This document shows positions 1 to 64,000 of a stretch of DNA of 64,000 nt, in pieces; within the stretch, counting starts at the first letter, position 1, and each line of letters opens with the position of its first letter. The position numbers and the translations under genes were made by a program. The stretch comes from an uncultured Spirochaetota bacterium (GTDB lineage: Bacteria; Spirochaetota; Brevinematia; Brevinematales; JAOACQ01). The notes under the pieces were generated by a model. The model saw only the letters and a list, made by a program, of their open reading frames with translations, ran no database searches and was not told the origin of the DNA. The stretch spans positions 320,001 through 384,000 of the forward strand of contig CAWAOD010000014.1 of NCBI GenBank assembly GCA_963783575.1, written 5' to 3'.

Positions 1-29
1 GCTGCGCCGGTAACGGCAATTCTCAGCAT
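1..29 (-). CDS. 5' end of a Rossmann-fold NAD(P)-binding enzyme (possibly DapB), running off the window
   Basis: ATG at 29-27 behind a GGGAG RBS reads MLRIAVTGA(A), the start of a dinucleotide-binding GxxG motif; only about 9 codons are visible. Confidence 0.5.
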
Positions 30-164
30 ATTTTGCTCCCAAAAAATAATAAACTAAGTTTAATATTAAAACGATCAATTTAAGTTTAAATTATAAAGAA
101 CAAATGTCAATAAATCAATTACTTATCACGACACATTGTGATAAAATTTCATAATTGAATAATG

Positions 165-1895
165 TTATTTTTTTAAAATGGTAATCTTTTGTATTTCTTT
201 TTTCCTCGTATCTTTTTCAACAAAAATCTCTTCTCCTGTAAAAGGGTCAATGCCGGTATAGTGCATAAGTGCGGAATATGTGGAAGGCGTGGGCATGAAT
301 ATTTGAACCTGTTCAGGGTTGATATGAAGCCGGTTTTTTAGCAGTAACAATAATTTCTGCATATCTTTTTGAGTGCAGCCTGGATGAGCGGCAATAAAAT
401 AATAAGTCAGGAATTGATTTTTTCCATATTTTTGATTAGTCAGGTCGAATATTTTCTTAAATTCCAACAGAATATCGATATCGGGTTTACCCATCATTTT
501 TAGTATATTATCCTCGCTGTGTTCCGGTGCTACTTTCAACTGACCTGAAATATGGTAATTGATTAATTCAGTCAAATATTCAATTCCGTATGCTTTATCT
601 TCCAAAATCATATCGTATCTGACACCGGAGTTAACAAAAGCCTTTTTTAAGGGTTTTCCCATGACTTCAAAATTGCGAATTTCATTCAAAAGTTCGATTT
701 GCTTTTGATGACTGATATTTAAATTGACGCAAATATCGGGATACAGGCATCTTTTGTCAATGCAGTGAAATTGAGCCTTCTGATTATCAGTCATTTTTCC
801 GTATTTCATACAACCGGTACCGTACATATTTGCCGTTGGGCCTCCGACATCCTGAATATAACCCTTGAAATCGGGAAGTTTCATAATACCGGATATTTCT
901 TTTAAAATTGAAGATTTACTACGATCAGAAATAATTCTTCCTTGATGGACGGTAATCGAACAGAAGTTGCATTCGCCGTAGCATCCCCGGTGTGTTGTTA
1001 CAGAAAACCTTATTGTATCAAGAGCCCTGACTTCTCCTGATTTGTTGTAGTATGGATGTAAATTTCTTTCATAATCCAGTTCATAAACCGAATCCAGCTC
1101 TTCCCGGCTTAGTAATTCTGCGGGAGAATTTTGTATAAGCCACCGACTGCCCGTTTTTTGGATAAGGCCTTTCGATGAAAATCCGTCATTATTTTGATAA
1201 AATTTATTAAACATTTCTATAAACAATTTTTTATTTTCCGAAGCTTCCTCAAATGACGGAAGATTAATATAACCCATCTTCTCGATCTTATCGGAATCAT
1301 TTTCAATATAGCTTATTCCTTTGATACCACGGTAATCCTCGTTATTCTTTAATTTATGCGCCAGTTCAAGAACAGCTTTCTCCCCCATCCCGTAAACAAT
1401 GATATCCGCTTTTGCATCAAAAAGAATTGGCCTGCGGATACAATCGTCCCAGTAATCGTAATGGCTGATACGCCGTAGACTGGCCTCCAGCCCTCCGAGA
1501 ACAAGCGGTTTTGTGTTTTTAAAATATCTTCTTATTAGATTGGAATAAACGATAACGGCACGATCAGGCCTTCTATTGTTGATTCCCCCGGGGGTTAAAT
1601 CATCCTTAAGGCGTTTTTTCTTTAATGCTGTATAGTTTGAAACCATCGAATCCATGCATCCGCCAGTGATGCCCCAGAAAAGCCCCGGTTCTCCCAGCCT
1701 TGTAATATCGGCCGGGCTTCCGGTATCCGGCTGAGCGATTATTCCAACGCGGTAACCCGCTTTAAGAAGGACTTTTCCTATTACAGCGGCGCCGATATGA
1801 GGGCTATCGATATATGCATCACCGGTTACTATAATAATATCAAGGTTTTCCCACCCAAGTTCAATGATTTCTTCTTTTGTTGTTGGTATATACAT
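165..1895 (-). CDS. ygiQ: YgiQ/UPF0313 family radical SAM protein
   Basis: GDAYIDSP N-terminal motif, RGCYGECNFC CxxxCxxC, DVGGPTANMY, LKVAPEH, YFIAAHPG; start re-placed at MYIPTT (1895). Confidence 0.9.
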   Translation of the reverse strand: MYIPTTKEEIIELGWENLDIIIVTGDAYIDSPHIGAAVIGKVLLKAGYRVGIIAQPDTGSPADITRLGEPGLFWGITGGCMDSMVSNYTALKKKRLKDDLTPGGINNRRPDRAVIVYSNLIRRYFKNTKPLVLGGLEASLRRISHYDYWDDCIRRPILFDAKADIIVYGMGEKAVLELAHKLKNNEDYRGIKGISYIENDSDKIEKMGYINLPSFEEASENKKLFIEMFNKFYQNNDGFSSKGLIQKTGSRWLIQNSPAELLSREELDSVYELDYERNLHPYYNKSGEVRALDTIRFSVTTHRGCYGECNFCSITVHQGRIISDRSKSSILKEISGIMKLPDFKGYIQDVGGPTANMYGTGCMKYGKMTDNQKAQFHCIDKRCLYPDICVNLNISHQKQIELLNEIRNFEVMGKPLKKAFVNSGVRYDMILEDKAYGIEYLTELINYHISGQLKVAPEHSEDNILKMMGKPDIDILLEFKKIFDLTNQKYGKNQFLTYYFIAAHPGCTQKDMQKLLLLLKNRLHINPEQVQIFMPTPSTYSALMHYTGIDPFTGEEIFVEKDTRKKEIQKITILKK

Positions 1896-2129
1896 GAATC
1901 CTGTTTCCTGCCGGTTCGAACTGCCAATAATTATAGCATAAAAGAGCATATGCCACAAATAATCAATTCTCTCAGTTTTACTGATTTCCAAATAAAGCCG
2001 ACCTGTACCGCACAATGCGGTATGGAACGTCAGTTCTTCGAACCCAAACAACAATTGGTACAGGATGCGCTTGTTAATTTTCTTTATTATGAATGATATT
2101 TATTTTCATTATTTTCCGATGATTAATAA

Positions 2130-4022
2130 ATGACTTATAAATATTTATTATTTTTTTTTATAATATTATCAATATCCTCAAGATTGGATTTTGCCGCAGA
2201 AGTAAAGAATACTGTTGAAGAAATGAACTATCCTGTTCTTGAACCGGATGGACATAAAGCAAAGATTAATAAAATCATCTTTACAGATGATGAAAAATAT
2301 CTTGTTTCCTGTAGTGATGATAAAACAATCAGGGTCTGGAATATTGAAACAGGTGAAAATGTTCGTACATTCCGCGGTTTTGTAGTCGAAGGATATACGG
2401 GAATGGTTTATTCAATTGCATTATCACCGGACAACCGCTATATTGCCGCAGGAGGATGGTTCCCGGAAGACAGCGTGAGGATTTATGATTTTAATAGCGG
2501 TAATATTGTCAAAATCCTTAGGGGCAACAAAGATGTTCTTCATAATCTTTCATTTTCCAGTGATGGAAGATATCTTGCTTCATGCGCGCATGACGGCAGC
2601 GTGCTTGTCTGGAATATCGATGCAGCCACGATCGGGAATTCAAAACTTCTTTATAACTTTCACCGGCAAAATAAGCCGGTTTATAATATTTCTTTTAACT
2701 CTAACAGCAGTCTTCTGGCTTCAGCATCTTATGACCATTCAATCATAATATGGGACCTCAACAGCGGAAATCCGGTTCAGATTATAACAAATGTTTTTAC
2801 AAATGAGGTATATGGTGCCGAATTCTCACCATCTGAAACAATTTTTGCAGCTTCAGGTTTTGATGGGACCGTAAGGCTTTTTAATTTTAACGAAGCTGCA
2901 AAGAATATAAATTTACCCGGTAAAATCATCAGTCAAGTCAATTTGAATTACACCCAGGAAATTAAGTTTATCCCTGATAGTAAATATCTCCTTTACAGCG
3001 GTTCTTATTCAATGAAAGACAATGATCAATGGTTTTTCCCCATTTTTTTCTACAATGTTGAAACAGGTAAAACCGATAAAATGTTTTTAATGCATAATAA
3101 TACTGTAAGATCGATCGCTGTTTCAAAAAGCGGAAGTTGGATTGCATCTACAGGCGGTAATGATAATGAAATTTATATTTATGATAAAAACCTTGAAATC
3201 AAAAGAAAAATAGCCGGGAGCGGAAAATCGGTTTTTTCTGTTGCCTTCGGTAACGATAATGGAAAAATCTATTTCGGTACGAAGAATGATGGTAAGACTT
3301 ATTTAGCCGAAAGTACCATCGATAAGTCATTTTCTTTTATGGATTTCGTGCTTCAGAACGGCTCAGACAGTTATTACCATAGGATTTATACTTTAAGCGG
3401 TAACAGATTTTTTAATTTTGAATTCAAACTTTTCAACGGGACAATTTTCATCGGAAGCAATATTATAACACTGCCGGACAGCTATGACACAATCCGATGT
3501 TACAGCCTGACTCCCGATGGTAAATTCGCTATAATCGGGTCGGATTTTAAACTTGCAAAAGCGGATGCAGAAACCGGGAAAATTATCGGCTTTTTTACAG
3601 GGCATGAAGGCCCGGTCTGGAGCATTAGCGTAAGCCTTAACGGTAAATACATGGCGTCTGGTTCGGACGACCAGACTATCAAAATCTGGGATTTAGAAAA
3701 CATGAAGCTTATAACAACGCTATTTGTCAGTACAGGCGGAGAATGGATAATCTGGACAACGGAAGGCTTTTTTTACTGCAGTAAAAACGCGGCAAGATTC
3801 CTTAAAATTATACATAATCAGGGATACGACAAAGAATCTATTGTTGAAAGCGCAGATTCTGAAAGTTATACAAAGAAATATTACCAGCCCGAAAAAATAA
3901 AAAGTCTTCTGTCGGATGTATTCAAGTTTAAAGTTGACACAATAACTCCTGCCTTTAAAAAAGAAGAGAAAATAACAAACAGCAGGGAAGACATCATCCC
4001 CGACAACCTCCCCGATTTTTAA
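2130..4022 (+). CDS. Exported WD40-repeat beta-propeller protein
   Basis: Signal-peptide-like N-terminus; many GH...SxDxTIxxW[DN] repeats; ends with a GEWIIWTTEGFF segment of the type seen in WD40/caspase-like proteins. Confidence 0.85.
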   Translation: MTYKYLLFFFIILSISSRLDFAAEVKNTVEEMNYPVLEPDGHKAKINKIIFTDDEKYLVSCSDDKTIRVWNIETGENVRTFRGFVVEGYTGMVYSIALSPDNRYIAAGGWFPEDSVRIYDFNSGNIVKILRGNKDVLHNLSFSSDGRYLASCAHDGSVLVWNIDAATIGNSKLLYNFHRQNKPVYNISFNSNSSLLASASYDHSIIIWDLNSGNPVQIITNVFTNEVYGAEFSPSETIFAASGFDGTVRLFNFNEAAKNINLPGKIISQVNLNYTQEIKFIPDSKYLLYSGSYSMKDNDQWFFPIFFYNVETGKTDKMFLMHNNTVRSIAVSKSGSWIASTGGNDNEIYIYDKNLEIKRKIAGSGKSVFSVAFGNDNGKIYFGTKNDGKTYLAESTIDKSFSFMDFVLQNGSDSYYHRIYTLSGNRFFNFEFKLFNGTIFIGSNIITLPDSYDTIRCYSLTPDGKFAIIGSDFKLAKADAETGKIIGFFTGHEGPVWSISVSLNGKYMASGSDDQTIKIWDLENMKLITTLFVSTGGEWIIWTTEGFFYCSKNAARFLKIIHNQGYDKESIVESADSESYTKKYYQPEKIKSLLSDVFKFKVDTITPAFKKEEKITNSREDIIPDNLPDF

Positions 4023-4130
4023 CAAGCGTGCCGCTTGATCCAAATGAAAAAGAAGAAGCCCAATTAATTGCTGTTTTATTGAAATTTCTCCAGTTAAGTT
4101 CTCCGCTGAACCAATCATCAATATTATTTT

Positions 4131-4382
4131 TCATTTTAATATTAACCCATTTGTTATGAACATAATATTTACTTTATAAGACCGAAAACCGGTCATTATT
4201 GATTCCATAAGGAAATTACCGTCGCTAATCCAGTAACCTCTCATAAAAGATGAATAATTTGTATAATCTTTTTTTATGTAGTTTCCCTCCAGTCCGATCT
4301 GGTAATCTAAAGATTCATGAGTAGGACCTCCTACTAAATTGAGGACGCACTCATTAGTATTAAAAGAAAATCTAATATACAT
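4131..4382 (-). CDS. Short hypothetical ORF, possibly a gene fragment
   Basis: 83-aa ORF with no recognisable motif, in a region of gene relics. Confidence 0.25.
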   Translation of the reverse strand: MYIRFSFNTNECVLNLVGGPTHESLDYQIGLEGNYIKKDYTNYSSFMRGYWISDGNFLMESIMTGFRSYKVNIMFITNGLILK

Positions 4383-4508
4383 TATATTCTAGTTATTTGT
4401 ATTCATTTTTATTTGTTTACCGGATATCATTCCGGTAATATCTTGAAGATAAAACGAATATATAGGCAGGTTGAATATGTTTGTCACAGGTATATTTATT
4501 GATCATAA

Positions 4509-4711
4509 CTACTGAAGAATGAGTTGCTGGTTTTATTAACCGACGGTGTGATTGAGCAGATTGGCAAGGATGGTAGGGAATACCCGCTTTCAAGGCATGA
4601 AAATAAGACCTGAATGACATAAAAATTTTCCGATCCGGCCAGCCTCAAAATGACGATATAACATTTATTTTACTGAAAAATACAAACAAAAATATTCATC
4701 GGCAAATTTAA
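4509..4711 (+). pseudogene. Relic of a SpoIIE/PP2C-type phosphatase C-terminus
   Basis: One frame reads ELLVLLTDGVIEQ (from 4521); a shifted frame reads LNDIKIFRSGQPQNDDITFILLK. These are the TDG and DDIT PP2C motifs, separated by stops and a frameshift, with no N-terminus. Confidence 0.7.
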
Positions 4712-4824
4712 AAATCAGACAAAAAAATCCTCTGTATTAAAATTATACTATTACAGGTATTCCCTATATCCTGAAATTTGATTATAATTATAGAAATAGA
4801 TCGGTATTATATTTGGAGCGCCTT

Positions 4825-5271
4825 ATGTTTATTATTAAAATTATTTTTGAAATTCTGTTGATTATCTGGCAGATTCCCCAGCTCCTTATTTCATTAATCC
4901 CGCTTTCGATATTCTTCTTTACAAAAAAAATAAACAGGGTGGAACACTATAAAAGCAGTTTCCTTTTATTCATTAATCTGAATGAGAATGTCGGGGCTTT
5001 TTGCTACGGAAAATTCATTTTTATAAGGGACGGGATGAGTGCAAAAGATCAAAATGAAGTTTCAAGGCATGAATATGGGCACAGTATTCAATCGATGATC
5101 CTGGGCCCTTTTTATATTTTTGCAGTCATTGTTCCATCAATATTCCGGTTTGTTAAGTATTATAAAATGGCCCTCAAAGCCGGTTCAAAAAACGACTATG
5201 ACAATATCTGGGCGGATTACTACAAAGGCTATCCCGAGGACTGGGCAGATAAACTGGGCGGAAATTCATAA
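4825..5271 (+). CDS. Membrane protein with an HExxH (zincin-like) motif
   Basis: Hydrophobic N-terminus; HEYGHSIQSMILGPFY and a downstream PEDWAD motif; ATG at 4825 preferred over TTG at 4813. Confidence 0.7.
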   Translation: MFIIKIIFEILLIIWQIPQLLISLIPLSIFFFTKKINRVEHYKSSFLLFINLNENVGAFCYGKFIFIRDGMSAKDQNEVSRHEYGHSIQSMILGPFYIFAVIVPSIFRFVKYYKMALKAGSKNDYDNIWADYYKGYPEDWADKLGGNS

Positions 5272-5282
5272 GTTGCCTTCTC

Positions 5283-5317
5283 TTGACAGAATCACATACT
5301 TGGAATTAATATATAAT
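5283..5317 (+). promoter_or_regulatory. Putative sigma70 promoter of umuD-SRAP-umuC
   Basis: TTGACA at 5283-5288, TAATAT at 5307-5312 (18-nt spacer), followed by a GGAG RBS before the GTG at 5332. Confidence 0.45.
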
Positions 5318-5331
5318 CAACGGAGAATAAT

Positions 5332-5766
5332 GTGAAAAAAGACAATATCAGCGAGATATACTCAGCCCTTGATACGGCAAGGATCGAACTGCCAGAATAT
5401 ATAACAAGGATTTCCGCGGGTTTTCCATCGCCGGCAGACGATTATGTGGATAGAAAGCTGGATTTGAACGAATTCCTTATACGTCATCCGGCCGCCACAT
5501 TTTATGTAAGGGTGATCGGCGATTCGATGAAGAACGCTGGAATAAACTCCGGCGATCTTATCATTGTGGACAGGGCTATTGAAGCAGCAAACAACAGGAT
5601 CGTTCTTGCCGTCGTAAACGGAGAGTTCACTGTTAAGAGATTCGTTACCAGGGATAAAAAAGTTTTCCTTGTTCCAGAAAACCCGGATTATAATGAAATA
5701 ATTGTGACAGAGGATATGCAGTTTGAGGTCTGGGGCGTTGTCACAAACGTAATCCACGAGGTGTAG
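5332..5766 (+). CDS. umuD: Translesion polymerase V accessory subunit UmuD (S24 peptidase)
   Basis: SAGFPSPA autocleavage site, GDSM catalytic Ser, TVKR catalytic Lys; no LexA DNA-binding domain. Confidence 0.92.
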   Translation: MKKDNISEIYSALDTARIELPEYITRISAGFPSPADDYVDRKLDLNEFLIRHPAATFYVRVIGDSMKNAGINSGDLIIVDRAIEAANNRIVLAVVNGEFTVKRFVTRDKKVFLVPENPDYNEIIVTEDMQFEVWGVVTNVIHEV

Positions 5767-5770
5767 CGGT

Positions 5771-6451
5771 ATGTGCGGAAGATTCGCCCAGTTCAACCAG
5801 GGTATCGAGGGAAAATTCCAGGCCAAACCTAAGAAAAATACCGGAGAGCTTTTATTTAATTTCAATTACGCGCCCGGCAATAATATAAAGGCGATAGTCA
5901 AAGAGGGCGAGCGGTATATTGTTAATTACAAATGGGGTTTAACCGCAGACTGGACTATCCAAAAAAAACTAAATATTATAAATATCCGAAGCGATACACT
6001 AACAGAAAAAAACTCATTCCAGGATTTATTCAGGAATAAACGCTGTCTTATTATCGCCGACGGCTTCTACGAGTGGAAAAAAAGCGAATCCGGCAAAATT
6101 CCTTATTATATAACAATGAGGAATAAAGAAACTTTCGCTTTTGCCGGATTATGGAACAGCTGGATAAATACCGCCGGTATAGAAATTTTGTCCTGCGCAA
6201 TAATAACGACAGGCGCCAACGAGCTAGTCAGGAGAATCCATGATCGTATGCCGGTTATAATTCCGGAATCAGGCTATGACTTCTGGCTTGACAATACATC
6301 GTTCAATAAGGAAAAACTTGAGGTTTTGCTTGCACCTTGCGATCCGCAGCTGATGGATATGTACGAGGTCTCAGGTAAGGTAAATTATATAAAAACAAGC
6401 ACATCCGATTTAATCCAGCCTGTTAAAAACGATAATTTATTCCAGGATTAA
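5771..6451 (+). CDS. SOS response-associated peptidase (SRAP/YedK/HMCES family, abasic-site protection)
   Basis: N-terminal MCGRF (catalytic Cys2), RCLIIADGFYEW, IHDRMPVI. Confidence 0.92.
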   Translation: MCGRFAQFNQGIEGKFQAKPKKNTGELLFNFNYAPGNNIKAIVKEGERYIVNYKWGLTADWTIQKKLNIINIRSDTLTEKNSFQDLFRNKRCLIIADGFYEWKKSESGKIPYYITMRNKETFAFAGLWNSWINTAGIEILSCAIITTGANELVRRIHDRMPVIIPESGYDFWLDNTSFNKEKLEVLLAPCDPQLMDMYEVSGKVNYIKTSTSDLIQPVKNDNLFQD

Positions 6452-6453
6452 AA

Positions 6454-7737
6454 ATGAATAATATAAAGAAACATATATTCGCTCTGGTAGACTGCAATAA
6501 TTTTTACGCTTCCTGTGAAAGGGTTTTCAATCCAGCTATTGAAAAAAAGCCTGTTGTAATAATGTCAAATAACGACGGATGCGCCGTCGCCATGTCGAAC
6601 GAGGCCAAGACCATCGGAATAAAGATCGGAACGCCTATATTCCAGATGCAGGAACTTGTAAAAAAATACGACATTCAGGTTTATTCCTCAAATTACGCTT
6701 TATATGGAGATATGTCCAGCCGCGTTATGAATGTGATATCCGAATTCTCTCCGACTGTTGAGTTTTATTCGATCGACGAAAGCTTCCTGCTGCTTGATGG
6801 AATTAACTGTGATATGAATAATTACGGAAGAAAGATCAAAAAAACCGTAAAACAGTGGACGGGTATTCCTGTTTCCGTAGGGATCGCAGGAACAAAGACC
6901 CTTGCCAAAATCGCCAACAGGATCGCGAAGAAAGATGCCCAGTATAACGGTGTTCTTGATCTGACCGCCCACGCCGATATCGATGATTTTTTGAAAAAGG
7001 TCGCTGTTGAGGATGTCTGGGGAGTAGGATGGCAGAATACTAAAAAACTCAACAATTATGGCATACATACAGCCCTCGAACTGAAAAACGCCCCTGATCC
7101 CTGGATACGCCAGTACCTTGGCGGAATTGTAGGCTTGCGAACCATCTGGGAACTCCGCGGTATTTCCTGTATAACGCTTGAACTCGTCAGATCAGACAAA
7201 AAGCAGATCATATCCTCGAGGTCATTCGGAAAAATGGTGACTTCCATTGACGGATTGATTGAAGCCGTTTCAACCTACACAACGCGGGCAGCGGAAAAAT
7301 TACGAAGGCAGAATTCCCTTGCCGCAGAGTTGCAGTTATTTATCGGCACAAACCGTTTCAAGGACGAACCCCAGTATTTCAACACAGCGTCGTACAGCCT
7401 CCCTAACCCGACTTCCTATACACCGGAGCTGATAAGCCACGCCGTAAGCCTTCTTCAGAAGATTTACAGGGAAGGTTTCAGGTACAAAAAAGCCGGAATT
7501 GTTTTGTCAGAGATCATCCCCGAAAAGGAAGCGCAGGAAAGCCTCTTTTTTAACCGGGAAGCCTTTGAAAAAAAAGCCGGCCTGATGGACACGGTCGACC
7601 GCCTGAACACGAAATATGGGAGTAATACTCTTACCTACGCCAGCAGCGGCCTTGTGAATCCCTGGCAGATGCGCAGGGAAAGCCTTTCCTTCCGGTATAC
7701 AACCCACTGGAACGAAATACCGGTTGTGTTTATATGA
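6454..7737 (+). CDS. umuC: Y-family DNA polymerase V subunit UmuC
   Basis: ALVDCNNFYASCE, SNNDGC, YSIDE, SRSFG and C-terminal WQMRRE.LS.RYTT.W. Confidence 0.93.
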   Translation: MNNIKKHIFALVDCNNFYASCERVFNPAIEKKPVVIMSNNDGCAVAMSNEAKTIGIKIGTPIFQMQELVKKYDIQVYSSNYALYGDMSSRVMNVISEFSPTVEFYSIDESFLLLDGINCDMNNYGRKIKKTVKQWTGIPVSVGIAGTKTLAKIANRIAKKDAQYNGVLDLTAHADIDDFLKKVAVEDVWGVGWQNTKKLNNYGIHTALELKNAPDPWIRQYLGGIVGLRTIWELRGISCITLELVRSDKKQIISSRSFGKMVTSIDGLIEAVSTYTTRAAEKLRRQNSLAAELQLFIGTNRFKDEPQYFNTASYSLPNPTSYTPELISHAVSLLQKIYREGFRYKKAGIVLSEIIPEKEAQESLFFNREAFEKKAGLMDTVDRLNTKYGSNTLTYASSGLVNPWQMRRESLSFRYTTHWNEIPVVFI

Positions 7738-7915
7738 TCTTTTCTTTTACTGAAATTCAAATTTACCACAGAGGCACGGAGGTTTGGTATTAGTTTGCTG
7801 GTTAATAAAATAATAATGTTTTGCCTATCCCCAAATCTTACTTGCCCCCCGCAGCATTAACGCCATTTCTGATTGAGCCTATATTTGGATAAAAATGAAT
7901 CTTGGTATAAAAATC

Positions 7916-8056
7916 GTTGTTATTCAACATTAACATAGTCTAAACAAGCTTGAGGGTTTTGTCACGACGACAAAAACCGAGGAATCAGTACAAGGAAGTA
8001 CTGATGACTAGGCGGTAATTAAAAAGAGACGTTTGAGAAAAATGTTGAATAACAAC
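7916..8056. repeat. 141-bp element with perfect 16-bp terminal inverted repeats (MITE-like or structured RNA)
   Basis: GTTGTTATTCAACATT (7916-7931) and AATGTTGAATAACAAC (8041-8056); internal hairpins GGTTTTGTC..GACAAAAACC and ATCAGTAC-AAGGAA-GTACTGAT. Confidence 0.65.
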
Positions 8057-8121
8057 ACCTTAATAATTAAAAACCGCTTCACATGAAATGGTGTTCATGC
8101 GAAGGGGCGATTCTTTCTCTG

Positions 8122-8180
8122 ATTACTCTCTTTCTGATCGTTCAGAAAGAGAGTAATAAAGCCACCTTGCCGTGGCTTTA
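8122..8180. repeat. Tandem perfect hairpins (REP-like or terminator-like)
   Basis: ATTACTCTCTTTCTGA-TCGT-TCAGAAAGAGAGTAAT (16-bp stem) followed by TAAAGCCAC-CTTGCC-GTGGCTTTA. Confidence 0.65.
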
Positions 8181-8263
8181 CGGCAAAATTATTCATAAAT
8201 TTGTTGACTATCAAATATAATATGATTATTTTTCCTTTAAAAAGAACAATATAGGGGGACATT

Positions 8264-8410
8264 ATGAAAGCTATCGATCCCGTATGCAAGATGGAAGTAG
8301 ATACCGATACGAATTTAAAGACCGAATACGAAGAACAAACTTATTACTTCTGTTCAAAAGGCTGCATGGATGATTTTACTGAGAACCCGGAAGAGTATTT
8401 AAAAGAATAA
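8264..8410 (+). CDS. Small YHS-domain (metal-binding) protein, absent from the ORF track
   Basis: GGGGGA RBS, then MKAIDPVCKMEVDTDTNLKTEYEEQTYYFCSKGCMDDFTENPEEYLKE: the DPVC.M...YYFCS.GC...F..NPE.Y YHS signature. Confidence 0.9.
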   Translation: MKAIDPVCKMEVDTDTNLKTEYEEQTYYFCSKGCMDDFTENPEEYLKE

Positions 8411-8661
8411 TTATAATAAGAATTATATATTTCCATTTAAAATTTTTCAATTCGCAATAATTCAATTATGTTTCTTATGTTTATGTTAATTTTAGATTAC
8501 TTCCGATCAAAAATCATTCTAATCCTTTTTTAATTTCTATGTTTTACTAATTATTTTTAATAAACAACTCCGAGCTTATTAAAAGCAAATTGAATATTGT
8601 CCATTGACTTCTTCATTAAAATATGATTAATTTTTTATTATAAAACAATAGGGGAAATTTT

Positions 8662-9498
8662 ATGCAAATAAAGTTATTTATAATATTAATCATAGCTCTT
8701 ATTATTCCCGAAATGGTCTTCGCGCCTGGTATGGGCGGAAACGGGGGTATGATGAGCGGAAATGGTTATATGAGTGAAATCAAGGAAAAGACGGGAAAAG
8801 TCCGGTCAGTAATATCCAGATTACGAAAGGAACAGGGTTTGAATGAAGGACAGTCTATAGATCCTGATAAATCAAGTCCCGGGCTTTTAAGTGAGCTTGG
8901 AGATGCAGTTATGGATGACCCCGAAGGAAATTCCAGAGAACATGAATGGATGAAAAAAATGCTGGGCGGGGAAGGCGCCAAAATACTTGAAAGTTTGAAT
9001 GTTCAGGTCGGATACCGCTTTATTCTCGGTTTACCGATCGGGACATCAGGCAGTTACAGCAATATGATATTTTTTTACGAGAGTTTTTATGGAAATAATC
9101 CGTATATACCTGAATTGTCCTTAGGTTCATTTTTGGGAATGGGTACACTTATGGACATCAGCTGGATTCTGGATTACAGGTTTGCCGAATATTTAAATCT
9201 TACAAGAGATGAGGTAAAAAAGATAACTGAATTGAAACTTTTTTATGAAAAAGAGACCGATCAATTAAACTTGCAGATTCTTAATAAACGGCATCAGATT
9301 TTTGATCTCTGGTCTTCGGAAAATCCCGATGAAGAAAAAATAAAAAATGATGATAAAGAAGTATTAAGTCTTATATCTGCCGTTTCGGAAAAGGAAACGG
9401 AATACAGGATTAAAGTTCTGCAGATTTTAACACAGGAACAGAAGAAAAAAATGGATTACAATAATATTATGAATTTTCAAAACAAAAATTTAAAATAA
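8662..9498 (+). CDS. Exported protein with a Met/Gly-rich N-domain and a C-terminal Spy/CpxP-like domain
   Basis: Signal peptide; PGMGGNGGMMSG; ELGDAVM...HEWM..MLGGEG; LNLTRDE...ILTQEQ LTxxQ-type motifs. Confidence 0.7.
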   Translation: MQIKLFIILIIALIIPEMVFAPGMGGNGGMMSGNGYMSEIKEKTGKVRSVISRLRKEQGLNEGQSIDPDKSSPGLLSELGDAVMDDPEGNSREHEWMKKMLGGEGAKILESLNVQVGYRFILGLPIGTSGSYSNMIFFYESFYGNNPYIPELSLGSFLGMGTLMDISWILDYRFAEYLNLTRDEVKKITELKLFYEKETDQLNLQILNKRHQIFDLWSSENPDEEKIKNDDKEVLSLISAVSEKETEYRIKVLQILTQEQKKKMDYNNIMNFQNKNLK

Positions 9499-9630
9499 TA
9501 AGCCATTATCACTCTTCAGGATGAAAACAATCTAAAAATTTATCTTATTAAAATTACACCAATAATTCATATATAATAACTTATATTTAGAAGGTTCTTT
9601 AGATGAGGATTTCCACAAATAAAATCTCTT

Positions 9631-9960
9631 ATAAAGGAAAAGGAACTTTCCAGGATTGATCCGTTAACTGGTCTGGCAAATAGGGCTTTTTATGAATACG
9701 CGGCTAATGAAATTATAGATATCAACTGTTATTATCATCCGGTTACAATCTTTTATCTGGATTGTGATAATTTCAAATAAATAAATGATAAATTTGGTCA
9801 TTCCAAAGGCGATGAATTATTGAAAGCTATAGCAAATACAATTCAATTATCAATCAGGAACTCAGATATCGCGTCCAGGTTGGGCGGCGATGAATTCTGC
9901 ATTTTAATGCCTGAAACCGGAGTTTCTTACAATAAAGAAAATGTAATGTCATTCAATAAA
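9631..9960 (+). pseudogene. Degraded diguanylate cyclase (GGDEF) fragment
   Basis: KELSRIDPLTGLANR...LDCDNFK*INDKFGHSKGDELL...SRLGGDEFCILMPET; in-frame TAA at 9778-9780; both ends missing. Confidence 0.85.
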
Positions 9961-11238
9961 TCAGGCTTCCACAACTCTTACCGATAGAAATTTTGTATCT
10001 CTGGAAATCGAATCGAATATATCATTGCCCCGAACATTTATAGTTATCATTTCCGCCGGTCTTGCATAGTTTTCACTGTAAGAATGTATCACTTTATTTC
10101 CATCAGTGATATCTATCCAGACTTTATTCTCAAAAACATTGCCGACTCTCAGTTCCATTTGGAAAGAACCATCTTTAACCTGATCGATGTTAATCTGCTG
10201 GGGAACAAGAGTTCTGACATTACTCCCCGGCAAAAGCCTGATTGATAAGCCGGATTTATCAATTTTCCCTATCGAAAAAAGCGCGGCATTCCTGCCCGCC
10301 GTATAACCTGCCTTGCTGACATAATCGACAAGGTCATAAATTGTTACAACATTTCCCGCCGCAAAAATACCTGGAATGTTTGTCGCCATTGCCTCGTCCA
10401 CATTAGGCCCTCCGGTTAACGGGTCCAGTTCGACCCCGGCTTTTTTCGAAAGCTCGTTTTCAGGTATCAAGCCGACCGATAATAAAACGCTGTCGCAGGG
10501 AATAAATTCTTCAGTACCGATAATAGGATTTAAGCTATCGTTTACTCGTATTGTCTCAACGCCTTCTACACGCATAATTCCGGTTATTCGCTTTATTGTT
10601 GTACCAAGCTGAAGAGGGATTTCAAAATCCTGTAGGCATTGAACATAGTTCCTCCGAAGACCTGTAAGGAAAGGCATTATCTCAAGAACTTTCTTCACTT
10701 TCGCCCCCTCCAGGATAAGCCTTCTTGCCATTATCATCCCGATATCACCTGAGCCAAGTATGACAAATTCTTTCCCTGGCATATACCCTTCGATATTGAC
10801 CATCCTCTGTACCATTCCCGCGGTATATACCCCTGCAGGCCTGCTACCCGGAATCCTGACCTGCGCCCTTGTCCTTTCCCTGCATCCCATCGCCAGAATA
10901 ATGGCTCCGGCCTGAAATTCGAGATAACCGTCAAAGCTGTTAGCGGCATATATTTTCCTGGAGGATGTAATATCCAGTACCATTGTATCAAGCAGCAATT
11001 CAATACCTATTTCAGACGACTCATCTATGAATTTTTGAGCATAAGCAGGGCCCGGAAGGTCTTTCCTGAATATTACGGAACCGAAGCCGTTATGGATGCA
11101 TTGAGGGAGAATCCCGCCTAATTTGTCATCTCTTTCAATTATAAGCACATCCCCGGCGCCCGCTCTTTTAGCTTCTATTGCCGAGGCCATTCCTGCAGGC
11201 CCTCCGCCGATTACTATCACACCATATTTACTTTTCAC
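9961..11238 (-). CDS. FAD/NAD(P)-dependent oxidoreductase (partner of the GlpA-like dehydrogenase)
   Basis: GGGPAG, GGILPQCIHNGFG, AMGCRER, ILGSGDIG, GIFAAGNV. Confidence 0.88.
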   Translation of the reverse strand: MKSKYGVIVIGGGPAGMASAIEAKRAGAGDVLIIERDDKLGGILPQCIHNGFGSVIFRKDLPGPAYAQKFIDESSEIGIELLLDTMVLDITSSRKIYAANSFDGYLEFQAGAIILAMGCRERTRAQVRIPGSRPAGVYTAGMVQRMVNIEGYMPGKEFVILGSGDIGMIMARRLILEGAKVKKVLEIMPFLTGLRRNYVQCLQDFEIPLQLGTTIKRITGIMRVEGVETIRVNDSLNPIIGTEEFIPCDSVLLSVGLIPENELSKKAGVELDPLTGGPNVDEAMATNIPGIFAAGNVVTIYDLVDYVSKAGYTAGRNAALFSIGKIDKSGLSIRLLPGSNVRTLVPQQINIDQVKDGSFQMELRVGNVFENKVWIDITDGNKVIHSYSENYARPAEMITINVRGNDIFDSISRDTKFLSVRVVEA

Positions 11239-11277
11239 TTAGGACTCCATTCGCTTATAACAAGGCGTTTATTTTGT

Positions 11278-12732
11278 CTATAATGCTGGATCTTTTGTCC
11301 CTCGGAATACAATCTCTGATCCTTTACCTTTTTTTGTTACATCTGAAACCGGTATTCCAAGCTCGTTTGAAAGTATATCTATTACTCTCGGCGTATCGAA
11401 AGCACCTTGGCATCGTCCTGTTCCTAGCCAGGTTCTACGCTTGATTCCGTCATATGTCCGCGCGGGCACAAGAGAATGAATGGCATCAATGATCTCCCCC
11501 TCCATAATCTCTTCGCACCGGCAGACAATCCTGCCGTAAGAAGGGTTCTTTTTTATCAACTCCGCTTTTTCCTTATGCGAGAGTTTGTGAAATGAAGGTT
11601 TTGTCCTACGTAGTGGATTCCATTTCGACTTTGGTTTCATACTAAAACCGGATTCAGCCAATAAATTTATAACCATAACCGCAATAGCAGGAGCTGATGC
11701 GAAACCGGGTGATTCTATTCCACCTAAATTGATAAACCCTTCAATGTTTTTCGGGATTTCTATTACAAAATCCCTGTCGGCATTTCCCCTGGCCCGGATA
11801 CCTGAGTACATAGCGATCACATCACGTATATTCAGCGATGGAACAAGTTTCCTTGCCCCTTCGATTATTTCATTCAGTCCTTCCGTTGTTGTCGAAGGAT
11901 CACTTTTATTATCTATTTCCATTGCGTTAGGCCCTATCATTACATTGCCATGGACAGTAGTCGAAACAAGAATTCCTTTACCTTTTTCTGTCGGTACGGG
12001 AAACAAAATATTATTCAGGCTGAATTTCGATGCATCAAAAATCAGGTATTCACCTTTCCTGGGGGTTATTTTAAATTCCGGGCGCAAATTCGCTTTATGC
12101 ATAACATCATCTGAATAAAGCCCTGCACAATTTATAACCCACTTTGAAGCATAATCTGTAAGGTTTGTTCTAATACCGGTTATTCTGCTGCCATCAAATA
12201 TGAAATCCTCAAACTTTGTATTAAAATTAATTTTAACGTCATTCATAACGGCATTTTCCGCTGCTGCAAGAACAGCACCGAAGGGGTCGATAACGCCTGC
12301 GGTAGGTGTCCATAAAGCCCCGCTAACTCCCGGATTGATAATCGGCTCTTTATTGAGAAACTCATTCCTTTTCAGGATTTTCATCATCGGGACGCCATTA
12401 TTGACTCCCTTTTCATAGAGATTCTGAAGCTTTTTGAATTCTTCCTGGCCAAATGAGACAACATAGCTTCCTGTTCTTTTGAAAGGAATATCAAGTTCGC
12501 CTGCCAGGTTTTCCCATAATCTATTACCCTCAACATTTAGTTTCGCTTTAAGGCTTCCAGGCTCAGGATCATAACCAGCGTGTATGATGGCGCTGTTTGC
12601 CGAACTTGGGCACATTCCGACATCTATCTCTTTCTCAATCATCAGGATGTCCAGTTCATACCCTGAAAGGTATCTTGCTACCATTGAGCCTATAATTCCG
12701 GCACCTATGATTATTATATCATATTGTTCCAT
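11278..12732 (-). CDS. FAD-dependent oxidoreductase with a BFD-like [2Fe-2S] domain (GlpA/LhgO-like)
   Basis: IIGAGIIG, SSANSAIIHAGYD, GIESPG, C-terminal CRCE...GRCQG; ATG MEQYD at 12732 preferred. Confidence 0.88.
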   Translation of the reverse strand: MEQYDIIIIGAGIIGSMVARYLSGYELDILMIEKEIDVGMCPSSANSAIIHAGYDPEPGSLKAKLNVEGNRLWENLAGELDIPFKRTGSYVVSFGQEEFKKLQNLYEKGVNNGVPMMKILKRNEFLNKEPIINPGVSGALWTPTAGVIDPFGAVLAAAENAVMNDVKINFNTKFEDFIFDGSRITGIRTNLTDYASKWVINCAGLYSDDVMHKANLRPEFKITPRKGEYLIFDASKFSLNNILFPVPTEKGKGILVSTTVHGNVMIGPNAMEIDNKSDPSTTTEGLNEIIEGARKLVPSLNIRDVIAMYSGIRARGNADRDFVIEIPKNIEGFINLGGIESPGFASAPAIAVMVINLLAESGFSMKPKSKWNPLRRTKPSFHKLSHKEKAELIKKNPSYGRIVCRCEEIMEGEIIDAIHSLVPARTYDGIKRRTWLGTGRCQGAFDTPRVIDILSNELGIPVSDVTKKGKGSEIVFRGTKDPAL

Positions 12733-12746
12733 ATTAATTCCTGATT

Positions 12747-13097
12747 TCAAACTAGCATCAATTTTGAAGGTCTGATTTCTCTCTTAAAGGGATCCAGAAC
12801 AAAACCCGATTCTTCAAGCGTTACCGAACCGATAAGAGCTTCTTCATCATTTTCACCAAGTATTACAGGTGTATGACCTTCATAGCCAAGAATTTCAATA
12901 TGACATTCCGAAACACAACGTTTGATTTTTGTTCCATCCGCTAGAATAAATTCAAGTTTTCTTTTAGGATTCAGATTTATTTTCTCCCAAACCAATTTTG
13001 GAATTAACGTATATGTTGCGCCGCTGTCGACAAGAAAATCAACAGCAACAGAAGGTCCGCCATTTGAAACAGTCCCTTTAACATAAATTATTCCCAT
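12747..13097 (-). CDS. Clan AA (retropepsin-like) aspartic protease
   Basis: LVDSGA catalytic motif, LADG flap, ALIGSVTLE C-terminal motif. Confidence 0.85.
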   Translation of the reverse strand: MGIIYVKGTVSNGGPSVAVDFLVDSGATYTLIPKLVWEKINLNPKRKLEFILADGTKIKRCVSECHIEILGYEGHTPVILGENDEEALIGSVTLEESGFVLDPFKREIRPSKLMLV

Positions 13098-13227
13098 AGT
13101 TTTGCTCCTTTAGTTCCGGTATGTTTTTTATATTATTAATTATAGATTAAACTGTATATAATGGTCAAGGATCTAATGGCAAAAGATCAAAACCGGAAGG
13201 TTAGTCGTCAGGTTCTATCATCGAAAA

Positions 13228-13290
13228 TTGACAAACCGACTGTCGGCTAAAATACTAATAATTGACAAAATTTTCAGATTTATATAAAAT
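13228..13290 (+). promoter_or_regulatory. Tandem sigma70-type promoters of the etf operon; the first has a palindrome in its spacer
   Basis: TTGACA(13228)-N17-AATACT containing CCGACTGTCGG, and TTGACA(13262)-N17-TAAAAT(13285). Confidence 0.6.
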
Positions 13291-13490
13291 AAGAGCCTTT
13301 ATTATAATGTTTGACATAAGATGATATGCTGTTATTAATTTATATTTTTGCTTGCCGAACCAAAGGAGCGCGCTTGTTAAAAGCCTGCAAAAACCTTTTG
13401 CTGCAGGAATAAAGCGTAAGTATGATTATTACGACAAATTTAAATGTTGACTTTCGACTGACGGCTGATGACTAATTATAGGAGGTGAAC

Positions 13491-14363
13491 GTGGGTTACC
13501 AGATGGTTGTTTTAGTAAAACAGGTACCAGATACGCATAATATTACAGGTCAGGCGATGAAAGAGGATGGAACGGTAAACCGCCAGGCTCTTCCGGCAAT
13601 ATTTAACCCAGAAGATTTAAATGCCCTAGAAGAGGCGATTAAAATTAAGGAAGAATACGGTGGAAAAGTAACGGTGATTACTATGGGTCCTCCTAACGCG
13701 GCTCAGGTCCTTAGAGATTCACTTTTCAGAGGCTCTGACGAAGTTATTCTTATATCTGACAGGATATTCGCAGGAGCCGATACTCTGGCGACATCTTATG
13801 CGCTTGCGCAGGCAATCAATAAAATCGGTAAGACCGATATTGTTCTTTGCGGAAGGCAGGCCATTGACGGTGATACCGCACAGGTCGGCCCACAGACAGC
13901 AGAAAAGCTAAAAATTAACCAGATTACTTGCGTGAATAAAATTATGGAATTAAAAAAAGATTCCATTACGGCTGAAAGGTCGATTGAAGGCGGATATGAA
14001 ATAATAAAAGCTAAACTGCCGATTCTCCTTACAATCACAGCGGAAGCGAATACACCGCGCCCGCCATCTGCCAAAAAAATTCTGGCCTACAAACATGCAA
14101 TGACCCCGCTTGAAGCAGAGAATTTAGACGAGGAGTATCTTAATGCCAATGAGATCGACAATTCCAACATTATCATAAAACTCTGGGGTCATGATAATAT
14201 AAATGCAAATCCGGAACAGTGCGGCCTGGCCGGCTCCCCTACAAAAGTTAAGGAAATAGAGAGCGTTGTGCTGGAGGCTCAGAATTTCAAACAGATTGAG
14301 AATACAAAAACCGGCCTTGAATCTCTGGTTAGAGAATTGATAGCCGAACACATCATAGGATAA
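13491..14363 (+). CDS. etfB: Electron transfer flavoprotein beta subunit
   Basis: VKQVPDT, NPEDLNALE, TMGPP, GADTLATS, GRQAIDGDTAQVG; GGAGG at 13481 favours the GTG at 13491. Confidence 0.93.
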   Translation: MGYQMVVLVKQVPDTHNITGQAMKEDGTVNRQALPAIFNPEDLNALEEAIKIKEEYGGKVTVITMGPPNAAQVLRDSLFRGSDEVILISDRIFAGADTLATSYALAQAINKIGKTDIVLCGRQAIDGDTAQVGPQTAEKLKINQITCVNKIMELKKDSITAERSIEGGYEIIKAKLPILLTITAEANTPRPPSAKKILAYKHAMTPLEAENLDEEYLNANEIDNSNIIIKLWGHDNINANPEQCGLAGSPTKVKEIESVVLEAQNFKQIENTKTGLESLVRELIAEHIIG

Positions 14364-14373
14364 GGGGTTCAAA

Positions 14374-15399
14374 ATGAAAACTAACGAAGTTTGGGTTTAT
14401 ATAGAACAAAATAACGGAAAGATCGCCGACGTCAGTCTGGAACTTCTGGGTAAAGGAAGCGAACTTGCAGGCAAGCTTAAAGTCAAAACAGGCGCAGTTT
14501 TAATAGGCGATAATGTAAAATCACTTGCTGCAGCATTGTTCAGTTATGGTGCAGATAAAGTCTATTTATCCGAAAATACTTTATTAAAAAATTACTTAAC
14601 ACTGCCTTATGCAAATATTGTAGTAAATCTTGTTAAAGAATACCAGCCCCAGATTGTTTTATATGGAGCAACGACAACCGGAAGAGATATCGCTCCCCGT
14701 ATTGCTTCGGAGCTCAGGGTGGGACTTACGGCAGACTGCACAAATTTGAAGATCGGTGATTTTGAAAAAAAATCAAAGGATGAAACTAAAGAATATAAAG
14801 ATATTCTCTATCAGATACGCCCGGCTTTCGGAGGCAACATCATCGCTACTATAGTCAGCCCGGATCACAGGCCTCAGATGGCTACTGTCCGTGAAGGCGT
14901 TATGAAAATGAATTCTCAAAATTCATCCCGTAAGGGTGAAATCATAGAGAATCAGCCGGTTCTACCGAAAGAGTTATTTATTTCTGATATTGTAAAACGT
15001 ATTCAGCAGGAAAAAACAGTTGACCTTAAATCCGCGGGTATTATAGTATCCGGCGGTATGGGTGTCGGTTCAAAGGACAACTTTAAACTGATCCATGAAC
15101 TGGCGCATGTTCTCGGTGCCCAGGTTGGAGGCTCCAGGGCTGCTGTTGACGCCGGGTTTATACCGAAGGATCATCAGGTTGGTCAGACAGGAACTACGGT
15201 ACGGCCAAAACTTTACATAGCAGTAGGTATCTCGGGGCAGATACAGCACCGTGCCGGCATGAGCGAATCGAACCGAATTATAGCCATCAATAGCGATCCG
15301 AACGCTCCGATCTTTCAGATAGCTCAATACGGGATCGTAGGGGATTTGAATGATATAGTACCGAAATTTATTGAAGTTTATAAATCATTAAAGAAATAA
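14374..15399 (+). CDS. etfA: Electron transfer flavoprotein alpha subunit
   Basis: [36 protein letters not shown]. Confidence 0.94.
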
Positions 15400-15409
15400 G
15401 GAGCAAACC

Positions 15410-17131
15410 ATGCCGAATTTTTATAAAGAAAATGACGATATCCAGTTTCACATCAAACATCTGGACCTGGACCGCATCATTGAGCTGACCGAGCATAATT
15501 TTGCCGATAAGGATAAATATGATTACGCTCCTGTGAATATCAACGATGCGAAAGATTCTTACGATAAGATTTTAAATATAATCGGCGATATAGCCGGTAA
15601 CTTCATCGCGCCAAGAGCGCCGGAAGTGGATAAAGAAAGCGCGCACTTTGACAATGGCGAGGTCCGCTACGCTAAAGGCACGGAAGAATCCCTGGATGTG
15701 CTTAAAAAAGCGGAATTGATGGGCTTTACATTGCCAAGGAAATACGGTGGCCTCAATTGCCCTATAACCATTTATTCTATAGCGACTGAGATGGTTTCAC
15801 GAGCCGACGCTTCAATTATGAATATATTCGGTCTTCAGGATATTGCCGATACGATAAATAAGTTTGGAGATGAAGATCAGAAGCAGAGGTATCTTCCCCG
15901 CTTTTCATCTGGTGAAGTAACAGGATCAATGGCTTTGACAGAACCTGATGCGGGAAGCGACCTTCAGGCGGTTATGCTTAAAGCCTGGCAGGATGAGAAA
16001 GGCCAATGGCGGCTCCGCGGTGTCAAACGGTTTATAACCAACGGCTGCGGAAAGATTTCGCTTGTGCTTGCCCGAAGCGAAGAAGGCTCAACCGACGGTA
16101 GGGGTTTGTCTATGTTCATCTATGAAAGGGACAAAAATATGAAAATCCGCCGTATTGAACATAAACTGGGGATACATGGCTCTCCAACCTGCGAACTACA
16201 GTTTAATGATGCCCCGGCTGAACTTGCAGGCAAGCGAAAAATGGGACTTATAAAATATGTAATGTCACTGATGAACGGGGCTAGGCTGGCAATTGCCGCC
16301 CAGGCTCTTGGAATAGCTGAGGCCGCTTATTTTGAAGCCGAAAAATATGCCGGTGAAAGGGTCCAGTTCAAAAAAGCCATAAATGAGTTCATTCCCATCA
16401 GCGAATTGCTTGTCAATATGCGAGTAAAAATTGAAGCAGCCAGAACACTTCTTTATGAAACTGCTAAAATTGTGGATATAAAAACAGGTCTTGAACATTT
16501 AAGTGAAGAAAGCGATGAAAAAGCTAAAGAGTACCGTGATGAGCTCAAAAAATATTCAGCTCTGGCGGCCCTTTTCACTCCAATGGTTAAAGGCTACAAT
16601 ACAGAAATCGGCAATCAGGTCGCTTATGAAGCCATTCAGATACATGGCGGAACCGGATTTATGCAGGAATTCAATGTTGAAAGGCATTACCGTGATGTTA
16701 GGATCACCAATATTTACGAAGGAACAACTCAGTTACAAGTTGTCGCTGCAATAGGAGGGGTCGTAAAAGGTATAGCCGTTGAAAGGCTGAATGAATATGA
16801 ATCGACTTTTGGTTTTAATCAAATCGAGCACCTTCATAAAATGGTTAAAGAAATAAAGATTCTTCTCGAGAAGGCGATTGATTATGTAAAAGAGAAAAAC
16901 GACAGCCTATATCAGGATTATCATTCCCGCAGGCTTGTTGAAATGGCTACATTTGCCGTTATTGGCTACCTTATGCTAAGGGATGCAAATTATTCAGAGA
17001 GAAAAAAGGATGTGGCAAAATATTTCATAGACTTCGCACTTCCTGAAGTGAAAATGAGGCATGACATCATAATAAATAATACTTCACATATGCTGGAAAA
17101 GAAGCAGGAAATTCTAAAAGGCAAAAATTGA
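15410..17131 (+). CDS. Acyl-CoA dehydrogenase
   Basis: ALTEPDAGSD, KRFIT, KLGIHGSPTCEL, QIHGGTG, IYEGTTQLQ. Confidence 0.93.
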   Translation: MPNFYKENDDIQFHIKHLDLDRIIELTEHNFADKDKYDYAPVNINDAKDSYDKILNIIGDIAGNFIAPRAPEVDKESAHFDNGEVRYAKGTEESLDVLKKAELMGFTLPRKYGGLNCPITIYSIATEMVSRADASIMNIFGLQDIADTINKFGDEDQKQRYLPRFSSGEVTGSMALTEPDAGSDLQAVMLKAWQDEKGQWRLRGVKRFITNGCGKISLVLARSEEGSTDGRGLSMFIYERDKNMKIRRIEHKLGIHGSPTCELQFNDAPAELAGKRKMGLIKYVMSLMNGARLAIAAQALGIAEAAYFEAEKYAGERVQFKKAINEFIPISELLVNMRVKIEAARTLLYETAKIVDIKTGLEHLSEESDEKAKEYRDELKKYSALAALFTPMVKGYNTEIGNQVAYEAIQIHGGTGFMQEFNVERHYRDVRITNIYEGTTQLQVVAAIGGVVKGIAVERLNEYESTFGFNQIEHLHKMVKEIKILLEKAIDYVKEKNDSLYQDYHSRRLVEMATFAVIGYLMLRDANYSERKKDVAKYFIDFALPEVKMRHDIIINNTSHMLEKKQEILKGKN

Positions 17132-17154
17132 GCCGTACTTAATTTAATTGAGCG

Positions 17155-17181
17155 GGCGGCATTATTTATGCCGCCTCTTTT
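17155..17181 (+). terminator. Rho-independent terminator of the etf-acd operon
   Basis: GGCGGCAT-TATTT-ATGCCGCC followed by TCTTTT. Confidence 0.8.
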
Positions 17182-17253
17182 ATTTAAAGAAATTTGCTAA
17201 AGACGAAAGAATGAGTCAATAGGGATATGAAGTTAAATAGATGGAGGGTAATT

Positions 17254-18555
17254 ATGGATCAGCAAGCTCTTGGATTAAATGATATTATCGTTCAGCACTC
17301 TCATACTGTTTTTTCTCTTTTATCTGAAAGGGGGAAAAAAATATTTTTCCCCAAAAAAGGCATACTTGCTCAATCAGCGGAAGCGAAGGGCAAAAAAATC
17401 AATGCTACAATAGGTGAAGCTGTAGAAGATGACGGTAGTCCCATGCGGCTTAAGTCGCTTGAAAATTTAATCAAAATAAATCCAGGATCTGCTTTTCCAT
17501 ATGCTCCAAGCACAGGTAAACAGGATATTCGCACTAAATGGAAAGAAATGCTTTACCAAAAAAATCCCAGCCTTGCCGGAAAACCGGTAAGTCTTCCTTT
17601 GGTTACCAATGCTCTGACCCATGGATTAAGTATAACAGGGTATTTATTTGTTAATACCGGCGACATTATATATATTCCGGATTTATACTGGGAAAATTAT
17701 AATCTTATCTTTGAAAATGCATATAATGCTGAAATAAGAAGTTTCCGGTTATTTAAAGATGATGGTTTGGATTTTGAATCTTTTAGAAATATTTTATCTG
17801 ATAAAACTTCCGATAAAAAAATAATTTTGCTTAATTTTCCAAATAATCCCGCCGGTTATACCCCGCTTGAGAATGAGGCCCATAAAATTGTTTCGCTTAT
17901 TAAAGAATCGGCTGAAAAGGGAAACCGGATTCTGGTTATAATCGACGATGCGTATTTTGGATTGGTCTATGAAGATGGTGTGATAAAAGAATCTTTATTT
18001 TCATGGCTTTCCGATGTTCATGAAAATGTTCTAGCAGTAAAACTGGATGGCCCGACAAAGGAAGATTATGTCTGGGGTTTCCGTGTAGGATTTATAACTT
18101 TTGGCATAAAAAATGGAAATGCAGAACTTTATTCAGCCCTGGAATTTAAAACTGCAGGAGCAATAAGAGGAAATATTTCCAATGTTTCTAATTTATCTCA
18201 ATCTTTACTTAATGCAGCATATGAATCAACTAAATATGAAAAAGAAAAAAAAGAAAAGTATGAGAAACTTAAATCACGATATATGGAATTGAAAATAGTA
18301 TTAACAGATCATAAGGAATATATAGAAATGTTCCAGCCGATTCCTTATAATTCAGGATACTTTATGTGTATAAAACTCTCTCATGGTATAGACGGAGAGA
18401 AAGTCAGAAAATTGCTTCTTGAAGAGTTTGAAACAGGTGTGATAAGCATGTCGGGTGTAATAAGAATTGCATATTCTTGCGTCTCAAAAAACAAAATAGC
18501 TCAACTTTTTGAGTTTATCTATCGCGCTTGTATTAAAGTTAAGGAAGGTCAATAA
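17254..18555 (+). CDS. PLP-dependent class I/II aminotransferase
   Basis: NATIG, NFPNNPAGY, DDAYFG, KLDGPTKE (PLP Lys), GFRVGF; GGAGG RBS before the ATG at 17254. Confidence 0.88.
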   Translation: MDQQALGLNDIIVQHSHTVFSLLSERGKKIFFPKKGILAQSAEAKGKKINATIGEAVEDDGSPMRLKSLENLIKINPGSAFPYAPSTGKQDIRTKWKEMLYQKNPSLAGKPVSLPLVTNALTHGLSITGYLFVNTGDIIYIPDLYWENYNLIFENAYNAEIRSFRLFKDDGLDFESFRNILSDKTSDKKIILLNFPNNPAGYTPLENEAHKIVSLIKESAEKGNRILVIIDDAYFGLVYEDGVIKESLFSWLSDVHENVLAVKLDGPTKEDYVWGFRVGFITFGIKNGNAELYSALEFKTAGAIRGNISNVSNLSQSLLNAAYESTKYEKEKKEKYEKLKSRYMELKIVLTDHKEYIEMFQPIPYNSGYFMCIKLSHGIDGEKVRKLLLEEFETGVISMSGVIRIAYSCVSKNKIAQLFEFIYRACIKVKEGQ

Positions 18556-18564
18556 ACCTGGAAT

Positions 18565-19197
18565 TTATCCATTAACCCTGAAATCTTCCATCGGTAAAAT
18601 ACACTTAATTATCAATGCTCCTGAAATTGACTTTATTAAATCGCCGACAATGAAAGGAATATAACCCATCCATAAAAGATCCGGAATATTGATCGAACTT
18701 CCTTTAACGATCTTTAACCATAAACCTAAATGAATTAAACCGGGAATATAAATAAGAAAAAGCTGTGAGAATAGTATTATGCCAAAAAGCGGAAACAATT
18801 TTCTTGACTTTACAAAAGAATCTGTAAAATATCCAATAAAAAAAGCCGCCATAATATATCCAATGGTATAACCGGCTGTTGGTCCGGTCAATACTGTAAT
18901 ACCTCCTTTTAATCCTGCAAACCAAGGTATGCCTGCAAAACCAAGGACAGCATAAAATATCATGCCTATGCCGCCCCAGCGTTTTCCAAGAATGACTGCT
19001 GCAAATATAACACCGAACTGGCTTGCAACTATAGGAATAGGCGTCCATGGTAAATAAATCCTTACCTGAGCTAGCAGACCGGTCAAGCAGGCCATGCATA
19101 AAGCCAGAGATATTTTATAAACCAAATTGGCCTCACTGCGCCATGCAAAAAAATTCAGTCTAAGGCGATAATAACTTTCAAACACATTGTTTGTCAT
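18565..19197 (-). CDS. bioY: Biotin transporter BioY
   Basis: LPWTPIPI, G.AGIPWFAG..GG, GPTAGY..G, PFIVGDLIK; upstream BirA box. Confidence 0.92.
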   Translation of the reverse strand: MTNNVFESYYRLRLNFFAWRSEANLVYKISLALCMACLTGLLAQVRIYLPWTPIPIVASQFGVIFAAVILGKRWGGIGMIFYAVLGFAGIPWFAGLKGGITVLTGPTAGYTIGYIMAAFFIGYFTDSFVKSRKLFPLFGIILFSQLFLIYIPGLIHLGLWLKIVKGSSINIPDLLWMGYIPFIVGDLIKSISGALIIKCILPMEDFRVNG

Positions 19198-19252
19198 CCC
19201 GAATCCTCCAAATAAAATATTAATAAAAGTATTTTAATATAATTTTATTATG

Positions 19253-19283
19253 TTGTCAACTTACATATAATCATGGTTGACAA
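19253..19283. promoter_or_regulatory. BirA (biotin repressor) operator
   Basis: Perfect TTGTCAAC-N15-GTTGACAA palindrome about 55 nt upstream of bioY. Confidence 0.85.
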
Positions 19284-19403
19284 TTTGGATAGATAAAATA
19301 TGTTATTGGACTACGCATTAATGTGATCACCACATCTTGATGAAATCGATTTTAGTAAAAAATAAATACCTGGAGTTAATATTCCGTTTATTTATATTAA
19401 CAT

Positions 19404-19432
19404 TTGACACGCATAGATTAATAATTTAATAT
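19404..19432 (+). promoter_or_regulatory. Putative sigma70 promoter of the diguanylate cyclase gene
   Basis: TTGACA-N17-TAATAT. Confidence 0.5.
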
Positions 19433-19558
19433 AATATAAGCATTTTGAAAATCTCGGTAAAACAAAATTTTTAATAATACGTACGCTTATATTAAATATT
19501 AGAATAATGATAATTTATTGGATACCGATATTTAATATAGAATTTTCATCTGAATATA

Positions 19559-21892
19559 TTGATGAAAATTTTGGGGGATTTACTATTTATGTTGTCTGAA
19601 GGATCTGATAATCAAGCTTTATTATCTTTTCAAGAAATACCTTCTTGGAATGAGCTTAAAAATTCATTAAAGAAGATAAATGATTCCGGAACTTTAATCC
19701 TGAATGCCTGCAATGAAATAAAAAAATTACTTAATTTAAAAACGATATTTTTGTTTTTAAGAAAAAGAGACGGGGATCATAAAGATTATCTGGAAATTTC
19801 TTATCAATATATTGACCCTCAAATACTTGGTTTATTTGAGAATTTTTTTGATAATATACGGGATAAAGTCATACAATTGCCGACCGGAAGCATCTTTACC
19901 AATATTTACAATGATAGAAAAGAATTTGCAATTTTCGACCATAGAGAATTACAGATGATTATTCAGGAATCTTTAACTTTTAATCTTAATAATAAAAATC
20001 AAATGCCGGAAATATTAAAAATCCCATCATTTCATGTATATTATGTCATTCCTATTGTTATTCTTGATAAAATGATAGGTCATTTAGGCTTTTTTCATGA
20101 TAAAGAATTTATGGATAGAGACTTACAAGATATTCGCCAGATTTGCGATATAATTGCAGGATTCTTTGCAAAAAATCAGTTTAATAATACATTAAGCATA
20201 AGTAAAGAGAATATTAGTCGATTATTCGATGAAATGAAAAATGGTTTTGCTTTATGCAGGATGATTTCCGATCAAAAAGGCGAAGCTGTTGATTTTAGTT
20301 TTCTTGAAATGAATACTGCTTTTGAAAATATCACCGGCTTAAAAAAAGAAAAAGCGCTCGGTAAAACAGTATTGGAATTGATTCCTCAAACTGACCCTTT
20401 CTGGATAAAAGCATATGGTGAAGTAGCATTTAATAATAAATCCTTAAGATTTGAACAATACTTTGAAATCACCGATAAATATTTTGAAATCGTTTCTTTC
20501 TCGCCCTGGAATGATTTATTTGCAACTATTTATACTGACATAACGGAAAAAAAACAAATAGTACAGCAGTTATCTGATGTGCTTGAATTGAATCAGACAA
20601 TAATAAAGGCTTCTGTTTTTGGTATTATAGCCATAAATGATTCCGGATTCTGCATTCTTGCAAACCAAGCCGCTGCTGAAATATTTGACGAATCTGTAGA
20701 AAAACTACTAATACAGAATTTTAATAAAATGGAATACTGGATAAATTCCGGTTTTAAGAAATCTGCCGAAGAAGTCCTGTCAAATGGAGATGAAAAACAG
20801 ACGGATATACATCTGGTTAAAGATTCAGGAATAGACATATGGCTTGACTGTTTTTTTTCCAGATTTAAGAGTAAAGGTAAACCTCACCTGCTTTTAATAA
20901 TAAATGACATTACGGAAAGAAAGCGGGCTGAGAATATGCTTAAAATGAGCGAAGAGCGTTTGAAATTAGCTTTGTTCGCAGCAAATCAGGGTCTATATGA
21001 TACAAACTTGAAAACCGGTGAAATGATTGTTAGTCCGGAATATGCGAGAATGCTCGGTTTTGATTCGGAAACATTTTTGGAAAACTATGAAACCTGGGTT
21101 GAACGTATGCATGATGACGACAGGGAAAGAGTTGAAACATATTATCAATCCTGTCTGAATGGAGAAATTTTAACATTTCATATTGAGTTTCGGCAAAAAA
21201 CGAAATCAGGACAGTGGCGGTGGATATTATCCCAGGGAAACATAGTCGAGTGGGATAACGAGGGAAGCCCTCTCCGTCTTATGGGAACTCATACGGACAT
21301 TTCTGATCGGAAAAAGATGGAAGAAGAGTTGATACAGGCCAGAATTGCTCTTGAAGAGGCAAACAGGGTTTTGGAGAAGCTTTCTAATACCGATGCGCTT
21401 ACAGGTATAGCAAATCGCCGTTATTTTTCAGAAGTTTTTGAAAAAGAATGGTACCGTGCAAAAAGGAATAGCAAACCGATCTCCTTAATAATGATGGATA
21501 TTGATTTTTTCAAGCTTTATAATGATTATTATGGCCATTTAAAGGGTGATGACTGTCTAAAAAGTGTTGCAATGGCCATCAATCACTCAGTAAGGCGAAC
21601 TACCGATATAACCGCCAGGTACGGTGGTGAGGAATTTGTTACCCTGTTACCTGATACAAACCTGGAAGGTGCAAAAATAGTAGCGGAAAATATACATGAA
21701 AATATTGAAAGACTACAGATTGAACATCTGAAGTCAACTGTAAACCGTTTTGTTTCCGTTAGTCTTGGTATTGCGACCATTTTGCCGATTGACAATCAGG
21801 AATACACCGAACTAATTGAAAAAGCTGACAAGGCTCTTTATAAGGCCAAAGAAATGGGAAGAAACAGGTTTTATGTTTATAAAAAAGATTGA
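19559..21892 (+). CDS. GAF-like/multi-PAS diguanylate cyclase
   Basis: Three PAS/PAC repeats (DITE.K, HDDDRE), DALTGIANRR, RTTD I-site and RYGGEEF active site; exact start uncertain (19559, 19562 or 19589). Confidence 0.9.
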   Translation: MMKILGDLLFMLSEGSDNQALLSFQEIPSWNELKNSLKKINDSGTLILNACNEIKKLLNLKTIFLFLRKRDGDHKDYLEISYQYIDPQILGLFENFFDNIRDKVIQLPTGSIFTNIYNDRKEFAIFDHRELQMIIQESLTFNLNNKNQMPEILKIPSFHVYYVIPIVILDKMIGHLGFFHDKEFMDRDLQDIRQICDIIAGFFAKNQFNNTLSISKENISRLFDEMKNGFALCRMISDQKGEAVDFSFLEMNTAFENITGLKKEKALGKTVLELIPQTDPFWIKAYGEVAFNNKSLRFEQYFEITDKYFEIVSFSPWNDLFATIYTDITEKKQIVQQLSDVLELNQTIIKASVFGIIAINDSGFCILANQAAAEIFDESVEKLLIQNFNKMEYWINSGFKKSAEEVLSNGDEKQTDIHLVKDSGIDIWLDCFFSRFKSKGKPHLLLIINDITERKRAENMLKMSEERLKLALFAANQGLYDTNLKTGEMIVSPEYARMLGFDSETFLENYETWVERMHDDDRERVETYYQSCLNGEILTFHIEFRQKTKSGQWRWILSQGNIVEWDNEGSPLRLMGTHTDISDRKKMEEELIQARIALEEANRVLEKLSNTDALTGIANRRYFSEVFEKEWYRAKRNSKPISLIMMDIDFFKLYNDYYGHLKGDDCLKSVAMAINHSVRRTTDITARYGGEEFVTLLPDTNLEGAKIVAENIHENIERLQIEHLKSTVNRFVSVSLGIATILPIDNQEYTELIEKADKALYKAKEMGRNRFYVYKKD

Positions 21893-21913
21893 TATTATTT
21901 TTCGGAGGATAAA

Positions 21914-22942
21914 ATGTTCCTGGGTTTCACTGGACCTAATGCGGCAGGAAAAGGCGAAGCAATAAAATATCTTATCGAAAATAAAAAGTTTATTTCTTTT
22001 TCATTATCGGATATTATAAGGGAAGAAGCAAGGAACAGAGGATTTGAACCAATAAGGAATAATCTGATACTTATAGGAAATGAGTTAAGAGAAGAAAAAG
22101 GCCCGTCAATCCTTGCCGTACGAACAATTGAAAAGATAAAAAATATGCCTCAGGCAATTGTTGACAGCATAAGAAATACTTATGAGATTGAGGAGCTCAG
22201 GAATAATTTAAAAGACTTCATTTTAATCGGTATAACAGCCGATGCCCCTACCCGTTTTGAAAGGTCAAAAATACGAGGCAGGATCGGGGATGGGACTACG
22301 CTTGAAGAATTTATTAAACAGGAAGAAAGAGAGAACAGTTCCAATGAAAAATCACAACAGTTAAACAGGTGTTTTGAAGAAGCAGATTATAAAATTAATA
22401 ATTCCGGAGCTAAAGACGAACTTTATTTAAAAATAGATAAAATACTTGACGAATTGGGGTATAAGGCTTATACAAGGCCAACCTGGGACGAATATTTCAC
22501 AAAAATGACATATCTTATTGCCGAACGTTCCACCTGTCTAAGGCACCATGTCGGCGCAGTAATTGTTAAAAATAATCACATCATAAGCTCAGGCTACAAC
22601 GGATCTCCATCAGGCGTTAAAGACTGTATAGAGCTTGGCTGCATAAGGGACAAACTTGGAATAATTTCCGGAACCCGCCATGAAGTATGCCGGGCGGTTC
22701 ATGCAGAACAGAATGCCATAATACAGGCGGCTTTACATGGAACAAGCCCGGAAGGCGGCACAATATACTGCACACATTCTCCATGTATTATCTGCGCTAA
22801 AATGATAGTAAATGCAAAAATCAAACGATTTGTTACCTGCGGATATTATCCGGATAAAAGTTATGAAGATCTTTTTAAAGAAGCCGGTGTACAATTCTCG
22901 GTCATGGATAAACCGGTTTTAACAATCAGTTTCCTTAATTGA
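21914..22942 (+). CDS. P-loop NMP/dephospho-CoA-kinase-like domain fused to dCMP deaminase
   Basis: N-terminal GPNAAGKG Walker A and DSIR; C-terminal [28 protein letters not shown]. Confidence 0.9.
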
Positions 22943-22956
22943 AAAAGAACAAAATA

Positions 22957-25905
22957 TTATAAACTTCTTTCTATATTAATTAGAATATACATCGCCAGAT
23001 ATGAAGTTAGCAATCCGATGTTAATATGTTTTTTATTATAAGTGGAAATAACAGCCTTAGCAACGTTAGATACATTATCAAGATAATTATCAAGGGTCTT
23101 CATACCGGTCATATCTCTTTTAATAGCTGCCTGCCAGCTTAAATTCCTGCCGACATCTTTGCGGGTCATAATTTCCTGAATGATTTTCTCATCATCTGCG
23201 GGTTTGATCGACCATTTCTTCAAATAAAAAGCAAGGTATTCCTTTTCATCATTAAATCCATCCTCTTGAAGCAGCGCTTTTTTAAAATAGGTGACTTTTT
23301 CATTTAACTTTATATCGGAATTAGCCCTGTTCGAGGTTCTGTCAGAACTTTGTTTTTGATGCGCATTAAACTGAACCGGTGATTTTTTTACCTGGAATAA
23401 TACATCCATAAGGTCTTTTCCCGGAGTTTTCTGTTGCTTATCATTGCTGGCCACATCGGCATTATTTGCATAAATTCCTTTATTATCGCGTTTCCCTCCG
23501 GATATACTTATTATATCATGTCTTATATTTGAAGTCCTGCCATAGTTTTTATGCTGATCATCCAGTATTTTCATTAAATACAGCCTGGCACCCATTTTTT
23601 TATTAAAAAAAGGAAACAGCTTAGACAAAAATGTGAAAAACCTTGTAAGAAAGTCATTTTTATTCCTCATCTGCCGGATTATATCAAGCCGTGTTACCCC
23701 GATGATACTGCTTAGTGGAATTTTGTTATCATCCCTGTCAAAAAATGAGGATGTTTTTTCATTATTTATACGAATCAAATATCTGAGAATTTCATTATTA
23801 GTCTCAAAAATGTTATCGATAACAAATAGTTCATTATAAAAATTTTGTATGCATTGAGATAAATAACGGGCAAAATCATCATCCGAATCAAGGGCATATA
23901 TAATATTCTGAGAATCGTCGCTCCAATTATTTTTTTCAAGCACATATGAAAGCCTCTGAATAAACGCAGTTTCCTTGATACCATATTGTTTATCCGTTAT
24001 TGCCTCGATATTTTTTTTGTAAAGTGCAAGTAGGTTTTTATTATGCACATAGCAGTATTCCAGTATTTTTGTCTTTTGATTTATAACCGGCAATTCAATA
24101 ATGAAATTATCAGGTTTATTCTGCAATGAATATTCATTAAGGAATGATGCCATAAATTCAGCAAATTTTCTACCGGAAATTGTTTCATCTTCAGAATCGC
24201 CTTTTTCAAGTTTATGCAGCCACTCTGATCTTATCGATTCACGCCATACTTTCTCTTTTGAATTAATCAGCTTTACCAGATTTTCACAAAACTCCTTTTT
24301 CTCTTCAATTTCTGTCTGTTTCTGTCTTCTCTGCAGTACAATCTGATACATCAGAGATACTGATTGAATTATTGCCCGGTCATTATTGTTATTTAGTTTA
24401 AGTATAGTACCAAGATTTTCATTCAGATCCTTTAATATAAAAAGCCAGTAATTTAAATCAGGATCTTTAACAGACCACAAACTGTTAATATCGATACGGT
24501 CTGTTGACAGAAGTAAATTAAGCGTTGGAGTGTTGTTAGGAAAGTTATTCTTTAAAAGACCGTTAATCCTGGATAAAATCATTCCATCAGTTGATATCGT
24601 ATTTATATCTGTTTCAATCCTGTTAAAGAATTGATAAATTTTTTGAGCTGCCATAGCCGGCAGCTTATTATAAAATGACTTCGGGATACATAAAAAATCC
24701 TGTACGTTATTCGTATATTCAATTGATATAATGTCCGTTGCTAAATCATTTGTTAGCGATTCCCGGCTTAATTCTTGATATTTTATAGGTTCGGGAAAAA
24801 ATCCGGATATGTTGGTTTTATTTTCACGAAGGTTGAATTGTAAACTTTTGAATGTTGGAAAAGGATAATCCTGATCATTAATAGTCTTTTGCATCTCTGC
24901 CTGTATTAATTCTTCCAATTTATGAATATTGTTTGATTTCATAAGTTCCTGTTGTTTATCAAATTTCTGCAAAAGAATAAATCTGCCTAAATCTTTCTGA
25001 TCACTTTCAATTATTAGTCGTTTTTCCGAAAGCAAAGCCAATAGATTTTCCAGAACAGAGTTTAATATCTTTTCGGTTGTAGGAAAGCTCCTTATATTCT
25101 TAGCACTTTGAGAAAGACTCCATTTTATAATAAACTCAAGAAAGGAATTATAATTTATCGGTTTTCTTGTCTGAACAGATTTATAGCAAAGAAGGTAAAA
25201 AATTGCCCTATCGACATCATTTTGTAAACCGATCATATCATATAAAGAATTTATGTCTGATAATGTATTCTTGGCAAGATTCCGGTCGGTTCTTACATTG
25301 ATATTAGCGTTTAATTCAACTAATTTTATTGCATAATCAGGAATAGTATATTTTTTAATAATTTCACTCCAATTCTCCGTATTATTCCCATCATCATAAT
25401 CAGTCCTATCATTTTCATTAAGATTTTCAATGGGAACCTTTTTTTCACCATAAGTATTTAAGGATTCATTTTTTAAACCATGATGAGCATAAACAAAATT
25501 CTCAATTTCACCGGGAAGGGTTGTTCTGAGAAATACTTCGAAATACCATTGAACAATTTTCCCCAAATCATTAAGGCATTGCTCTGTTGTTGAAATATCG
25601 ACCATTGAACCGTTATTGCCATATTCAGGGATTTTTTTAAAAATATTAAGAATATCCGATGATATTATATCACTATCTTTTATTACATTAATTAATTCAT
25701 TATATGAAAGTGCCTCAATTACATCATAAGGAAGGGCATCAATAATCTTTTTCTCAGCCCTGCAAATATTAAATGCAATCTCTTGAACCGCATGATTTGC
25801 TTCCTTTAAGCAATCGGCTAAATTGATAGCTGATTGTTTTTGAACAAGATTGATTTTTTCAATAATAGCTGCATGAAATTTTACAGGGAATGCATTTTCA
25901 GGCAA
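22957..25905 (-). CDS. Large hypothetical protein; N-terminus resembles a degenerate DUF4145/HEPN domain
   Basis: 982-aa ORF with a GGAGG RBS before TTG; N-terminal helical pattern ending IPEYGNNGS...CLNDLGKIVQWYF. Confidence 0.7.
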   Translation of the reverse strand: MPENAFPVKFHAAIIEKINLVQKQSAINLADCLKEANHAVQEIAFNICRAEKKIIDALPYDVIEALSYNELINVIKDSDIISSDILNIFKKIPEYGNNGSMVDISTTEQCLNDLGKIVQWYFEVFLRTTLPGEIENFVYAHHGLKNESLNTYGEKKVPIENLNENDRTDYDDGNNTENWSEIIKKYTIPDYAIKLVELNANINVRTDRNLAKNTLSDINSLYDMIGLQNDVDRAIFYLLCYKSVQTRKPINYNSFLEFIIKWSLSQSAKNIRSFPTTEKILNSVLENLLALLSEKRLIIESDQKDLGRFILLQKFDKQQELMKSNNIHKLEELIQAEMQKTINDQDYPFPTFKSLQFNLRENKTNISGFFPEPIKYQELSRESLTNDLATDIISIEYTNNVQDFLCIPKSFYNKLPAMAAQKIYQFFNRIETDINTISTDGMILSRINGLLKNNFPNNTPTLNLLLSTDRIDINSLWSVKDPDLNYWLFILKDLNENLGTILKLNNNNDRAIIQSVSLMYQIVLQRRQKQTEIEEKKEFCENLVKLINSKEKVWRESIRSEWLHKLEKGDSEDETISGRKFAEFMASFLNEYSLQNKPDNFIIELPVINQKTKILEYCYVHNKNLLALYKKNIEAITDKQYGIKETAFIQRLSYVLEKNNWSDDSQNIIYALDSDDDFARYLSQCIQNFYNELFVIDNIFETNNEILRYLIRINNEKTSSFFDRDDNKIPLSSIIGVTRLDIIRQMRNKNDFLTRFFTFLSKLFPFFNKKMGARLYLMKILDDQHKNYGRTSNIRHDIISISGGKRDNKGIYANNADVASNDKQQKTPGKDLMDVLFQVKKSPVQFNAHQKQSSDRTSNRANSDIKLNEKVTYFKKALLQEDGFNDEKEYLAFYLKKWSIKPADDEKIIQEIMTRKDVGRNLSWQAAIKRDMTGMKTLDNYLDNVSNVAKAVISTYNKKHINIGLLTSYLAMYILINIERSL

Positions 25906-26186
25906 ACAAAGCCTCCGTTATAATGCATATTTTATTATTATATCACAATTTGAAGTTAAGAGTCAAAATTATTGTTGATTTTATAAAAAACATTAGTTTT
26001 TAATGGTTTATTAATGAATAAATAGTTCCGATTTCATTTTAATATTTTGAATCTAGAAAAGTTTTATATTGATTATATTGATTTTGAAATTTATATTACA
26101 AACTTCAAAGTTTTGATAAATATCATTCTTTGACTTTTATTACAGAGTTTATTTATACTATTTCCAATAGTTTTAAGGACACAATT

Positions 26187-27335
26187 ATGTTTGAAAAAAT
26201 TGACAAGACAATATTTTACATTGTAATCTCACTTCTTCTGATAGGCATTATCTCTGTATACAGCTCAAGTTATTACATATCGATTCGCCTTGCAGGAAGC
26301 CCATACTATTTTACTTTGAAACAGATTATCTGGGCTATTATATCGTTTTTTGTATTTCTCTTCTTTATTCGGTTTGATTATAAAACTCTGAAAAAATATG
26401 TGAAACCTCTTGTATTTGTTACAATAATATTTCTTCTTATGGTTTTTGTTCCGGGGATCGGGCGTGAAAGTGGCGGAGCAAGGCGCTGGATCGATCTTCG
26501 TTTTTCATTATTCAATCCTTCGGAATTAGCAAAAATTACTGTTATTATTTATTTATCATTTATATTAACAAAAAAACAATCGAAACTTGTTGATTTTACA
26601 TTTGGTCTTTTACCTCCGCTTCTTCTTGTTTCAGCCATATTTTTTGTAATTCTAATGCAATCTGGATTTTCAACCGCAGCTTTACTACTTTTCGTGGCAT
26701 TTATCCTTTTTTTTGTAGGAGGTGCTTCGATAAAACATATTATTTCAATAATCATTATCAGCCTGCCTGTACTTATCACCTTCATATCAAAAGTATCATA
26801 CAGGAAAGCAAGAGTACTTTCTTTCATCAATCCCTGGGAAGATGCTTCAGGCCGGGGCTATCATATTATACAGTCTCTTAAAGCATTCAGCGATGGGGGG
26901 TTTTTCGGAACAGGTCTGGGGAACAGTATTCAAAAGATGGGAAAGCTTCCCACACCTCACACCGATTTTATATTTTCCGTAATCGCTGAAGAAACGGGTA
27001 TTATCGGTACATCAATTATTGGTATATTGTTTTTAATATTTTTTATAAAAGGCGTTCTTATTGCAAAAAACTGTGAGGATAAATTCGGGCAAATGCTTGC
27101 TTTTGGTATTGTATCCTTGTTTACACTGCATGCTTTCCTGAATATGGGCATAGCCTCAGGCATTATTCCTCCTACTGGCGTATCACTTCCATTCATAAGC
27201 TACGGAGGATCATCTATGGTTATTATGGCTGTCGGATGCGGTATACTTTTAAATATTTCATCACAGATTCCTGAAAAGGAAAGAAATAAACCCTCAATAA
27301 AGAAAATCGATGATATAATTCAGGATGGATTATAA
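26187..27335 (+). CDS. ftsW: SEDS-family peptidoglycan polymerase FtsW
   Basis: VYSSS, GARRWI, NPSELAK, PHTDFIFSVIAEE, TGVSLPFISYGGSS; ATG at 26187. Confidence 0.9.
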   Translation: MFEKIDKTIFYIVISLLLIGIISVYSSSYYISIRLAGSPYYFTLKQIIWAIISFFVFLFFIRFDYKTLKKYVKPLVFVTIIFLLMVFVPGIGRESGGARRWIDLRFSLFNPSELAKITVIIYLSFILTKKQSKLVDFTFGLLPPLLLVSAIFFVILMQSGFSTAALLLFVAFILFFVGGASIKHIISIIIISLPVLITFISKVSYRKARVLSFINPWEDASGRGYHIIQSLKAFSDGGFFGTGLGNSIQKMGKLPTPHTDFIFSVIAEETGIIGTSIIGILFLIFFIKGVLIAKNCEDKFGQMLAFGIVSLFTLHAFLNMGIASGIIPPTGVSLPFISYGGSSMVIMAVGCGILLNISSQIPEKERNKPSIKKIDDIIQDGL

Positions 27336-27507
27336 TAACTTCAAATTACCCAAATTTACAGCAATAATATTCTTCAAATTTATCTTTGAAGAATTATTTA
27401 ATAAATATCCAATACATTATTATATATCAGGAGTTGGTATAATCTTTATGATTTATGGTTTAATTCATATGGAATAGAATTTAGTTGTCTTTAATATAAG
27501 GATAAAC

Positions 27508-28023
27508 ATGAGAGTAATTATTATTGTTTCACAAAAGAAATTCAATAATGCTGAATTTATTGCAGTTATTAATACCATGAAAAAAAATAAAATATTATTT
27601 GAAATAGCATCAGTTTCAAAATCAGAAGCATTTGGTTATAGCTCTTTTTCCATTAAACCAGATATTTCAATTCAGGAATTAAATGTATCTGATTATGATT
27701 GTCTGATAATTATTGGCGGTTCAGGAAGTAAGGAATATTTATGGAAAAATTATATCCTTCATGAGAAAATTAAAACAGCATTTAAAAGCAATAAAATTAT
27801 TGCGGCAATTTGTTTGGCTCCAATTTGTTTAATATATTCCGATATAATAAAAAATACCTATATTACTGCTTTTAAAACGGCTGAAACGATGAGAATTATT
27901 AAAGAAAGTGATAATATTTATAAAGATATTGATGTGTGTAGCAATGGAAATATTATAACGGCAAATGGTCCAAAAGCAACAAATGAATTCTGTGAAACAA
28001 TAATAAAAAAATTGGTAAAATAG
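27508..28023 (+). CDS. DJ-1/PfpI family protein
   Basis: FNNAEF, IIGGSG, AAICLAP (nucleophile Cys), IITANGP. Confidence 0.88.
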   Translation: MRVIIIVSQKKFNNAEFIAVINTMKKNKILFEIASVSKSEAFGYSSFSIKPDISIQELNVSDYDCLIIIGGSGSKEYLWKNYILHEKIKTAFKSNKIIAAICLAPICLIYSDIIKNTYITAFKTAETMRIIKESDNIYKDIDVCSNGNIITANGPKATNEFCETIIKKLVK

Positions 28024-28264
28024 CTTACAATATTATTAAATTCTTAAAAGCTTTATCAATTTCCGTTCTTCATCTCGAATGTCATTTAATAATAATTTTG
28101 TCTAATTCTAAACATTGTTTCTATCTGGAATATAAAAACCCATTGATAGAAACAATATTTAATGATATATTAAATAGAATAATTATAAAAAATGGGCTTT
28201 TGCATATTAATGAAAAGATGCCGAAGAAGTCCATGGATAGTTTATATATTCTTGGAGAAATATA

Positions 28265-28849
28265 ATGGAATTTTTCACAAATCGAAATATTACTTATGAT
28301 GATTCTTTTGATATATATCTTTTAATTGCAAATTCAATATCATTCTTGCGGATAATATTAACTGTTCCAGCCCTGATATGTGAATATTTCAACTTAAACT
28401 TATTATTATTAATTATTATCATTTTTGTAATCTTAACTGATTATTTTGATGGTAAAATTGCCAGGTTATCCAAAAATAAGAATTTTATCGGACCATATCT
28501 TGATATATCAGCAGATTTTGTTTTTATTCTAAGTATGATGAGCTGTTTATTCATATCTAACCAGGTACCACTCATATTAATTCCTGTAATCATATTATCA
28601 ATATTATCCTATTTATGGAATTGTTTAATTAATAAATCAGTTATTTATACAAAAATCGGGAAATATACCGGCGCCGTATGTTATTTTGCTATAATTAATA
28701 TTGCTTTTTGGAAATTATTGGTTAATCAATATCATTATATTATTATATCTACAATTTTTTATTATTTCTTGATATTATATTTAATATTAAGTATTTTAGA
28801 AAACTTAATAATCATCAATAAAAGTATAAATATCAATAAACAATTATAA
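28265..28849 (+). CDS. CDP-alcohol phosphatidyltransferase family protein
   Basis: ANSISFLR and TDYFDGKIAR...GPYLDISAD signature; hydrophobic. Confidence 0.85.
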   Translation: MEFFTNRNITYDDSFDIYLLIANSISFLRIILTVPALICEYFNLNLLLLIIIIFVILTDYFDGKIARLSKNKNFIGPYLDISADFVFILSMMSCLFISNQVPLILIPVIILSILSYLWNCLINKSVIYTKIGKYTGAVCYFAIINIAFWKLLVNQYHYIIISTIFYYFLILYLILSILENLIIINKSININKQL

Positions 28850-29025
28850 CATGAAAATTTGATGAAATCTTTTTTCATTAAAGTTTAATATTAAGTCAAT
28901 AATAGAAACTAAATATTTCATCAAATTGATATTTTTTGTTATAAGATAAAACTTTTACATTTTTTATAATTATTATATAATATATTGTAAAAAAAGGATT
29001 TTTTAATACTTGGGAGGAGGGTTTT

Positions 29026-29637
29026 ATGAATATAGCAGATATTACAATGGGTAAAGCGGTTTTAGAAAATCTTGCCGATAAGAAAAGACTCCAAAAACAA
29101 TCTGTTAGTATTAATTCTCCTTCAAGACAGGTAAAAAGCGATGTCTTCAATTCTGATAAATCTATGAGCATTGATTTAGCAAAAATAAATGAACTTCAGA
29201 AAGGTTTTATGAAAGATAATATAAGCCTTTCAGGATTGAAAAATCTTCAGGATAAAGTAGAACAATTTGAAAATAATCCAGTCAGTCAGCGTGATTATGA
29301 TAAACTGACTAAAGAACTAAATGTTATAGTAAATAAAACAAAATTCGATGGTGAAAATGTCATCAGTTATCTCAGCACACAGGTCAAGGATGAAAAATCC
29401 CTTTACACACTAAAAGCAAATTTGGTTAATGAAATTGAAGGAATAAGAACCAAGATGGCTGATGAAAGAAAAAGCCTTGCTTCATATCTGGTTAAAAGCG
29501 AGAATCTTGAAACGGTAAAAGACTTTTCATCGGAAAAAACTGCCGATAAAATCGCTTCAGCCCTTGATAAAAATAATATCAGCAACCTTTTCAAAGGAAT
29601 CTCCAATATCAATACCCTGCTTGGCATTGAAAAATAA
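29026..29637 (+). CDS. Hypothetical helical protein with a flagellin-like segment
   Basis: Strong GGAGG RBS; LTKELNVIVNKTKFDGENVI resembles the flagellin 'EI..I...T.FNG..LL' motif. Confidence 0.6.
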   Translation: MNIADITMGKAVLENLADKKRLQKQSVSINSPSRQVKSDVFNSDKSMSIDLAKINELQKGFMKDNISLSGLKNLQDKVEQFENNPVSQRDYDKLTKELNVIVNKTKFDGENVISYLSTQVKDEKSLYTLKANLVNEIEGIRTKMADERKSLASYLVKSENLETVKDFSSEKTADKIASALDKNNISNLFKGISNINTLLGIEK

Positions 29638-29653
29638 TTAAGGATCTCCACCA

Positions 29654-30649
29654 ATGTATAATTGTGATCTTTTATTCAGCGCCCCTGGAAAGACAAAGGT
29701 ATTTATCACTGCTGAAATCGGCATTAATCATAAGGGTAATTTCGATCTAGCCAGAAAACATATTGAAGCGGCAAAAACAAGCGGAGCTGATGCTGTTAAA
29801 TTCCAGGTATATAAAACTGAAAAATTTTACAATAAAAAAATTCTTCCACAAGCATATGATTTGTTTAAAAGTTTTGAATTAAGTTTCGATCAATTCTTTA
29901 GACTCAAAGAGTTTGCCGGTTCGTTAGATATTGTTTTCTATGCGACACCTTTTGATAATGATTCACTGAATTTTCTGGCTGAAATCGAATCGCCTGTCAT
30001 TAAAGTAGCCAGTTCCGATATCACCAATGAACCTTTTCTCCATAGAATATCAAGTCTGGCAAAAAAAAACAAATTTTCCACCTTTATATCAACCGGATTC
30101 GCTTCTTTAAAAGAGATAAAGAAAGCTGTTGAAATACTCAAAGATTTCAATGTGGCACTGGAATATTGCGTTTCAAAATATCCAGCAGAAAATACAGATT
30201 TCGATCTGAAATTTATCGAAACTCTTATAAATTCATTTTATGTTCCCATAGGTTTTTCCGATCATAGTACCGATATTTTTCTTTCCCTGGGGGCAGTAAG
30301 CCTTGGCGCAAAAATGATTGAAAGGCATTTTACGGTTGATAATGAAATAGAAGGCGCCGATCATTCCATTTCTCTAAATCCACAGAAATTCGCTCATTTG
30401 GTAAAAGGAATCCGTACAATTGAAGGATCTATTGGTACCGGACAAAAAAAATTAACCCAATTTGAAAAAGATATAACTTATAACTCAATGAGAAGCATGT
30501 ATTCAGTCAGAAGCATTAATAAAGGTGATATCATCGAAGAAGATGACATCATTTTTTTGCGTCCCGGTTATGGGATTTTGTATAAGGATTATAAAAGAAA
30601 AATCGGTAAAAAGGCTTTAAGGAATATTGAGCAATATGAAAAAATTTAA
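29654..30649 (+). CDS. N-acetylneuraminate synthase (NeuB/PseI/SpsE) family protein with a SAF domain
   Basis: AEIGINHKG, GADAVKFQ, TPFD, KVASSD, GFSDHS, IERHFT, DHSISL, RPGYG. Confidence 0.9.
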   Translation: MYNCDLLFSAPGKTKVFITAEIGINHKGNFDLARKHIEAAKTSGADAVKFQVYKTEKFYNKKILPQAYDLFKSFELSFDQFFRLKEFAGSLDIVFYATPFDNDSLNFLAEIESPVIKVASSDITNEPFLHRISSLAKKNKFSTFISTGFASLKEIKKAVEILKDFNVALEYCVSKYPAENTDFDLKFIETLINSFYVPIGFSDHSTDIFLSLGAVSLGAKMIERHFTVDNEIEGADHSISLNPQKFAHLVKGIRTIEGSIGTGQKKLTQFEKDITYNSMRSMYSVRSINKGDIIEEDDIIFLRPGYGILYKDYKRKIGKKALRNIEQYEKI

Positions 30650-31578
30650 TGTTCCAATAAAAGATATTTATGAAGATTTTACAATAACCGATAATATTTG
30701 GCTTACTACTAATGATAAAAAGAACAGTTTCAATTTTTTTAAAAAAGAAAATAAAAAAGAACTGGTTCTTATTGCTAATAATGAAAGCAGGGATTATGAT
30801 TTTTTAAAACAGAAAATGTCGCAAGATCTCAAGGATTGGTTTCATAGCGTTATCGGGCTAAACAATTGCATTAGCGCTTATTATATTAATTCAAGCGATA
30901 ATTCCATTCAAACGGTAAATAAATCCGATATTTTCCCTGTTTTATTTAAAAGAAAAGATAAAAAATTCATATTTATCGATAAAAATATTCTTGAACTGCC
31001 GATTGATAATGGGGATGCTCTTGTGGGATTTAATAATAATATTACAAATAATCATATTGAAAAATTATCTCAATTAATTTATAATTCAAAAGAAATATCT
31101 TATCCATTTCTCAAAGTTATCCAATCAGCCTTAAGCCACCTGGGAGAAAAATCCAAACCTATTTTTTTGATTGATGTATCATCACACCAGTCTTATTCAT
31201 TTCCTATAAAGTCAACTTTGAAAACAGTCAGCCTGACAATCGATATGATAAGAGATAAAGTGTTGAAGCATTATTCGGAAAAGATATGGCAGATAGAAAC
31301 AGTACTGGCATGAAGCCCTGGTTAATGCTATTACTTATGGAAATGAAATGGATTTTAACAAATTTGTAACAGTAAAATATGAAATTGGGGAAAAGGGGTT
31401 GAGGGTAATAATCAAAGACAGCGGTGATGGATTTGACACAAAAAATATTTCCGTACCTGTCGGGAATGAAGCGCTTGAATGGATTTCCGGTCGAGGGATT
31501 TATATTATGAAAAAGTTTTCTGATGCTATGTATTATAATGAAAAAGGGAATGAAGTAATGCTGTTTTTCAATTTTTGA
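30636..31578 (+). CDS. ATP-binding anti-sigma-factor (RsbW-like HATPase) domain protein, split by a 1-nt insertion
   Basis: Removing one G at 31307/31308 joins the ORFs as ETVLHEALVNAITYGN...IKDSGDGFD...SGRGIYIM...YNEKGN. Confidence 0.8.
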
Positions 31579-31636
31579 TTTTTTTCATTACCGATGTTAA
31601 AATAAAAGTATTAATAATTACTGTATGGAGGATATT

Positions 31637-31819
31637 ATGGCTGTTGTTATCGATGTGGAAACATGTATCGGTTGCGGCGTTTGTGAAAGTGTTTATCCGG
31701 ATCTTTTCGAAATGACAGATGACGGTAAAGCAAAGGTAAAAAATCTATCAGGATATGATGCAGATTTGGCTAACGATGCGGCCTCACAGTGCCCTGTCAA
31801 TGCCATAGCTGTTGGATAA
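31637..31819 (+). CDS. Single-cluster ferredoxin
   Basis: CIGCGVC...CPVNAI; GGAGG RBS before the ATG at 31637. Confidence 0.92.
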   Translation: MAVVIDVETCIGCGVCESVYPDLFEMTDDGKAKVKNLSGYDADLANDAASQCPVNAIAVG

Positions 31820-31826
31820 AACAATA

Positions 31827-31875
31827 AGCCGGACACGATTATCTATGAATAATGATAATGTTGTCCGGTTTTTTA
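31827..31875 (+). terminator. Probable intrinsic terminator after the ferredoxin gene
   Basis: AGCCGGACA..ATTATC / GATAAT..TGTCCGGTT stem followed by a T-run. Confidence 0.65.
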
Positions 31876-31915
31876 TTGTAAATAATGCCAGAATAGTTCA
31901 TTATTGGGAATTTTT

Positions 31916-32557
31916 ATGAACGCAAGAAAATTGAAAGAAATTATCAAACAGGAAAAGTTGGTTCCAATTTTGAGAATTAAATCCCAGGACTGTGTTATGG
32001 GAATTGCCGGGGCTGTTATTAACAGCGGCGGTAGAATTCTTGAATATACCATGACTACCGAAGGAATAATTGATGAAATAGCAAAAGTCAAAGAAAAATT
32101 CCCGGAATTGATTATAGGACTCGGTACTGTCTTAAATAAAGAAGACGCAGATGATGCAATTCGAAAAGGCGCAGATTTTATTGTAAGTCCAATATTGAAT
32201 TATGATATAATTGATTCCGTGAAAAGTAAGGATAAAATGATAATGCTCTCCGGATTTACTCCAACAGAGCTTTACAATGCATATAAAGCAGGATCTGACA
32301 TAGTAAAGCTTTTTCCGGCAAGTGAAATGAACCCTTCATTTATCAGGGAATTGTCAGGTCCCCTACCATTTTTAGAGATATTTCCTACAGGAGGCCTGGA
32401 TCTTATCGCAGCAATTCAGTTTTTATCTTATGGGGCAGTCGCTGTCGGAATGGGACGTACAGTTTTTAAAAAAGAATTGATTGAAAACAAACACTTTGAT
32501 GAGATTTCACAATTATTAAAAAATGCCAACCACAGAATAAAAAATATGGAAATATAA
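31916..32557 (+). CDS. eda: KDPG/KHG aldolase
   Basis: PILR, LEYTM, GLGTVL, GADFIVSP, TPTE, VKLFPA, PTGG. Confidence 0.9.
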   Translation: MNARKLKEIIKQEKLVPILRIKSQDCVMGIAGAVINSGGRILEYTMTTEGIIDEIAKVKEKFPELIIGLGTVLNKEDADDAIRKGADFIVSPILNYDIIDSVKSKDKMIMLSGFTPTELYNAYKAGSDIVKLFPASEMNPSFIRELSGPLPFLEIFPTGGLDLIAAIQFLSYGAVAVGMGRTVFKKELIENKHFDEISQLLKNANHRIKNMEI

Positions 32558-32590
32558 TTTGGGCAGTTCGAAAATCTCATTAAAACCTGT

Positions 32591-32619
32591 TTGACAGAAA
32601 ATAGCCATCATTATATACT
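32591..32619 (+). promoter_or_regulatory. Near-consensus sigma70 promoter
   Basis: TTGACA-N17-TATACT, about 420 nt upstream of the kinase gene. Confidence 0.65.
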
Positions 32620-33039
32620 ATCAGTATCGGGAAGTGCATATTTAATATTTTAAATACCTAACCGTTTTCTTAGCATGATTTTACTAAAACATCTGGAGCT
32701 GAAGTGACTTTCCTTTAAGATATATCATTATTTCAAAAGGAGTGTACGATAAATGTTCATGCCAGGCTCAATTAATTCATTTCATAAAAATGTTTAAAAT
32801 TCCCAACCATTTTTCAATAATTTATAAATAATAAAAAATTTATATATATTCAGTCTTGAAAAAACCTTGAGAAATCAATTCGTGTCTTATGTTTTTAACC
32901 GCTTAGAATATTATTGACATAATTATATCTTTATAGGTTTTTATTATTCTGATTTGAACTTGTTAAAGCATTTTCAAAGAAAAAGAAACCGATCAATAAT
33001 TAAAAATAGAAAAGAATTTTTTCTAGATTCGGAGGTATA

Positions 33040-35452
33040 GTGAAGATCAAAAAAAAGTCGCTGATAAATGGGTTAACCGGATCAGCTCTTTTAATTATTG
33101 TTAGTTTTATATTAATTACTGGAATAGAGCTGGAAAAAGAATCATATTATGAGATCCGGAATATCAATATTATTATTAAAAGTATAAATGAATTAAAAAT
33201 GATAACTTTAAATGGTATATTGAATCCTGATTCTATTAATCAAAATTACTGGGAAAGAAAATGGGAAGAACTGAATGATAACCTTTTAATGGAGAAAAAT
33301 AAAAGCAGGAACCGGAAATATATTAACCTTCTGATAGAAAAACATTTTGAAGCGAAAAATTTATATTCAGAATTAGTAAATAATATAAAACCGCATCAAG
33401 ATTCCATTATTTCAAATGATAAAAATAAGAGTTCAGTAAATCTTATAATTAATAACTTTTTATCCGAATACCAGCAGATAATTGATATTACCTCACATCG
33501 GTATGATGATATTCAAAAGAATATAATTATAATAAGTAATTTTAATATTGTTTTTATTATATCGATTTCTGCATTTTTATTTTTGTTAATATTGGTGTCA
33601 GCATTTTGGAAAATATTCACGCTTTCGGATGAAAACCTTGACTTTAGTATAAAAAGGGATGTGTTCGGGCAAAATCTGGTAAAAACCTCTCTTCTTGAAA
33701 GTGAAAATAAATACCGTCAATTTTTTGAGAAAGCACAGGAAGGCATTTGTTTTATCAATAATAACGGATTAATTCAATATGCAAATTCAAAAATGGCTGA
33801 TTTACTGGGTTATGTTATTGATGATTTGATAAGTCAGCCGTTTAACAAGTTTGTTGATCAATCGTCTCAGGAAAAATCAAAAAATATTTTTTCCTGTAAT
33901 ATTGAAGAGATTACTGATACAATAGAAATAAAACTAAAGAAAAAAGATGGATCGGAAATTTATACTATAATTTCAATTTCATATTTTAAGAATCAATCCG
34001 GTATTATAAAAAATATTCTCGCATTTTTGACAGATATTACTGATCGAAAACATATGGAAAATATATTTAAAGAAAACGAGGAAAAATACCGGCTTCTTTA
34101 TTCATCAATGAATGAAGGCGTAGGACTCCATGCAGATATTACTTGATGAATTTGGAATGCCGGCAGACTATCGTTTCCTTGATGTCAATAACAGCTATGA
34201 AAAATTGACTGGCTTAAACAGGAATGAAATCATAGGACGTACTGCACGCCAGGTTTTATTAATTCAGGATTCATTCTCAATTATTAATTATGGTGAAGTA
34301 GCTCTTACTGGAATACCAAAGCATTTTGAAAATTATTCAAAGGAAATGGGAAAATATTATGAAATATTTGCATACAGTCCAAAAAAAGGACTTTTTGCAA
34401 CAATTATTAATGATATTACTGAAAGAAAAGAAGCTGAACTTTATCTGCAGATGAATGAGGAACGTTATAGGGAATTGTTTGACGGCAGCAGTGATGGAGT
34501 CATTGTTTATGAAGCTGTTAATGACGGAAATGACTTTTTAATAATTGATTTGAACTTGGCGGTAGAAGAAATTGAAATTGTTAAGAAAGAAGACATTCTG
34601 GGTAAAAGCGTTCTGGAAATTTTTCCCGGCATCAAATCATTTGGACTATTTGATGTTTTGAAAAGAGTCTGGAAAACGGGCAAACCGGAACATTTCCCGG
34701 TATCTTTTTATCAGGATCAGCGTATAAGCGGCTGGAGAGAAAACTATGTTTACAGACTTCCTTCAGGTGAAATTGTTGCGATCTATGAGGATGCTACAAT
34801 ACGAAAAACCGCTGAAGAACAAATCAAATTATCTTTAAAAGAAAAAGAATTGCTTTTGAAAGAAGTTCATCACCGCGTAAAAAACAATCTTCAGATAATT
34901 TCCAGCTTACTTCATCTACAGGAAAAATATATTCGCGATAAAAATGATCTTGAAATTTTTCAGGACAGCCAGAATCGTGTAAAATCAATGGCAATGATCC
35001 ATGAAAAACTTTATCAGTCAGAAAGTTTTTCAAAAGTCGATTTTAAAGATTATATTCAAAGCCTAATCTCTAATTTATATTACTCATTCGGTATAAAAAA
35101 TGAAAGAATACAACTGGAAACACTGATTGATGAAATTTATTTTAATATCGATAAAGCAATAACCTGCGGACTATTATTAAATGAATTGATATCAAATTGT
35201 TTTAAACATGCCTTTCCGGATGAAAGAAAAGGAAAAATCAGTCTCAAAATAAAAAAAGAATTGCATAAATATTTATTGGTTGTAAATGATAATGGTATTG
35301 GCATAAATGAAAATATTGATTCAAATAGTACGGGGTCACTCGGCTTTCAATTAATAAACAGTCTTGTTGCTCAGCTTGGAGGATTTATGAATTATAAAAG
35401 TAATAAAGATGGCTTTTCTGGAACCGAATTTATTATTTCATTTCCCGAATAA
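33040..35452 (+). CDS. Membrane PAS-domain sensor histidine kinase (HisKA_2/HWE type), split by a 1-nt insertion
   Basis: Two TM segments, three PAS domains, EVHHRVKNNLQ H-box, NELISN, DNGIG, GSLG; removing the C at 34133 gives VGLHEILLDEFGMPADYRFL. Confidence 0.85.
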
Positions 35453-35460
35453 GATAAACC

Positions 35461-36406
35461 TTAAGAATGAAATTTTATTGAAGGAATAGATTCTTTTATT
35501 CTAAAGATGCCTGAAGATTCGCCGGTATTTTTATTTATATCGATAATTATTCCTTGTACTTCCATAGCTCCGCTCTCTTCTGGAGAAAATCTGACAGGAA
35601 GATGCTGGATAACTTTCCTGTATGAATCGGAAATTTTCATACCGATTACAGAATCGATCGACCCGCACATACCGATATCAGTTATGTATGCTGTTTTTTT
35701 CGTTAGGATTCTTTCGTCTGCAGTTTGTATATGGGTATGGGTACCCCAGACAGCACTAATCCTGCCGTCAAAGTACCATCCGAAAACTTGTTTTTCACTT
35801 GTCGCTTCTGCATGAAAATCCACAAGTATTATTTTAATCTTATCTTTTTTCAATTTTTCAATTTCTTTTTCAATGGTTTGAAAAGGGCAATCAACCGGAT
35901 CCATAAAAATCCTGCCAATAGCGTTTATTACTGCAGCCTTGATCCCGTTCTTCTCATAAATAAAAACTCCATGACCCGGGTGTATTCGGCGGATAATTGA
36001 TCGGACGTAAAAGACCGGGATACTTATCGAGAAATTCGAATACCTCTTTTTTTTGCCAGACATGATTACCGGTTGTAATTACATCTATCCCGCCTTCAAA
36101 AAGTTGTTTTGCTATAACGTTTGTAATTCCAAAACCATGAGCAGAATTCTCACCGTTTAATATTACCAGATCTGGTTCAATTGCAGTTTTTATCTTAGTG
36201 AATATTGTGAATAAAGCTTTTCTTCCCGGATCACCTATAATATCACCGAATGCGAGTACACGGAAAGAATTCTCATCTTTTTTATTTAATATTAATTCCT
36301 TTTGTTCTGCATAGACGCTTTTTAACAGCATTTCTTTTGACTGGTTGTTTAATATACTGCCAAGAGCCTTACCTGAATTATTTTGTGAATTCATCATTTT
36401 CCCCAT
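35461..36406 (-). CDS. ymdB: TIGR00282/YmdB family metallophosphoesterase, split by a 1-nt insertion
   Basis: GDIIGDPGR, NGENSAHG, TGNHVW, LRPINYP, then DFHAEATSEK, GTHTH, TDIGMCG; frames join at CCCGGG (about 35975-35980) as PPNTPGHGV. Confidence 0.88.
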
Positions 36407-36483
36407 ATTATGCTAATGATATCAGGTAAATATAATAAGATAAAGAACTATAAATAGCAAAAAGGTCGCAATTTATTCTAATT

Positions 36484-36882
36484 TCAATTACTGCCATTTT
36501 CTTTCAATTCAAGCCGGTATTTCAGTTTAGGCTTTAAGATATTAAATTCTGATTGTAATAGATTGGTCAAAGTGGGATTCATTTCAATAATATACATTAT
36601 ATTCGTGTTTTTTGATGTAATTATATCGGTCGATAAGGTTTCCGGAAAATATGTTTCCAGAATATTCATTTCTTTATCAAGAAAGTACATTCTCATCGGA
36701 AGATAAGTATTTTTCATCCAGTAAGAAACTGTTTCAGGTCTATTATTAATAAAGATCATCCCGTCAATTTGTCCCCAGCTTTTTCTGAACATCATCCCCT
36801 TTTCTTTTTCAGCCTGAGAAACAGCAAGTTCAAAATTAAGAACATTTGTTATCAAAGTGATAGTTATAATTGTTGAAATCAA
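36484..36882 (-). CDS. DUF192 family protein
   Basis: ELA..AEKEKGMMFR...GMIF...YWMKNTYLP...YIIEMN. Confidence 0.85.
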   Translation of the reverse strand: MISTIITITLITNVLNFELAVSQAEKEKGMMFRKSWGQIDGMIFINNRPETVSYWMKNTYLPMRMYFLDKEMNILETYFPETLSTDIITSKNTNIMYIIEMNPTLTNLLQSEFNILKPKLKYRLELKENGSN

Positions 36883-37230
36883 TTTATTCTCCTACCTTAA
36901 AATAAATTATTATAATCAATATTTTAAATAATTTTCTTTTGATTATTATTATAAATAAATATTGAACAAATTTGAATAAATCTTTCTAAGATATTTTTAT
37001 TTTTATTTCAAATCCTTCCAAGGATTTTTTCAATATAGCATGCCAATAGTTTCCGGAATGTTCACCAATCAAATGTTTCCCAAACAATAAATTGAATCGA
37101 TTATTCAAGATTCGGAAGAATGTGTTTTTCACAGGAAGATGGGAAGCGATGTCCTGAGCAACGAAGGGTCTCGAAGAATCTTGGCCACGAATTGTACTAA
37201 TTAACAAGAATCAGAGAAAACCCTTGTTGG

Positions 37231-39780
37231 TTAGCTTACCTGGTTATCTTTTTTTGTTGAAGGCAGATATAAATAAAAAGCAGAACCTTTTCCTACAATA
37301 GAATCTACGCCGATATACCCGTTATGCTTTTTTATAATAGAGTAGCATATTGTTAATCCAAGTCCATGACCAATATCTTTTGTCGTGAAATAAGGATCAA
37401 AGATTTTCTGTAAATTTTCCGTTGGTATACCATGGCCATTATCACGGAATGTTAATTTAACATAATTGCCACTTATCAAAGGGATTGATTGATTATTTTC
37501 TTCAAGTTTTAAATTTTCCGCGGTAATAATAATTTCTCCCCCATCCGGCATTGCTTGACAGGCATTGATAACCAGGTTTTCTATTACCTGGCAAATTTGC
37601 ACCTCGTCCGCTTCTACCTCCCATAGATCATTGGGTATATAAAATTTACAAACCACATTTTTATTGTTTATAGTAAATTTTACAGTTTCACGAATTACTT
37701 CACCCAGAATAATACTTTTTTTATAGGTGATTGAGCCTTTGGAAAAAGTTAAAAATTGCCAGCTTAAATTCCTGGCCCTAAGCGATGCTTTTTCAGCTTC
37801 AGAAAGGAATTCATATACAGGTCCGACTGGCTGAATATTTAATTTTGCCAGAGAAATATTACCGATAATAGCAGTAAGAATATTATTCAAATCATGACCA
37901 ATTCCGCCAGCTAAAACTTCTAATGAATCCAGTTTATTGATTTTAAGCATTTCTTCTTCAATTATTTTTTTATTTGTAATATCTTCAGCAACACCAACAT
38001 AATTTGTTATTTTGCCTTGTGCGTTTTTAATAGGAGAAGCTGAAAAATAAAGCCAGATTTTTTTATCGTTTTCAATTGTTACAGATAGCTCCCCTCTGTA
38101 ATCATGGCCTCCAATCAGCATATCAAATATTTTATATAAATTTTCTTTGACTGCATTGTCAATATCTAAGTTAAATATATTATTGTTCTTTTCTGCATTT
38201 GGATCAAATCCCGTAACCTCAATAAATTTTTGATTAACATATTCTATATGTCCAGCAGTATCAATAACTACAACAAGAGCTGAACTTTGTTCAACGGCAC
38301 TGTACAAATTACGGAGCTGATCGGCGATTTTTTTCTGTTCCGTTATATCAAATCCTGAGCCCAGTATTGCTTTTCGACCTTCATAATATATTGTAGAAGT
38401 TGTAAGATCAATCCATCTTGCCTCCCCTTCTTTGTTTATCCATTTTAATTCATAACGAAAAGAAGGGATATTCTCCTTGGCTCTCTTGTTAATAATATCT
38501 TTAATCATATTATAATAATCCGGATGTATGAAATCGAATATTCTTTTTTGAGAGATTTCTTCTCTGGTATAACCGGATAATTTTTCCAGTGATGCATTAA
38601 CATAAATAATTTTTTCATCCTGAAAAATAAAAATTGAAGCGGCAGTATTTTCAACCAGCATTTTAAATTGCTCTTCACTTTCTTTTAATGCTAATTCAAC
38701 TTTTTTTCTATCTTCCATTTCTTTCTTTAATAAATTTTCCTGCCTCTTATCCTGGCCTAAAAAAAGTATTCCTGTAAGACCAATCTTATCATTACTGACG
38801 ACAAAACTAGTGAATAAAACCGGTAAAATATCCTGAAGTTTTGAAATCAGGTTTACTTCTAATGACCAATTATAAGGAGTTCTATTTTTTATTTTATCAA
38901 TCATATTCCGTATTGATTCTTTTTCAACTATGTAATTGGTTAAATTTTTACCCATCAGTTCATTTTCAGGATACCCGATGATCTTTTCCATCTGTTTATT
39001 TACTAATATGATACTACCCTCATAATCAACAAGAACTAAAATATCAAGCATACCGGACATAACTTCCTGAATAATTATTGCGGGAGTAAAATTCATCAAA
39101 CGGTATTTAACAATTGATAACCAGATGCTTATAAACCAGATAAGAATAAAAAAAGTACTGAGTGGCGGTAGAAAGCGAATATTTAATTGCGGCATTAAAA
39201 GATCAAAAATATATCCCATTAAAAATGTAATAATACCGCTATATAAAATAATCCTTGAAAGTCGTTTTTCCCTAATATTACTTGAATATTTTCCCCATAA
39301 CCACGTTAATACGACGCAACTCGATAAGAAAAAAATAAAATATACGTTATATGCCCAGTACCAAGGGGAATCAAGATAATATATAGCTTTCCATCCAAAA
39401 TTAGACAAAACAAAATCCTTCACTAAAAGGTTTCCATTTAACTCCTTAATATAAAAAACTGCTCCGGGAAGATAAAGAATCAAGTATAACCACCATTTCT
39501 GTAAAAGCTTTTTCTTATTTGTTAATATCAAGAAAAAATGCAATATTATTCCCTGAAAAAAACACCAGTTAAATGCAAATATATTGTGGAGTATAATTAT
39601 TGTTTTTTTATCTTTTAAAATATGAAAAAGTACATTATCAAAAGACCAGAATGCAAATGATAAGCTGAGAATAAAAAATATCTTATTTAAGTCAGATTTT
39701 TGATTTAATCTCAAAGTATATACACCGACTATTAGATAGATAATGAAAGCAGTAAAAAATAAATATGATAAAATCAGCAT
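37231..39780 (-). CDS. HisKA_7TM membrane sensor with three PAS domains and a histidine kinase (no receiver domain)
   Basis: About 7 TM helices (LNKIFFILSLSFAFWSF), PAS/PAC repeats, LAGGIGHDLNNILT H-box, NLVINA, DNGHG, DPYFTTK, GHGLGL. Confidence 0.9.
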   Translation of the reverse strand: MLILSYLFFTAFIIYLIVGVYTLRLNQKSDLNKIFFILSLSFAFWSFDNVLFHILKDKKTIIILHNIFAFNWCFFQGIILHFFLILTNKKKLLQKWWLYLILYLPGAVFYIKELNGNLLVKDFVLSNFGWKAIYYLDSPWYWAYNVYFIFFLSSCVVLTWLWGKYSSNIREKRLSRIILYSGIITFLMGYIFDLLMPQLNIRFLPPLSTFFILIWFISIWLSIVKYRLMNFTPAIIIQEVMSGMLDILVLVDYEGSIILVNKQMEKIIGYPENELMGKNLTNYIVEKESIRNMIDKIKNRTPYNWSLEVNLISKLQDILPVLFTSFVVSNDKIGLTGILFLGQDKRQENLLKKEMEDRKKVELALKESEEQFKMLVENTAASIFIFQDEKIIYVNASLEKLSGYTREEISQKRIFDFIHPDYYNMIKDIINKRAKENIPSFRYELKWINKEGEARWIDLTTSTIYYEGRKAILGSGFDITEQKKIADQLRNLYSAVEQSSALVVVIDTAGHIEYVNQKFIEVTGFDPNAEKNNNIFNLDIDNAVKENLYKIFDMLIGGHDYRGELSVTIENDKKIWLYFSASPIKNAQGKITNYVGVAEDITNKKIIEEEMLKINKLDSLEVLAGGIGHDLNNILTAIIGNISLAKLNIQPVGPVYEFLSEAEKASLRARNLSWQFLTFSKGSITYKKSIILGEVIRETVKFTINNKNVVCKFYIPNDLWEVEADEVQICQVIENLVINACQAMPDGGEIIITAENLKLEENNQSIPLISGNYVKLTFRDNGHGIPTENLQKIFDPYFTTKDIGHGLGLTICYSIIKKHNGYIGVDSIVGKGSAFYLYLPSTKKDNQVS

Positions 39781-40021
39781 ATATAGTAATCTTCCTTATT
39801 CAAAACTCTAATAAGTTTTATATCATTCAACGCCATTCCTTTTTCATTAAAAAACTCTTCTGCAGTAAGCCTTGAAAAATTAAGTCAGGGTAAGATACTT
39901 TACACAAAGACTTTCCAGAGCATGCCGAGCGGCTCAGATACAAAAATACCCTTAAATAAAATAAACAAAATTAAATATTCCGAGAAGTTTACTTTTTTCT
40001 GAAATATTTGAAAGCATTTCT

Positions 40022-40049
40022 ATTATAATATTACTAAATAAAATGTCAA
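40022..40049 (-). promoter_or_regulatory. Consensus sigma70 promoter of the 7TM kinase gene
   Basis: Minus strand TTGACA(40049-40044)-N16-TATAAT(40027-40022). Confidence 0.65.
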
Positions 40050-40198
40050 TACTTTTAATTATCTATAAATTTTACCAGAATAATCCTTAGTTTAAGTAGT
40101 CTATATTGTATTTTCCGAAGTGTTTATCGCAGGTCAAACTCCAGGATAATAATTGAAACAGGTATGCAGAAAAGTTAATTACTCAAGGAAGTTTTGTT

Positions 40199-41473
40199 TT
40201 AAAATATTTCCCGATCAGTCCTTAAATGACAATAATTTTTAATTGTCTCTTTAATATTCTTCTTATCTGCTCTTGAAATCTTTGTTATGTGAAAACCACA
40301 TAAAATTATTTCTTTGCTGGAATTGAACCATTTTAAATGGCATCCTCCGCGAATAAATCCTATCTGTGGAAAACAGATTATAAATTCAAATTCATTGTGA
40401 ATCGATTTTTCATCAGGCATTTCTTCAAGTTCAAGTCTGAAACCATCAAAAGAAATATCAAATAATTTAGCTTTGACATATTTTTCTTTCTTTATGTTCC
40501 ATAATGATATCGTACAATTTTCAATATTTAACGGATAAAATCGATGAGCCGGATTGGTTTTACTCCTACCTTCCCTTAGCCTTGTGAACAACTTTTTATT
40601 AATTAAACGCCCTTCCATCTCAAAATAAGTGCAGATTGTTCCATTTTGATAGATTGTCACATGAAAATCAACTGAAAGCCATTCTCCTTCTTTTCCTTTT
40701 TCATATCGGAAAAGCTCAGCTTTCATTCCTACAGGGTAGTTTAAATCCACATAATCATAAAATTTTGAATTGAATTGATTCATAATAAATTGTACGCCTC
40801 TTAATGGTACTTTACCGAAAACATGACAACATGCCGTTGTAAATTGCCTCGCTGCTTCCATGAGCATAATTCCTGGTACATGATCAATCGAATGTTCAAA
40901 AAAAAAGGGATGAGATGTATTAATTAATAGATTTGAATAAAAAATATTTTCAACTGGGATGTCTGGAATATCATTTATAATTTGAGCTAATTTAAATCTT
41001 TCAATATCAGAAATATAAATATCTTTCCTATTTAAAACAGAGTATATAGTCTTTCCTTCAACCTCAGAAATGTGTTGTTTTAAAACATATTTTCCTATAC
41101 TGATATTTTTTTGATAGAATTCCGATAATATTTTTTTTTCTTTTTGAGTAAGTTTACCTGTATTATCAAGATTTTCCATCAATTCTTCATCAATAAAATG
41201 TGGTATGTTAAACATTATATAGCATTCTTTATTTCTATTATTAGGAAAAAAATCATCTCCGAGAATTTCAGTGTTAATGGGATAATGCAGTATGTAATAT
41301 TCTAAGAAAATAGCACGGTCGGTAATTGACAGCCTGGGAATTATCAATTTTTCAGCTGTCTCCTTATCAAAATAAGCCGGTATTGCTCTGCGAAGATTTT
41401 TCACAAGAACATTCATTTCATCTTGTTTATGTACAATTTTTTTATCAAGAGAAACTTCAAGATTTGTCATCAT
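40199..41473 (-). CDS. AfsA/ScbA-related hotdog-domain protein with a C-terminal PilZ-like domain
   Basis: KKIVHKQDEMNVLV and HPFFFEHSIDHVPGIMLMEAARQ AfsA motifs; C-terminal RFYP...AKLFDISFDGFRL...KW...CGFHI PilZ-like pattern; AGAGG RBS before the ATG at 41473. Confidence 0.82.
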   Translation of the reverse strand: MMTNLEVSLDKKIVHKQDEMNVLVKNLRRAIPAYFDKETAEKLIIPRLSITDRAIFLEYYILHYPINTEILGDDFFPNNRNKECYIMFNIPHFIDEELMENLDNTGKLTQKEKKILSEFYQKNISIGKYVLKQHISEVEGKTIYSVLNRKDIYISDIERFKLAQIINDIPDIPVENIFYSNLLINTSHPFFFEHSIDHVPGIMLMEAARQFTTACCHVFGKVPLRGVQFIMNQFNSKFYDYVDLNYPVGMKAELFRYEKGKEGEWLSVDFHVTIYQNGTICTYFEMEGRLINKKLFTRLREGRSKTNPAHRFYPLNIENCTISLWNIKKEKYVKAKLFDISFDGFRLELEEMPDEKSIHNEFEFIICFPQIGFIRGGCHLKWFNSSKEIILCGFHITKISRADKKNIKETIKNYCHLRTDREIF

Positions 41474-41945
41474 ATAACTACCTCTTTTCTTAAATTCAAA
41501 CACAACATAATATACTTAAACGGTAATTAACTTTATACTTTGAACTTTTAACTTTTTACCAGGAACTTATCGTATTTTAGTAAATCATTAACTTGCTAAA
41601 ACAAAATACTATTTTTAGAATTGCCATTATGTATAATAATAAAAGAATTAATAATTATAAAGAATAAATTAAAATATTCAAATATATATTTTATATTTAT
41701 ACTTAATTATTTAGTCTTGTCGTTAAATTACCTATATGATAAATTGTAAAGGGTTTCATTCATTTATTAAGACTTCATTATACTTGAACTTTTAATACGC
41801 TTACTATATACTATAAAAAATATAAGTTAATTTTATCTTCATTACCTGATCAAAAATTAAAAGATATTTTAGCGAACCTTAGATTGAGTTAATTTTCATT
41901 CTGAAGTAATGGTTACAATCTAATATTAATAAACCGGAGAATATT

Positions 41946-43991
41946 ATGCCGGGGTCTTTAGAAATCATATATTATTCTATCAGCTCAAAAAAGAGGGAAG
42001 ATCTTATTTTTTGGATTCCTGAACTCTGGATGACTGAAAACGAAACTGCCATTATGGAAAAAAAACAAAAGCAAATTCGGGTAGAACCATATTCCTTTTT
42101 AACTTCTCAAATTAAAAAAATTCTTTCATTGAATAATAAAAATTACAACTATAATTCCAGCTTATCGAGTTTAAAAGAATACAAGTTTGATTCCGATAGA
42201 ATAATTGATGGTAAAATCAGGAGAAAACCAGGTGATTGGCTAATCGGAGCCTCAATATATGGTATAAACCTCCGTAATTTTTCGGCATATGACCATGATC
42301 AGGATGGAAAAATAGGTCATGGATCATGTGATGATATAACAATAAACAGTCAGGGAATAAGAGAAACCGGAACATTTATTAAGACTGCGGCTATACTTCC
42401 ATACATCAAATCTATGGGTTTTAATACCATTTGCCTGACTCCGGTAATGTTGACAGGTAAAGCATACAAATCCGGTGAATTGGGATCTCCTTATTCAATT
42501 AAAAATCCATTCAAACTGGATAATATCTATCATGATCCATTTATCAATGAAATACCAATAGAAATGGAGTGGAAAGCTCTTATTGAAGCCTGTCATATGA
42601 TGGATTTACGTATTATTCTGGACTTTACTCTTAAAACAGCCTCAAGGGATTCGGATTTCATACCGGAACATCCAGATTGGTTTTATTGGATTGATAATAC
42701 AGCTATATTAAATGATGACTCAAAATTCAATAATCAAAAAAGTAATAGTGATAAGTTAAGCAAAAAAAGATATACTCATTTTTTTGTAAATCCGCCGGAA
42801 AATAAAGATATTATTTTTGAGAATGAAAGTACAGGATATTTTATAAAATTTCAAAATAAAAAAGCAATTATACCCGAAGCTAATTCAATAATGGATAAAA
42901 TTAGCGATCTTTCAAATGATATTACCTTTTTTAAGCTTACTGATGAAATAAATGAGATTCCGAGTATCAATTCAAAATATGTTAAAAAATCGATTGATAT
43001 AAACACAAATTTATGGAAAACACTCGCCGGAATTGTTCCTTACTATCAGAAAGAATATGGTATCGATGGTGCAAAGTTTAACCAGAATGGATTCTTACCG
43101 CCAGGTTTGATGAAAATGGTTATAAATAATATTAGAAATACAGATCCTGATTTTGGTTTAATATCGGAAAATTTTGAACCGGATAAAAAAAACAGGGAAA
43201 ATGGTTATAATTTATCTTCAGGCAATTATCAGATAAATTTGTTTAAAATAAATCAAAGCAATAAGAAACATCAAAATCAATTGAAGACTTTTATTAATAA
43301 TTTAACAAATGTTCAATGTCCTGCACTGGGAGCGCCTGAAACTCTGGATTCACCAAGAGCTGCTGTCAGAAGAGGCGGAATAAAATTTTCTTTAGCCTCA
43401 TGGATTCTTGTGAATACATTACCCAATACAGTTCCATTCTGCAACTCCGGATTTGAATTGGGAGAAAAAAATCCTGATAGCCTTAATTCCGGTTTTAGTA
43501 TTGAAGAAAAAGAATCTATGATAAGAAAAAAATTAGGTTTATATGATGCTACAGCTTTAAACTGGGATTCAATTTCTGCTGATGAATTAATCGGTTTAAT
43601 AATAAAAATCAATAAATTCAGGCAGGAAAATATTGGAATTATTACTCATATAGATAATTTTTATCTTCTGGATTCGGAAGTGGATGGAGAATTAACATTG
43701 TCCCCTGAGAATCCTGTTATTGCTTATTTAAGGGCATTCAGGGATGAAATTATAAATTATATGGCAACCGGGATTTTCGGTGAAATTTTATATCCAATAG
43801 AGGTAGAAAACGATTACCTGATAGTTGTAAATATGGATTTTGAAAATGAAAGGATTGTTTCAATAAAAATGTGTGGTGATATGGCTTTTAATAACATATT
43901 CAAAGCCGAGGAATTGAAAACCGTAAATCAGGAATTAAATCTAAAGTTAAAACCCGGAGAATTTATAATAGCAGCAAGTATTTATAAATGA
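41946..43991 (+). CDS. GH13 alpha-amylase-family protein, maltosyltransferase-like, probably catalytically altered
   Basis: RETGTFIK...LPYIKSMG, GELGSPYSIKN, KTASRDS..I.EHPDWFYWI, GIDGAKFN, ETLDSPR. Confidence 0.8.
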   Translation: MPGSLEIIYYSISSKKREDLIFWIPELWMTENETAIMEKKQKQIRVEPYSFLTSQIKKILSLNNKNYNYNSSLSSLKEYKFDSDRIIDGKIRRKPGDWLIGASIYGINLRNFSAYDHDQDGKIGHGSCDDITINSQGIRETGTFIKTAAILPYIKSMGFNTICLTPVMLTGKAYKSGELGSPYSIKNPFKLDNIYHDPFINEIPIEMEWKALIEACHMMDLRIILDFTLKTASRDSDFIPEHPDWFYWIDNTAILNDDSKFNNQKSNSDKLSKKRYTHFFVNPPENKDIIFENESTGYFIKFQNKKAIIPEANSIMDKISDLSNDITFFKLTDEINEIPSINSKYVKKSIDINTNLWKTLAGIVPYYQKEYGIDGAKFNQNGFLPPGLMKMVINNIRNTDPDFGLISENFEPDKKNRENGYNLSSGNYQINLFKINQSNKKHQNQLKTFINNLTNVQCPALGAPETLDSPRAAVRRGGIKFSLASWILVNTLPNTVPFCNSGFELGEKNPDSLNSGFSIEEKESMIRKKLGLYDATALNWDSISADELIGLIIKINKFRQENIGIITHIDNFYLLDSEVDGELTLSPENPVIAYLRAFRDEIINYMATGIFGEILYPIEVENDYLIVVNMDFENERIVSIKMCGDMAFNNIFKAEELKTVNQELNLKLKPGEFIIAASIYK

Positions 43992-44022
43992 TGATTTCTA
44001 ATATTAAAGAAGGTGTACAAAT

Positions 44023-44625
44023 ATGTTTTATTCAATCAATGGGATATTAACTTCAAAAGATGAAAATCAGGTAATTATAGAAACGGGCGGTATCGGTTTT
44101 GAAATTGCAGTACCCAGATCAGTTTCACAACATATACCTGATGCCGGAAATAATATAACCCTGTATGTCAAAATGATTGTTCGGGAAGATGATATATATC
44201 TTGTTGGTTTTTCTACCCTTGCAGATAGAAGATTATTCGAGAGTTTAACGACTGTTTCCGGTATCGGCCCTAAGCAGGGCCTGAAAATTTTATCCGATCT
44301 CAGTGCTTATGAGATTCGACAGGCTATTATTTCCGGAAATGTAACCGAGTTAAGTAAAGTTAAGGGTGTCGGCGCAAAAACAGCATCAAGAATAATACTT
44401 GAACTCAAGGATAAAATGAGCAAACTTAATATCGGTGATATAGCGGAGCCGTCGAGCATTCTTGAAAAGAAAAAACTGGAAATACTCCTGGCTATGAGAG
44501 TACTGGGCTATTCCGACAGTGATTCAAAAAGGGTTATAGAATCAACTTTTGCCAGTTCTGAAGAAATAAAAAATAAAAAAGTTGAGGATATAATCAAACT
44601 AATTTTATCAAAGATGTTTAGATAA
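44023..44625 (+). CDS. ruvA: Holliday junction branch migration protein RuvA
   Basis: GGIGFEI, VRED..LVGF, VSGIGPK, VKGVGAKTASRIILELKDK, LGY. Confidence 0.94.
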   Translation: MFYSINGILTSKDENQVIIETGGIGFEIAVPRSVSQHIPDAGNNITLYVKMIVREDDIYLVGFSTLADRRLFESLTTVSGIGPKQGLKILSDLSAYEIRQAIISGNVTELSKVKGVGAKTASRIILELKDKMSKLNIGDIAEPSSILEKKKLEILLAMRVLGYSDSDSKRVIESTFASSEEIKNKKVEDIIKLILSKMFR

Positions 44626-44823
44626 ACTATAAATATTTAATCCCAATGGTTTTAGACTCAAATTACCATTTTAGCAGTAAATTTTATTTTTTACTGATTT
44701 TATTATACAATAATACAATATAAAGAAAAAATATTATAATATCTGCAGGATTCAATAAATGATGAATGCAGAATAGCAGTAAGCTACTTTATAATTATGA
44801 TTATTTAAAATTTACAGGTTTTT

Positions 44824-45390
44824 ATGAAGATATTTATTAAATATTTAATAATTGCCTTTATTACTCTTGGTTATATTTCATGTTACCAGGATACTCCTGC
44901 TGACAATACCAAAACGGAGGATAATTATCAGGATGATTCGACTATAGAAGTCATAAATAATGGGAATTATTCACCCAGAGTCCTGGATTTAATAAAAAAT
45001 TCCCAAATTTGTACTTATATAGTTATGTATGCTATGAAATATTACACGATGGATGATTCAAGCGGCGTAAATGAACTTCTTATGGCACTTGTTGACGCAA
45101 AAAAAAGAGGTATTGAAATAAAAATCATACTTGATAATACTACTGCGGTTGATTATCCGGAAACTACAAATTATCTAAAATCAAATTTAATAAGTTATAA
45201 GGTTCACCCCGGAACAATAACCACTCATGCGAAACTTTTAATTATTGATAATAGCATAACGGTTATCGGAAGCCATAACTGGACAGAATCGGCTTTTAAC
45301 AGTAATAATGAAACAAGTGTAGTTATCTACTTAAAAACTGTTGCTGAAAAGGAAAAAGATTACTTCTTTGATCTTTACAATAAATATTGA
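44824..45390 (+). CDS. Phospholipase D/Nuc-like domain lipoprotein
   Basis: Lipobox-like YISC; single HAKLLIID...GSHNW...NNE (HxKxxxxD) motif. Confidence 0.85.
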   Translation: MKIFIKYLIIAFITLGYISCYQDTPADNTKTEDNYQDDSTIEVINNGNYSPRVLDLIKNSQICTYIVMYAMKYYTMDDSSGVNELLMALVDAKKRGIEIKIILDNTTAVDYPETTNYLKSNLISYKVHPGTITTHAKLLIIDNSITVIGSHNWTESAFNSNNETSVVIYLKTVAEKEKDYFFDLYNKY

Positions 45391-45419
45391 TTATAATAAA
45401 TATTAAAGGAAATTAAATT

Positions 45420-47576
45420 ATGAAAAGGATTGCTATCCTGACAATATTTATCGTTATATTATTTAATGAAATCAATTATTCCCAGACAGTTGATTTAATC
45501 CTTTCTGAAAAAAACTTTAAAACCGGAATTACCCGATTTTATAACCGTGAATATGAAGCTGCCATACAGCTTTTTACCAAATCCTTATCATTTCAGCCGA
45601 TGAATTTCAAATCCCGGTATTATCTAGGTCTTGCATATCTTAATTCGGGATATGCAAAAAATGCTATTGTGGAATGGGAAAGCCTGATTAAACTTGGCGG
45701 AGGCAATTATCTTGTTAAACAAAAACTGAATGATTTGTACTTTCGTCTGGCTATCGATAAAAGTTACGACTATTCGACTCCCTATATGTTTTCAAAATAT
45801 TATGACGGTATTGAAAATGGGATGCATAAAATAATACGGCCTTCATTTATAATTTATGATCCACAATATGATTCAACAATAGTTTCTTCGGCTAAAACAA
45901 AGTTTGTTGTAGAAGTTGACGGAAGCGGACGGGTGGTTAGACAATTCGGAAGAGAATTTGGGGATTTTTCAATCTTTAAAACTCCAACAGGGATCTGTTT
46001 ATATAACAATAAATTATACATTTCTGATTATACGGCAGATAATATTTATGTTTTTGCACGTGACAGTAAATATCTTTTTAAAATCGGCAACGGGTCGGCC
46101 CCAACAAATGCAGGGATTCTCCAGAATATTTTATCGGTTCCTTTAAGCTTATTTAAAAAAATACCTGTTATAGGATATACAGTGTCCAATCTTGCTGGCC
46201 CGATGGGTCTGGCAATATCAAGCGATGAATATCTTTTTGTTGTAGATAACGGTAATGACAGGATACAAAAATTTGATCTTTCCGGAAACTGGATACAGAG
46301 CATAGGTGAAAATGAATTAAAAAGACCTACTGATATTGCAATTAAGGATAATGTACTTTATATTTCTGATACTTATAATAAGAGAATTGTTACTTTTGAC
46401 ACTTTTGGAAACGTTCTTGAAACAATTGGCGAAAATCAATTGATAGAACCCAGGGGATTGTTCCTTAAAGACGATAAACTTTATATAACCGATTCAAAAA
46501 CAGGAATTTATATATATAATATTTCAAACAAGTCTTTTGAAAAATTCGGGCTCGATGAAGGTAAATTAAAATTTCCTTTTGATGTTTGTCTTGATTCAAA
46601 AAATGTCCTGTATGAAACCGATTTTAATACCCAGAATATAGCCATCTTTAATCCGTTACAGCTTCAATACGCAAATCTCGGCGTTCAGATATCACAGATC
46701 TGGACAGCAACATACCCTGATAACTTCCTTCATCTTAGAGTGTGGGATAAAACAGGCATCCCCATTTATAATCTTAAGGAAGATAATATACAGGTTTTTG
46801 AAGAAGGAACGGAAATACCTCTGATAAGAACAGGTAATACTTTCTATTACAAAAAAAACATGTATGTAAAATTAATTATAGATAAAAGCATTCCTATGCT
46901 GCAATATAATCCTGAATTAATAGAATGCATGAATTCATTCCTACAAAAATCCACGGGAAGCGACTGGCTGGACCTAGTTGTTGTAAACATTGAAACGGAG
47001 AATTCCGGCAGGATAAATTCCAGCACACTCTGGCCGATTGATTATATTAAAAAATTCTCATATACGAACTCCTATCCCAATGATCTTGATAAAGCATTTC
47101 ATAAATCCATTACCGAACTTTTGAATATTAACAGGAATAAAGCAATTCTTTTAATTACAGCCGGAGAAATCGGACAAACGACTTTTGATGATTATGATCC
47201 AGATATGCTTGTAACTTATGCAAAGCAGAATGCGATTCCAATCTATATTGTAAATTTTACAGACAAGAATAAAGAAATTTTCCAGAGAATGGGAGAAGAA
47301 ACTTTTGGTAAATATTATAGTATGAAGAATATTAAAGAAATTATGAATCTTTATAATGAAATAAAAAATTCCCAACCACTTGAATATATTATCAGTTATA
47401 GCGGTTTAAATTTGAAGGGATTGAGAAATTATTGGGTAAACGTTCACATCAAAATAAATTACAAGGATTTTACCGGAGTTGATGATATAGGATATTATAT
47501 TCCTGAATTTGCCACCAGACAAACTTTATTCAATTTCGGTAAAGAAAAAAATACTATACAGGTTCCTAAAGAATGA
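45420..47576 (+). CDS. Exported TPR + NHL-repeat + vWA-like protein
   Basis: Signal peptide, TPR helices (YYLGLAY), NHL repeats (GPMGLA..VVDNGNDRIQKFD), C-terminal vWA-like LIIDKS/AILLIT.G. Confidence 0.8.
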   Translation: MKRIAILTIFIVILFNEINYSQTVDLILSEKNFKTGITRFYNREYEAAIQLFTKSLSFQPMNFKSRYYLGLAYLNSGYAKNAIVEWESLIKLGGGNYLVKQKLNDLYFRLAIDKSYDYSTPYMFSKYYDGIENGMHKIIRPSFIIYDPQYDSTIVSSAKTKFVVEVDGSGRVVRQFGREFGDFSIFKTPTGICLYNNKLYISDYTADNIYVFARDSKYLFKIGNGSAPTNAGILQNILSVPLSLFKKIPVIGYTVSNLAGPMGLAISSDEYLFVVDNGNDRIQKFDLSGNWIQSIGENELKRPTDIAIKDNVLYISDTYNKRIVTFDTFGNVLETIGENQLIEPRGLFLKDDKLYITDSKTGIYIYNISNKSFEKFGLDEGKLKFPFDVCLDSKNVLYETDFNTQNIAIFNPLQLQYANLGVQISQIWTATYPDNFLHLRVWDKTGIPIYNLKEDNIQVFEEGTEIPLIRTGNTFYYKKNMYVKLIIDKSIPMLQYNPELIECMNSFLQKSTGSDWLDLVVVNIETENSGRINSSTLWPIDYIKKFSYTNSYPNDLDKAFHKSITELLNINRNKAILLITAGEIGQTTFDDYDPDMLVTYAKQNAIPIYIVNFTDKNKEIFQRMGEETFGKYYSMKNIKEIMNLYNEIKNSQPLEYIISYSGLNLKGLRNYWVNVHIKINYKDFTGVDDIGYYIPEFATRQTLFNFGKEKNTIQVPKE

Positions 47577-47638
47577 AATAATTTGATATTTTGCCTAAAT
47601 TTATTTAAAATAATATATATTTAATGAGGAAAAGTGTA

Positions 47639-47734
47639 ATGTTCAGTTATTCTTTTTTAAATTGTTTAAGACTTTTTGTGATGGTAGTTGTGACAGGTAA
47701 TTTTGTCTATAGGTTTTTCTTCAGGGATAACTGA
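47639..47734 (+). CDS. Putative first Val-rich leader peptide (uORF1) of ilvB
   Basis: GAGGA at 47626 then ATG: MFSYSFLNCLRLFVMVVVTGNFVYRFFFRDN (alternative ATG at 47624). Confidence 0.4.
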   Translation: MFSYSFLNCLRLFVMVVVTGNFVYRFFFRDN

Positions 47735-47753
47735 AATAAATAAGGAGAAAATC

Positions 47754-47840
47754 TTGAATAAAAAAGTATTTACCCTATCGCTATTAGCTGTAGTTGTGAC
47801 AGTCTTTAATTTTATTATACGGTTAAAATCGATGGGTTAA
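47754..47840 (+). CDS. ilvB leader peptide (branched-chain amino acid attenuator)
   Basis: AAGGAG RBS, then TTG: MNKKVFTLSLLAVVVTVFNFIIRLKSMG; Leu/Val/Ile-rich and just upstream of a strong terminator. Confidence 0.7.
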   Translation: MNKKVFTLSLLAVVVTVFNFIIRLKSMG

Positions 47841-47861
47841 ATATTAAAAGTATACATAACT

Positions 47862-47896
47862 AAACCCCCTTCGGAAAACCGGAGGGGGTTTTTTAT
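47862..47896 (+). terminator. Attenuator terminator upstream of ilvB
   Basis: AAACCCCCTTCGG-AAAA-CCGGAGGGGGTTT followed by a T-run. Confidence 0.85.
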
Positions 47897-47908
47897 TGGA
47901 GGAATAAA

Positions 47909-49635
47909 ATGAAAATTTCAGGAGCGGAAATTACAATTAAATTGCTGGAAAAACTGGGAATTAAAATAATTGCCGGTATTCCTGGAGGTTCAAATCTGCC
48001 GCTTTACGATGCGCTTTGCAAAAGCGGGATTCGTCATATACTGGCGCGTCATGAACAGGGAGCCGGATTCATTGCCCAAGGTATGGCAAGATCGACAGGC
48101 CGGCCGGCAGTTTGTTTCGCTACTTCAGGTCCCGGAGCCACAAATCTAGTCACTGCAATTGCCGATGCAAAACTTGACTCCATACCAATAATTGCAATAA
48201 CAGGACAGGTATCAACATCATTAATCGGTACTGATGCTTTTCAGGAAGTCGATACATATGGATTGACATTGCCTATAACAAAGCACAATTTCCTTGTACG
48301 AAAAGCCGAAGAGCTTATTTCGATTATTCCGGAAGCCTTTAAAATCGCAGGTGCGGGGAGGCCCGGGCCTGTTGTTATCGATATTCCAAAAGATGTTCAG
48401 CAGGAATCGATTGATTTCGCAATTTATAAGTATCCCGGTAAATTGCAAACTGCGTCCTGTTCACATATTAAAAATAATGAATCTTCTGACCATGAAATCC
48501 ACAGTAACTTAATCAATAATGCGGTGGAAATAATAAATAAATCAAGGAGACCGGTCATTATAAGCGGAGGCGGTGTAATAATTTCTGAAGCAAATTCATT
48601 ATTATATGAGCTGGCTCAAAAAAATAATATCCCGGTTGCATCCACACTTATGGGAATTGGAAGTTTCCCACAGATGATCCGCTCTATCTTGGAATGATTG
48701 GAATGCACGGAGCCCGTTATACAAATTTTGTACTTAATGAGTCTGATTTACTCATAGTTTTAGGCGCCCGTTTTGATGACAGGGCTACGGGAAATGTTAA
48801 GATGTTTTGCCCTGAAGCTTCGATTCTGCATATTGATGTCGATCCGTCTGAAATTGATAAAATAAAAAAATCAAATCTTTCCATAGTCGGAGATATAAGT
48901 AAAGTATTGGATAATATAATTCCTTTCATTAATAGAAATACAAGACAGGAATGGCTTACAAGAATAAATGATCTGATCCGGGAAAATCCTTCATTGCCGA
49001 ATTATTATACTGAAAAGCTTCATCCGGTGAGGATAATTAGAGAAATAGGCAAATTAGCGGGAATTAATGCGATTATTGCCACAGATGTTGGCCAGCATCA
49101 GATGTGGACCGCCCAATCCTACCCTTTCAGGAAACCCAGGACATTTTTAACATCAGGAGGGCTTGGTACAATGGGTTTTGGATTACCGGTGTCAATAGGA
49201 GCCGCTCTTGCAAACCCGGAAAAGCAGATAATATGCATCAGCGGGGATGGTTCTATTTTGATGAATATGCAGGAATTGGCCACTATGTCGGAACTCGGGC
49301 TTAAAATTAAGGTTATTATTATGAATAACGGTCATCTTGGCCTTGTCAGGCAACAACAGGAGCAATTTTACAGTCAAAATTATATTGCTTCCAGATTTAT
49401 TTCTAACCCGAATTTTACAAAAATCGGACAGGCTTTTGGGATAGACAGCTGCGATTTATGTGAAAATGATAATTCATCGGACATTCTTGAAAAAGCATTA
49501 TTATCAAACGGACCGTATTTAATTAATGCCCATGTCCCGCAGGAAATAAACGTTGCGCCGATTGTACCGCCTGGATCTGCTAACACTGAAATGATTGGTG
49601 GTGAATATTATGACAGACAGGTTATATCAATATGA
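47909..49635 (+). CDS. ilvB: Acetolactate synthase large subunit, split by a 1-nt deletion
   Basis: RHEQGA, TSGPGATN, GTDAFQE, MIGMHG, RFDDR, DVGQHQMW, SGDGS..MN.QEL, NNG.LG.VRQ; one extra C at about 48667-48669 restores SFPTDDPLYLGMIGMHG. Confidence 0.92.
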
Positions 49636-49681
49636 TCATTGAACAGATTGTTCAAAATCATTTAGTTGAAGCATCGAAGGG

Positions 49682-51022
49682 TTAAAATAATGCAGAAATT
49701 GTTTCTTCAATTGACTTAACTGGCAATTGCTGAATTTGAAAAATTTGTTTTTGATTGAGGTCCTGGTAAGGAATAATGATCTTTTTCATTCCAAGCCTGG
49801 ACATTTCCGAAATCCTTTTTCCCGGCCTCTGGACTGGCCTTACTTCGCCCGTCAGTCCTACCTCGCCGAAAACTGCCGTTTCGACCGGTGACGGAATATC
49901 TTTTAATGAAGAATACAGCGCCGTAATTACGGCAAGATCGAGTGAAGGATCATTAATTTTCAGGCCGTTTGTGATGTTTAAAAAAACATCGTTGCTTGCG
50001 AGATTTACCTTCAATCTTTTTTCCATAATCGCTATCAGCATATACAGGCGGTTTATATCCATACCGTCAGATGTTCTTTTCGGGTAATTGAATTGAGAAG
50101 GGGAACATAGAGCCTGTATTTCAACCGGGAAAACCCTGCTGCCTTCAAGTAGCGGAAATATGGCTATTCCGCTGACATTCTCGGGATGCATAAAAGTAAA
50201 GGCTGTTGAGTCATTTTCAATTCCTTTAAGGCCAGTCTCCTCCATTGTAAATAGTCCAACTTCATCTGTGGAAAAAAATCGGTTTTTAAGGCTTCTTAAA
50301 ATCCTGTAATATCCGCGGTTGTCTGTTTCAAGAAAAATAACGGTATCGACAATGTGTTCTATTATTTTAGGGCCTGCAATGCTTCCGCTTTTTGTGATAT
50401 GACCGATTAAAATCAACGGAATATTCATTTCCTTACATAAGCTCACAAGTGTAAAAGATGATTCCCTGATCTGAACAATGCTTCCGGGTAATGAAGAAAA
50501 TCTTTCGGAATAAAGCGTCTGAATCGAATCGATTAATACTACTTCCGGTTTATCCTTTTTTATTATCTCTGCAATATCATCGGTATTGTTTACAGAAACT
50601 AGGAAAAGATTCTTTGAATCGGCCGAAATCCGTTTTGCCCTTACTTTTACCTGTGAATTCGATTCTTCTCCGTTTATATAATACACTTTTTTGTTTTCAG
50701 CAATCCGGTTTGCAATACTTAAAATCAGTGTTGACTTTCCAATTCCAGGCTCACCTGATAATAAAATCGCCTGGCCTGGTACAATTCCACCAAGAACCCT
50801 GTCTAACTCAAATTCTTTTGAAAAAAGCCTTTCATTATCATTAAATTGAATATCAGATATGGATACAGGCCTTATAATTGAATCCTTTCTTACAGGCTCT
50901 TTTTTCGATGTTTCCTCGAATTCTTCAATAAATGTATTCCATGATCCGCAATCCGGACATTTCCCAAGCCATTTTGAAGTTTTATACCCGCAGTTTGAAC
51001 ATAGATAAATTGTTTTTTGCAT
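49682..51022 (-). CDS. radA: DNA repair protein RadA/Sms
   Basis: CSNCG...WLGKCPDCGSWN zinc finger, GEPGIGKST, KNRF, GEVGLTGEVR; start at MQKTIY (51022). Confidence 0.94.
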   Translation of the reverse strand: MQKTIYLCSNCGYKTSKWLGKCPDCGSWNTFIEEFEETSKKEPVRKDSIIRPVSISDIQFNDNERLFSKEFELDRVLGGIVPGQAILLSGEPGIGKSTLILSIANRIAENKKVYYINGEESNSQVKVRAKRISADSKNLFLVSVNNTDDIAEIIKKDKPEVVLIDSIQTLYSERFSSLPGSIVQIRESSFTLVSLCKEMNIPLILIGHITKSGSIAGPKIIEHIVDTVIFLETDNRGYYRILRSLKNRFFSTDEVGLFTMEETGLKGIENDSTAFTFMHPENVSGIAIFPLLEGSRVFPVEIQALCSPSQFNYPKRTSDGMDINRLYMLIAIMEKRLKVNLASNDVFLNITNGLKINDPSLDLAVITALYSSLKDIPSPVETAVFGEVGLTGEVRPVQRPGKRISEMSRLGMKKIIIPYQDLNQKQIFQIQQLPVKSIEETISALF

Positions 51023-51026
51023 AGAA

Positions 51027-51287
51027 TTATTTTTTTGAACTGGCTGAATTTTCCGGTTGATTTTGATTCGTTTTTTTATTTTTTCCATAAATAATGGAGA
51101 ATGTTAATATTCCGATGAGGAACCCAATAAATAAACTGACAATAATAACAGCTATAACAGGAGCTGAAATCTCTAAAAATAAAAAACGAACCGCTACAGG
51201 ACTAGCATTCTGTGCAATGGCTATAACAGCAATGGCTATAAATATGCATAAGAGAACAATTTTTAAAATAAAACTGGAATTTTTCAT
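51027..51287 (-). CDS. lapA: LapA/DUF1049 family small membrane protein
   Basis: Two TM helices around AQNASPVAVRFL. Confidence 0.75.
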   Translation of the reverse strand: MKNSSFILKIVLLCIFIAIAVIAIAQNASPVAVRFLFLEISAPVIAVIIVSLFIGFLIGILTFSIIYGKNKKTNQNQPENSASSKK

Positions 51288-51298
51288 AATTTATCACC

Positions 51299-51838
51299 TC
51301 AATTTCTTTCCTCAATGTTAAGTTCTTTCGACAGCCTGTCCTTAATATCTTTAGTGATATCATAGTCTTTATCAAAATACAGTAATGTTTCGCTTCCTTT
51401 ACGGAATACGAAACTGTAGCCTTTTTCTGCGCTAACCCTTTGTATCAATGTGGCGATTTTCAAATAAACAGGTTTTGTCAATTCATCTTTTAAAGCATTC
51501 AATTTTTTGTTTGTATCGTCAATATATTCACTTAAAACTTCTTTTTTGTATTCAATTTCCGCTTCTCTCCTCTGTTTTTCATCTTCTGTCAACTGTGGGG
51601 AATTTAATTGATAATCTTTTTCAAGATTTGCAACTTCTTCTTTCTGTCTATCGATTTCGACCTGATATTTTTCTCTCTCCTTCTTCATTTTATCCCTGAT
51701 ATCCTGAGTTCCCGGATATGTGTTAAAAACATCCTCTACATCAACATAACCTATCTTCATCAATCTGGCTCCATAACCGTTAGCAATAGCTGCAAGTAAT
51801 ATAATAACTGTTGTTATTAAAATTCTTTTAAAAATCAT
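51299..51838 (-). CDS. skp: OmpH/Skp periplasmic chaperone
   Basis: KIGYVD, coiled coil, GYSFVF...LLY...DIT; lies downstream of bamA. Confidence 0.9.
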   Translation of the reverse strand: MIFKRILITTVIILLAAIANGYGARLMKIGYVDVEDVFNTYPGTQDIRDKMKKEREKYQVEIDRQKEEVANLEKDYQLNSPQLTEDEKQRREAEIEYKKEVLSEYIDDTNKKLNALKDELTKPVYLKIATLIQRVSAEKGYSFVFRKGSETLLYFDKDYDITKDIKDRLSKELNIEERN

Positions 51839-52047
51839 ATATTCCTCCTACGTTATCCATATTGAAGCTTATGCTTCCAGGATGAGCGGAATTCTAAAAT
51901 TTCATTTTTTCAGAATGATATTAATTATTTTTAAACCAATTTTATCATCGAAATACTAATATAAATTCCAATATATTGCAAATCATTTATATTACTTTTT
52001 GAGTTCCAACTTTTAATAAGCTGTAATATGTCTTAAGAAGGATTTTT

Positions 52048-54567
52048 CTAAAATAAACCCTGTATAGTGAATACAGGCTGTAAATCCCAGAATAAATTTT
52101 GACTTCCGCCCATAAACTGAAATCTTTGAAGATTTTGATCATAATAACCTGTTCTTGCAAGATAGAAACGGATCGGTATCATTGGAATATTGATCTTTAT
52201 TCCAACGCCGAAGCTATAAATGTATCCAACAGGATTGAATGGAGCAACCTCATAATAATTACCCCAAACATTTCCCATATCATAGAAGAAGGCTCCCCAT
52301 AGCTCTTTACCATATATCTGAAATCTTAATTCTCCGCTGTAAAAAGCCTTGCCCTGGCCCCTGAAATTATTGCCCTGCCAGCCACGCATTTCATACAATC
52401 CGTCGAACCATTCCAGGTCATTAATATTATCAGGATTAAAATTATTTGTATTAATAGTAAACGGATTAAAATTTATACTAAATTGAGGTAGACATAATTC
52501 AGTAGAAATATGAGCCGCCAGAACAATTTTCCAAAATGGATTATAATAAATATCATATGAAATACCTGGTTTGATAAAATTTATTGCTCCGCCAACCAAA
52601 CCGCCATAATAATACAAAGTGGTTTTAAACACCGATCCCCTTGTTTGATTAAGCGGATTATCTGTAGTATCCCTTGTTGCGGATAAGGCAAGATCATTTT
52701 TAAATATACCATTTGTATTGCTTAAATAACTGATTAGAGTAGTATTTGTAACCCATTTATTCTGACCGATATCAAATATAAGCGGATTATTAAAAGTTGC
52801 ACCGTAATACCAGTTTATTGATGTATAATAACCGGCAGAACCTGTCCAATATGTAAAAAAACGTCTTGCAATATTAAAACCCAAAGATAAAGAATTCTGA
52901 TAAAAAACGTTATTCACATTTGTATAGTTTGTAATATCTTCATTCGGATTGTCAATATAACTAAAATTAGTACCGTCAATATAACCATTACCGCTGCTGT
53001 CTGCTTCTATATTTTGATTTACATACCGGTTAAATCCCAGATTAACAGTTATCGATGTCGGATCGTCAAAGAGCCATGGTTCAGTGAAGCTTGTGCTCAA
53101 TCCTTGCTGGAGCTGTCCATATGTTCCTTGTATTGAGACCTTCCTGCCTGTTCCTAAAAGATTGTTTTCAGCTATTTGCGCAGTTGCATAAAATCCGCTT
53201 ACCGTACCGTAGCCTAAGCCGAACGTGACAATACCAGTTCTTTGCTCTTCAACAGCAATGTCAATATTCACCAATCCTTCGGCGCTTCCCGGTAACACAT
53301 TCGGTTTGACATCGGAAAAATACTGCAGTGCGTTCAATCTATCCAGAGTCACCATAACTTTATGATGTACGAATATTTCACCTTCTTTGAATTCGAATTC
53401 CCGCCGGATAACATTTGCTTTTGTTTTTGTATTACCGGATATGGTAATATGTTCAATATGTGAACGGGAGCCTTCGGTTATGATTAATTCAGTATCAATA
53501 ACCATTGACTCAATATTTGTACTTATTTTATTGATATTTGTTGTATAAATATTTGTCGATTTAGTTAAAACCGGTGATACATTAGCATATAAATGCCCGC
53601 TGTCACTATATTTTTGATACATGTTATAGCGGATCATATCCATTTTCACTTTATCATATATTTCTCCTTTTTTCATATCAACAACCGTATACAGATCATT
53701 TGTTGTATATATTGAGTTGCCTTTTATCGTTATATCTCCAACAAAATATTTATCGCCTTCGGTCAAATCGAGATAAATGACAATGCCTTTGTGTTTATTA
53801 TTTCCCAATTCCTCAATTTTCCATTTGTAAATATTAACGGTTACATCCATAAAACCATTATGCTGGTAAAGCATAATTATATTATCCTTGTCCTTTTCAA
53901 ATTCTTCTTCTTTCAAAACACCTGACTCAAATATTAAAAACTTTTCTTTTGTTTTCATTACACCTTTAATATCCGATTCTTTCAACGTTTTATTACCGGT
54001 TATCTTAATTCGTTCAATGACAATCTTTTTCCCTTCAGTAACTTGGAATATCAAGTCATAAATATTTTTATTTGTATTTATTAACTTAAGTGAGTTTGTA
54101 ACTTTAGTATCTATAAAACCCTCATCTTCAAATTTTTTTTGGATAGCAATTATGGATCTATTTAATTTTGCTGAAGTAAAATATGAATTTTCAGTGAAAT
54201 CAATTTCTTTATCAAGATCATCTTTTCTAAGAGATTTATTACCTTCATATTTAATAGTTCTGATAAACTCATTTTCTTTGACAACATAGGTCAAAATTAA
54301 TCCATTACTTAATTCCGTAACCTCAATTTTTGAATCTGAGAATAAATCCAATGAAAATATATTTTTTAAAGAATCATTAATGATACTCTCGGTTACTATA
54401 TCACCTTCCTTAATTCCCAAAAGTTTTTTAACTTCATCGGGATATGTATTGGTTAAACCGATAAATTTAATTCCTATGACTTTTGGATTCTTAAAAGCAT
54501 CCTGCGTATATGCTACATTTACAATTATCAGCATCAATATGAATGATTTCAAGCACTTTATAAACAT
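52048..54567 (-). CDS. bamA: Outer membrane protein assembly factor BamA
   Basis: Five POTRA repeats (I.I.GN; GNTKTKANVIRRE), ENNLLGTG, FTEPWL, MRGW loop motif, terminal Phe. Confidence 0.93.
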   Translation of the reverse strand: MFIKCLKSFILMLIIVNVAYTQDAFKNPKVIGIKFIGLTNTYPDEVKKLLGIKEGDIVTESIINDSLKNIFSLDLFSDSKIEVTELSNGLILTYVVKENEFIRTIKYEGNKSLRKDDLDKEIDFTENSYFTSAKLNRSIIAIQKKFEDEGFIDTKVTNSLKLINTNKNIYDLIFQVTEGKKIVIERIKITGNKTLKESDIKGVMKTKEKFLIFESGVLKEEEFEKDKDNIIMLYQHNGFMDVTVNIYKWKIEELGNNKHKGIVIYLDLTEGDKYFVGDITIKGNSIYTTNDLYTVVDMKKGEIYDKVKMDMIRYNMYQKYSDSGHLYANVSPVLTKSTNIYTTNINKISTNIESMVIDTELIITEGSRSHIEHITISGNTKTKANVIRREFEFKEGEIFVHHKVMVTLDRLNALQYFSDVKPNVLPGSAEGLVNIDIAVEEQRTGIVTFGLGYGTVSGFYATAQIAENNLLGTGRKVSIQGTYGQLQQGLSTSFTEPWLFDDPTSITVNLGFNRYVNQNIEADSSGNGYIDGTNFSYIDNPNEDITNYTNVNNVFYQNSLSLGFNIARRFFTYWTGSAGYYTSINWYYGATFNNPLIFDIGQNKWVTNTTLISYLSNTNGIFKNDLALSATRDTTDNPLNQTRGSVFKTTLYYYGGLVGGAINFIKPGISYDIYYNPFWKIVLAAHISTELCLPQFSINFNPFTINTNNFNPDNINDLEWFDGLYEMRGWQGNNFRGQGKAFYSGELRFQIYGKELWGAFFYDMGNVWGNYYEVAPFNPVGYIYSFGVGIKINIPMIPIRFYLARTGYYDQNLQRFQFMGGSQNLFWDLQPVFTIQGLF

Positions 54568-54578
54568 AATATCTCCTT

Positions 54579-57500
54579 TTAAAATCTTCTATTAACATTA
54601 AATTCAAACATCTGCTCATATAAAAAGCCTTTTTCAAGTATCTGAGCCGGTTGATACCTCCAGCCCAAATCGAAATTAATAAAATTAAATTCCAAACCCA
54701 CTGTGAAGCGGTAAAAGACCGATCATAGAATTTGTATTTTTGGAAAAAGTCATTTCATATTGAAAAAAAACATTAGGCAATAAATATCTCCCAACAGTAA
54801 AAGAAGTCCCATCAAAAATATTAATATTTGCATCACCTGTAAGGCTTCTCCTGGTTAGATTCTCAATAATTCCGGTTTTAATCGAAAACAGGTCAAGACC
54901 CAAACGTCTTTTTAAATCCAGAGCTATGGGATTAAAGATCAATACTTTTCCGGCGTTCTCTACAACGCTAATCCCGCTCAATGAATTTGTTTGTAAGTTA
55001 TTGGCAGCGCTTAGTGAATCGCTTTTAATACCCAGAATTGAAGATAACTCACTCTTTGATTGATCCGGTACGGAATAAAAATCGCTCAGAATTATTTTAG
55101 AAACTTTTCCAGTAAACGTCAAATAAATGTCTACATTTTCATTTTTACTATTCTTATATCTGTAAAAAGTATTTAAGTTTATATATGGTATAAAATCACC
55201 TGGATTGCCGTTAAAATTGGCATCTCCATCTTTAATAATAAAATCCCTGCCAAGATATGTAATGGACCCTCTATCAACTTTTATATTTCCTTTTAAACAA
55301 AATGAATTGTCACCAATCATTCCGGTAAGATATACTATATCGTTATTCCTTAAAATAGCATCAATATATTCATTGGAAAATTTTACTCGATTTCCAATTT
55401 TAAATGAAAGATCCCATTTAATATTATTAATTAATCCTGATTGGACAGGTAAATCCTGCATTTGATTGAAACCGGCCTGAATCTGAACATTTTCAGCAGC
55501 TATATCACCCTTTAAAGCCAATGATGACATATTTCCTTTAATTGAAAGCCTGTTGATAAGTAAATCTCCAAAAAATTTTAATGATGGTGTGTTATAATTT
55601 ACACTGATCGAATTGATTTTCTTATTTTCATCAGGTGTAATATTAACATCAATGAATGGCGACTGTATATCACTTAAGTCTATAAAACCATTAATTATAA
55701 AATTTCCAGTTAAAGTATTCAACCGGATATTTTGTAAAATTAATTTACTTTTCTCAACAGGTAAATCCAAGTCTAAATTTTGAATTCTAGTATTCAAATT
55801 GTTTATTGAAAAACCGGTTTGATTTAATTTTATATTTCCATTCAACTCCGGTGAATCAATATCACCCTTAATATTTAAACGGATAATTCCCTGCCCTTTA
55901 AAATCTATTAAGCCATTCAGATTTGTAATAATTTCAAGGGGTAATTTAAGATTGTTTGATGATGAAATTTTATTATTATTAATATTTCCATCGGAATAGA
56001 CGGCAAATTCATTGTTTTGAAAATAAAAATTCCATTTTTTTTCATTTTTGTTATCATAAAAAAATCCTGTTAACCCCGCTTCACTTTTTTTATTAAATTG
56101 GTAGCGATTACTTATCAGACTGACATTTCCGGTCATGTCTTTTAAAAGTTTACCAGATATTCTTATTGAATATAGATTATATTTTAAATATTGCTGTTCA
56201 TTCTGGGATTGATATATTAAATTATACGATCCTTTTAACACCTGAAATGCAGTAAAATTTCCATCACATGAAACGATCAAATCTCTATCATTTTGAATTA
56301 CATCTGCCGAAAAAATTACAGAATAGTTATTATCCTGATATTTTACATTATTGAGATTCAATTTATTTCCATGTTTTACAATTGAAGGTATTCTAAGGAT
56401 AAAATTTTCCGAATTCAAAGAATTTGTTATTTCGATATTTCCATTATAATCGGGATTATCAAAAGAACCGAAAGCATTTATTTTAGTTGATACAAAAACA
56501 TCCATGTTTTCTTTGTAAAAATTTTTGATAAATAGATTCTGAATATCCGCTGAAGCAAAAAAATCATCCTGTGATATAACAAAACTAAGCGACCCTTTTT
56601 TTTGAAAGCTCAGATTTCCCGATAACTTTTCATTATTTAATAATAAATTTCCTTTGCCAATAAGTTTATCATCGGATGTATCAAGTTCAAATTGACTTAT
56701 ATCAAGTGAACCATTATTATTTGTTGAATCAATATATAAAATATTGGTTCTGCCCAAAAGATTGTAGTTTGCATCAATCTTTATCTGTTCTGTAATATTC
56801 CGGGAATTTACAATATCAATATCAGCATATAAATCACCGGCTAACCCGATATTGGATAATGAATATTTATCGGTTTTAATCTTTATGGAGTTTGAATTAT
56901 TTATGGATTTAATATTAATAACGATATTATTATCAATGATCAGGTATGTGTCTATCTTATAATCATTTAATGAATATTTTACTTCGCCATGCAGGGGTAT
57001 CATGAATTTATTCCGATAATTTATCTTACCGTTGACTTTAATCCTTCCTTCATTATTATTTTTAAAATCATAAGCAAAATCTCCTGTAAACCTGATATCT
57101 TTTTTTATCATATGAATTTCATCAAAACTTAATAGATTGTCTTTATATTTCAATGATGCTTCGCAATATTTCTGTCCTTCATCGGAAACAGGTTTTGTAA
57201 ATCCATAGATTTTCGCTGAGACTTCCGGATGCATATTGCTGCCATTTCTTGCATTCATCTGTCCATAATAATACCCGCCAACTAAATTTAAAATATTGAA
57301 ATGAATATTGCTAACTATCGCCGAACCTGGAATGTTGCTTAAGGATACATTAATATCATAAAAATTTGTCCGGATTATTCCATTAATCAAAATATTATCA
57401 TCTTTTGAAACTGATGCCAGATCGATTTCATTAGAAATCAGAGTCATTTTAGTTTTAAGGCTTCCTAAATAACCGCCATTAATTGAAGTATCCTTTCCAT

Positions 57501-58683
57501 AAACCATACTTATGTTCCCGGATGAGTCAATAAAAAAATCACCGCTGATTTTTAAACCATCCATTAGATTAAAATTATTCAAAGTTAATGAACCGGAAGG
57601 TAATATATAATTGGTTAAAAATTGTAATTTACCCATTATTAAACCCTTTGAACCTGCATTAATTCTGCCATCTAAAATAAATGAATCATTATGACTTTCA
57701 ATGCCGATTGAAATAAGGTCCAGATTGGTATTTGATAAAGGCTGTACGGACATCCTTGCCATATATTTCTGTGGATCGATTTCGGAAATGAATTTAAAAT
57801 GATACGTCCCGTTTCCCAAGATATTCACAAACGGATATACGAGATTAGTGATTTTATTATTGATATCAAAATCACGCTCAATGTTAATCGATATTTTCCC
57901 CTTATTATCCTTAACAATATCGGCTAATTCGGTATTCCGGTAATCCAGATATATTTTATTACTGATATAAAATCCTATTCTCTCATTTCTTAATAAATTA
58001 ATTTCCCCCAAATCGGCATTGTATAAATTAAAAAACCCATAACCAATATTATTTGATAAGTTATAATCAAAATTTAACACGCTAGATGCCTGGAAATAAT
58101 TAAGCCGGTTAGCTGAAGATATGTTAAAAGACATATCCGTATCAAGATGAATTTTCAAATGTTTCAGGCTGAAATGCAAATTATTGATGACTCCGATGGT
58201 TTGCAAAGGGTTATTATTATATAAATTTATTGTAAACCTGTTGATTTTTATTTTAGAATTAATCATTTTCCATCGATTGTCAATATTTACAAGGAAATTA
58301 TTTCTTATATAATTATTAATTATATCTTTAATATCTTTCAAACCGGATCGCAAATCAATATTATTAATTAAAACTGCATCAATGGAAGCCGGCAAACCGA
58401 GGAAAATCAGTTTAAATAAATTATAATGAATACCTATTTTATCTATTTTAATGCTTCCGATCATCTTATGATTAATTTCAATATCTTTGAATTCAATATA
58501 AAGACCCGGTAAATTGAAAATATTTTGAATTTCAATATAATCAGCATTTGATACTTTACATGCTGCCAACTCAATTTGTGATTTATTCTTGTAAAAATAA
58601 TACTCAAATAAAGCGGTTACGGAGGCATAGACAATAAACAACAGCAATATTAAAAATACGGTATTTTTTATAAATTTAATCAT
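54579..58683 (-). CDS. tamB: TamB family translocation and assembly module protein, with a 1-nt frameshift near the C-terminus
   Basis: N-terminal TM anchor, beta-rich repeats, G.FDNPDYNG and GDIDSPELNG motifs, VGRYL; a shift at about 54700 continues GLEFNFINFDLGWRY...FNVNRRF to a stop at 54579, next to the bamA RBS. Confidence 0.85.
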
Positions 58684-58722
58684 CCGGACTAAACCTAAAC
58701 AAGTGCGTCACTAAGGCAGGCT

Positions 58723-60275
58723 TTAATTATAAGTCTGCATTTCTTCATTCAATTTTTCTAACAATCTTTTTTCTGCGGTTGAAATGGCCTGGGCTATATT
58801 CAAACCCTGACCTTTTACAGAAATTGTTAAACCCTTGACAACATTATTTGTTTCAACATCAATCATCGATAAAATAAGTTTCATATCAACTATCACGATA
58901 TCGCTTGCATTTACATCATAACTTTGAAAAGTTATATCTTTACCTATCTGGCCTAATACATTTATCTCACGGATACCCAAAAGAAATCTTTTAACCTGGG
59001 GACTCTTAACCTTCATATTCTTTAAAATTAAAGCTTTAATCTGATCTTCATTCATGCCCTGAATCGAAGAATTGTCAGGCAGTTCTATAGATATTATATT
59101 ATAACCCCTTTCCGCAAATTTTCCGGAAACCGTTTCCTGAAATTGAGGAATAAATTCCCTTTTTTGTTCTTTTTTATCGTCGTAAAGTATATCAATTATA
59201 CCAATTCCTGTGGGTATTACTTTATCATGATTTACTACAGTTAAATTAACCTGCAATGCCTGAGATTTCTGAAATTTCAAAATCTGCGAATAAAAATCTT
59301 CATCGAACTTCATTATATTATCAAATTTATCAGCAGAGAAAGTTACGGTAATGGATAACTTGTCGGTATCAGATCTTAAAATGCGATCCGCGGTAAAATT
59401 GACAAGACCCTGATCGTCACTGATATTTCCGGATTTAGTAATAATATTTGCATTGGAATTATTTTCGGTAATTAATAATGTAAAGCCTGGAACTCCCTTT
59501 CCAATTTTTGAGGATGATGTTTTGACTAGTATTGGATCGCTGCCGCCTTCAATGAAAGCATATCTGGAAGAACTTTCAAGAGAGAATGTTATGCTTGAAA
59601 GTATAAGTGTTATAATATTTCTGGATTCATCGTAAAGATCCGAGTTTTCTGCTGCTTTTTCGCTGATTATCAGAGCGCCTAGCGATAAATCAAGGGCTTT
59701 TGCAAGTTCACCGTTTTTGATGGCAGCATCGGCTTCAGTCAGGTATTGGGTTGATGTTGATCTTTGGTCGCTTACCAGTTTCTGGAGCCTATTTCTTTCT
59801 TTATCAATCCAGCTTTGTGGAAACTTTATTAATGAATACATTATAATCGTATTATCTGAATATTGTTCATAATACACATCTTCAAGATCAACGGCAACAT
59901 TCGCGCTGCCTTTCCCCTCGATGGTTTGAATTATATCCTCTTTAAAACTGGAAATGTTGTCAAGATCGGCCATTTCTTTCCTGGATTGAAATTTTGTTGT
60001 AGCCCTTACCCCGATATAATCAACCAATTGTGTAGTAGCGTCATTAATAGATTCACTTTTAGCCGATTTAAGATCGGCAGATTTCGAACTGATTCCTACA
60101 AAATAAATATAAGCACCGCCGCTTTTTTCTTCAATATCCAATCCGGTTCTTTCGGAGCAGATGTTTTAATTACTTTCGGCGGCTCATTTGCTTTTACAAT
60201 TGTATTTTGATCATTGCAGGATATAGCTGTAACTAAACCTAAAATTATTATCACTTTTAATAAAACACTTTTCAT
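58723..60275 (-). CDS. LPP20-like lipoprotein, split by a 1-nt homopolymer deletion
   Basis: AAGGAG RBS, then MKSVLLKVIIILGLVTAISC lipobox...PDWILK; one more A in the A6 run (60123-60128) joins it to SGGAYIYFVGIS...A...A. Confidence 0.75.
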
Positions 60276-60371
60276 AAATACTCCTTCAGGGTCTATATTT
60301 CTATATTTAATATACCTTATATTAAGCCTGTTTTCATAAAATCTATCATCTAATTTTCTAATAAGATTTAT

Positions 60372-60962
60372 TTATGATAAAAATTGATATACAAAATAAG
60401 AAAAATTTTTTGATAATGAATGGCTTATTAAAAGCCTGAATTTAATCCCATTTTTTTCAATTGTCATTTCACTGTTTTGCATTCTAATATCAAACTGATT
60501 TAAAACCGGTGAAATATTTCTTCCAATTAAATCTTTTTGGGTCCATTCCAATGCATTTTTGTTTGCATAGATTATTTTTTTGAAATGATTGGTTATGATC
60601 ATTGGCTGTTCAAGATAGTCAAATACATTTTCATAATTAAACTTTTCGATATAATCTTCGAAATAAAATTGACAGGTAAATTCTTCATAAGAAATAATAC
60701 GAATGAGTTTTCCGGCTTTATCTATTACCGGAATTTTTGTATTTTTTACTGCTTCATTTTTAAATATAGTATTTGGAATAAGATTGGCTTTCATAAAGTT
60801 AATATTTTCAAATAAATTAAAATTACCCTCCATTATACCGATTTCAATATCTCGTTTCAAAACAACGCCAAGATAATCGTTGTCCTCAAATACCAGAATT
60901 CCATTAACTGCCGGAGCATGAAAAAAAAGTTCCATCAATTCTTTTGCCAATTCCACTTCCAT
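60372..60962 (-). CDS. Hypothetical protein with CBS-like and PAS-like segments
   Basis: YLGVVLKRDI and IPVIDKAGKLIRIIS (CBS-like); IIYANKNA...DLIGRNI (PAS-like). Confidence 0.6.
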   Translation of the reverse strand: MEVELAKELMELFFHAPAVNGILVFEDNDYLGVVLKRDIEIGIMEGNFNLFENINFMKANLIPNTIFKNEAVKNTKIPVIDKAGKLIRIISYEEFTCQFYFEDYIEKFNYENVFDYLEQPMIITNHFKKIIYANKNALEWTQKDLIGRNISPVLNQFDIRMQNSEMTIEKNGIKFRLLISHSLSKNFSYFVYQFLS

Positions 60963-60971
60963 AATGATTAC

Positions 60972-61988
60972 TCATTTTCTTCCATTTGTGAAGAAATCAT
61001 CTGCCTTAAATTTGAATTTATTTGTCAAATCATCACCGTCAATTGTAAAAATTCCCAATTTTTGTGGTGAATAAGCATAATAAAATCCATTTGTTTCCTT
61101 TTTTCCAACCATAAGTTCATTTGTAATAGATTCCATTGAAATAAATCTTGCATAAAACAAAGGATTTTTTAATCCGTAAAATGTTAACACAGATTCGTCA
61201 GTAACAATATCCAGAAACCTGGAAATATTAAGCGAATAAATATCCATTATTTTTGATTTTACGGAAAAATTATCGGATTCGGTTTTTATCGGGAAATTCA
61301 TAATGAATTTTTGACCGCCTGAATTTGTTTCGAACTTAAATTTTAAAGTACCGCCGTATTCCGACTGCAGTTCAATACTTTTCAACGATTGTAATGGAAT
61401 ATTAAAAATATCCCTGCTTCTTAATTCATTCGGTTTTTTTTCCATATTCAGGAATTTGCCGCAGGGAACAAGATATATCTTATCAATATTTTGATTTAAT
61501 ATAGTATAGTACATATTACCTGAAGAAGTTTTACTGCCGTTTATTAATTCTATAATCTGGGAATTGTTGAAATAAATTTTTATTGAATCAACGGGCCGGT
61601 CAAAACCCAGTTCTTTCATTTTATCTTCCGAAAGATTTGTTATTAGTGAATAGCTTTTCAAACCCGACAGATCATTGATAATTTTTAAAACGCTTTCATC
61701 ATCGGCTTTTTCCATCAGGGGGAATGTTTCCATCCATTCATTGGATATATATTCCAGAAGGGTTACATTTAAATTAGTACCATCATTATAGGATATTTCT
61801 AATTTATTTATATCATTTTTTTGAAGATTTTCCATCATAATTATTTTATCCCAATTTTCCTTTTTCTTATTTTCCGGAATTATTCTATAATAGTAATAAC
61901 CGGCAATTAATAATAAAATAATCATCAAAGTTGAAATTTTCAGTATGTTATTTAATATTTTCTTGTTCATTGAGTTTAAACCTTCCAT
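60972..61988 (-). CDS. DUF4340-domain membrane-anchored protein
   Basis: N-terminal TM; two repeats of W....P....AD / (Y/L)G(L/F)..P / L..G.......YY. Confidence 0.75.
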   Translation of the reverse strand: MEGLNSMNKKILNNILKISTLMIILLLIAGYYYYRIIPENKKKENWDKIIMMENLQKNDINKLEISYNDGTNLNVTLLEYISNEWMETFPLMEKADDESVLKIINDLSGLKSYSLITNLSEDKMKELGFDRPVDSIKIYFNNSQIIELINGSKTSSGNMYYTILNQNIDKIYLVPCGKFLNMEKKPNELRSRDIFNIPLQSLKSIELQSEYGGTLKFKFETNSGGQKFIMNFPIKTESDNFSVKSKIMDIYSLNISRFLDIVTDESVLTFYGLKNPLFYARFISMESITNELMVGKKETNGFYYAYSPQKLGIFTIDGDDLTNKFKFKADDFFTNGRK

Positions 61989-62094
61989 ACATTAATAAAT
62001 TATTATATTGATTTTAGCATAATTCGATTAAAAACAAAACTAAATCAAATTAGTGTTTTTTATGAATTGTGACCAATTTTGTTTTTGTTAAAAT

Positions 62095-62123
62095 TTGACA
62101 AAATCCAGGCCTCAATCTAATAT
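62095..62123 (+). promoter_or_regulatory. Putative sigma70 promoter of the membrane-complex operon
   Basis: TTGACA-N17-TAATAT. Confidence 0.55.
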
Positions 62124-62365
62124 AAATATTCAAAAATATTGAGCAATAGAGTAATATTAAGGGTATTTTAAAATAAAATTATTTGAAAATGTTAATCTTT
62201 ATTATTTCGATTGACATATCGAGAACCTGAGTTTACCCTGTTCATTTTTTACATATGTTTCAAATCTATGTATGTCTTACTTTAAAATGGCTCAGTCTTG
62301 AAACATAAATAAACTATCCCCGTAACAGTGGGGTATTCTGAAAGAATAACGCTTGTTAAAATTCT

Positions 62366-63826
62366 ATGCAAGGAGAAATAAGCAGAATGAATGGTCAAAT
62401 CCTAATATTAACCGCTATATTTGTTCCTTTTTTTGGCGCTCTATTACTTCCTTTTATCGGGTTCATTTCAATCCGTATAAGAAACGGTCTTTCATTGATT
62501 ATGGTAATGGTTTCATTTATTGCCTCCGCTGTAATGATTCCTCCGGTCTTTAACCATCAATACACATCGATTATCATGAATCTTAACGCCGGTTTTTTAG
62601 GAAATAATCCTGTACTATTCAAGGCTGACGGACTGGCCGTTTTTATGGCTTTAATTTCATCATTCATAGGCGCTGTAATTGTTTTTTATTCTTTCGGATA
62701 TATCAGCCACTATAAAAATCAAAATGAGTATTATCTTCTTGTCGTTTTGTTTCTTGGTTCCATGATGGGCATTGTTTATTCCACTCATTTAATTTTTCTG
62801 TATTTATTCTGGGAAGTTACGGCAATCTGCAGTTGGAGACTGATTGGATTTTACAGGGAAAAAGATCATGTTATTAAAGCCGATAAAGCTTTTATGGTGA
62901 CCTTTTTCGGCGCTATTGTTATGCTCATAGGCTTTATTATGATATATCAGCAATATCATACCTTTGATCTGACGCAAATCCCGAAGGGAACAATGCTTTC
63001 AGATTTGACCATTGTTTTGATAATGTTCGGAATTCTTTCAAAATCATCAACATTGCCTCTTCATACCTGGCTTCCCGATGCCGGTGTAGCTCCCGCTCCA
63101 GTCACATCGCTGCTCCATGCTGCCGTGCTGGTTAAAATAGGTATATATGTTTTTGCAAGACTTTTTGTTGTTTCTTTTTCACTGGGAACTGCCTGGCATA
63201 CTATTATTCCAGTTATTGCAGGAGTCAGTGCTCTGGTTTCGGCAGGAGTTGCCATTCTTGAAACGGATCTTAAAAGGATCATTGCTTATTCCACTGTCAG
63301 CCAGATCGGTTTTATATTTTTAGGCCTGTCTACCGGCAGTCCTATCGGTATAGCTGGCGGACTTTTGTATATACTTATGCATGGCCTCGCTAAAGGCGGA
63401 TTATTCCTATGCGCCGGTATCATTGAACAGAATGCAAAAACCAAGGATATTACTAAACTTGGCGGGCTTATTTCTGTGATGCCTGTTACAGCGATAGCTT
63501 TTGTTACATGCGCTTTTTCAATAATGGGTATACCTCCTTTTGGGGGATTTTTCAGTAAGTTTATGGTTATCAGCGGCGCAGTAGATTCAGGCCAGCCATG
63601 GATTGCATTAACATTCGTATTGGGAGCAGTTTTGACTGTTATTTATCTGTTCAGGGCTTTTATCACCGTGTTTCTGGGGCCCTTAAAAGCTGTTTCAAGC
63701 AGGGAGGGATCATCAACAATGGTTGCCAGTGTTGTTCTTCTCGCTTTCCTTTCTCTGGCAGGAGGTCTTTTAATCAATTTTCCGTCTGATTTTGTTCAAA
63801 CTATCTTACAGGGAGTGAAAGGTTAA
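62366..63826 (+). CDS. Proton-conducting antiporter-like subunit (NuoL/MrpA/MrpD/HyfB family)
   Basis: DGLA.FM, LYLFWE, LPLHTWLPDAGVAPAPVTSLLHAAVLVKIG, DLKRIIAYST.SQ, HGLAKGGLF, GIPPFGGFFSK; start may be 62387. Confidence 0.9.
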   Translation: MQGEISRMNGQILILTAIFVPFFGALLLPFIGFISIRIRNGLSLIMVMVSFIASAVMIPPVFNHQYTSIIMNLNAGFLGNNPVLFKADGLAVFMALISSFIGAVIVFYSFGYISHYKNQNEYYLLVVLFLGSMMGIVYSTHLIFLYLFWEVTAICSWRLIGFYREKDHVIKADKAFMVTFFGAIVMLIGFIMIYQQYHTFDLTQIPKGTMLSDLTIVLIMFGILSKSSTLPLHTWLPDAGVAPAPVTSLLHAAVLVKIGIYVFARLFVVSFSLGTAWHTIIPVIAGVSALVSAGVAILETDLKRIIAYSTVSQIGFIFLGLSTGSPIGIAGGLLYILMHGLAKGGLFLCAGIIEQNAKTKDITKLGGLISVMPVTAIAFVTCAFSIMGIPPFGGFFSKFMVISGAVDSGQPWIALTFVLGAVLTVIYLFRAFITVFLGPLKAVSSREGSSTMVASVVLLAFLSLAGGLLINFPSDFVQTILQGVKG

Positions 63827-64000
63827 ATGGACAATAGAATTATTTTATTACCTATACTGGTTCCCGCGGTCTTGTCATTATTTTTATTTATTTTACCGAA
63901 AAAAGATCGCTGGTTAAAAGAAACTATCGCCCTTATAGCTGTAACTTTTAATATGATCCTCTGCATTTTTTTATTCGGTAAGGAAGCATCTGTTCAGGTT
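63827..64000 (+). CDS. Second antiporter-like membrane subunit (partial, runs off the window)
   Basis: ATG immediately after the previous stop: MDNRIILLPILVPAVLSLFLFILP..., a typical N-terminus for this family. Confidence 0.7.
   Translation, partial: MDNRIILLPILVPAVLSLFLFILPKKDRWLKETIALIAVTFNMILCIFLFGKEASVQV

Follow-up and report, generated by a model that had tools for sequence, protein, structure and literature searches.

An AfsA-type synthase gene lying directly upstream of a HisKA_7TM-PAS histidine kinase gene raises the question of whether the two form a signalling pair, in which the kinase senses what the synthase makes. Such a pair was proposed in a preliminary description of the 64,000-nucleotide stretch of spirochaete DNA analysed here (the window). 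The synthase gene (40199..41473, minus strand) encodes 424 amino acids; its ATG lies at 41473 and an AGAGG motif at 41485-41481. Residues 175-288 match the Pfam AfsA family (PF03756) with an E value of 6.5e-19 and 68.7 bits against a gathering cut-off of 24, and the AfsA motifs had been placed correctly, VHK from 41434 and EAARQ at 40858-40844. These data support the occurrence of an AfsA-type synthase in a spirochaete. In the alignment of 88 family members, E206 and R209 are invariant (88/88), H198 is present in 87, H15 in 82 and K16 in 79. The E206/R209 pair would be equivalent to the ExxR residues of ScbA, E78/R81 and E240/R243 (PMC13454427, partial text), and the likely product of the enzyme is a small lactone of the kind that Streptomyces uses as hormones.

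Pfam, an AlphaFold model (pLDDT 90.8, hotdog fold) and family alignments divide the protein into one hotdog, a repeated insert and a degenerate PilZ domain, all encoded on the minus strand. The N-terminal part of the hotdog (residues 6-31, 41381..41458), with the VHK..N motif, was delimited by conservation and structural alignment to FabZ, and the core (residues 176-300, 40574..40948), with HxFFFEHxxDHVPG and E206-x-x-R209-Q210, by PF03756 and the 88-member alignment. Between them lies the insert (residues 32-175, 40949..41380), in which hhalign, the alignment and the model distinguish two tandem repeats of about 35-45 residues and two helices. The model places a PilZ-fold barrel at residues 306-418 (40220..40558), where DxSxxG is intact and NPAHR lacks the first Arg of RxxxR. 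The two tandem repeats of AfsA are absent from this protein, which has a single Pfam stretch and a single modelled hotdog. This single hotdog, the insert of about 145 residues and the C-terminal PilZ-fold domain had been overlooked earlier. Elsewhere in the family, one member is fused to an ACP and another to its HAD-B partner.

The halves of the insert are recognised as repeats by hhalign (probability 96%, E 3e-9), and an insert of 104-162 residues is present in all 88 aligned members. It is predicted to fold alone (pLDDT 80.4); no chain reached Z >= 5 among 48,161 and no Atlas match was found from 0.9, results that show neither novelty nor absence of the fold. The modelled PilZ domain aligns with MotI over 103 residues (Z 12.8, rmsd 2.5) and equally well with the PilZ domain of PP4397 (Z 12.8). 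Its Pfam PilZ score is 16.7 bits against a cut-off of 22.5, which several homologues exceed. RxxxR is complete in only one of the 88 members, and [DN]xSxxG, represented here by DISFDG, occurs in 51. PilZ variants without a full RxxxR have been classed as non-binding in Leptospira (PMC12943098, partial text). Gating of the synthase by c-di-GMP was rejected because the motif is incomplete; instead of acting as a canonical c-di-GMP receptor, the domain probably has a structural role or binds protein.

The synthase was also predicted to form a homodimer, with a score of 0.66 (best control, 0.01); the mark applied to such scores was reached by 20 of 30 solved pairs and by 1 of 23 single chains. Contacts shared between the prediction runs amount to at least 61%, with pLDDT of at least 75, and the interface includes K16, N21, E193, H194, D197, E206, R209 and R300. 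The high score may reflect memorised structures, because hotdog dimers have already been solved. Two chains would in this way rebuild the two-repeat active site of AfsA.

The neighbouring gene (37231..39780, minus strand) encodes a kinase of 849 amino acids with a HisKA_7TM domain at residues 9-233 (PF16927, 37.5 bits versus 28.6), three PAS domains, HisKA with the H-box GHDLNN, and HATPase_c (E 6.9e-23). Pfam and synteny identify an alpha-amylase-like gene (41946..43991, plus strand) and a DUF192 gene (36484..36882, minus strand) as anchors on either side. As first described, synthase and kinase lie on the same strand, separated by 418 bp, and the kinase has a predicted promoter of its own in the gap: a 12/12 match to the sigma-70 consensus (TTGACA-16-TATAAT, 40049-40022, minus strand) aimed into the kinase gene. 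The scan found 43 sites versus 32.3 +/- 6.8 in shuffled sequences, and only this one scored 12/12. A search of the gap for terminator-like sites gave none, and an RNA element there was rejected, with no Rfam match in the 64-kb window. The gap and the promoter match speak against an operon of the two genes. The reported lack of a TetR gene was borne out as well, TetR_N having no match in the window and 31 elsewhere in the genome.

Synteny separates the two genes. In G025, the only other genome of the genus searched, a kinase orthologue (53% identical) keeps the same flanking genes, but an unrelated HD hydrolase gene lies upstream of it and the synthase is on another contig. The predicted conservation of the adjacency thus fails already within the genus. 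Across the family, a HisKA_7TM gene adjoins the synthase in 2 of 51 non-redundant loci, and a 7TM gene is present in 1 of 23 control loci as well. On synteny, adjacency was rejected as a sign of pairing, and the proposal that this kinase is the receptor was not supported. Its link to the synthase is probably incidental; the kinase is probably a resident of the amylase-DUF192 locus and not part of the synthase system. The lesson of the window is negative in this respect: the 7TM kinase is not the first choice as receptor.

What the synthase family does keep in its vicinity was counted in the 51 non-redundant loci or groups, 40 of them with at least 8 kb of flank; the loci that served to build the neighbour profiles are also those counted, and many of them are kin. 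The genes that recur beside the synthase encode HAD phosphatases, an SDR and sensors of three types other than HisKA_7TM, most often giant Ser/Thr-kinase-STAND-GAF proteins. Among the 40 groups, HAD-A occurs in 15, HAD-B and the SDR in 14 each and an IspH-like protein in 7, and the sensor is a giant in 23, a lipoprotein/HAMP sensor in 6 and a multi-TM MCP in 4. At least one of these non-TetR sensor types lies within 10 kb in 33 of the 40 and none in the other seven, so the earlier idea of a product read by a sensor other than TetR survives. Phosphatase/reductase linkage, absent from the window, characterises 32 of the 40 groups. HAD-B is present in 10 of 401 genomes, all ten with the synthase, and the HAMP-sensor domain in 9, only three with it. 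A TetR gene was seen near one homologue (L027) among the loci scanned for it; a locus scan from a single protein found nothing.

Giants are encoded downstream on the same strand, or divergently, in all groups but two. They are common without the synthase, occurring in 178 of the 401 genomes versus 51 with a long synthase; one locus (L216) has a giant orthologue with no adjoining synthase and another (L184) only a synthase remnant. In four of five g74 genomes the AAA_16 giant in the synthase row is the only one at E 1e-15, and Walker A (GxxGxGKS/T) is found in the 24 long giant copies listed. In quick trees, as used for the synthase family, two giant subclades are tied to the synthase, and a sister clade goes with a FabH-like ketosynthase cassette. 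Together these neighbourhoods support, as a general idea, that something other than TetR reads the family product, and make a butenolide-type signalling system without TetR plausible.

The best overall explanation, to which we give an even chance, is a homodimeric AfsA-type synthase whose product is matured by a phosphatase and an SDR and sensed without TetR, with the partners scattered in the present genome. The phosphatase, of the HAD type in the family and a histidine phosphatase in this genome, and the SDR would act as SabP and SabD do, and a linked non-TetR sensor would read the product. In most relatives this sensor would be the cytoplasmic Ser/Thr-kinase-STAND-TPR-GAF giant, which ends in one of several output domains (PP2C, histidine kinase-receiver, Hpt-ATPase or GGDEF-EAL); in the closest relatives of the window synthase it would be a lipoprotein with a HAMP membrane sensor. 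The synthase itself seems to occupy a variable slot apart from its partners. Phosphatase, SDR, lipoprotein and HAMP sensor genes do lie on a contig other than its own, and the best candidates are at G000:C13:88253-96101, which encodes a histidine phosphatase, an acyltransferase, two SDRs, a lipoprotein, a STAS protein, an anti-sigma-type kinase and a HAMP-PP2C sensor. Contig C13 holds the only copy of the HAMP-sensor domain in the genome, and the SDR and acyltransferase profiles match best there too, but the lipoprotein is only 23-29% identical to synthase-linked ones. HAD-B is truncated and frameshifted beside a transposase, and the genome has no HAD-A or IspH-like match. Its giants were rejected as receptors: in the quick tree the nearest (on contig C3) falls outside the synthase-linked subclades with weak support (83-87), and four others form a separate clade. 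Because HAD-B is broken, HAD-A and the IspH-like protein are missing and the nearest giant lies outside those subclades, the pathway may be in decay in this genome.

In Leptospira, synthase, SDR and giant stand in a row in 31 of 31 genomes of one genus-level group, and one protein of this group is identical to L. biflexa LEPBI_I2648. This gene rises slightly with culture age (logFC +0.32, FDR 0.008, planktonic 120 h versus 48 h) and is absent from the biofilm comparisons (PMC4863578, Table S5). RNA contigs cover the stretch at locus L165 in two runs and partially in two, although such contigs are no proof of transcription or of an operon. We tentatively extend the reading, with more doubt than confidence, to the proposal that free-living spirochaetes including L. 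biflexa may use a butenolide or butyrolactone autoinducer from a homodimeric AfsA-insert-PilZ synthase, with a plug-in receptor in place of TetR, in most cases a cytoplasmic giant with swappable output, and that the same giants in pathogenic-lineage Leptospira may instead be wired to a FabH-type cassette. If so, the giants would gain their first ligand class, and saprophytic and pathogenic leptospires would differ in chemical language. If the neighbourhood reading is true, free-living spirochaetes would have a cell-cell signal and a widespread giant sensor would have a class of ligand, and the harmless, genetically tractable L. biflexa would offer a test case of three genes.

Other explanations must be weighed against this homodimeric signal synthase. 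It is conceivable, though we doubt it somewhat more, that the product is a butenolide-type specialised metabolite or lipid (an antimicrobial or membrane component) and no self-signal, the linked sensors regulating the cluster on another cue. AfsA-like domains do give non-signal products in Gram-negatives, as in gladiostatin chain release (PMC7756379, partial text) and the Ruegeria killing cluster (10.1101/766410, partial text); acyltransferases and the ACP fusion suggest further elaboration, and the slight age response of LEPBI_I2648 is unlike that of a strongly autoinduced gene (PMC4863578). The cassette is minimal, however, consisting of synthase, phosphatase and reductase, and its most constant neighbour is the sensor, often divergent within 0.2-2 kb as in signal/receptor pairs. 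Unlikely is the view that the protein is a FabZ-like dehydratase or thioesterase, or a FapR-like acyl-ACP sensor, whose PilZ domain and insert regulate an intracellular lipid-sensing circuit. Pfam gives AfsA and no FabA/FabZ match at E 0.01, and the linked phosphatases imply a phosphorylated product. The single hotdog resembles FabZ, the NCBIfam ScbA_BarX model (NF041195) scores 60.4 bits, far below its cut-off of 200, and in structure the model comes closest to FabZ (Z 15.2, rmsd 2.5, 135 residues aligned from residue 6) and FapR (Z 12.7). No solved structure related to the synthase by sequence was found, and FabZ is the expected top match since the ScbA family has no solved structure (PMC13454427, partial text).

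Least probable, in our judgement, is that the adjacent kinase does read the product, the pairing being recent in the lineage or the kinase one of several interchangeable receptors. Besides the shared strand and adjacency, this would fit a HisKA_7TM-PAS-LuxR gene directly upstream of the synthase homologue of L026, HisKA_7TM kinase genes 7.5-8.4 kb downstream of the synthase in four leptospiral loci (past the giant, acpS and bactofilin), a 7TM-PAS-LuxR gene 1 kb from the HAD-B remnant of this genome, and the plain swapping of sensor types within the family. Yet chance proximity is cheap, at about 6.5% within 10 kb by hand estimate, because this genome has 16 HisKA_7TM domains and G025 has 13 matches. 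The leptospiral 7TM domains have no BLAST match to that of the window at E 1e-3, the L026 domain is only 26% identical to it, and the promoter match, the control locus and the G025 orthologue behind its HD hydrolase count against the pairing too.

AfsA-type hormones act through TetR repressors in actinomycetes. The window synthase resembles the Streptomyces butenolide synthases AfsA, ScbA, SabA and MmfL in its PF03756 hotdog and ExxRQ motif, and its family, like SabA/SabP/SabD, has recurrent phosphatase and SDR partners (PMC7756379, partial text). It differs from AfsA, which has two repeats (PMC8209734, partial text), in its one hotdog, and from these Streptomyces enzymes in its repeated insert and C-terminal PilZ domain; the recurrent family neighbours are kinase/phosphatase sensors in place of TetR proteins such as ArpA and ScbR. 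PF03756 has been reported in 12 phyla, and the string 'spiroch' is absent from the main text of that source (PMC8209734). Among the open-literature matches listed, no AfsA-PilZ family is described, and no AfsA-type autoinducer in Leptospira was found; searches for Leptospira with butyrolactone, L. biflexa with AfsA and the locus tags gave no relevant description, and supplements could name these genes. AfsA-type domains outside Actinobacteria are known from the PBS domain of gladiostatin and the Ruegeria SPOA0342 cluster; unlike these, the present synthase has a fused PilZ domain and no PKS or transcription-factor cassette. Its barrel is predicted to resemble the PilZ receptors YcgR, MotI, PP4397 and PlzA (Z 12-12.8), unlike which the family largely lacks a complete RxxxR. 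CqsA/CqsS and LqsA/LqsS are synthase-kinase pairs in which a lipid-derived signal is read by a kinase. The synthase and kinase first proposed here follow that logic, but with another synthase chemistry and an adjacency that is not conserved. Finally, the linked giants share the chassis of the Spirochaetota Pkinase-AAA_16-TPR-GAF 'multi-domain signal transduction' giants annotated as 'AAA family ATPase', for which no assigned ligand was found in the literature searched; unlike other such giants, two subclades are tied here to a small-molecule synthase.

The AfsA-type synthase gene (41473..40199, minus strand, 424 aa; VHK at 41434, EAARQ at 40858-40844) and the HisKA_7TM-PAS histidine kinase gene (39780..37231, minus strand, 849 aa), which the preliminary description had joined into one signalling module, are both present in the window, as their ORFs, motifs and Pfam matches confirm. 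Pfam assigned AfsA to synthase residues 175-288 (E 6.5e-19), with a weak PilZ match at residues 330-409, and HisKA_7TM, three PAS, HisKA and HATPase_c domains to the kinase. The kinase gene lies 418 bp downstream of the synthase gene and is preceded by a sigma-70 promoter pattern match (12/12, 40049-40022); a short intergenic element 3' of it (37122-37222) has five similar copies on other contigs. The reported lack of TetR genes in the window was borne out, and it carries little weight since 31 TetR are encoded elsewhere in the genome.

Conserved synthase/HisKA_7TM adjacency, proposed in that description as a check, was not found. The 71 synthase loci formed 51 groups at 90% identity once five forms that are short or lack PilZ (L028, L107, L110, L179 and L180) had been left out; 40 groups have flanking sequence of 8 kb or more. 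The two genes adjoin in two of the 51 groups: the window and locus L026, whose neighbour encodes a 7TM-PAS-LuxR protein with a 7TM part 26% identical to the window's. Adjacency is broken in G025, the sole other genome of the genus searched (57% complete), where the order radA-like, NHL protein, ruvA, amylase, a variable slot, 7TM kinase (53% identical over 849 aa), DUF192 and YmdB is kept. The G025 slot holds a gene for a 219-aa HD hydrolase with no match in the window's genome, and the G025 synthase gene (L002) is on a different contig, next to genes for a lipoprotein, a HAD phosphatase (family HAD-A) and a HAMP-PAS-kinase-receiver protein. In four leptospiral loci a 7TM kinase lies 7.5-8.4 kb off (the profile count registered two of them, a separate search all four), and BLAST matched none of these kinases to the 7TM of the window. 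Altogether, a 7TM gene occurs within about 10 kb of the synthase in 6/40 groups, four of one lineage, and at 1/23 control loci; the chance expectation, estimated by hand from the 16 HisKA_7TM domains in the window's genome, is ~6.5%. The 7TM kinase is very probably a bystander, and the proposed synthase-kinase pairing is probably incorrect.

Other sensors recur beside the synthase. A giant Ser/Thr-kinase-STAND-GAF protein (Pkinase-AAA_16-TPR-GAF, 1700-2150 aa) with PP2C, histidine kinase-receiver, Hpt-ATPase or GGDEF-EAL C-terminal outputs was present in 23/40 groups, a lipoprotein (weak Cache-type match) and/or HAMP membrane sensor in six, and a multi-TM MCP in four, so that 33 groups have at least one of them. 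Except in two groups, the giant gene either follows the synthase gene on its strand or is transcribed divergently from it. In g74, a genus-level group of Leptospira including L. biflexa, it lies 0.8-1.6 kb 3' of the synthase in 31/31 genomes, which reflects single inheritance, not 31 events; in four of five g74 genomes checked the linked giant is the only one. Giants are widespread (178/401 genomes), and in a quick tree the synthase-linked ones are split between two subclades, supported at SH-aLRT 96 and 91, and a single isolated branch. The HAMP-sensor domain was detected in 9/401 genomes, only three with a synthase. Among the enzymes, HAD-A was found in 15, HAD-B (a second HAD family) in 14, SDR in 14, IspH-like in seven, NmrA in four and acyltransferase in four of the 40 groups; enzymes and sensors alike were counted with profiles derived from these same loci. 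At 23 control giant loci there were no HAD-A/HAD-B genes or synthase matches, five SDRs and one IspH-like gene. IspH-like genes occur in 8/51 groups, none of which has HAD, and all 10 of 401 genomes with HAD-B also carry a synthase.

Giant orthologues also occur with only an N-terminal synthase remnant (L184:9784-15693) or without a synthase (L216:10117-15942), an apparent loss of the synthase with retention of the sensor. In other Leptospira lineages (L230, L239, L240, L244, e.g., L240:7408-17856), including proteins labelled as pathogenic species, a FabH-like ketosynthase and a CoA transferase precede a giant kinase-STAND-GAF-PP2C gene, with divergent thioesterase and SDR genes and DUF6272/SiaC downstream; these loci are candidates for a second acyl-signal cassette that shares this receptor chassis.

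The synthase family comprises 108 representatives (50% identity) at E 1e-30 or better. Matches at E 1e-15 occur in 54/401 Spirochaetota genomes, of which 51 were counted after removal of one N-terminal remnant and two short forms that lack both the insert and PilZ; the close loci that carry names belong to Spirochaetota MAGs. All 31 g74 genomes and none of the 19 of g23, another genus-level group, carry it. The synthase of L165 is identical to a record annotated as L. biflexa LEPBI_I2648, whose cluster members come from saprophytic species and are labelled 'AfsA-related hotdog domain-containing protein' or 'PilZ'. In the available part of PMC4863578, LEPBI_I2648 is expressed (logCPM 8.0), increases by only logFC 0.32 as planktonic cultures age and is absent from the biofilm comparison lists (Table S5), which counts against strong autoinduction. 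In Campylobacterota and Burkholderiales, short AfsA proteins with a single hotdog domain (L031, L033, L039, L040-L062) adjoin a flavin oxidoreductase, at L039 also with several histidine kinases nearby.

In an AlphaFold model built on 88 aligned sequences (pLDDT 90.8), the synthase contains a single hotdog domain (residues 6-31 and 176-292; FabZ, Z 15.2, rmsd 2.5, 135 aligned) followed by a PilZ barrel (residues 306-418; MotI, Z 12.8, rmsd 2.5, 103 aligned). An insert of 104-162 aa, built of two tandem repeats (hhalign 96%, E 3e-9), separates the first strand from the hotdog core in 88/88 members. E206 and R209 do not vary among the members, and H198 hardly does; judged by motif, E206/R209 may correspond to the E78/R81 and E240/R243 pairs that ScbA requires (PMC13454427). 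The PilZ domain lacks the first Arg of RxxxR, which is complete in 1/88 members, with [DN]xSxxG in 51/88. The synthase is predicted to form a homodimer (score 0.66, a level reached by 20/30 solved pairs and 1/23 single chains, versus 0.01 for the best control), with conserved residues at the interface, at least 61% of contacts common between runs and pLDDT of at least 75; as hotdog dimers are already solved, this prediction may merely echo those known structures. One homologue is fused to ACP and one to HAD-B with its first Asp substituted.

The window's genome has one synthase, whose nearest homologues (L001, L002) neighbour a lipoprotein/HAMP pair. Its single HAMP-sensor domain (C13:94179-96101, 52% identical, PP2C output) lies on another contig, in a stretch (G000:C13:88253-98888, L086) that also encodes a histidine phosphatase, an acyltransferase, two SDRs (one 52% identical to a synthase-linked SDR), a lipoprotein, a STAS protein, an anti-sigma-type kinase and a hybrid kinase; together with the HAMP-PP2C sensor, these are probably the synthase's partners, now separated from it. 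A truncated, frameshifted HAD-B remnant (G000:C10:58168-58858, L087) adjoins a transposase, a PKS-like cluster and two 7TM-PAS-LuxR genes. The module is thus broken up in this genome.

Elsewhere in the window, a PAS-HisKA_2 kinase (33040-35452), YmdB (35461-36406; a single ORF in G025) and acetolactate synthase (47909-49635) are split into overlapping ORFs, likely through assembly indel errors. UmuD-like S24 peptidase, SRAP and Y-family polymerase genes are consecutive at 5332-7737, an SOS mutagenesis cassette; ORFs 22957-25905 (982 aa) and 58723-60141 (472 aa) had no Pfam match at E 0.01.

It seems likely that the dimeric synthase would convert DHAP and 3-ketoacyl-ACP to a butenolide phosphate, which a phosphatase and an SDR would mature; that a linked non-TetR sensor reads the product is an even bet. 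PF03756 outside Actinobacteria was already known (PMC8209734; 10.1101/766410; PMC7756379). Searches of the literature outside subscription papers turned up no account of the AfsA-insert-PilZ family or its link to giants, nor does AfsA occur in the available part of PMC12943098. The family merits a bench test. In AfsA enzymes that have been characterised, the hotdog repeat occurs twice (PMC8209734), and SAB butenolides need a synthase, a phosphatase and a reductase (PMC7756379). With one repeat and 60.4 bits against a cut-off of 200, the synthase is not a member of the ScbA/BarX family, although the system would work like an AfsA/SabA cassette.
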